From a virus (lineage: Duplodnaviria > Caudoviricetes): DNA of 30,780 bases. Positions 1 to 30,780 of the stretch are shown in pieces. How positions within the stretch are numbered: the first letter of the stretch is position 1; each line of letters starts with the position of its first letter. The notes under the pieces were generated by a model. The model made no database searches, was not told the DNA's origin, and saw nothing but the letters and a program-made list of their open reading frames with translations. The stretch lies in the IMG/VR virus record IMGVR_UViG_3300037604_000076, positions 1-30,780 of that record. One strand, written 5' to 3'. Position numbers and translations under genes: made by a program.

Positions 1-1242
1 TTCGAGCAGGTCCAGTTCTTCGAGAACCTGATTGTCGACAAGGAGCATCCGCACCGGTCGCGATATCAGTGCGAGAACTGCACCCATGAGATCTCGGAGA
101 CCGAGCGCGTCGTTGCGGTTCGGGCCGGTCGCTACATTGCCACGGCTCCGGGCCCGGACCGGGAGCCGGGGTTTCATGTCGACGCCTTCATCAGTCTGAT
201 GATGAGCTATGAGGCGATCGCGGAAGACTATCTGGTGTCGCTGGGCAAAGGGGAGGCGGGGGCCAAGGACTTCTCGAACCTCTACAAGGCGCTACCTTAC
301 GCGATGCGCGGCAATGCGCCCGATCATCAACGGTTGATGGAGCGGCGCGAGGACTATCAACAGCGGGTTATCCCTGCGGAAGGCCTGCTCTTCGTGGGGG
401 CTGCCGATGTGCAACACAAGGGCATCTATGCCGAACTGGTGGCATTTGCAGAAGACCGGCAGTCCTGGACGGTTGACTATGCCTATTTCGAAGGGGCCAC
501 GGACAATCCGCAAGCCGGTGCGTGGCTCGACCTCGATGCCTATTGGCGACGCCCGGTGCTCGATGCCTGGGGGCGTGAGCGATTTATCGACGCCTTCGCG
601 GTGGATGCTGGCGACGGCGGCCGCACCAACCAAGTGATGGAATGGTGCCGTCGGCGGCCAAACACTTATGCGATCAAGGGGCAATCCGGTCGCGGAGTGC
701 CGGCCATCGGTGTGCCGACCAACAAGTCGGTGACCAAGCGCGGGAAGCGCAAGAAGTACGGCTCCGCGCGAGTGTGGGCAGTTGGGACGTGGTCGCTCAA
801 GAGCGAGTTCTACGCCAACCTGCACAAGACGGGTCAGGCCGCTGGCGAACCGTTCGACCCGCCGGGCTATTGCCACTTCGCCAAATGGCAGGGCGAGGAA
901 TACTTCAAGCAGATCACTGCGGAGTATTTTGAGCAGAAGATGAAGAACGGCCGCTACCATGAGGAATGGAAGAGGATCCGCAGCGACAACCACCTGCTCG
1001 ATTGCCGCGTTTATGCAATGGCGATGGCCGAGCACCTGGGGCTGACCAGGATGACGAGGGCGGAATGGGAAGTGTTGCGCTCGCGGTTGCTGCCTTCGCC
1101 GGAGGCGGATCTGCTGTCGCCGCAGGCTCATTCGGTGCAGGCGCCCTCAAGCGCGCCGGCTCAAGAACAGAAAACGCAGGCAAGTGCCAGCGCACAGGCG
1201 ACTGACCGGTCGCGCATTGACAAGTGGAAAAAGCGGACATGA
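1..1242 (+). CDS. Terminase large subunit, lambda GpA family (5'-truncated by the window)
   Basis: Frame is open from base 1 (FEQVQFFENL...YQCENCTHEI...GFHVDAF). Nuclease motifs GAADVQ, AVDAGDG, IKG, NHLLDCRVYA. Confidence 0.93.
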   Translation, partial: FEQVQFFENLIVDKEHPHRSRYQCENCTHEISETERVVAVRAGRYIATAPGPDREPGFHVDAFISLMMSYEAIAEDYLVSLGKGEAGAKDFSNLYKALPYAMRGNAPDHQRLMERREDYQQRVIPAEGLLFVGAADVQHKGIYAELVAFAEDRQSWTVDYAYFEGATDNPQAGAWLDLDAYWRRPVLDAWGRERFIDAFAVDAGDGGRTNQVMEWCRRRPNTYAIKGQSGRGVPAIGVPTNKSVTKRGKRKKYGSARVWAVGTWSLKSEFYANLHKTGQAAGEPFDPPGYCHFAKWQGEEYFKQITAEYFEQKMKNGRYHEEWKRIRSDNHLLDCRVYAMAMAEHLGLTRMTRAEWEVLRSRLLPSPEADLLSPQAHSVQAPSSAPAQEQKTQASASAQATDRSRIDKWKKRT

Positions 1243-2876
1243 CAGCGAAGCCAAGGATGAGGGTCAAGGCCGGTCGCGGCGAAACCTCCGCGCCTGCGGT
1301 CCCTGTCGGTGCGCCGTCGACACCGAAGGTGCGGGCCGGCTACATGCGCGATACCCAGTCGGGTGTCCTGGCTTCACGGCCAGCATCGCTGCGCGAACAC
1401 CGCGATGAGGTGCGGCGGGTCTGGACCAGGGCCGCGGGCCTCGCCATGGACCTGTTGCAGAACTCCGGCAAGCTGCGGGGAGCGGCAGACCAGATCCTTG
1501 TCGACGCCGTTGGCAACGAGTTGCAACTCAACCCGAAGCCGGATCTCTCGCGGTTTGGCTACACGCGCGAAGAGGCCATTGCCTGGGTGCGCGAGATCAA
1601 GGCCGATTGGAAAGTCTATGCCTGGAACCCGCTTGAATGCGATTTCCGGGCGAAATGGACGATCCCGCAGCAGACCGATATCGGCATGCGGCACTGGCTG
1701 GCATTCGGCGAAAGTGTCGGGGTTTGCCAGTTCATGCCAGCCTCGCAACGATTGCCGGGAACACGGACCGGAACCAAGATGCTGCTGCTTTCACCGCAGC
1801 AGCTGGTGCAGGACACCAGTGAGGTCGAGGGACTATACCAGGGTGTTATCCATGACGCCTATGGCCGCCCGATCGCCTACCGCTTCGAGGAGCGGCGAGA
1901 CGGGTGGAAGCAGAAGATCGACTATCCGGCGCGTGATGCCGAGGGCCGGCAGATTGTCATGCATGCGTTTGATCCGTTCTCGAGCGATGATGTGCGCGGC
2001 CTGTCACCGCTGGCGCCGACGTTCCGCAAATTCATGATGGCCGAGAACGCGGATGACGCCACAGCGCAGCTGATGTTCCTGCAGACAATCTATTCCGCGA
2101 TCCTGACCAGCGAGCGGCCGAGTGCCGAGGCATTTGAAGCCTTCGAGGCCATGGCAGGAGCTGAAGGCGGAAAAGACCTTTCCGCTGAGTTGGTCGGCTA
2201 CTTCAAGGCGCAGTTCGAACGCGCCGCCGAAGCCGAAATCAGGCTCGGGCCCGGCGCTGGAATATCGCAACTGGCGCCCGGTGAATCTCTCGACTTCAAG
2301 AACATCACCGCGCCGGGGCCGCGGCATTCGGAAGTGACCGGCGCATTCAACCGAGAGACGGCGCGGGCGCTGGGCGTCAGCTACGGCGGCTATACGCTTG
2401 ACTATGAGAAGGCGACCTACTCCTCGATCCAGATGGAGAATGCCTCCGTCTGGCCGCTGGCGCGCCGCCGGACCGAGCGGATCGCCGCACCGCATTACCT
2501 GGTGCCCTATGCAAGCTGGATGGACGAACGGATCGAGACGGGCCTGACCAAGTTCAAGGGCGGCATCGAGGTCTACCGCGCCAACCGGGAGGCCATCCTG
2601 TGGGCGATCTGCAACGGGCCTAGCAAACCATCGGCCGACGATCTGAAGAAAGCTAAGGCCACAAGCGAACGCATTGCCAATGGCACGGGCGATCTTGAGC
2701 GCGAGATCAGCGAGGACGGTGGCGACGCCGAAGAAGTGTTCCAGAGCCGTCTCTATTGGCACAAGCGCCACATCGATGAGGGAATGAAATCACCCTTCGA
2801 GCGCGGGTTGCCAAGCGATGCAGGCAAGGACGATGAGCCTTCCGACGCGAAGCCAACCGAGAAAGAATCCGCCTGA
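1239..2876 (+). CDS. Portal protein, lambda family
   Basis: ATGA overlap with the terminase stop. Motifs FGESV, DAYGRPIAYRF, RGLSPLAP, LAPGE, ARALGVSY..T.DY..ATYSS. Confidence 0.93.
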   Translation: MTAKPRMRVKAGRGETSAPAVPVGAPSTPKVRAGYMRDTQSGVLASRPASLREHRDEVRRVWTRAAGLAMDLLQNSGKLRGAADQILVDAVGNELQLNPKPDLSRFGYTREEAIAWVREIKADWKVYAWNPLECDFRAKWTIPQQTDIGMRHWLAFGESVGVCQFMPASQRLPGTRTGTKMLLLSPQQLVQDTSEVEGLYQGVIHDAYGRPIAYRFEERRDGWKQKIDYPARDAEGRQIVMHAFDPFSSDDVRGLSPLAPTFRKFMMAENADDATAQLMFLQTIYSAILTSERPSAEAFEAFEAMAGAEGGKDLSAELVGYFKAQFERAAEAEIRLGPGAGISQLAPGESLDFKNITAPGPRHSEVTGAFNRETARALGVSYGGYTLDYEKATYSSIQMENASVWPLARRRTERIAAPHYLVPYASWMDERIETGLTKFKGGIEVYRANREAILWAICNGPSKPSADDLKKAKATSERIANGTGDLEREISEDGGDAEEVFQSRLYWHKRHIDEGMKSPFERGLPSDAGKDDEPSDAKPTEKESA

Positions 2877-3142
2877 TGTCCATGATCAAGCTTAGCGGCG
2901 TGTCAGTCGACACTTCGGATCCGTGTGCGCTCTACCAGGGTCTTTATCTGGTCAAGCTCAAACTGATCAGCGGCGAGATGACCGGGGAGTATTCGATCCA
3001 GTCTCCGGTGACTCGGGAGACGGTCATGTTCTCGCCGGCCAACCTGAAATCGCTCGACGCTGAAATGACCCGACTGCAGGCCGCATGCGAGCAGGCAACC
3101 AGCGGTCGGCGCCCGTCGCGGCGGATGCTGCTGAGATACTGA
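2876..3142 (+). CDS. Probable gpW-like head-tail joining/head completion protein
   Basis: 88 aa. Helix-beta hairpin-helix pattern (LKLISGE...YSIQ...TVMFSPANLKSLDAEMTRLQA) with a basic tail; coupled to the portal gene. Confidence 0.6.
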   Translation: MSMIKLSGVSVDTSDPCALYQGLYLVKLKLISGEMTGEYSIQSPVTRETVMFSPANLKSLDAEMTRLQAACEQATSGRRPSRRMLLRY

Positions 3143-3152
3143 AGGATTTGTC

Positions 3153-4073
3153 ATGAGCCTACGTTTTGCACAAGTCGCACAGCGGGTGTTCAACACGCCC
3201 CTGATGTACGATCCCAGCAAGGCGGAGGCATTCCTGCATGGTCTGGGCAGCCGGATCGCGGGCGACACTGTCGTCATCACGAATCCATCTGGCGCTGTCG
3301 ATCATGTTGCAGGGTCGAATGGCCGTCCCCTGGCAGGCAAGCTTGGCGGTCGGATTGAGCGGGCCTATACCAGGCACAACGTTTTGCCATTCTCCATGGT
3401 CGACAATGTTGCGATCATCGAAGTTGAAGGCACTCTTGTTCACAAGGGCGGCTGGGTCGGCAACAATTCGGGGGAAACGTCCTATCAGGGGCTGCAGGCG
3501 CAGATCGCGATGGCGCGGAAGTCGCCGCAGGTCAAAGGTGTCGTGTTCGAATGTGACAGCTATGGCGGCGAGGTCAGCGGAGCCTTTGAAACAGCGGCTG
3601 CGATTGCACAGCTCTCTCGTGAGAAACCAACGATCTCGATCTTGACCGACTTTGCCTATTCCGCCGGCTATCTGCTGGGGGCGCAGAGCCGTCAGATCGT
3701 GATGCCACGCTTCGGCGGAGCGGGATCCATTGGCGTGATCATGATCCATGCCGACTACTCGCAGGCACTTGAACAGGAGGGCATCAGGCTCACCATCATC
3801 CGCTCGGGTGAGAAGAAAGCGGATGGCAGCCCTTATGAGCCGCTGGGTGCCGAGATCGCTCTGAAATGGCAGGCCCAGGCTGATGCCATGCGCGTTGAAT
3901 TTGCCGGGGCAGTTGCCAGGGGCAGGGGCAACCGCATCACGAAAGCAAAGGCGCTCGCCACCGAAGCCGGGGTCTATGACGCCGGCGAAGCGGTCGCGAT
4001 GGGTCTTGCCGATGCGATCGGTGATCCGCTGGAGGCGTTTGACGCATTCGTCGGTGAAGTGAACCGGGGATAA
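3153..4073 (+). CDS. Prohead protease, S49 family (lambda gpC-like)
   Basis: VAIIEVEGTLV, DSYGGEV, AYSAGYLL, GSIGVIMIH, IRSGEKKADGSPYEPL motifs. Confidence 0.93.
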   Translation: MSLRFAQVAQRVFNTPLMYDPSKAEAFLHGLGSRIAGDTVVITNPSGAVDHVAGSNGRPLAGKLGGRIERAYTRHNVLPFSMVDNVAIIEVEGTLVHKGGWVGNNSGETSYQGLQAQIAMARKSPQVKGVVFECDSYGGEVSGAFETAAAIAQLSREKPTISILTDFAYSAGYLLGAQSRQIVMPRFGGAGSIGVIMIHADYSQALEQEGIRLTIIRSGEKKADGSPYEPLGAEIALKWQAQADAMRVEFAGAVARGRGNRITKAKALATEAGVYDAGEAVAMGLADAIGDPLEAFDAFVGEVNRG

Positions 4074-4087
4074 CCCAGGAGAAAATC

Positions 4088-4672
4088 ATGACCAGTCTTA
4101 TTGCCAGCATTCGGGCCGCCGTGCGTCCCGGAGCGGTAAACCCATGCCTCGACGATGTCGAAGGCGAACCCGAGGCAACCGCCGGCGCAGCCGATGCGGT
4201 GCCGACCACACCTAAACCAACCCCCGGAGGTGACATGTCTGAGAACCAGACTGTGGCCGGCGCAGAGCCTTCTGACGCCGCAACCAACGCCGCCGTCGCA
4301 GCCGCCGCTTCCGGTGGTGCAGACGGCTTCAAGCAGGCCATGGACCGCATGAATGCGATCCTTGGCGACGACAGCATCAAGGGCGATGCCAAACGGATGT
4401 CGGCAGCCGTCGAGCTGGCAAACGCTTCGCCGGACATGGCCGCCGATGCTGTCATCAAGTTTGTTTCGGCGAATGTGTCCGCAACGGCAACTGCAGCAGA
4501 AGCTGACAAACAGCAGGACAAACCTGCTCCGTCTCCCGTTGCCTACGAGCAGCAGCGGATGGCCGCGGCCGGCCTTGCGATGCCTGGTGGCAAGCCAGCC
4601 GCTGCCCCTGGCCCGAAAATCAACCGTGACGCCATCTTCGCGGCGCGTCGCACGACCCAGAAGGGAGCATGA
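4088..4672 (+). CDS. Probable capsid scaffolding protein (Nu3-like)
   Basis: RBS AGGAG. Ala/Pro-rich, low-complexity helical protein between protease and decoration genes. Confidence 0.6.
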   Translation: MTSLIASIRAAVRPGAVNPCLDDVEGEPEATAGAADAVPTTPKPTPGGDMSENQTVAGAEPSDAATNAAVAAAASGGADGFKQAMDRMNAILGDDSIKGDAKRMSAAVELANASPDMAADAVIKFVSANVSATATAAEADKQQDKPAPSPVAYEQQRMAAAGLAMPGGKPAAAPGPKINRDAIFAARRTTQKGA

Positions 4673-5058
4673 CCATGCCCACCAGTTTCACCGAAACGCC
4701 GCGCGACCTTGCGTTCATCCTGTCGGAAGCAAGCGGCACCCGCTCACGGGACGTGCTCACCATCCTGTCCGGCGCTGGCAAGCTCGACGCCGGAACCGTG
4801 CTCGGCAAGCTAACGACCGGCGGCAAGTATGTTGCCTCACCCAATGCCGAGACGGTGGACATCGAGGGTGCGGAAACCGCAACAGCGATCCTCTGCTACG
4901 AGGTCGACGCCACCAGCGCCGATGTTGACGCCGTCTGCATCACCGGCGACGCGGAGGTCAAGGACTCCATGCTGGTGTTTGAGGCAACCGTCAACGATTC
5001 AACCAAGCGCGCCGCGAAGCTCACACAGCTTCGTGCGGTGGGCATCAAGGCACGATAA
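4669..5058 (+). CDS. Head decoration protein (lambda gpD-like)
   Basis: SEASGTRSRD, AGTVLGK, GAETATAIL, QLRAVGIKAR motifs; immediately before the capsid gene. Confidence 0.88.
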   Translation: MTMPTSFTETPRDLAFILSEASGTRSRDVLTILSGAGKLDAGTVLGKLTTGGKYVASPNAETVDIEGAETATAILCYEVDATSADVDAVCITGDAEVKDSMLVFEATVNDSTKRAAKLTQLRAVGIKAR

Positions 5059-5069
5059 GGAGAACTTCG

Positions 5070-6080
5070 ATGCCCGCACCAAATGTACATATTGAAGACG
5101 CCTTCAGCCTGGAAAGCCTGACGGCGGCAGTCAACGCCGTGCCGTATCGGCCCGGCCAGATCTCGGCGACCGGGATCTTCGAGGAAGACAGCGTTACCAC
5201 GACGATGATCTCGATCGAGCGTCGCAACGGAAAGCTGGGCCTGATCGAGCCTTCCGAGCGCGGTGGACCTGGCGAGACGACCGATGATGAAGACCGCACC
5301 AAGGTGCCTGTCAACGTGCCGCACTACCAACGCGATGACAGCATCCTGGCCGACGAGGTCCAGAACGTGCGCGAGTTCGGCGAGGAAAGTTCGCTGGAAA
5401 CCGTCATCGGCCGGGTCAACCGCAAGGCGCAGCGTCATGCGCAGGATCTGACCATGACGCTGGAACACCAGCGCGTTGGCGCCCTCAAGGGCATTGTCAC
5501 GTCCAAGTCCGGCAAGACCCTGGTCAATCTCTACAATGCGTTCAGCATTGCTGTCCCGGATGCGGTTTCTCTCGAGCTCGATGTCGAAGCGACGCTTGTT
5601 ACCAGCTTGTGGCAGGACGTCGTCTATTCGATCGAGGATTCCCTCGATGAACCCTATTCGGGCATCCACGTCTTTACAGGCCGCGATTTCCACAAGGCGA
5701 TGTGGCTGCACAAGTCGGTGCGTGACACGTTCCTCTACAATGACGGAGCTTCTGTTCTGCGCCAGGACGTGCCGGATGTGTTCCAGTTCGGTGGAGCGAC
5801 CTGGGAGCGCTACAAGACAGGCGTCAAGGCGACCGCTGATCTGGGTGCGGCCTATATCGCGGCCAATGAAGCCCGCGTGGCGGTCCTCGGCGTTCCCGAT
5901 CTCTACATCACCCGGTTTGCCCCGGCGGATTACAACCAGACAGTCAACACCCCTGGCCTGCCGTTCTACAGCCAGGCGGTCGAGAAGCGGAACGGCAAGG
6001 GATACGAACTCGAAGTGCAGAGCAACCCGATTTCGATCTGCACCCGTCCCGAAGTGCTGCGCAAGCTGACGCTGACCTGA
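5070..6080 (+). CDS. Major capsid protein, lambda E family
   Basis: FSLESLTAAVN, TLEHQRVGALKG, LVNLYNAF, FAPADY, QSNPISICTRP motifs; RBS AAGGAG. Confidence 0.93.
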   Translation: MPAPNVHIEDAFSLESLTAAVNAVPYRPGQISATGIFEEDSVTTTMISIERRNGKLGLIEPSERGGPGETTDDEDRTKVPVNVPHYQRDDSILADEVQNVREFGEESSLETVIGRVNRKAQRHAQDLTMTLEHQRVGALKGIVTSKSGKTLVNLYNAFSIAVPDAVSLELDVEATLVTSLWQDVVYSIEDSLDEPYSGIHVFTGRDFHKAMWLHKSVRDTFLYNDGASVLRQDVPDVFQFGGATWERYKTGVKATADLGAAYIAANEARVAVLGVPDLYITRFAPADYNQTVNTPGLPFYSQAVEKRNGKGYELEVQSNPISICTRPEVLRKLTLT

Positions 6081-6111
6081 TCCATCTGCCTCTTGAGGCA
6101 GACGGCATGAG

Positions 6112-6143
6112 AGAGGGGCCGGGTTGATGCCCGGTTCCTTTTT
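6112..6143 (+). terminator. Rho-independent terminator after the capsid gene
   Basis: GGGGCCGGG-ttgatg-CCCGGTTCC followed by TTTTT; preceded by hairpin TCTGCCTC-tt-GAGGCAGA (6085-6102). Confidence 0.65.
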
Positions 6144-6192
6144 CCAGGCGACCGCCCGCTGCGGTCCCCCGGCAAGAGGAAAGGACCCTACC

Positions 6193-6579
6193 ATGAGCAA
6201 GAAAATCAGCATTGCATTCCCGCAGGGCGGCATCGTGCCTGGCTCGGTGCTCGGCAAGAAGGAAGACCAGACATGCGCCGCGATGGAGCCGGTCTCTGTT
6301 CCTGAAGCCTATGGCCGGCATCTGATCGAGGACCGCTTTGCCGTCGAAATCACTGACGCCGGCAAGACGAAGAAGAAGGCGGAGGGCGGAGCAGGGAAGG
6401 GGGAAAAACCTGGCACTGCCAACCCGCCCAAGGATTCGCCGGAGATCACCGCCGCGAAGGCCGCCATCGTCGAGGCCGAGCAGCTTGTGGCCGCTTCAGG
6501 AACAGATGCCGCGGCCAAGGCTGAAGCGGAAGCCATGCTCAAAGCGGCGCAGGACAAACTGGCGCAGCTCCAGGCCTGA
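6193..6579 (+). CDS. Hypothetical head-associated protein (position of lambda FI)
   Basis: ATG 6193 with RBS AAGGA, downstream of the terminator. Lys-rich linker and Ala-rich helical C-terminus. Confidence 0.6.
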   Translation: MSKKISIAFPQGGIVPGSVLGKKEDQTCAAMEPVSVPEAYGRHLIEDRFAVEITDAGKTKKKAEGGAGKGEKPGTANPPKDSPEITAAKAAIVEAEQLVAASGTDAAAKAEAEAMLKAAQDKLAQLQA

Positions 6580-6581
6580 TC

Positions 6582-6965
6582 ATGGATCTGGAAACGGTGC
6601 GGGCAGGGCTGCCCTCGATGACACGGCAGGGTTTTGGCGAGAATGCCAATATCCTGCCAATGCGGGAGGGCAAGATGGCCGGCGCCGGGGCTGATCCGGA
6701 GCGAGAGGTGCAAGAGGATGTCCGGGGCCGTTTCGATTTTGCTCCGGAACTTGAGCAGATGGGCGGCGGCCGCTCTTCGGAAACCAACCGCGCCAACGTG
6801 ATCTCGCCGCACGCGAGCGTAAGCTTCGCACTTAGCGACCTGGCTTGGGTTCCGCAGCCAGGGGACCAGGTCGAGCGGCAGACGGCAGCACCGGAGCGCT
6901 ACAGGATTGACCGGATTCTGGAGCCTCTGCCCGCCGTGGTGCTTTGCGTGGTTTCGAGGATCTGA
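6582..6965 (+). CDS. Probable head-tail joining (head closure, FII-like) protein
   Basis: 127 aa, beta-rich with PQPGDQV...YRIDRI motif; synteny. Confidence 0.55.
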   Translation: MDLETVRAGLPSMTRQGFGENANILPMREGKMAGAGADPEREVQEDVRGRFDFAPELEQMGGGRSSETNRANVISPHASVSFALSDLAWVPQPGDQVERQTAAPERYRIDRILEPLPAVVLCVVSRI

Positions 6966-7762
6966 TGAGTATTGTTCGCCAGCTGGTGCAGATCGCGGTG
7001 GTCGAAGCGCTGCGCGGCCGGACGGCTGCGCTCGGCAATGTGTTTGACAGCAAGATGGACACGTTGCCCGGACTCTTGAAGGGCGGGGCTGAGCCGGTTC
7101 TGGTGTTCTCGATCGAAGAGTCGGTGGAAGACGCGGACGATGCGACGGACGGTTTTCTGGGGCGAGGCGGGCGTTTGACCGGGATGATGCAGTCGGCGGT
7201 GGCATCTGGAAAGGAAGTACGGAACGGGCAGGGCACGGTGACCGTACCCGTGCTCGGAGAAACGGATTCTGCATATGAAGCGCTGCTGAACATCATCGAT
7301 CGCCAGTGGCGTGCGGTTCTGCATGACCACGCCAATCCGTGGTCGATGGTGTTTCGCGATCTTGTAGTTTCCGTCGGACCCATACGCACAGTCCGCGCAA
7401 CCGATCCGGAAACCGGCACAAAGCACGCATGCCGGTTTTCACAGTTCGAGATCGAGACATTGCCGGAACCTCTGCCCGGCGATCCTATTGCCGATGCAAT
7501 CTCGGCAGGGTTGGCTTTGATGGCAAGTGACGGTGACGCCGCCTATGCCGCGCTGGCTGAGACATGGCAGGAGATCCTGGCATTGGGCGCGGATTGGCAG
7601 GACTGGGAGAAGCTGCAGTCCGCCCTGTTCGCTTCAAACAGCGAACTGCTCGCAGTCGGGCTCGGTCCGATCGAGGGTGATGAAGACAGAGATACGCCTG
7701 ACATGACCACAGGAACTCTTGTGGTCAATGATGGCGATCCGATTGAGGTCACCGAGCCATGA
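6965..7762 (+). CDS. Phage neck/tail-completion-like hypothetical protein
   Basis: TGATG coupling with the upstream gene. Acidic 265 aa; N-term IVRQLVQIAVVEALRGRTAALGNVFDS resembles tail terminator proteins. Confidence 0.5.
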   Translation: MSIVRQLVQIAVVEALRGRTAALGNVFDSKMDTLPGLLKGGAEPVLVFSIEESVEDADDATDGFLGRGGRLTGMMQSAVASGKEVRNGQGTVTVPVLGETDSAYEALLNIIDRQWRAVLHDHANPWSMVFRDLVVSVGPIRTVRATDPETGTKHACRFSQFEIETLPEPLPGDPIADAISAGLALMASDGDAAYAALAETWQEILALGADWQDWEKLQSALFASNSELLAVGLGPIEGDEDRDTPDMTTGTLVVNDGDPIEVTEP

Positions 7763-8262
7763 AGCTGACGGACAATCTGCTCGCGATGAGCGCCGATCTT
7801 GCCATGCTCAAGAGCGCGTTCGGCAATTCGCTCAAGGTGGGGCCGATCGAGGAAGTCGACCCGATCAAAGGGTATCGCGCCAAATGGGGCGAGATAGATG
7901 GCAAACCCTATCTGTCGCCATGGATCCCACATCCGGAGAGCGGCAAGACATCAGTCCCGCTTGAAAAGGGTGATATCGTCGGTGTCATTAGCCCGTCTGG
8001 CGATCCTCGTCAGGCTGTGATGTTCCGTGCAGGGTACTCTGGCCCACGGCCGAGCCCGAATGATGACATGGCCGCCAATGTGTTTGAAGCGGCGGGAGTA
8101 CGGATTGTCGTGGCAGGTGGCTTGATCAAGATCGTCGGCAATCTGCTGGTTGAAGGCAATGCCGACTTCAATGAAGGCCACTTGCAGGCTCACGGCAAGA
8201 ATGTCGGCCATGACCACGGTCATGTGTCGGCGCCGCCAGGACCTCCGGGGCCCCCCGTCTAA
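7759..8262 (+). CDS. Baseplate assembly protein V (spike)
   Basis: VGPIEEVD, SPWIP, GDIVGVISPSGD; C-terminal HDHGH metal-binding apex motif. Confidence 0.85.
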   Translation: MKLTDNLLAMSADLAMLKSAFGNSLKVGPIEEVDPIKGYRAKWGEIDGKPYLSPWIPHPESGKTSVPLEKGDIVGVISPSGDPRQAVMFRAGYSGPRPSPNDDMAANVFEAAGVRIVVAGGLIKIVGNLLVEGNADFNEGHLQAHGKNVGHDHGHVSAPPGPPGPPV

Positions 8263-8278
8263 CCGATCAGGAGAGATC

Positions 8279-8488
8279 ATGGAAAAGCACACTTATGTGG
8301 TGGCTGAGGGAATCCCGGCCATCAACGGCAAAGCCGTGCCTGCGAACCGCGAAGTACAGCTGACAGAGAGGGAGGCGCTGTTTGACCTGTCGCTCGACCG
8401 CATCACGCTCAAGCCGTCGCGGGCCATTGGCAGGAAGACCAGGCTGGAGCCCGAGCCGGCCAGCGATGCTGTGAGCGACGAGGGCTGA
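8279..8488 (+). CDS. Small hypothetical phage protein (69 aa)
   Basis: RBS AGGAG plus ATG 8279; VQLTEREALF motif; fills the V-W gap. Confidence 0.7.
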   Translation: MEKHTYVVAEGIPAINGKAVPANREVQLTEREALFDLSLDRITLKPSRAIGRKTRLEPEPASDAVSDEG

Positions 8489-8493
8489 CGCAA

Positions 8494-8889
8494 GTGGCAG
8501 GAATCGACCGGCGCACCGGCAAGATCATCAGCAATTATGACAGCGCTCTTAAGGCCGTCGAAGTCATTCTGTCGACGCGCATCGGCAGCCGTGTCATGCG
8601 GCGGCAGTTCGGTGGGGGTGTCGCGGAGCTCCTCGGCCGGGCTGTGACGCCGCCCTTGTTCGCGCTGTTCCTGCAGCTGGTGGCGACGGCGATCGACACC
8701 TGGGAGCCGCGTTTCCGGGTTCGCCAGGTAGTTCCACTTGGGACCGTTGAGCAGATCAGGGCTGGGCAGGTGGGCGTGCGGTTTGCTGTTGACTACCGGC
8801 CGCGAGGGCATCTCGGCGATTTCACCGTGGAACGTGTGCTGAGCTTTGGGCTGAGTTTCCGTGCCGGCGGCCTGAAGGTGGTGGCATGA
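8494..8889 (+). CDS. Baseplate wedge protein, GPW/gp25 family
   Basis: GIDRRTG, ILSTRIGSRVMRRQFG, AIDTWEPRF motifs. Confidence 0.92.
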   Translation: MAGIDRRTGKIISNYDSALKAVEVILSTRIGSRVMRRQFGGGVAELLGRAVTPPLFALFLQLVATAIDTWEPRFRVRQVVPLGTVEQIRAGQVGVRFAVDYRPRGHLGDFTVERVLSFGLSFRAGGLKVVA

Positions 8890-9806
8890 CAACTGTTATC
8901 GACCTGACCCGGATCGGCGCGCCGTCCGCGATCGAGGTCCTGTCCTATGAAGAGCTTCTAACAGGGTTTAAAGAGCGGTTCCAGGCTTTCTGGGAAGAGG
9001 CCAGGTTGGTTGATACCAGCTTGCCCGCCTATGACGTTTCCATGCTCGAGACGGACCCGGCCATCATCGTTGGGCAGGCGTGGTCGTGGCTTCGCCTGTT
9101 GGATCGTGGCCGGGTGAACGACGGCATCAAGGCGCTGCTTGCGGCCTTTGCCAGACGGACCGATCTCGATCAGCTGGTGGCGCGCAACGCCATTGTGCGC
9201 AAGATCGTCCAGGAGGCGACCGAAACAACCGGGGCGATCTATGAGAGCGACGAGAAGCTGCTCTATCGCTATCTCCTATCCTTCGATGGCCGGTCTGCTG
9301 GCTCTGCCGAGCGCTACATGTTCGAAGCGCACACCGCGTTGCCGATCCTGCCCATCGGCGGCCTGGCAGTAAATGGTCATCGGGTGCATGGCAGGCGTGG
9401 CGATATCGATCTGGTGGCAAGCGGCCCCGGCCGCCGGGCGCTCACCGATGAAGAGATGGCAACCCTCAGGCTCGCCTGCCTGGCCGATCATGTTGTGCCC
9501 GAGACCACCGATGCGGTCCTGCTGCCCGCCGAGATCCACGAGTACCGGGTGCGCCAGACCATCTATGTCTCCGCCGGTCCATCGCCCGCCGTTCTGGCGC
9601 AGGATGCTCAAGCGCGGGTGCGGGCTCTCACCGACAAGGCGACCCTGATCGGATCAAAGGTGATACGCGACTTCATTGCAGGCGCTGTTGCCGGCGACAG
9701 CATCATTGATGCCGTTACCCATGAGCCTGCGGCCGACATCATCGCCAATCGCTACACGGTTCCCGTCTGCACCTCGATCGAGATTGCCGTTGAGGTGCTG
9801 CCATGA
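8886..9806 (+). CDS. Baseplate J protein
   Basis: IDLTRIGAPSAIEVLSYE, LETDP, RVND, AFARRTDLDQL, ESDE, SAGS motifs. Confidence 0.92.
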   Translation: MTTVIDLTRIGAPSAIEVLSYEELLTGFKERFQAFWEEARLVDTSLPAYDVSMLETDPAIIVGQAWSWLRLLDRGRVNDGIKALLAAFARRTDLDQLVARNAIVRKIVQEATETTGAIYESDEKLLYRYLLSFDGRSAGSAERYMFEAHTALPILPIGGLAVNGHRVHGRRGDIDLVASGPGRRALTDEEMATLRLACLADHVVPETTDAVLLPAEIHEYRVRQTIYVSAGPSPAVLAQDAQARVRALTDKATLIGSKVIRDFIAGAVAGDSIIDAVTHEPAADIIANRYTVPVCTSIEIAVEVLP

Positions 9807-10444
9807 GCGTGGAAACGGTGATCCCGGACAACAGCGATGTGTTCGAGCGCGCCCTTGCCGCCGCTATGTCGGACATCCTGCCGGTGCCGGTTCGGGAAAA
9901 ACTCGATCCTGACACGACCAGCGAAGAATTCCTGCCCTTCCTTGCCCATGGCGAGGCGGTCAAGCTCTGGTTTGACGACTGGCCGGTCGCGCGCAAGCGC
10001 CACGTCGCAAAAGAGTGGCTCAAGTCCTACGCCTCGATCATCGGCACGCGCGCAGCCCTTGAGCCGTTCCTGGCGCTCGTCGAGGCCGATCTGATCGACC
10101 GGATCTCGAACCCGACCTACTTCGTCATCGGTGAGACGCCGATCTCGGACGGAATGCGGGTGGGGCACGGGCCGCATTATCTCACGGCCCTGGTCAAGGC
10201 GTCACCGGTGGCTGAGCCCGATCACTTCACGATCGGCGTCACTCCTGTCGATCAGCCGATCCGCGTTCATGACATCGACACCACGGCACTTGACCGCGCC
10301 AAGGCCGCCATGCGCGCCGCCAAGGCACCGGAGACCCACTACACGGTCGATTTTGGCTGGCTTCGCCCGGCCACCTTCGATGACGCTGTCCCGTTTGATG
10401 AAGCGCGCCGCTTCGATGCGCTGATTGAAAGAGAGAAGGCCTGA
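9803..10444 (+). CDS. Phage tail protein I (P2 gpI-like)
   Basis: PDNSDVFERAL, DPD, FLPFLA, W..DWP...KR, GTRAAL motifs. Confidence 0.85.
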   Translation: MSVETVIPDNSDVFERALAAAMSDILPVPVREKLDPDTTSEEFLPFLAHGEAVKLWFDDWPVARKRHVAKEWLKSYASIIGTRAALEPFLALVEADLIDRISNPTYFVIGETPISDGMRVGHGPHYLTALVKASPVAEPDHFTIGVTPVDQPIRVHDIDTTALDRAKAAMRAAKAPETHYTVDFGWLRPATFDDAVPFDEARRFDALIEREKA

Positions 10445-10445
10445 G

Positions 10446-12719
10446 ATGGAACGAGTTGACTGGACAAACGCAGAGCGCGCCGATCGGGTGGACTGGAGCC
10501 GGATGAGCAAGTTCGCCCAGGAAGCGGTCGATCGCATCGCTGAGGGCGCGCTTGGCTATCCCGCCCACTGGGCGCGCTTCCTGGTGGCCGAACAGGCAGG
10601 CTTTACCATTACAGTGTCGCCGGGCGAGCACTACAATCGCGATCTCATCTATGTCCTCCTGTCTCAGGCCGAGCGGGATCTGACGCCCTACCGGCCATTG
10701 GTCGCAGGCACCACCAAATGGGTGGCCATCCTGGTGGGTGGACAGGAAGTCACCGTGGAGGAGAACCGCGCCATCCAGACCGAGAACGTCGAGGGCGGCG
10801 GAACGGTGCAGCGGCAGGTGCCCAAGATCATCCGCCGCGCGGTCACGATTGCGGAACTGCCTTCCGACATCACCGGTGCCAAGCCCGCGATTCCGGTCGG
10901 CTCCTGCTGCATCGCCATGGTGCTGTTGACCACCACCGGCATCGACACGATCGAGCCCTATGGCGAGCACCGCGTGGTCCCGCTTTACGAGGTCGAGCAG
11001 CGCCTGAAGCTGGTCGAGGAGCGTGTCGACCGGCTGCGCCGTGACACTGACAGCATCGCCACCGATGTCTCGGCACTGGCCACACAGCTCGATGCGCTGC
11101 CGCCGCCCGGTCTGTTCCAGCAGTTTGGCCGCGACATCGCCCGCAACGCCCGTGCGCTTGGCCAAAACCCGCTCGCCGGCAACTACTTCTTCGATCCCGG
11201 CCTGGTGGATGACTTCTGGGATCTCACCCATCCCGACAGCTACCTCAGGCTTGACCACGGGCTGCGGTTTCCCTTCGCCGCCGTCTCCGACACGCAGCTG
11301 ATGCTGGCTGACCCGAGCGATCCGCAGATCACGGTGACCGCGAGCGGAACCTTGATGCCCTCCTATCAAGAGGTGGTGCGCATCGAGACACCGGTGGGAT
11401 CCGGCCGGCAGCGCGTTGCCAATGTCGTCACCCAGGAGACGATCGCCACGGAACACCAGCAGAGCCATTCGAGCACCACCTACGGGCCGACCGAGCGCTA
11501 TTGCGAAAACGATGTCCACTGGAACGAGGCGGATCTGCGCGACCGGGAATATGGCGAGCGGTTCGCGGTCGCAGGCGTCGAGTATCAGGCGCTCGGGGTC
11601 AGCGACATTCCCTGGAACGCCACCGAGACAGCACAGAACGGTCATCTCAACTTCGATGTCCAGCAGGTGTTCACCACAAGCTGGACTTCCAGCTACACCA
11701 CCTATCACACGGTCGAGTACGGGCTGAACAACGCAGCCTTCGCTCAGACCTTCCGGACCTCGCAGATCTTCGTTGCGACCGGTGTCGAACTCTACATGAC
11801 CAAGGTCGATCCGACCCAGCAGGTCACGATCACCATGGGCCGCACCCATCCCAATGGCGCACCGGCCATGGAAGCCATGCTTGGCCGTGGCAGTGTCGAG
11901 GGCGCCGATCTCTCGGTCGGCTGGCAGAAGGTGCCGGTCAAGGAAACGCTGATCAGCCAAGAGCTGATGGCCTGGACGCTGGCGACACCTGGCAACAACG
12001 AGATTGCCAAGTCCGACAACAACGCGTTCTCCAACGGCTCGGCCTTCACCATCACCGATGGTGCATTCGCGCAAGGCTCTGCCCTTGAGGATTACTCGTT
12101 CCGCATCCTTGGTGCACGGTTTGACCGGACCCGCACCTTCGTCGACTTCGGCCCCTATGACCTGCAGGGCGGGATCGGCGGGATCGAGGTTCTGATCCAG
12201 GGGCTGATGCCGCCTGGCACCGAGCGGGTCTGGGCGTTCAAGCCCAACGGGGCCACCGAGTGGACACCGTTTGACAATCGCACCGAGCATCTCCTGACCA
12301 ACCTGCCGGCATCGGGCCGGCTTGGCTGCTGGTTTGTCGGAACCCGCGATCTGCAGCCGACGATCCTGATGAGCCAGCTGTCCCGTGTGCGTCTGTTTCG
12401 TCTCGCCAACACCATGTCGGCCGTCTCCAAGGTGCTCGACTTCGGCTTTGCCACCGACACGCTGAGTGCAGGCGGGCATGTCGACAATTACGACCCGGCG
12501 CGCGGGGTGCCCGAGATCAGCATCTATGACGGATCGACCGAGATTGAGGCATCGACATTGACCGTCACACCCGACCCAAGCCGGCCAGGACGTTCACGGG
12601 TCGAGGCCACCTGGGCTCTGCCAGAAGAAATCAGCGCCTGCCGTGTTCGCTTCTCCGGAACCAAGCAATCCGCGCTTGACGGCTGGTTCTGGCAGGACGC
12701 CTGGCTCAACGCGTTCTAG
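10446..12719 (+). CDS. Large baseplate/tail-fibre-proximal structural protein (757 aa)
   Basis: Follows gpI; phage-like codon usage; central coiled coil (VEQRLKLVEERVDRLRRD) and beta-rich C-terminal half. Confidence 0.6.
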   Translation: MERVDWTNAERADRVDWSRMSKFAQEAVDRIAEGALGYPAHWARFLVAEQAGFTITVSPGEHYNRDLIYVLLSQAERDLTPYRPLVAGTTKWVAILVGGQEVTVEENRAIQTENVEGGGTVQRQVPKIIRRAVTIAELPSDITGAKPAIPVGSCCIAMVLLTTTGIDTIEPYGEHRVVPLYEVEQRLKLVEERVDRLRRDTDSIATDVSALATQLDALPPPGLFQQFGRDIARNARALGQNPLAGNYFFDPGLVDDFWDLTHPDSYLRLDHGLRFPFAAVSDTQLMLADPSDPQITVTASGTLMPSYQEVVRIETPVGSGRQRVANVVTQETIATEHQQSHSSTTYGPTERYCENDVHWNEADLRDREYGERFAVAGVEYQALGVSDIPWNATETAQNGHLNFDVQQVFTTSWTSSYTTYHTVEYGLNNAAFAQTFRTSQIFVATGVELYMTKVDPTQQVTITMGRTHPNGAPAMEAMLGRGSVEGADLSVGWQKVPVKETLISQELMAWTLATPGNNEIAKSDNNAFSNGSAFTITDGAFAQGSALEDYSFRILGARFDRTRTFVDFGPYDLQGGIGGIEVLIQGLMPPGTERVWAFKPNGATEWTPFDNRTEHLLTNLPASGRLGCWFVGTRDLQPTILMSQLSRVRLFRLANTMSAVSKVLDFGFATDTLSAGGHVDNYDPARGVPEISIYDGSTEIEASTLTVTPDPSRPGRSRVEATWALPEEISACRVRFSGTKQSALDGWFWQDAWLNAF

Positions 12720-12731
12720 AGGAGATTTGTG

Positions 12732-12905
12732 ATGGCCGCCAAGATCGACCCCAAAGCCAAGTACGTGGTGGTGCTGACCCGCGCCGTAACCCGTGGGCCG
12801 CATATCCACCGGGCGCGTGTGCCAATCCGGATGACCGGCGCGTTCTTGATAGCGCTCAGAGAGGAGGAAGGCGATGCCATCATTGCCACTGCCAACAAGG
12901 TCTAG
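12732..12905 (+). CDS. Small hypothetical protein (57 aa, not in the ORF track)
   Basis: RBS AGAGGAG; ATG 12732 to TAG 12905: MAAKIDPKAKYVVVLTRAVTRGPHIHRARVPIRMTGAFLIALREEEGDAIIATANKV. Confidence 0.7.
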   Translation: MAAKIDPKAKYVVVLTRAVTRGPHIHRARVPIRMTGAFLIALREEEGDAIIATANKV

Positions 12906-13857
12906 CGGCTACGAGGTCACCGGACAGCACGTCGCCAATGCCGAGCTGTTCAATGCGGTCCTCAGTGACATTCACGCATGGCTGACTGAGCTCTCCGGCA
13001 CCTTCCAAACCATCACAGAACTCGAGCAGTCGACCATCGACCAGTCGCTGGCGGTGATCGCCCAATCGGTCGAGCCGCAGATCCTTGCGCTGCTCGCCAC
13101 GATCGCCCAGGCGCAGACCCAGATCGACGAGATCGTCAACACCGGCGTTGCCGGCACCAATGTCACCATCGCGGCCTATGGCGAGCTGTTGACTGAGGCG
13201 ACCAACGTGCAAGCGGCCGTGCAGGCTTTGGTGGATGCGATTGCAGCGGCGCTGCCATCTGTTGATGGCAACGAGGGCAAGGTTCTCAAGGTCGTCGAGG
13301 GCGCGCCTGCCTGGGGCGATGTAATCAGCGTTCTCTATCGGGCCTATGTAGATCGCGATCAGTTGCGCTCGATCGATGGCCCGGCCGGCACGATGGCGCT
13401 GGTCGAAGGGCTCGGTCTGTTCGTCTGGGTGGAAGGATCCGATCAGCCGGATGATGACGAGACCGCACTCGCCACGTCATCCGGTGTTTGGCTGCTCAAT
13501 GCCGCATCCTGGGATCTCGCATTCGCCTATTGGCTGCCAGAGATCGAGGCGATCAAGAACCGGGTCGCGCTGACCGGGGAAGCGGTTTGCAACCTTTCCT
13601 CTGTTGCCTCAAACAATTCCGCTGATTTTACTGCCACGGTACCGGGAGCGGCTATCGGCGATACGGTTGTTGCTACCCCGCCAGCTGCTTTGATGACTTC
13701 GCTTACCACGACCCTGAGCTTCCATGCATGGGTGTCTAGCAGTGACACGGTCACAATCAGATTGGTCAATTCTTCCGCTTCTACCGCCATGTTGAACCCC
13801 GATGTGATCGGGCCTTTGAACGCCTGGCGGGTTGCTGTCTTCAAAGGAGTAATCTGA
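12874..13857 (+). CDS. Tail fibre/receptor-binding module protein 1
   Basis: RBS GAGGAGG. N-terminal coiled coil, tailspike-like GLFVW...DDD...GVWL motif, C-terminal beta domain (VPGAAIGDTVV...DTVTIRLVN). Confidence 0.6.
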   Translation: MPSLPLPTRSSGYEVTGQHVANAELFNAVLSDIHAWLTELSGTFQTITELEQSTIDQSLAVIAQSVEPQILALLATIAQAQTQIDEIVNTGVAGTNVTIAAYGELLTEATNVQAAVQALVDAIAAALPSVDGNEGKVLKVVEGAPAWGDVISVLYRAYVDRDQLRSIDGPAGTMALVEGLGLFVWVEGSDQPDDDETALATSSGVWLLNAASWDLAFAYWLPEIEAIKNRVALTGEAVCNLSSVASNNSADFTATVPGAAIGDTVVATPPAALMTSLTTTLSFHAWVSSSDTVTIRLVNSSASTAMLNPDVIGPLNAWRVAVFKGVI

Positions 13858-13858
13858 C

Positions 13859-14950
13859 ATGGGCATGATCAGGGCTATGCGCCTTCTGAACGCCGCCACA
13901 TCCGGCAACCTGAGTGGGGCTGAGATTGAAACTCTGCTGACGACCGGTGATCAGTTGGGAGAGTTTCAACAGCTTCTCTCTCTGAAGGGACAGGTTGGCT
14001 TGCTGGCTTCGTCGTCGATTGCGCTCACAAATATGCTCGGTTCTGCAACCGCCCGATCAGCGATATTCTCTTCGCCCGTCGCCTCTGCCGAAATCTTCTC
14101 GTCTGAATTGTCAGCGAACATCGTGGCAGCTTCGGCGGATGCAATGAGCACTTTGGCTGCCTCGCCAATCGGGCTTTCGGAAATGGCAAAGTCAGTCGGC
14201 TTTTCCGCGATTGTTGCCGATGCAGACGCAATGGACACGCTTGCAGCAGCACCTTTGGCAATGGACGCGATCTATAACCAACCGCGCGCAATACAGAAAA
14301 TCATGCCGTCAGCGTGGGGTGTTTACGCGCCGCACGCCGATCAATTTGCGCTCGCAGGGGACTTGGTTGGGACATGGAAAGACGCGTCCGGAAACGGGCG
14401 TAACTTCTTCGCCGCGACCAATAACAGGCCCACTTTCATAAGCGAGAACAGCATCAACGGGTATTCGACGGTGAAGTTCGACAACTCCCTCAACAATCGG
14501 ATGTCCCTATCGTCTCTGTTCGACTCGACCGAATACACGATGTTTTTTGTGTATCGAAGGCTAGAAAGTGCACCAAGCGCGCTGATCGGTGACGGCAATG
14601 CGGACAGCTTTGTAACAAGCTCCACCACTTCTTTTGTGGCTTACGAGGGTGGTTCTGGCAGCACGTTCAGCGGCGTTTCGCCAGCAGCGGTAAACACATG
14701 GGGAATATCCAGGGTGCGACGCACAGGTCCGTCGGAGGCCTTTCTTTCACTAAACGGTGGCACGGAAAGTCCGGCCATCACAATCAACATTCCCAATTTT
14801 GCCAACGTGACCCTCTATCTCGCGTGGGGCAACTCAACAGCTTACGCAGATATGCAGTATGCCGAAATCATACTGCTCAAGAACACGTCGGCCATTGATG
14901 GTGAAGTCACCCGCGTCACCAACCTCCTGAAAACGAAGTATGGGCTGTAA
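13859..14950 (+). CDS. Putative receptor-binding protein with helical repeats and a C-terminal LamG/ConA-like domain
   Basis: Ala/Ser-rich repeats (IVAASADAMSTLAAS / IVADADAMDTLAAA); C-term VGTWKDASGNGRN...PTF...INGYSTVKFD...YTMFFVY...AEIILL...LKTKYGL. Confidence 0.6.
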   Translation: MGMIRAMRLLNAATSGNLSGAEIETLLTTGDQLGEFQQLLSLKGQVGLLASSSIALTNMLGSATARSAIFSSPVASAEIFSSELSANIVAASADAMSTLAASPIGLSEMAKSVGFSAIVADADAMDTLAAAPLAMDAIYNQPRAIQKIMPSAWGVYAPHADQFALAGDLVGTWKDASGNGRNFFAATNNRPTFISENSINGYSTVKFDNSLNNRMSLSSLFDSTEYTMFFVYRRLESAPSALIGDGNADSFVTSSTTSFVAYEGGSGSTFSGVSPAAVNTWGISRVRRTGPSEAFLSLNGGTESPAITINIPNFANVTLYLAWGNSTAYADMQYAEIILLKNTSAIDGEVTRVTNLLKTKYGL

Positions 14951-14953
14951 ACG

Positions 14954-15451
14954 ATGAAGCTTATCATCTCGAATGATCGCATCGCGGCCACAGCGCTTGA
15001 CAGTTACCAGGCCCCGCCCGGTGTCATGGTGGTCGATGCTCCGGAAGGCTTTGAGCCAAGCCGGTTGGAGGAGTATCGCTTTGTTGATGGCGCTCTGAGA
15101 CTGGATCGAGTTGTCCTTGTTATCGCCGAACGCGCCCGCCGCTTTGCAGGCGGTTTCGATTACGACTTCGGCGACAGTCGCGGCGTCCACCACATCGGCA
15201 CAACGCCTGAAGACCTAGCGGGCTGGGATGAGGTCACCACGCTCTCGAGCGCGTTCATTAACCTCGGTAACGGCAGCGCAACGATCGACATCGTGACTAA
15301 CACTGGCCCCGTCACCCTCACGGCAACGGAGTGGCAGTCGATCCTTGTTGCCGCTGGATTGTTCCGTCAGCCGATATGGGCAGCATCCTTTGTGTTGCAA
15401 GCCATGGACCCGATACCACCTGACTTCGCGGACGATAGTTATTGGCCGTAG
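14954..15451 (+). CDS. Tail fibre assembly protein (DUF4376-like)
   Basis: ERARRFAGGFDY, TNTGPVTLTATEW, DPIPPDFADDSYWP C-terminus; follows the fibre genes. Confidence 0.65.
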   Translation: MKLIISNDRIAATALDSYQAPPGVMVVDAPEGFEPSRLEEYRFVDGALRLDRVVLVIAERARRFAGGFDYDFGDSRGVHHIGTTPEDLAGWDEVTTLSSAFINLGNGSATIDIVTNTGPVTLTATEWQSILVAAGLFRQPIWAASFVLQAMDPIPPDFADDSYWP

Positions 15452-15478
15452 CCGCACACCTCACCACGAACCCTGATC

Positions 15479-15501
15479 AACCCGGCCTGGCCGGGTTTTT
15501 T
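15479..15501 (+). terminator. Rho-independent terminator after the fibre module
   Basis: AACCCGGC-ctg-GCCGGGTT followed by TTTT. Confidence 0.75.
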
Positions 15502-15551
15502 ATTGCCCGAACCGGCCGGTGGCGCGGCTTTTCAAATGAATGGAGACTATC

Positions 15552-16784
15552 ATGAGTGCACCTCAATTCGGGATGCAGTTCTCGCGCCCGGCTGATGAGC
15601 CGGTTCCCGTCCTTGGCGCGGATTTTTCCAAGTTTCTCTGCATCGAGACATCGGCCGATGCCTCCACCGAAACCTTTCCTGCTGACACGCCCGTGCGCGG
15701 TTCGTCATCGGATACGGACTTCGTCTCGGCGCTCGGCACCGGCCTGCTGGCCGATCAGGTCAGGGGCATCAACGATCAGCTGACCGGGCTCAATTCCGGG
15801 GCGGACGTGACTGTCGTTCGCGTGGCCGAGGGCGCGGATGCAGCGGCGACGGCGGCGGCAATCGCGGCCATCGTCAATGGCCTTGCGAGCATTCCTTCTG
15901 CTATCAACGCCACACCGCGCATCGTGATTGCGGGCCGCACCGCATGGCGCGCCGACCTCGACACCGTGAGCCCGGTCGTGGCCGCGCTGCAGGCCAATCT
16001 CGGCAAGATCCTCGCCATTGCGCCGGTGGATGTCGACGACACCTCGGCAGCCAACGCGATCGACGCCCGCGAGACCATGTCTTCCGAGCGGCTGATCCCC
16101 ATCGGCGTGGCGGCAAAGGTCTATGAAGGCGAGACCCTCGTCACACGGCCCATGGCGCCACGCGTCGGCGGCCTCATGGCTCGGGTCGACAATGAGAATC
16201 TGGGCAAGCCATTCAACCCGATCGCCAACCGGCCGCTCTATGGCCTGGCCGGGCTGTCGCGGAAGATCCCGTTCTCGCTGCTCGACGGTTCGACCGAAGG
16301 CCAGCAGTTGCTGGCGGCCAGTGTCTCGATCGTTGCCGAGGGCGAGGTTGGCGTTGACGGTTCGGTCGCTGATGGCGGCTTCGTCTTCATCGGCACCGAC
16401 AATGCCCAGACCGGTGAACTCTGGGAGCAGTTCCACCAGGTGCGCGGCACCGACTATCTGGTGGTCAAGATCATGCAGATCACGCGTCAGTTCCTGGGCG
16501 GCAAGATCTCGGCCGACAAAGCCGAGGCGTGGATCAACTCCATCGCCTTCATGCTGCGTGACCACAAGGCCGATGACGACATCCTCGGCTACACCCCGGC
16601 CAACCAAATGTTCAAGGCGAGCCGCAACTCGCCGGAGAACATCCGGCTCGGCTCACTGACCCTCAACATCGGCATCGAACCGGCGCCGGTGTTCAAGCTC
16701 GCCAACCACGAGATCCGGCGCTACCGCCCGGCCGTCGAAGGTCTGGTCGAGGAAATCATCGCCCGCCTCAACGCGGCCGCCTGA
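15552..16784 (+). CDS. Contractile tail sheath protein
   Basis: RBS GGAG plus ATG 15552; TVVRVAEG, TPRIVIAG, PFNPIANR, QFHQVRGTD, NSPENIRLG, IEPAP motifs. Confidence 0.9.
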   Translation: MSAPQFGMQFSRPADEPVPVLGADFSKFLCIETSADASTETFPADTPVRGSSSDTDFVSALGTGLLADQVRGINDQLTGLNSGADVTVVRVAEGADAAATAAAIAAIVNGLASIPSAINATPRIVIAGRTAWRADLDTVSPVVAALQANLGKILAIAPVDVDDTSAANAIDARETMSSERLIPIGVAAKVYEGETLVTRPMAPRVGGLMARVDNENLGKPFNPIANRPLYGLAGLSRKIPFSLLDGSTEGQQLLAASVSIVAEGEVGVDGSVADGGFVFIGTDNAQTGELWEQFHQVRGTDYLVVKIMQITRQFLGGKISADKAEAWINSIAFMLRDHKADDDILGYTPANQMFKASRNSPENIRLGSLTLNIGIEPAPVFKLANHEIRRYRPAVEGLVEEIIARLNAAA

Positions 16785-16808
16785 TCCGCGCTTTCAAAGG
16801 AGACTGAC

Positions 16809-17321
16809 ATGCAAAATCTCTACATGCTGACGGCGGTGGATGTGCGCCGCGCCGAGGTGGCGGGCTCGAGCCGGGCCACCACCATCGAGAAACTCACCAT
16901 CCCGCCGATCAAGTTCATGACGGCGGGCCACAACCCCGGCGGTGGTGTGATGAGCGTCGATTTCGTGCTGCCGCGTATCGAGGGTCTGGAGCCGGCGTTT
17001 TCGGTCAAGGGCATCGACACCGACATATTCGGCGGCATGGGCGTGATCGACAAGTGGACCTTCGCCGGCGCCTATCGCGACAAGAAGACCAACAAGGCGG
17101 TGCCGGCCCGCGGCGTCATCGAGGGGGCGGTGACCGAATGGGAGCCGGATGAAAGCGATCCCGGCGAGTTCCAGGGTTGCACCCACGCCTTTAAGGAAGT
17201 CACGCACTTCGAGTTCCTGCTTGATGGCAAGGAGCTCTGGTACATCGACTTCTGGGAGCGGATCATCCGCCGCAACGGCGAAGACCTGTTCGCCGCCGAC
17301 CGGCTGGCGCTGGGCGCGTAA
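16809..17321 (+). CDS. Major tail tube protein (P2 FII-like)
   Basis: HNPGGGVM, FAGAYRD, LDGKELWYIDF..RIIRRNGEDL..LG motifs. Confidence 0.92.
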   Translation: MQNLYMLTAVDVRRAEVAGSSRATTIEKLTIPPIKFMTAGHNPGGGVMSVDFVLPRIEGLEPAFSVKGIDTDIFGGMGVIDKWTFAGAYRDKKTNKAVPARGVIEGAVTEWEPDESDPGEFQGCTHAFKEVTHFEFLLDGKELWYIDFWERIIRRNGEDLFAADRLALGA

Positions 17322-17347
17322 GCCGGCAGACGAGATCATTCCAGCTG

Positions 17348-17379
17348 CGGGCGCCTGATGAGGGCGCCCGTTTCTGTTT
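17348..17379 (+). terminator. Probable terminator after the tube gene
   Basis: CGGGCGCC-tgatgag-GGCGCCCG followed by TTTCTGTTT. Confidence 0.55.
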
Positions 17380-17397
17380 CAAATCGAGGACAATGCC

Positions 17398-17703
17398 ATG
17401 ACCGAGAAACTCCAAAGTGTGACGGTGGAACTGGAATTCCCAGTCTCTTACGAGGGGCGCGAGATCGCCTCGCTCACCTTCCGCCGCATGAAGGCGCGCG
17501 ATGCGCTGGCGGGCGAGGGCATCGAGAACGAAGTGCGCGCCGGCTATGCGATCTTCGCCACGCTCGCAGGCGTGGACATCGCCGTGATCGAGGAGCTCGA
17601 CATCGAGGATCTGGCCAAGGTCGGCGACGAGGTGAAGCCGCTCATGGGAAAGCGGTTGGCGGAGATGACGGAAAAGGCGAACCCGTCTCCTGGCGGGAAC
17701 TGA
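17398..17703 (+). CDS. Tail assembly chaperone (G/E-like)
   Basis: VELEFPV, LTFRRMKARD, FATLAGV...IEELDIEDL motifs; RBS GAGGA. Confidence 0.9.
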   Translation: MTEKLQSVTVELEFPVSYEGREIASLTFRRMKARDALAGEGIENEVRAGYAIFATLAGVDIAVIEELDIEDLAKVGDEVKPLMGKRLAEMTEKANPSPGGN

Positions 17704-17831
17704 TCATCCAGATGGGTCGCCAGACCCACTCATCGCTTGAAGAAGTCAAGGAGATGGAGATCGACGAGTTTCTCGCCGATGCCCGCGCGCTCGCCAAGAT
17801 AACAGCCCGTGAGAACCGTGAAACCAAATAG
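17646..17831 (+). CDS. -1 frameshift extension of the tail chaperone (GT / E+E' product, about 144 aa in total)
   Basis: In-frame slippery heptamer G-GGA-AAG at 17646-17652. The -1 frame reads on to WRELIIQMGRQTHSSLEEVKEMEIDEFLADARAL, a GpE-like peptide. Confidence 0.85.
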   Translation, partial: GKAVGGDDGKGEPVSWRELIIQMGRQTHSSLEEVKEMEIDEFLADARALAKITARENRETK

Positions 17832-17833
17832 TA

Positions 17834-17870
17834 TTGACTCATTCTGAATGGGAAGCCTACAAATTGTAGG
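17834..17870 (+). promoter_or_regulatory. Putative sigma70 promoter of the moron with an overlapping palindrome
   Basis: TTGACT (17834-39), 17 nt, CTACAA (17857-62), resembling the rhizobial CTTGAC-N17-CTATAT consensus; CCTACAA-A-TTGTAGG at 17856-17870. Confidence 0.55.
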
Positions 17871-17901
17871 TACCGAAAACACAACCATTTGGGAAATTTT
17901 G

Positions 17902-19704
17902 ATGGCGCGCCAAGTGTATGAAGGTTCTTCGATTACGATTCCCTTTTTCCGAAATTCAACAGGAGACACTGCAACTTTAGCGGGATATTTCTATATTGAT
18001 GGCGGAACTGCTGAGGCGGGTCTCGACTATTTCGACAAGACATCTGGTCCGCTGTACGGGGCTGCTGGGCCTGCCGGGCAATACGCCTATAGTTTTACCG
18101 TCAGTACGAAATCGGATTCGTTGATTGAAGGCACCGAGTCTTTCACGGTTGTCCAGTATGATGTTAGCGAAAGTGGCAACCGGTTCGACTTCGACTACGT
18201 GGCGGTGGATATCATCGACGCCTCCTTTGCCACCATATATTACGACTATAACGGCGACGGGGTCGTCGACCCTGTTGAAGTGAATGCTTACAATGCGGCG
18301 AACATTTCCAGGGACCTCCAGTTTGAGATCTTGGAGAACAAGATCAAAAAGGACAAGTATGACGAGCTACTGAAAGAACTTGAAGTCGCGGAAGGTGACC
18401 TCAAAAGTGAAATTGCGCAGCGTGGCGTATCTCTCACCCATATCGATGAATTCATCATAAAAAGGATTACAAAGAAGTTCACTCCGAACCTTGCGGATAA
18501 AGCGCGTGATGTGATGTACGCCGTATCTGACCTAGGTTACTCCGCCCAAGATCTTCAAAATGATGCCAATGCTCGCAACCTGGCAGATGTTCTTGTTAAG
18601 ACGCTAGGTGTTGCCGGTTCCACTGGAAACGTTCCGGCGGAGATTGCTTCAATCCTGGGAGAGATCGCTCTGACAGGACTGGCATCCGCAGAGTTGGGCA
18701 TCATCAGGGAAAAGCAGGAAAATCTGCTGAAGCAGCAGTCGGAAGTTGCGTTCGATATAATCGAATATGAAAGGGCGCTCGAAAGCATTACCAAAATAAA
18801 GTCGAATATTAGCCCAGAATTCAAGCTTGTATCAGACAGCGACCACCCAAGTCCGATGTCGCTGAACGACCGTGGCGAGATTATTGAGTATTTCGACGGC
18901 GCTTTCCGTCTGGGTACGACCGGGGATGATGTCTTCATCGTCAATCGCGAAAGCGGAAGTGTTTATGTGTTCGGCGAAGAAGGATTTGATACAATTGACA
19001 TTGATGCGGACAGGGCCTCTGTCGTTATCAGCAAACTGGATGAGCGGACGATCTCCGTGCTCGACGTTCATGGTTACAGGGTTCTCTTGGATGTCGAGAA
19101 AATTCAGTTCCAAGATGGTGCGGTACTTGCTTCTTCTTTGGATGATGTTTTTTGGGCAGACCAGACAGATGATGTTAAGCTAGTAGCTTCTACATACAAT
19201 TACTTGACAAACAAGATCCCCACTGTTGGCGGTTTTGAATATCTTATCGCTTCGGATGACAACAAGAATGATCTGAGTGACGACTACTACAAGCCATTCA
19301 ATCTGGAAAACAAATATATCAATTTTGCGAGCAACCTGGCATTCCAGGGCGGCGGTCGGGAGGTCTTTGCGGCAAAATTCGGCGAACGTAGCTTCGAGGA
19401 TGTCATCAATCTGTCCTTTGAAGAAATCATTGGGACCCAGAAAGCAGAAAACAGCGGCATCAATGTCGAGGACGCTCTAGCCTTTTTCCAGAACGCTCTA
19501 GGATTCTACAGCAAGGTGGCAAAAGAGCGTGTTGTGTCGAGCACTGTCGACCTGGAAGATGCAACCAAGGCGGTCATCGTTGGGTCAATACTGAATGAGG
19601 CTATCAAGTCCGGTGTCGGCAATTACGCTGAAGCCGTAGGAGACCTGGTAGTAAACATTGTCGCCGAACCAACCGAGGTCGATTTCGGCGCAATGCTTAT
19701 CTAG
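17902..19704 (+). CDS. Moron: Calx-beta / EF-hand / RTX-like protein with a C-terminal RsaA N-terminal-type anchoring domain (600 aa; alternative start 17848)
   Basis: Calx-beta pattern (VYEG..GTAEAGLDY..SDSLIEGTESFTV..VDIID); EF loop DYNGDGVVDPVE; GTTGDDVF/GEEGFDTI; VEKIQFQDG; C-term TYNYLT..PTVGGFEYLI..NDLSDDYY..FNLENKYINF..NLA matches Caulobacter RsaA NTD as recalled. Low GC. Confidence 0.8.
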   Translation: MARQVYEGSSITIPFFRNSTGDTATLAGYFYIDGGTAEAGLDYFDKTSGPLYGAAGPAGQYAYSFTVSTKSDSLIEGTESFTVVQYDVSESGNRFDFDYVAVDIIDASFATIYYDYNGDGVVDPVEVNAYNAANISRDLQFEILENKIKKDKYDELLKELEVAEGDLKSEIAQRGVSLTHIDEFIIKRITKKFTPNLADKARDVMYAVSDLGYSAQDLQNDANARNLADVLVKTLGVAGSTGNVPAEIASILGEIALTGLASAELGIIREKQENLLKQQSEVAFDIIEYERALESITKIKSNISPEFKLVSDSDHPSPMSLNDRGEIIEYFDGAFRLGTTGDDVFIVNRESGSVYVFGEEGFDTIDIDADRASVVISKLDERTISVLDVHGYRVLLDVEKIQFQDGAVLASSLDDVFWADQTDDVKLVASTYNYLTNKIPTVGGFEYLIASDDNKNDLSDDYYKPFNLENKYINFASNLAFQGGGREVFAAKFGERSFEDVINLSFEEIIGTQKAENSGINVEDALAFFQNALGFYSKVAKERVVSSTVDLEDATKAVIVGSILNEAIKSGVGNYAEAVGDLVVNIVAEPTEVDFGAMLI

Positions 19705-19750
19705 AAGAATTCCAGTCCTTTGCGCCGCCTAAGGCGGAAGTGAAGCAGTT

Positions 19751-19781
19751 AAGGGCACCCCTATAACCGGGGTGCTCTTTT
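19751..19781 (+). terminator. Rho-independent terminator of the moron
   Basis: AAGGGCACCCC-tataacc-GGGGTGCTCTT followed by TT. Confidence 0.75.
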
Positions 19782-19937
19782 GATTCTTGATCGTGGCTGT
19801 TGACCGGGTATCGGACACCTTGGTCCTGTTGATAGTCGCGCACAGTTGCGGCCTTTTCGCGTCAAGGAGAATAACAACTGGCCGAAGACCATAGCCCGCA
19901 CAACGGCTGCTGCCTCCAAAGATAGATAGGTTCGTTC

Positions 19938-22439
19938 ATGACCACGCTGACATCCAGCCTCATCCTGTCGCTTGTCGATCGGGTGACAGCCCCCGCACGC
20001 GCTGCTGCCCGCTCGGTTGCCGGCCTTCGTGCCTCCGCTGCAAGAAACGCGGCGGAGATGAACGCCATGCAGGGGCAGATGCTGGCGGCTGTAGCTGGCG
20101 CCGTGGCGCTCACCAACGCCATTCGCGCGCCAGTGCGGGCGGCGATGGAGTTCGAAAGCGCCATGGCGGACGTGCGCAAGGTGGTCGACTTCGATACGCC
20201 AGACGGCTTCAAGAAGATGTCAGACGACATTCTCGACATGACACGGGTTATCCCGATGGCCGCGACCGAGATTTCCTCGATCGTGGCGGCTGCAGGGCAG
20301 GCCGGCATGCAGGGAAGCGAGTTGCTCAAGTTCGCGGAGATGGCCGCCAAAGTGGGCGTCGCATTCGATATTCCGGCCAACCAGGTGGGCGACAGCCTTG
20401 CCAAGATCAAAACCGCTCTCGGCATGACGGTGGCCGAAGTGAGCAGCCTTTCCGACGCGATCAACCACCTGTCCAATACGAGCGCATCGAGCGCGCCCGA
20501 CCTGCTCAACTTCATGGAGCGGGTCGGTTCTGTCGGCAAGCAATATGGCTTCACCGCCGAGCAGACTGCCGCGTTGGGTTCGGCCATGATCGCGGCCGGT
20601 GCGCCGGCGGAGGTCGCCGCAACCTCGTTCCGCAATGTCGGCCGAGCTCTCGCAAGGGGCGCGAGTGCAACCAAGTCACAGCGCAATGCTTTCAGGCTGC
20701 TCGGGCTTGATTCAAAGAAGGTTGCAAAAAGCCTCAATGAGGATGCTGTCGGCACGTTAAATGACGTGATCGCGCGGATCCGGTCGCTGCCCGAGCATGT
20801 CCGGGCGTCGACAATATCGGATCTGTTCGGCGATGAGGCGCGCGCCATCATGCCGCTGATCGAAAACGCCGAGCTTCTCGAGGGGGCTTTGTCGTCGGTG
20901 GCGGACGAGACCGCCTATGCGGGGTCTGCCCAGAAGGAATTCGAGGTTCGCGCCAAAACCACGGCGAACACGCTGCAGCTGCTGCAGAACCAGTTCAAGG
21001 AAGTCTCCATCCGTATCGGTTCGGCTCTGCTTCCGGGCATCGAAAGCACCGCGCGTGCCCTTATGCCGGTGCTCTCGGCCATTGCCGGATGGGTGAAGGC
21101 CAACCCTGCGCTGACCGCGCAGATCGTTGGTCTTGTGTCCACGCTGGTGGGGCTCAGGATTGCCACCCTCGCAGCGCGTTGGGCGTTTCTGTTCCTCAAG
21201 GGCGGGGTGCTGGATGTGGCGCTTGCGGTGGCGCGCTCTTCCCAAGCGGTTGTTGCCGCCGGCGGCAAGATCGCCAATTTCACCCGAATGGTCCGTCGGC
21301 TTGGCATGTCGATGACGCTCCTGTCTGCCACTGGCGGAACCGGCGTCATGGCTGGGCTCGTCAAGGGGATGAGCGCCGCGCTCGGGGCAGTGGGCCCGAT
21401 TGCGGCTTCTATTGGGGCGGCAATCGCGGGGATCAGCGCACCGGTCTGGGGCGTCATCGCCGTTGTCGCCGGGCTTGCCTTGGCGGTTTACAAATACTGG
21501 ACTCCGATTTCGGAATTCGTCACCGGGTTCGCCTCGGTTGTGGGGTCGGCGCTGGGCGAGGCCATCTCGGCCATTGCCGGGTTCGGCTCACGGATCGCAG
21601 CGGCCATAGGTGGATGGGCTGCGGACAAGATCGTCGACATCGGAGAACTGCTCGGCATCGATGAAAAAACCATACGGGCGGGCATGGATGTCGCCATCCA
21701 CGAAGCTCATCGCGGAGCCCAGCGGATCATTGACACAATCAAGGCGATCCCGGCAGCCGTCTCCGGATGGGTCGGCGATCTGTTCTCGAGGAACGAATAT
21801 TCTGACCAGGCAACGGCCGAATTCCGATCGGCTGGTGAACGTGCAGGTGAGGCCCTTGTCAATGCGGTCAAGAATGCGGTCGCCGCGCTTGGATCGATCG
21901 CCAGCGAAATGGCAAGCGTCGGGCGGCAGATCATGGACATGCTGCTCGAAGGTATCAAGGCCGGCGCCGCCGCCGTCATCGATTATGTCAGATCGATCGG
22001 TTCCCGCATCAAGTCCGGCATAACCGGTGCTGCATCGGGTGCATTGAGCCGGATTAGAAACGCGGTTGGATTTGGCGGCAGGCCGGATGCAGCGAATGAC
22101 AATTCGGCACTCGCCGGCACCCGCGCAGCCGGCGGCGCCATTGTCGGCGGTCGCACCTACCTCGTCGGCGAACACGGCCCCGAACTCGTCACGCCCTCGC
22201 GCTCCGGCTATGTGCACGATGCAGAAACCACGGCTTCGATGCGCGCCGGTGGGCGCAGTGCTGCCGCGGGCGGCGCCGGCGGGCAGACCGTGCACCTGGG
22301 CGGCGTCACCATCCATGTGAATGCCCAACCGGGCATGGATCCGCAGGCGATTGCCCGGGCGGTCAATGAGGCGCTCGGCCAGATCGCCGGTGATGCGCTT
22401 TCGGGCGGGCAGTTCGATCAGGGCTGGAGCGTGGCATGA
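19938..22439 (+). CDS. Tail tape measure protein (TP901 family)
   Basis: FESAMADVRKVVD, DAINHLSN, LFGDEA; Ala/Gly-rich amphipathic repeats; C-term RAAGG...YLVGEHGPELV. Confidence 0.95.
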   Translation: MTTLTSSLILSLVDRVTAPARAAARSVAGLRASAARNAAEMNAMQGQMLAAVAGAVALTNAIRAPVRAAMEFESAMADVRKVVDFDTPDGFKKMSDDILDMTRVIPMAATEISSIVAAAGQAGMQGSELLKFAEMAAKVGVAFDIPANQVGDSLAKIKTALGMTVAEVSSLSDAINHLSNTSASSAPDLLNFMERVGSVGKQYGFTAEQTAALGSAMIAAGAPAEVAATSFRNVGRALARGASATKSQRNAFRLLGLDSKKVAKSLNEDAVGTLNDVIARIRSLPEHVRASTISDLFGDEARAIMPLIENAELLEGALSSVADETAYAGSAQKEFEVRAKTTANTLQLLQNQFKEVSIRIGSALLPGIESTARALMPVLSAIAGWVKANPALTAQIVGLVSTLVGLRIATLAARWAFLFLKGGVLDVALAVARSSQAVVAAGGKIANFTRMVRRLGMSMTLLSATGGTGVMAGLVKGMSAALGAVGPIAASIGAAIAGISAPVWGVIAVVAGLALAVYKYWTPISEFVTGFASVVGSALGEAISAIAGFGSRIAAAIGGWAADKIVDIGELLGIDEKTIRAGMDVAIHEAHRGAQRIIDTIKAIPAAVSGWVGDLFSRNEYSDQATAEFRSAGERAGEALVNAVKNAVAALGSIASEMASVGRQIMDMLLEGIKAGAAAVIDYVRSIGSRIKSGITGAASGALSRIRNAVGFGGRPDAANDNSALAGTRAAGGAIVGGRTYLVGEHGPELVTPSRSGYVHDAETTASMRAGGRSAAAGGAGGQTVHLGGVTIHVNAQPGMDPQAIARAVNEALGQIAGDALSGGQFDQGWSVA

Positions 22440-22873
22440 GCCTCTATGTCCTGGGCGGCGTGGTGATGGACACGCGGCCGTTCAACGCCGACACGTTTGA
22501 TCGCTCGGCCTCGGCTGACCTGGTGGAAAAGGCCGTGATGGGCGGACTGAAGCCGTCGGAGTTCATGGGCGAGGGCGAGGATACGCTCACCATCACCGGC
22601 CAGCTGCTGCCGTTCAAGACCGGCGGCCTGGCGGAGTTCGATGTGCTCGACGAGATGCGGCGCACCGGGGCCCGTTTTCCGGTGATGCGTGGCGATGGCA
22701 AGCGCCTCGGCACCTACGCGATCACCCAGCTGTCCGAGCGGCACAACCTGCTCATGAAGAATGGCGTCGGCTTCACGGTGCAATACTCGGTGAGCCTGCG
22801 CAAAACCCAGGCCGACTATGATGGCGGCGCGATCATCGCGGCGCTGATTTCGATCTTCGACAGCTTGAGGTGA
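22436..22873 (+). CDS. Phage tail protein U (P2 GpU-like)
   Basis: EFMGEGEDTLTITGQLLP, LDEMRRTG, RGDGKRLG motifs. Confidence 0.9.
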   Translation: MSLYVLGGVVMDTRPFNADTFDRSASADLVEKAVMGGLKPSEFMGEGEDTLTITGQLLPFKTGGLAEFDVLDEMRRTGARFPVMRGDGKRLGTYAITQLSERHNLLMKNGVGFTVQYSVSLRKTQADYDGGAIIAALISIFDSLR

Positions 22874-22877
22874 GACC

Positions 22878-23096
22878 ATGGAGACCGTGACCATCCGCGG
22901 CGAGGGCATCACCCTCGATCTTCTGCTGTGGCGGACCTACGGCGTGCGCGGGCAGCAGCTGGTGGAAGAGGCGCTTGACGTCAATCCCGGCCTTGCCGGT
23001 GTGGGCGCAGTGCTGCCGCTTGGCACGGTGGTGCGGATCCCGCCGCTGCCGGTTGAAACCCGGGCCCCGGCGCCGCTGATCACGCTGTTCGGGTGA
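22878..23096 (+). CDS. Tail protein X
   Basis: TLDLLLWRTYG, VEEALDVNPGLA, LPLGTVVRIP, ITLFG. Confidence 0.92.
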   Translation: METVTIRGEGITLDLLLWRTYGVRGQQLVEEALDVNPGLAGVGAVLPLGTVVRIPPLPVETRAPAPLITLFG

Positions 23097-23100
23097 TCTC

Positions 23101-24099
23101 ATGAGCTGGAAGAATGTCTGGTCGGTCGCCATCAACGGCGTCGATATCTCCGCCGGTCTGCGCCCGCTCCTGATCTCGATCACCGTGACCGACAAGGACG
23201 GCACCGCCGGCGATACTCTGTCGATCACCGTCGATGACAGTGGCGGGCAGTTCCTGATGCCCGACGAGGGGGCATCCATCACCGCCGCGATCAACGGCGT
23301 GCGCGTGTTCGAGGGCACGGTGGACAAGGTGCGCAGCAAGGGATCGCGCGGGCAGGGGCTCACGCTTTCGATCACGGCCAAGGGCTACGACACCAAGGGT
23401 CCGGCCAAACAGCCGCAAGCCTTCCACAAGGATGACGCGACGCTTGAAGAGTTCCTGGGCGAGGCGGCAAGGAATGCGGGCTTCTCGCTGACCATCGATC
23501 CGGAGCTTGGTTCGATCACTCGCGACTACTGGGCGGCGGACAACGAATCCTTCCTGCATCTGGGAGAGCGGCTGCAGCGCGAGATGAACGCCACTTTCAA
23601 GCTGCGCGGCGACAAGGCGGTGCTCGCCCTGCGGGGAAAGGATGCTCTACCCGGCATCTCGGCGGCTTACGGCAAGAACCTGATCTCCTGGGACATCGCG
23701 CCGCTGTCCGGCCGCGGGCTTTACGCTTCGGGCAAGGCGCGCTGGCTCGATCGGCAGACGGCGTCCTTCGAGGAAGAGGAAACCGATTTCGGCTCCACCC
23801 GTCCGGCCCGGGCCGCCAACATCATCCGCACCGCGGTTCGCGACAAGGACCAGGCCCGCGAGGTTGGCAAGGCGCGCAAGCGGGAAACCGAGCGCGAGGC
23901 CGGCGAGGGCAGTGCGGTGATCGACATCAACCCCGCCGCCCAGGCCGAGGCGTTGATCACGCTCAAGGGCACGCGGCCCGGCATAGATGGCAGCTACCGG
24001 ATGGTCACGGTCACCCATTCGGGCGAGCGCAGCGCGGGCAATTCCACCAGCCTCGAGCTCAAGCAGCCCGGCGGCGGCGCGGGCACAGACAGCCGATAA
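23101..24099 (+). CDS. Late control D / baseplate hub protein
   Basis: LISITVTDKDGTAGDTLSITVDD, NESFLHLGERL, GIDGSYRMVTVTH motifs. Confidence 0.92.
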   Translation: MSWKNVWSVAINGVDISAGLRPLLISITVTDKDGTAGDTLSITVDDSGGQFLMPDEGASITAAINGVRVFEGTVDKVRSKGSRGQGLTLSITAKGYDTKGPAKQPQAFHKDDATLEEFLGEAARNAGFSLTIDPELGSITRDYWAADNESFLHLGERLQREMNATFKLRGDKAVLALRGKDALPGISAAYGKNLISWDIAPLSGRGLYASGKARWLDRQTASFEEEETDFGSTRPARAANIIRTAVRDKDQAREVGKARKRETEREAGEGSAVIDINPAAQAEALITLKGTRPGIDGSYRMVTVTHSGERSAGNSTSLELKQPGGGAGTDSR

Positions 24100-24190
24100 C
24101 GAAATTGCCGGTCTGGCATTGCCGGCAATACCCCGCCCGTCGGCCGCTCTCCAGTGCGGCTGGGGGCATCAACACCACAAGGACATTGTT

Positions 24191-24898
24191 ATGACTTTCG
24201 AACAGTGGCTGCAAAGCCGGCTAACGGCACACGGCTATCCGTGTGGCCTGATTGATGGCGATATCGGGAAGAAGACCATTGCAGCGCTGAGGGCGTTCCA
24301 GCGGTCGCGAAAGCTGCCTCTCACCGGCAAAGCCGACGAGGCAACGGTCGAGGCACTTCGGCGCAGTTCCAGCAACGGTCCTGGGTTGCCAGACCGGCCG
24401 GCGAGCACCAGCGCCGGGATAATGGTCCAAGGCTCTGGTTGGCCACGGCAGGGCGATGTTCCTCGGTTCTTCGGTGACGTCGGCACATCGCAGGGGCGTC
24501 TGGAGCTTCCGTTCCCGATGAAGCTGGCCTGGGACAAGCGGCAGACGGTCACGAGGATCACGCTTCACACCAAGGTTCTCGACAGCGCTGGTCGCGCATT
24601 CGCTGAGATCGCGGTCGCCTACACCGAAAAGGAGCGTCGAGATCTCGGTCTCAATCTGTTCGGCGGATCGCTCAACGTGCGCCGGATGCGCGGCGGCTCC
24701 GCGTACTCGATGCACTCCTGGGGGATCGCCATCGACTTCGACCCCATCCGCAATCAGCTTCGTTGGAAATCCCCGCAGGCGCGGCTGTCGCATGACGACG
24801 CCATGCCCTTCTGGCAGGCCTGGGAGCGGGAAGGCTGGGTGTCGCTTGGCCGCGAGCGAAATTTCGACTGGATGCATGTCCAGGCGGCGAGACTGTGA
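24191..24898 (+). CDS. Endolysin: peptidoglycan-binding domain plus M15-family Zn peptidase
   Basis: RBS AAGGA. LQSRL..GY..G.IDGDIG..T.AALRAFQ (PG-binding); R...SMHSWGIAIDF...DWMHVQ (M15). Confidence 0.92.
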   Translation: MTFEQWLQSRLTAHGYPCGLIDGDIGKKTIAALRAFQRSRKLPLTGKADEATVEALRRSSSNGPGLPDRPASTSAGIMVQGSGWPRQGDVPRFFGDVGTSQGRLELPFPMKLAWDKRQTVTRITLHTKVLDSAGRAFAEIAVAYTEKERRDLGLNLFGGSLNVRRMRGGSAYSMHSWGIAIDFDPIRNQLRWKSPQARLSHDDAMPFWQAWEREGWVSLGRERNFDWMHVQAARL

Positions 24899-25218
24899 TG
24901 TCGGGAACCAATAAGGGTGATCCGTCCTGGCGCTGGCGCCGGATCGTGATTTATGCGGTGGTTGTCTGGGCTTGCTATCAGCTCTTTCTGTTGATCGATG
25001 CGCAGGACAGCCGCCTCAATGAGACCATCGCCTGGGGTTGGCAGGTGCTGATTATGGCGCTGGTGCTGGGTTACACCGGGTTCGCGACAGTGCAGGACGT
25101 GACCGCGATCTGGCGCACTCGCAGCGGCAAGCCCTACAGCGACGCACCTGCACCGAATGTCCGGGAAGGCTGGCCGCAAGATATCGCGCCGCCGGAACGC
25201 TGGGATGAGGAGCCGTGA
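24898..25218 (+). CDS. Putative holin (2 TM)
   Basis: Two hydrophobic segments after WRWRR, charged C-terminus; coupled to the endolysin gene. Confidence 0.6.
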   Translation: MSGTNKGDPSWRWRRIVIYAVVVWACYQLFLLIDAQDSRLNETIAWGWQVLIMALVLGYTGFATVQDVTAIWRTRSGKPYSDAPAPNVREGWPQDIAPPERWDEEP

Positions 25219-25694
25219 TGCTGGTTCTCGTCACCCTTCTGAAATGGGGACTTCCCGCTCTCATTCTTGTGGCGCCAATTGCTGCTTCAGCCTGGTTTCC
25301 GCCGGCACGGCGCGTGCTGATGTTCGCCCTGCCGATTCCACTCTTCGTCATCGCCGCTGCTGGCGCATGGCTTTGGCTCAACCAGGAGAGCGCGGTTCTC
25401 CATGCAGTGCAGGTTCGCGTCAAGGAGATGGTCGCGGGCGCCGAGATCGCGGCACTTGAGGCCAGGCTTGAGGCTGAAGAAAAGATCAGTGCGGCCCGCG
25501 GGCAAGTCGCTGCAGAAGCCAATCGCCGCCTGATGGTCGAGATCGACGCCCGGGTAAACCTCTCACAGCGGCTGGCCGCCATCCAGACAGAAAACGAGAT
25601 TCTCAATGACGACCTGGCAGATCTGCTTTCGCGCCCTGTTGCCCGCGATTGCGCTGTTGATCCTGATCTCCTTGGCCGGCTGCGCGCCAGGTAG
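25218..25694 (+). CDS. Putative inner-membrane spanin (Rz-like)
   Basis: RBS GAGGAG; N-terminal TM segments, coiled coil, C-terminal Cys (DCAVDPD); overlaps a lipoprotein gene. Confidence 0.7.
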   Translation: MLVLVTLLKWGLPALILVAPIAASAWFPPARRVLMFALPIPLFVIAAAGAWLWLNQESAVLHAVQVRVKEMVAGAEIAALEARLEAEEKISAARGQVAAEANRRLMVEIDARVNLSQRLAAIQTENEILNDDLADLLSRPVARDCAVDPDLLGRLRAR

Positions 25695-25965
25695 GTTCAT
25701 TGCGGCGGAGCGGGAGAGGGCGGGGGCCGGGCAGGTGGACAATGCGCTTGCTGTCGCGGAAGAGGCGGGGGCGATCGGGCGGTCTCTGCCTGAGTATCCC
25801 GACCTCTGCCGCCGGGAGCATCGATCACGGGTCTCGGGTGGCGACCGGCTCGACGCCGCTCTCGTCAAGACAGACCGGGCGCTCGCCCGCGCCAACGGTC
25901 AGATTCGGGAATGCGGCACCTGGTACGACGAACTCCGGACAGGCTTTGAAGGCGGGGCGCAATGA
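25606..25965 (+). CDS. Putative outer-membrane spanin lipoprotein (Rz1-like)
   Basis: Signal peptide ending in lipobox LAG-C (Cys26); starts within the last 89 nt of the Rz-like gene in another frame; Pro/Cys pattern LPEYPDLCR...ECGTWY. Confidence 0.75.
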   Translation: MTTWQICFRALLPAIALLILISLAGCAPGRFIAAERERAGAGQVDNALAVAEEAGAIGRSLPEYPDLCRREHRSRVSGGDRLDAALVKTDRALARANGQIRECGTWYDELRTGFEGGAQ

Positions 25966-26369
25966 CGGAGGCCACAAGTCTCAATGACATCTACCGGTCG
26001 ATCGGTGAGCTCACGGGGGCTGTGAAGGCGCTCGGCGACAAGATCGAGGACAATGAGCGCCGCAACGTCGCGGCCATCGATCAGGCCAATGAAAGCCGCG
26101 CCAATGTGCACCGAAGGCTCGATGAGTTCACCGCCACGGCGGCTGATCTTGCCAAGCGCACCAGCCATCTCGAAGCCGGGATCAAGTCGCTCACACACGA
26201 AATGGGTGACATGAGGATGGTGACCGATGACGTGAAAGCCATGCGAGAGCAGGCAAAAGGCGCAGGGACTTTGGGTCAGTGGCTGCTTCGGTTCGGGGGG
26301 TGGGTGCTGGGGGCGGCTGCTACCGTGGTCAGCCTCTACACCTGGATCACCGGAAGACCGCCACCATAG
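25962..26369 (+). CDS. Coiled-coil protein with a C-terminal TM segment (DUF1515/XhlA-like, lysis-associated)
   Basis: IGELTGAV, ESRANVHRRLDE, coiled coil and a Gly-rich hydrophobic C-terminus; ATGA-coupled. Confidence 0.65.
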   Translation: MTEATSLNDIYRSIGELTGAVKALGDKIEDNERRNVAAIDQANESRANVHRRLDEFTATAADLAKRTSHLEAGIKSLTHEMGDMRMVTDDVKAMREQAKGAGTLGQWLLRFGGWVLGAAATVVSLYTWITGRPPP

Positions 26370-26438
26370 AGCCCGCGGCTCACCTTTCCAAACCCGGATC
26401 GCCGGTCAGCAAGGTTGCCAATCGGAAACGCGGCTCGC

Positions 26439-26750
26439 CTAGTGGCTTTGATCTTGCTCGCCAAAAAGGATTTCATAAGTGACAGGGTCATAAAACCGCA
26501 TCAACTCCTTGACGAAGTCCCGCAGATCCATGCCCAACGCTTCGGCCCAGACCTCATAGCGGTCTGGCGGCAGCCTGCCGCGGCCGTTCTCGAGCTGGGA
26601 AATAAAGGTGTAGTAGGTAATGCCCACCTTGTCGGCAAACTGCCTTTGCGACAGCCCGGTCGCCTCGCGCTTTTCGCGCATCCACAATCCGCCAGCCACG
26701 CGCAGATTCCGGACTTCCTCCGCATCCCGGCGCTGAATGTTGCTATACAT
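26439..26750 (-). CDS. XRE-family helix-turn-helix regulator
   Basis: REKREATGLSQRQFADKVGI...ISQLENGRG HTH_3 motif; RBS GGGGA. Confidence 0.88.
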   Translation of the reverse strand: MYSNIQRRDAEEVRNLRVAGGLWMREKREATGLSQRQFADKVGITYYTFISQLENGRGRLPPDRYEVWAEALGMDLRDFVKELMRFYDPVTYEILFGEQDQSH

Positions 26751-26829
26751 TGGTTACAATCCCCAACCAAGTTGGTGTTTAGCTCGTGCCCCGGATGGCC
26801 TCCCGCCCGAAGCACTCAAGAATGCTGTA

Positions 26830-27000
26830 CATTACTTAGGGTGCTCATGTTTTCCGCAAAGCCGCAATATGTGAGCGTATGTAAATTTCATTTTTGTATT
26901 TTTACAAACAGTAGAAAATATACGAATTAGCGTAAGAATACGAATAATATTGATATCCATATAGTAAACTTGACGCAACTCCTCCTTGTTATTACGAGTC
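26830..27000. promoter_or_regulatory. AT-rich divergent promoter region (XRE gene / S-layer gene)
   Basis: Strongly AT-rich; CTTGAC at 26969-74; ATACGAAT direct repeat at 26920 and 26938. Confidence 0.5.
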
Positions 27001-27108
27001 GAAACAGTCGCAACAGAGCGGCATGTCTGGATGGAGTCCAGCCGAAGTGAATTTCTTTGGCTGAGTATGTTTTTCAGGCGCTTTTATTATCTTTACGGGA
27101 GATACCCA

Positions 27109-30100
27109 ATGCCAATCGCTGATCTCACAACGCTCGTCAATGCGACGACGCAGAACCTTTCGCAGTTGAAGGGGCTGTCGATCGCATACAACCTTCTGGG
27201 TGGTGCGCCGTCAATCGCGGGCTACACAGCGCTGATCAACGCCAACAACGCGTCGAACTTCGGAGCTGGTCCAGGCCCAGTGTTCAATGACGAAAATGTC
27301 TACATCAACACGCTCAATGCGCTTTATCAGGGAAATCCGGACGCCAAGACCGCGTTTGATGCGATTGTCTCTGGCGGCGCGTCTCTGTCTGACAAGCTCA
27401 CCCTGGTCTATAACAAGCTGGTCCCTGCGGATGCCCGCACTGATGCAGGGCTGAACTTCTTTAAGTCGCAGTCTGCATTCTACGAGGCTCGCGCAGCTGA
27501 GCTCGGTGTTGCCGGTTCGAATGGAGCGGCACTCGTTGCCTACGCCAGCCTCGCGAAGATCGCGGTTGATAATGATATTGGCGGCCTTGGTGATTCGATC
27601 AATGACCTCGTTGCAGCCGTCCTCGACGGATCGGCAGCGTTGCCGGAAGACGGTGCTGCGTTCACGCCGCTGGAAACCGCTGACGGAACCGCCTTCGATG
27701 GCGATGACGTTAATCCGGATGCTGTTACGCTGACCAATGGCATCGATGTCGTGACCGGCAACGAATTCAGCGCTCCGCGTGGCTTCACGCCGGGTGGCAC
27801 CGATCAGGTCAACACGCTTGACAATGATGACATTCTCACCGGCACGGGTGCCAACCCGACGTTGAACCTGACCTTCGTCACCGACGCGGACACCGGCCTC
27901 AACAACATCACGCCGACCTTGAAGGGCGTCGAGACTGCAAATGTTCGCTTCGAAGGCGGGATCGGTTCGACTCAGACCCTCGATCTTCAGGATTCGGCGG
28001 GTATGAAGAACGTCAACCTGTCGAGCATTGCTGAAGCGCAGGTCGTTTCGGTTCAGAACATTGCTGAGGCAGGGACGAACAACCTGTCGATCAACAATTC
28101 GCAGTCGCCGAACAGCACGATCAACTTCAGGTACATCGACAGTGCAGTGGCCGGTGCTGCCGACACTGCGAACCTGCTCCTCAACAACGCAGGTACCGGT
28201 TTCCTCAATCTCCAGAGCATGACCGGCAAGGAAGGCATCGAAACCCTCAACCTGACCTCTTCGGGCGGCGCCAACTCCGTTGGTCAGACCACGGCTCAGG
28301 ATCTCGGTACCGTGAATATCGCCGGCGACCAGAGCCTTCTGCTCGGCAACTCTGCAGACACCACGAATGGTGCTGGCGGAACTGTGGAAGCGACACATTA
28401 TGGTAACGGTTTTGCAAACGTTGCCGGTTCCCTGTCAAAGGTCGATGCATCTGGCTTGAAGGCTGGGCTTGAGGTCAACCTCGGCACGGAAGTTGTTGCG
28501 CTCAAGGACGGTACCTCTGGCGTGGACGTTGATTTTGCCTTCACCGGTACCGGCAGTGACGACACTGTTCGTCTCCTTTCCGGCCTCAACAAGGGCGATG
28601 CATTCGACCTTGGTGAAGGTACCGATACGGTCTCTCTCTTCCAGAGCGCGGGCGCAGGCTCGATCAAGGGCACCGAGTCGGTCAACATCCTTTCTGGCCA
28701 TGACGCCGGTACAGGTGCTGACACGATCAACTTTGATACGTCGATCGCACCGGACCTGAAGGATGTCTTCATCCGGAATGAAGGTCAGGACCTCGTTGCA
28801 GGTAACTGGGTTTCGAAGGCTGAAGCCATGACCGTCAATCTGACAAAGGTCTCCACCGAAGTTGCGGCCAATCTGACTGTTGCGCATGGTACCACCGGCA
28901 ATAATGGCTTGGCTGGTAACCTCATCACCGTTGCTCCGGCAACTGATGGCGCGTCTGACACTGTGGGTCTGAAGATCGTTGACGGTATGAATGCCGATCC
29001 GCGCTTCAACGTCCAGCTTCAGGCGGTCGCTTATGAAAATGTTACGCTGACCGACAGCGACACCGAAGACAACACTGTTCAGCTTGGTTTGGCTGGCAAC
29101 GTGCTGCCTCACACCGGGACGCTCACCGTCGCTGGTGGACAGGCTGGGAAGTTCTTCAACCTCGATGCTACAGCCAACTTGCTTCGTAAGGACGCCTCGG
29201 GTGCTGCCACTGACGGTGTAGGCGTTGCCGACGTTGGTGCTGGTGGTGCGGAGCGCTTCTCAGGCGCGAAGATCGATGCAACCGGTACCGCAAGCGACGT
29301 GTTCGTGCGCGTCAGCACCCTTACAGACGCCAAGGGCGTTGAGCAGCCAGGTGGTGGTCAGACCATTCAGATGGGCTCTGGTAATGACTGGGTCGTCTTC
29401 GACGAACTGGGTGACACCACTGCTGGTCTGACGATCAACGACACCGTGGCCGGTGGTGCTGGCAATGATACGCTCGCCATCGACGGTAATGGCGTCAAGG
29501 TCAACATCAGCGCTTCCGAGTGGACCAATGTTACCGGCTTCGAGAACATCCACCTCGTGGGCAACGGTGTTGCTGGCGTGAACACGGATACCGTTGCAGG
29601 TAAGGGTGATGCCTATGGCCGCAACAGCTACAACCTGACCCTGACCAACGATCTGATCGCTGCGAATGGTGTGGGTGGTGTCATCAACATCATCAACGAC
29701 AACGACTCTGCAAACGATGTTGTCGGCGTGGCTGATACCGCTGGAACAGGTACAGAGCGTGGCGTAACGATCGATGCGCGTACTCTGAGTGCACAGAACA
29801 GCTTTACCTATAATGGTGAGGAAGGTGGTTCCCGAACGGCTGATCGCTTCATCCTGTCCGACGCCAATGTCAACGGCAAGGCCGTGATTGACGGTGGTGC
29901 TGTTCTGGGTGGTGGTAACGCTGCCATCAACACTGCCAATACGGACGTTATGGAAGTCCGCAACTCGGCAGTGGTGACCACTGGTGACCTGACCGGACTG
30001 AAGAACATCGGTACGATCGAGTTCACCAACGACCAGGCTGCTCCGCAGACGTCTGTTCTGCAACTGGACAACGCATCGGTTGATGCGCTGGTGAACTCGA

Positions 30101-30780
30101 GCCGGGTTGCTGCGACAGGCTTCGAGGAAACGCTGACGGTTCGTGCCTACGACAACCCGACTGTTCCAGCTGCAACTACAACGTTGAACGTTGACGCCTC
30201 TCAGGTGACCAACGCTGCGCTGCAGGTTAATATCGCTGGTGCCGGTGGTGCTGACACGATCGTCGGTGGTGCAGGTAATGATGCGATCGATGGCGGTGCT
30301 GGTATCGACTCCATCGGTTTGGGCAGTGGTGGCACTGATACTGTTGTCTTTGACGCAGCGAATGCTACATCAGCGGACGGTGATCTGATCACCGGCTTCA
30401 CTGCTGGAGCAGGTGCCGGGTTTGATATCATGCAGCTCGATGTGTCTGATGTTGGAGCGGGTATCATTGCTGGACTGACCGCTAACGTGGTCAACGTTGC
30501 TGGTTCGGCCAATAATAGCATTATCGTGGATACTGCTAGTACCGATTACGCCAACTTTGCCGCGGCAGAAGCAGCGGTTCAAGCTGCCAATGCGGCTACA
30601 ACCGACTATCTGCTGACGTTCTTCAACACGACAACTAATCGTCTTGAGGTTTATGCAGACGCAGATTCGAGTGCTGCCGGTGGCGAAGTGTTGCTTGCGA
30701 CCTTCGATGACGTGGCTGTAACTGGTGCTGCCAACACGTTCATGAATACACTGACGGCGGGCAACTTCGACCTCGTCTAA
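27109..30780 (+). CDS. S-layer protein, RsaA-like, type I secreted (1223 aa)
   Basis: RBS GGGAGA plus ATG 27109. No signal peptide or Cys; rich in Gly/Ala/Thr/Asn/Asp; helical RsaA-like N-domain, then TLTNGID, beta-helix repeats, RTX nonamers GGAGADTIVGGAGNDAIDGGAGIDSI and C-terminus LTAGNFDLV. Codon use suggests high expression (GGT/GCT/AAC). Confidence 0.85.
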   Translation: MPIADLTTLVNATTQNLSQLKGLSIAYNLLGGAPSIAGYTALINANNASNFGAGPGPVFNDENVYINTLNALYQGNPDAKTAFDAIVSGGASLSDKLTLVYNKLVPADARTDAGLNFFKSQSAFYEARAAELGVAGSNGAALVAYASLAKIAVDNDIGGLGDSINDLVAAVLDGSAALPEDGAAFTPLETADGTAFDGDDVNPDAVTLTNGIDVVTGNEFSAPRGFTPGGTDQVNTLDNDDILTGTGANPTLNLTFVTDADTGLNNITPTLKGVETANVRFEGGIGSTQTLDLQDSAGMKNVNLSSIAEAQVVSVQNIAEAGTNNLSINNSQSPNSTINFRYIDSAVAGAADTANLLLNNAGTGFLNLQSMTGKEGIETLNLTSSGGANSVGQTTAQDLGTVNIAGDQSLLLGNSADTTNGAGGTVEATHYGNGFANVAGSLSKVDASGLKAGLEVNLGTEVVALKDGTSGVDVDFAFTGTGSDDTVRLLSGLNKGDAFDLGEGTDTVSLFQSAGAGSIKGTESVNILSGHDAGTGADTINFDTSIAPDLKDVFIRNEGQDLVAGNWVSKAEAMTVNLTKVSTEVAANLTVAHGTTGNNGLAGNLITVAPATDGASDTVGLKIVDGMNADPRFNVQLQAVAYENVTLTDSDTEDNTVQLGLAGNVLPHTGTLTVAGGQAGKFFNLDATANLLRKDASGAATDGVGVADVGAGGAERFSGAKIDATGTASDVFVRVSTLTDAKGVEQPGGGQTIQMGSGNDWVVFDELGDTTAGLTINDTVAGGAGNDTLAIDGNGVKVNISASEWTNVTGFENIHLVGNGVAGVNTDTVAGKGDAYGRNSYNLTLTNDLIAANGVGGVINIINDNDSANDVVGVADTAGTGTERGVTIDARTLSAQNSFTYNGEEGGSRTADRFILSDANVNGKAVIDGGAVLGGGNAAINTANTDVMEVRNSAVVTTGDLTGLKNIGTIEFTNDQAAPQTSVLQLDNASVDALVNSSRVAATGFEETLTVRAYDNPTVPAATTTLNVDASQVTNAALQVNIAGAGGADTIVGGAGNDAIDGGAGIDSIGLGSGGTDTVVFDAANATSADGDLITGFTAGAGAGFDIMQLDVSDVGAGIIAGLTANVVNVAGSANNSIIVDTASTDYANFAAAEAAVQAANAATTDYLLTFFNTTTNRLEVYADADSSAAGGEVLLATFDDVAVTGAANTFMNTLTAGNFDLV

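Follow-up and report, generated by a model that had tools for sequence, protein, structure and literature searches.

The window, i.e., the whole stretch of 30,780 nucleotides that was analyzed, is a virus record combining a lambda-type terminase, portal and capsid with a P2-type contractile tail. Its tube protein shares 67% identity with that of Aurantimonas phage AmM-1 and 94–96% with those of prophages in Hoeflea MAGs, which suggests a probable host within the Rhizobiaceae, similar to Hoeflea. All features described below lie on the plus strand unless stated otherwise. The tail assembly chaperone gene (17398–17703; Phage_TAC_7, E 9e-13) has a frameshifted extension through 17831, with a slippery GGGAAAG at 17646 and a stop codon at 17829–17831, and the tape measure gene spans 19938–22439. 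Between these two borders of the slot lies the open reading frame under study (17902–19704), hereafter the moron. An earlier reading made from the sequence alone (the sequence-only reading) had assigned it to this same interval, and Pfam- and PHROG-type annotation of both borders bears this out.

The moron encodes a protein of 600 amino acids with a pI of 4.3 (4.28) and no cysteine. The N-terminus is not hydrophobic (hydropathy of residues 1–40, 0.19), and judged by hydropathy, the protein appears to lack a signal peptide, as had been claimed. Being acidic, free of cysteine and without a hydrophobic N-terminus, it resembles RTX/T1SS substrates. An in-frame ATG upstream, at 17848, would yield a form of 618 amino acids; the shorter form was preferred since the alignment with the homologue P0022 begins at its residue 3. 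The GC content of the moron (0.485; GC3 of 0.54) differs from that of the sheath, tube, chaperone and tape measure genes (0.63–0.64; GC3 of 0.74–0.87), and its codon use is foreign relative to the flanking tail genes. The two spot counts from which low GC had been noted, 26/60 at 19201–19260 and 38/60 at 17521–17580, were exact on recount. A candidate promoter (TTGAC...CTACAA; 17834–17862) is predicted 2 nt past the chaperone stop codon, and an intrinsic terminator-like hairpin with a T run was detected at 19751–19779 (−19.8 kcal/mol) in a scan that returned 4 terminator-like sites as compared to 2.6 in shuffled sequences. The proposal of a self-contained unit was therefore upheld for the reading frame and the terminator-like hairpin, but less so for the promoter, which was not among the sites listed by a generic sigma-70 scan of the window. 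A TTGAC-17/19-YTANA pattern, composed after the site had been seen, matched the site at 17834 and no other on either strand of the window.

The slot was compared among 34 tube-matching loci, several of which are duplicates of one phage, and none of them showed a match to the moron. The start of the tape measure gene could be placed in 28 of these loci. The gap between tube and tape measure genes was at most 662 bp in 18 and 763–1957 bp in 10 loci, while the corresponding distance in the window is 2620 bp. The tape measure gene directly follows the chaperone frame in all six relatives with a tube identity of at least 88%; in one of them (L001), DNA identity is about 89% left of the slot and resumes about 30 bp later. 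With the slot empty in 6/6 closest relatives and with the GC contrast to the flanks, the designation as a moron stands. Other relatives hold unrelated genes in the slot, e.g., an ATP-grasp protein in L004, which marks it as a general site of insertion. A decayed stretch at 19878–19937, likely an insertion scar, resembles the 3' end of the chaperone gene together with the spacer in an empty-site relative (L010); its similarity to the chaperone end of the window itself was not significant (111/500 shuffles). Judged from these sequences, the insertion is recent. The moron was unmatched in the viral, genome and metagenome contigs scanned, sets that may not include near-identical records, as well as in annotated phages, plasmids and 5 genomes, and PADLOC returned no match for it.

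The position had been equated with that of HK97 gp15, described as a small inner-membrane, YebO-like superinfection-exclusion protein that blocks DNA entry (PMC3594210). The place between chaperone and tape measure genes is indeed the same, and the GC contrast is shared as well; own expression signals would be a further likeness, the promoter of the moron being a candidate. However, there is no homology, and the phage type differs in that a lambda-type head is combined with a P2-type tail. Because of the different tail type, the likeness to gp15 is a positional analogy only, and relatives fill the slot with unrelated genes. With 600 amino acids and no YebO-like Pfam or PHROG match, the moron was rejected as a gp15 homologue. 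The tail genes are on the same strand as the moron, which could thus be a late protein of the tail operon, packed into virions or set free upon cell lysis to act as a decoy or accessory that binds LPS; the Ig-like and LPS-binding domains described below would suit adsorption. This is considered highly improbable, since close relatives with near-identical tails do not carry the moron, its terminator and candidate promoter are its own, its features all fit T1SS cargo, and it has no PHROG match.

From N- to C-terminus, the moron protein consists of a Calx-beta-like domain, a helical domain, a short beta linker and an RsaA_NTD anchor. The anchor (PF19198; residues 429–590, 19186–19671) was recognized by Pfam, an RsaA structure profile and NCBIfam. 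The PF19198 match (E 2.2e-31; 109 bits versus a cut-off of 27) covers model positions 6–166 of 185, and the match to the RsaA chain 6T72 (E 2.4e-24) is confined to residues 420–584. Thus, the RsaA-NTD at the C-terminus, proposed in the sequence-only reading, was recovered both by HMM and by structure-profile comparison. The stretch aligned to the RsaA calcium loop (77–100, limits after PMC6978808) is ungapped with 11/24 identities; D90 and D93 are kept, while D79 is replaced by E and D83 by A. RsaA (PF19198; PDB 6T72, 6Z7P, 5N8P) hence has an anchor homologous to that of the moron with the calcium loop kept, but the moron carries its own at the C-terminus. As the large lattice-forming beta-helix is missing and RsaA is matched at residues 420–584 alone, the moron was rejected as an RsaA-type S-layer protein. 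The term S-layer mimicry, used previously, is overstated for a protein that lacks a lattice domain, and bacterial cargo often bears RsaA_NTD at its C-terminal end: among 152 fetched anchor-matching proteins, the domain was C-terminal in 67, N-terminal in 71 and unplaced in 14. In a scan of 41 proteins (38 of the C-terminal class and 3 others), the C-terminal class was found to carry proteases, glycosidases, a lipase, cadherins and FG-GAP repeats. Where a domain could be named, proteins with a C-terminal RsaA_NTD were mostly enzymes or adhesins and not known defences.

The closest layout is that of SapA (Sap), the S-layer-associated protease of Caulobacter crescentus, which shares with the moron a passenger, an RTX-type linker, a C-terminal RsaA-NTD-like anchor and the lack of a clear secretion signal. 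Sap appears to be secreted by a T1SS, and its C-terminal region is described as RsaA-NTD-like (PMC3034196). The SapA-like layout, as claimed earlier, was found again, with residues 462–623 of the NCBIfam SapA model aligning to moron residues 425–587 (70 bits versus a cut-off of 1200). Unlike SapA, the moron is phage-borne, its passenger belongs to no known family, and it has no metalloprotease domain, as no M10 match to a metzincin catalytic domain was obtained. The linker (residues 337–405, 18910–19116) is a degenerate beta linker of the RTX/serralysin type. The RTX-like motifs noted before are present as two nonapeptides at residues 337 and 357, but both are degenerate; canonical GGxGxD repeats are absent, and neither PF00353 nor another Pfam RTX model matched.

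The Calx-beta/Ig-like beta domain (residues 1–125, 17902–18276) was assigned because phmmer aligned it with Calx-beta repeats in P0046 and P0144, among the best 150 of 598 matches; residues 1–125 had no Pfam match of their own when Pfam was searched by region. A putative calcium motif, DxNxDG, follows the Calx-beta-like domain at residue 115. The adjoining helical domain (residues 126–310, 18277–18831) belongs to no known family and is predicted by a low-confidence model to be long, with a Gly/Ala-rich, mildly hydrophobic turn. The model, a single-sequence AlphaFold prediction with a pLDDT of 35, served just for the approximate placement of helices and strands. Among the best 150 of 598 matches, P0022 alone is homologous to the passenger (29% identity over 444 columns), and searches of the Atlas, word indices, PDB profile and Pfam by region yielded no relatives beyond it. 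P0022 ends in DUF4214 where the moron has RsaA_NTD; with the passenger shared, the anchor is thus a module that can be exchanged.

The long helices flanking the Gly/Ala-rich turn (low-confidence model; best hydropathy 1.48) would be compatible with a pore-forming or contact-killing module formed by the helical domain and tethered to the lysogen surface. A hydrophobic hairpin is more pronounced (2.03) in P0040, a protein of similar layout that also matches DUF677, and in Caulobacter, Cdz is a T1SS-exported, surface-retained killer. However, P0040 has no detectable homology in the helical region, the hydropathy of the moron is below that of a typical membrane helix, and that of the equivalent region in P0022 is weaker still (1.16). 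Moreover, no toxin was matched by Pfam, PDB profile or the Atlas, and no immunity-like ORF of at least 60 amino acids is present between the moron and the tape measure gene. A membrane-active effector is, thus, a rather improbable explanation, a little less so than a neutral or virion-borne protein.

A bacterial system with a known effect on phages is Psh (PP_1794), an RTX-DUF4214 T1SS substrate of Pseudomonas putida, for which broad phage resistance is reported and O-antigen masking was modelled, not measured (bioRxiv 10.64898/2026.09.02.748959). Like the moron, Psh is of T1SS type with a C-terminal helical LPS-anchor-like domain, and its DUF4214 end is shared by P0022. In contrast, Psh is encoded chromosomally beside its own T1SS and has an RTX passenger, whereas the moron carries RsaA_NTD and would depend on a host exporter. 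The word 'prophage' does not occur in the main text of the preprint. By domain, assignment of the moron to the Psh type was rejected, since RsaA_NTD takes the place of a C-terminal DUF4214.

A second gene with an anchor of this kind lies at the end of the window. Similarity to close relatives stops at the last gene of the lysis module (25962–26369, DUF1515-like). Beyond it, an HTH_3 regulator (26439–26750, minus strand) is divergent from a gene for an acidic protein of 1223 amino acids (27109–30780), and this divergent pairing of HTH and S-layer-like genes recurs in related prophages and chromosomes. The protein has a divergent N-terminal RsaA_NTD, a beta-rich body and five RTX repeats. Its N-terminus is 26% identical to the moron anchor (E 2e-8) and scores below the PF19198 threshold. 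When profile A4, built from this protein and 9 homologues, was compared with the PDB, RsaA 6T72 alone was matched (E 6e-4). The top six Foldseek hits of its model (pLDDT 61) were all RsaA with E values from 1e-5 to 2e-3, at TM scores of only 0.13–0.24. The gene product is thus predicted to be RsaA-like, with an N-terminal anchor, a beta-helical body and C-terminal RTX repeats, and to resemble RsaA along its length. The record stops at the stop codon of this gene, which may belong to the prophage. A second S-layer paralogue is present in contigs from 3/4 pond runs, and bases 27095–27147 are common to both paralogues, so that the joining of the upstream DNA to the gene body runs through a repeat; one low-depth contig bridges this repeat in the same arrangement as the window. 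Neither this gene nor other anchored cargo of the phage family had been mentioned in the sequence-only reading.

Cargo with anchors, up to entire S-layer-like genes, recurs within the phage family. In genome G201, a related prophage with 72% identity in sheath and tube interrupts comM, and an HTH gene and an S-layer gene of the window type follow its lysis genes between the comM halves; an exact-repeat search gave no att repeat, and its limits rest on the split comM. In a Hoeflea MAG (G001), the prophage is bounded by a 44-bp repeat at tRNA-Pro and has an integrase at its end. Its lysis genes are followed by genes for an HTH protein, a DUF4214 S-layer-like protein, a methyltransferase and SapC, and its terminase is preceded by an M10-DUF4214 protease and a DUF4214-cadherin-RTX gene, giving three DUF4214 genes inside the att repeat. 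A prophage remnant in the same MAG also has such a gene after lysis. Among viral contigs, L096 is 100% identical to positions 1–7063 of the window, and upstream of its terminase it encodes an M10 protease whose anchor is of the S-layer type. The pair of anchored genes at this place is a different one in L095, although the two contigs share 99% identity over 2.4 kb; a metalloprotease with an S-layer-type anchor is found in both. The complete SapA layout is reproduced by the L095/L096 proteases and by the one in the G001 prophage. An HTH gene and an S-layer gene precede the terminase in L094, and genes with a C-terminal RsaA_NTD lie amid phage genes in L092 and L093. No S-layer-type gene was found after lysis in L001, L010/L082, L017/L076 and L083, the last being one phage relative of G095.

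Once exported and anchored to LPS, the moron could also serve as an adhesin at the surface or as a factor of general fitness, its Calx-beta-like and helical domains mediating adhesion, aggregation or protection from predators without an anti-phage role. Its N-terminus is Calx-beta-like, in many bacterial relatives this anchor is joined to cadherin, Ig or FG-GAP passengers, and S-layers have been reported as predator barriers (PMC3034196). On the other hand, the moron contains just one small Ig-like domain, and the exchange of cargo between the 99% identical phages L095 and L096 suggests an arms race. Such a role is unlikely, even though it is the most probable among the alternatives to surface conversion considered here.

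The S-layer genes were followed into bacterial genomes. Among 201 genomes of the family, the window S-layer type was present in 2, and full-length C-terminal RsaA_NTD cargo was present in the same 2 only; a third genome has a partial C-terminal RsaA_NTD match at a contig end. Both genomes with S-layer type and cargo have PrtD above the cut-off, and phage genes lie beside 1 of their 9 N-terminal-type copies. The S-layer profile matched 0/401 order-level genomes, a draw from which the positive control was absent. PrtD was above the cut-off in 4/5 hosts of related phages or S-layers, and no T1SS gene is present within the window. The earlier assumption that the host lineage has both S-layer genes akin to RsaA and a T1SS, here of the PrtD type, thus agrees with the genomes of related hosts.

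In a tree of 44 hand-picked rows, the moron anchor groups with canonical cargo anchors and is split with 100/100 support from the clade comprising the window S-layer and the L095/L096 protease anchors. Derivation of the moron anchor from the neighbouring S-layer gene is ruled out by this tree. Since it belongs to a different clade, the anchor may not fit the O-antigen of the host. This and the foreign codon use would be expected of a recently captured passenger that is useless here because its anchor is mismatched. However, contigs from four pond metagenome runs cover the moron with its reading frame intact, expression signals are present (the promoter as a candidate), and both anchor clades co-occur in G095, G201 and marine contigs. 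A useless passenger is, therefore, very unlikely.

The moron is likely a form of lysogenic surface conversion, as judged by analogy. It would be transcribed in the lysogen from the candidate promoter at 17834 and exported by the host T1SS through its C-terminal region, as proposed for Sap. The anchor would then clamp onto the O-antigen in a calcium-dependent manner, as does RsaA, for which calcium-dependent O-antigen binding via the N-terminal domain is reported (PMC6978808). Export and LPS binding are inferred from the precedents of SapA, RsaA and Psh. Taken jointly, lysogenic expression, export by the host T1SS and calcium-dependent O-antigen binding are quite probable. The passenger may extend away from the anchor like a bulky rod, and its display may mask LPS or S-layer phage receptors on the lysogen; the S-layer protein RsaA is reported as the receptor of Caulobacter phage phiCr30 (PMC13437554). 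That reduced phage adsorption by such masking is the selected benefit is plausible, with somewhat less than even chances. The overall reading of the moron as a lysogen-made protein that ends in an RsaA-type anchor, is exported by a T1SS, clamps onto the LPS O-antigen and helps to re-coat the cell, probably hiding phage receptors, has about an even chance of being correct.

Extended to the phage family, this reading becomes S-layer conversion by AmM-1-like temperate phages of Rhizobiaceae, which would carry their own regulated S-layer gene and changing LPS-anchored accessories exported by the host T1SS and would thereby exclude competing phages. The accessories would be SapA-like proteases and the moron as an orphan helical protein. 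This wider proposal is put forward tentatively and is somewhat more doubtful than the reading of the moron itself.

The ingredients, i.e., morons, SapA and Psh, have precedents, while no published account was found of temperate phages that combine them with whole S-layer-like genes and a quickly changing set of anchored cargo. In the literature covered, mainly openly accessible texts, neither a prophage-borne RsaA_NTD or DUF4214 protein nor S-layer conversion by a Gram-negative prophage was found. The nearest case was gene 23 of methylophage Melnitz (PMC9004378), a phage gene for which, as for the moron, a change of host surface receptors has been proposed; it is a 'putative S-layer protein' by annotation alone, in a phage without a reported integrase.

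The prophages described here appear to add protein to the coat by means of the host's own anchor-and-export logic. Known surface-converting prophages alter O-antigen chemistry or block DNA entry. If the proposal is true, phages would provide one way in which S-layers vary among Gram-negative bacteria, masking defences like that of Psh would extend to phage-borne genes, and LPS docking would be served interchangeably by RsaA_NTD and DUF4214 tags. The idea is directly testable, as relatives with an empty site exist in nature, and so does a prophage that holds three cargo genes inside its att repeat.

The genes for a helix-turn-helix (HTH) protein and an RsaA-like S-layer protein occupy window positions 26439-30780, immediately 3' of the lysis module, and are probably the more striking cargo of the window prophage; the stop codon of the S-layer gene is formed by the last bases of the record. 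At the start of the S-layer gene, a stretch of 53 bases that spans its ribosome site and opening codons (27095-27147) is matched exactly in a second S-layer paralogue in the pond metagenome runs X1, X2 and X4. This repeat could allow recombination between the paralogues and hence S-layer switching, or it could be a source of mis-assembly. In the closest relative, L001, a putative DNA adenine methyltransferase gene and a protease-like ORF, both labelled by sequence appearance and not by family search, follow lysis in place of the S-layer cassette (17796-19952).

Related S-layer genes were found on other contigs. On the marine contig L097 (2500-19051), an S-layer gene with 81% identity at the N-terminus adjoins genes for HTH, DegT aminotransferase, PglD-like acetyltransferase, GDP-mannose dehydratase and ABC-2 exporter proteins, from which we infer synthesis of an N-acetylperosamine-type O-antigen, as in Caulobacter. 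On contig L098 (1415-10600), possibly a mobile element, the HTH (93% identity) and S-layer (83%) genes lie beside a ParA-like gene and three cargo genes (M10, CAP and M64) with near-identical S-layer-type anchors.

Anchored genes 5' of the terminase differ between the near-identical phages L095 (2545-3606 and 3624-5486) and L096 (9-1322). Together they encode two M10 proteases and one 353-aa protein of no known family, and all three carry an S-layer-type anchor undetected by Pfam. The RsaA_NTD cargo protein P0040 includes a strongly hydrophobic, DUF677-like helical hairpin and is a candidate membrane-active protein tethered to the cell surface.

The att-bounded prophage of the Hoeflea MAG G001 (G001:C1:109244-163634; also L053 and L088-L090) encodes three DUF4214 proteins, SapC, and MethyTransf_Reg and FkbM methyltransferases. 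The cassette of the G001 prophage contains a duplicate of the final lysis gene's 3' end. A prophage remnant on the same contig (L080 628-10387) is flanked by a PrtD-type T1SS ATPase gene and a DUF4214 S-layer-like gene.

The chaperone to tape-measure slot holds reverse-strand morons in L004 (11209-12093), L023 (11442-11789), L024 (11393-12438) and L033 (11013-11363), an R2K-clade ATP-grasp protein being among their products. The tail-fibre region of the window (12874-14950), with reduced GC (0.59 and 0.54) and no match to L001 in the DNA comparison, is a variable host-range module. Elsewhere in the window, 33 bases (25581-25613) form a multi-copy repeat in the X1 assembly.
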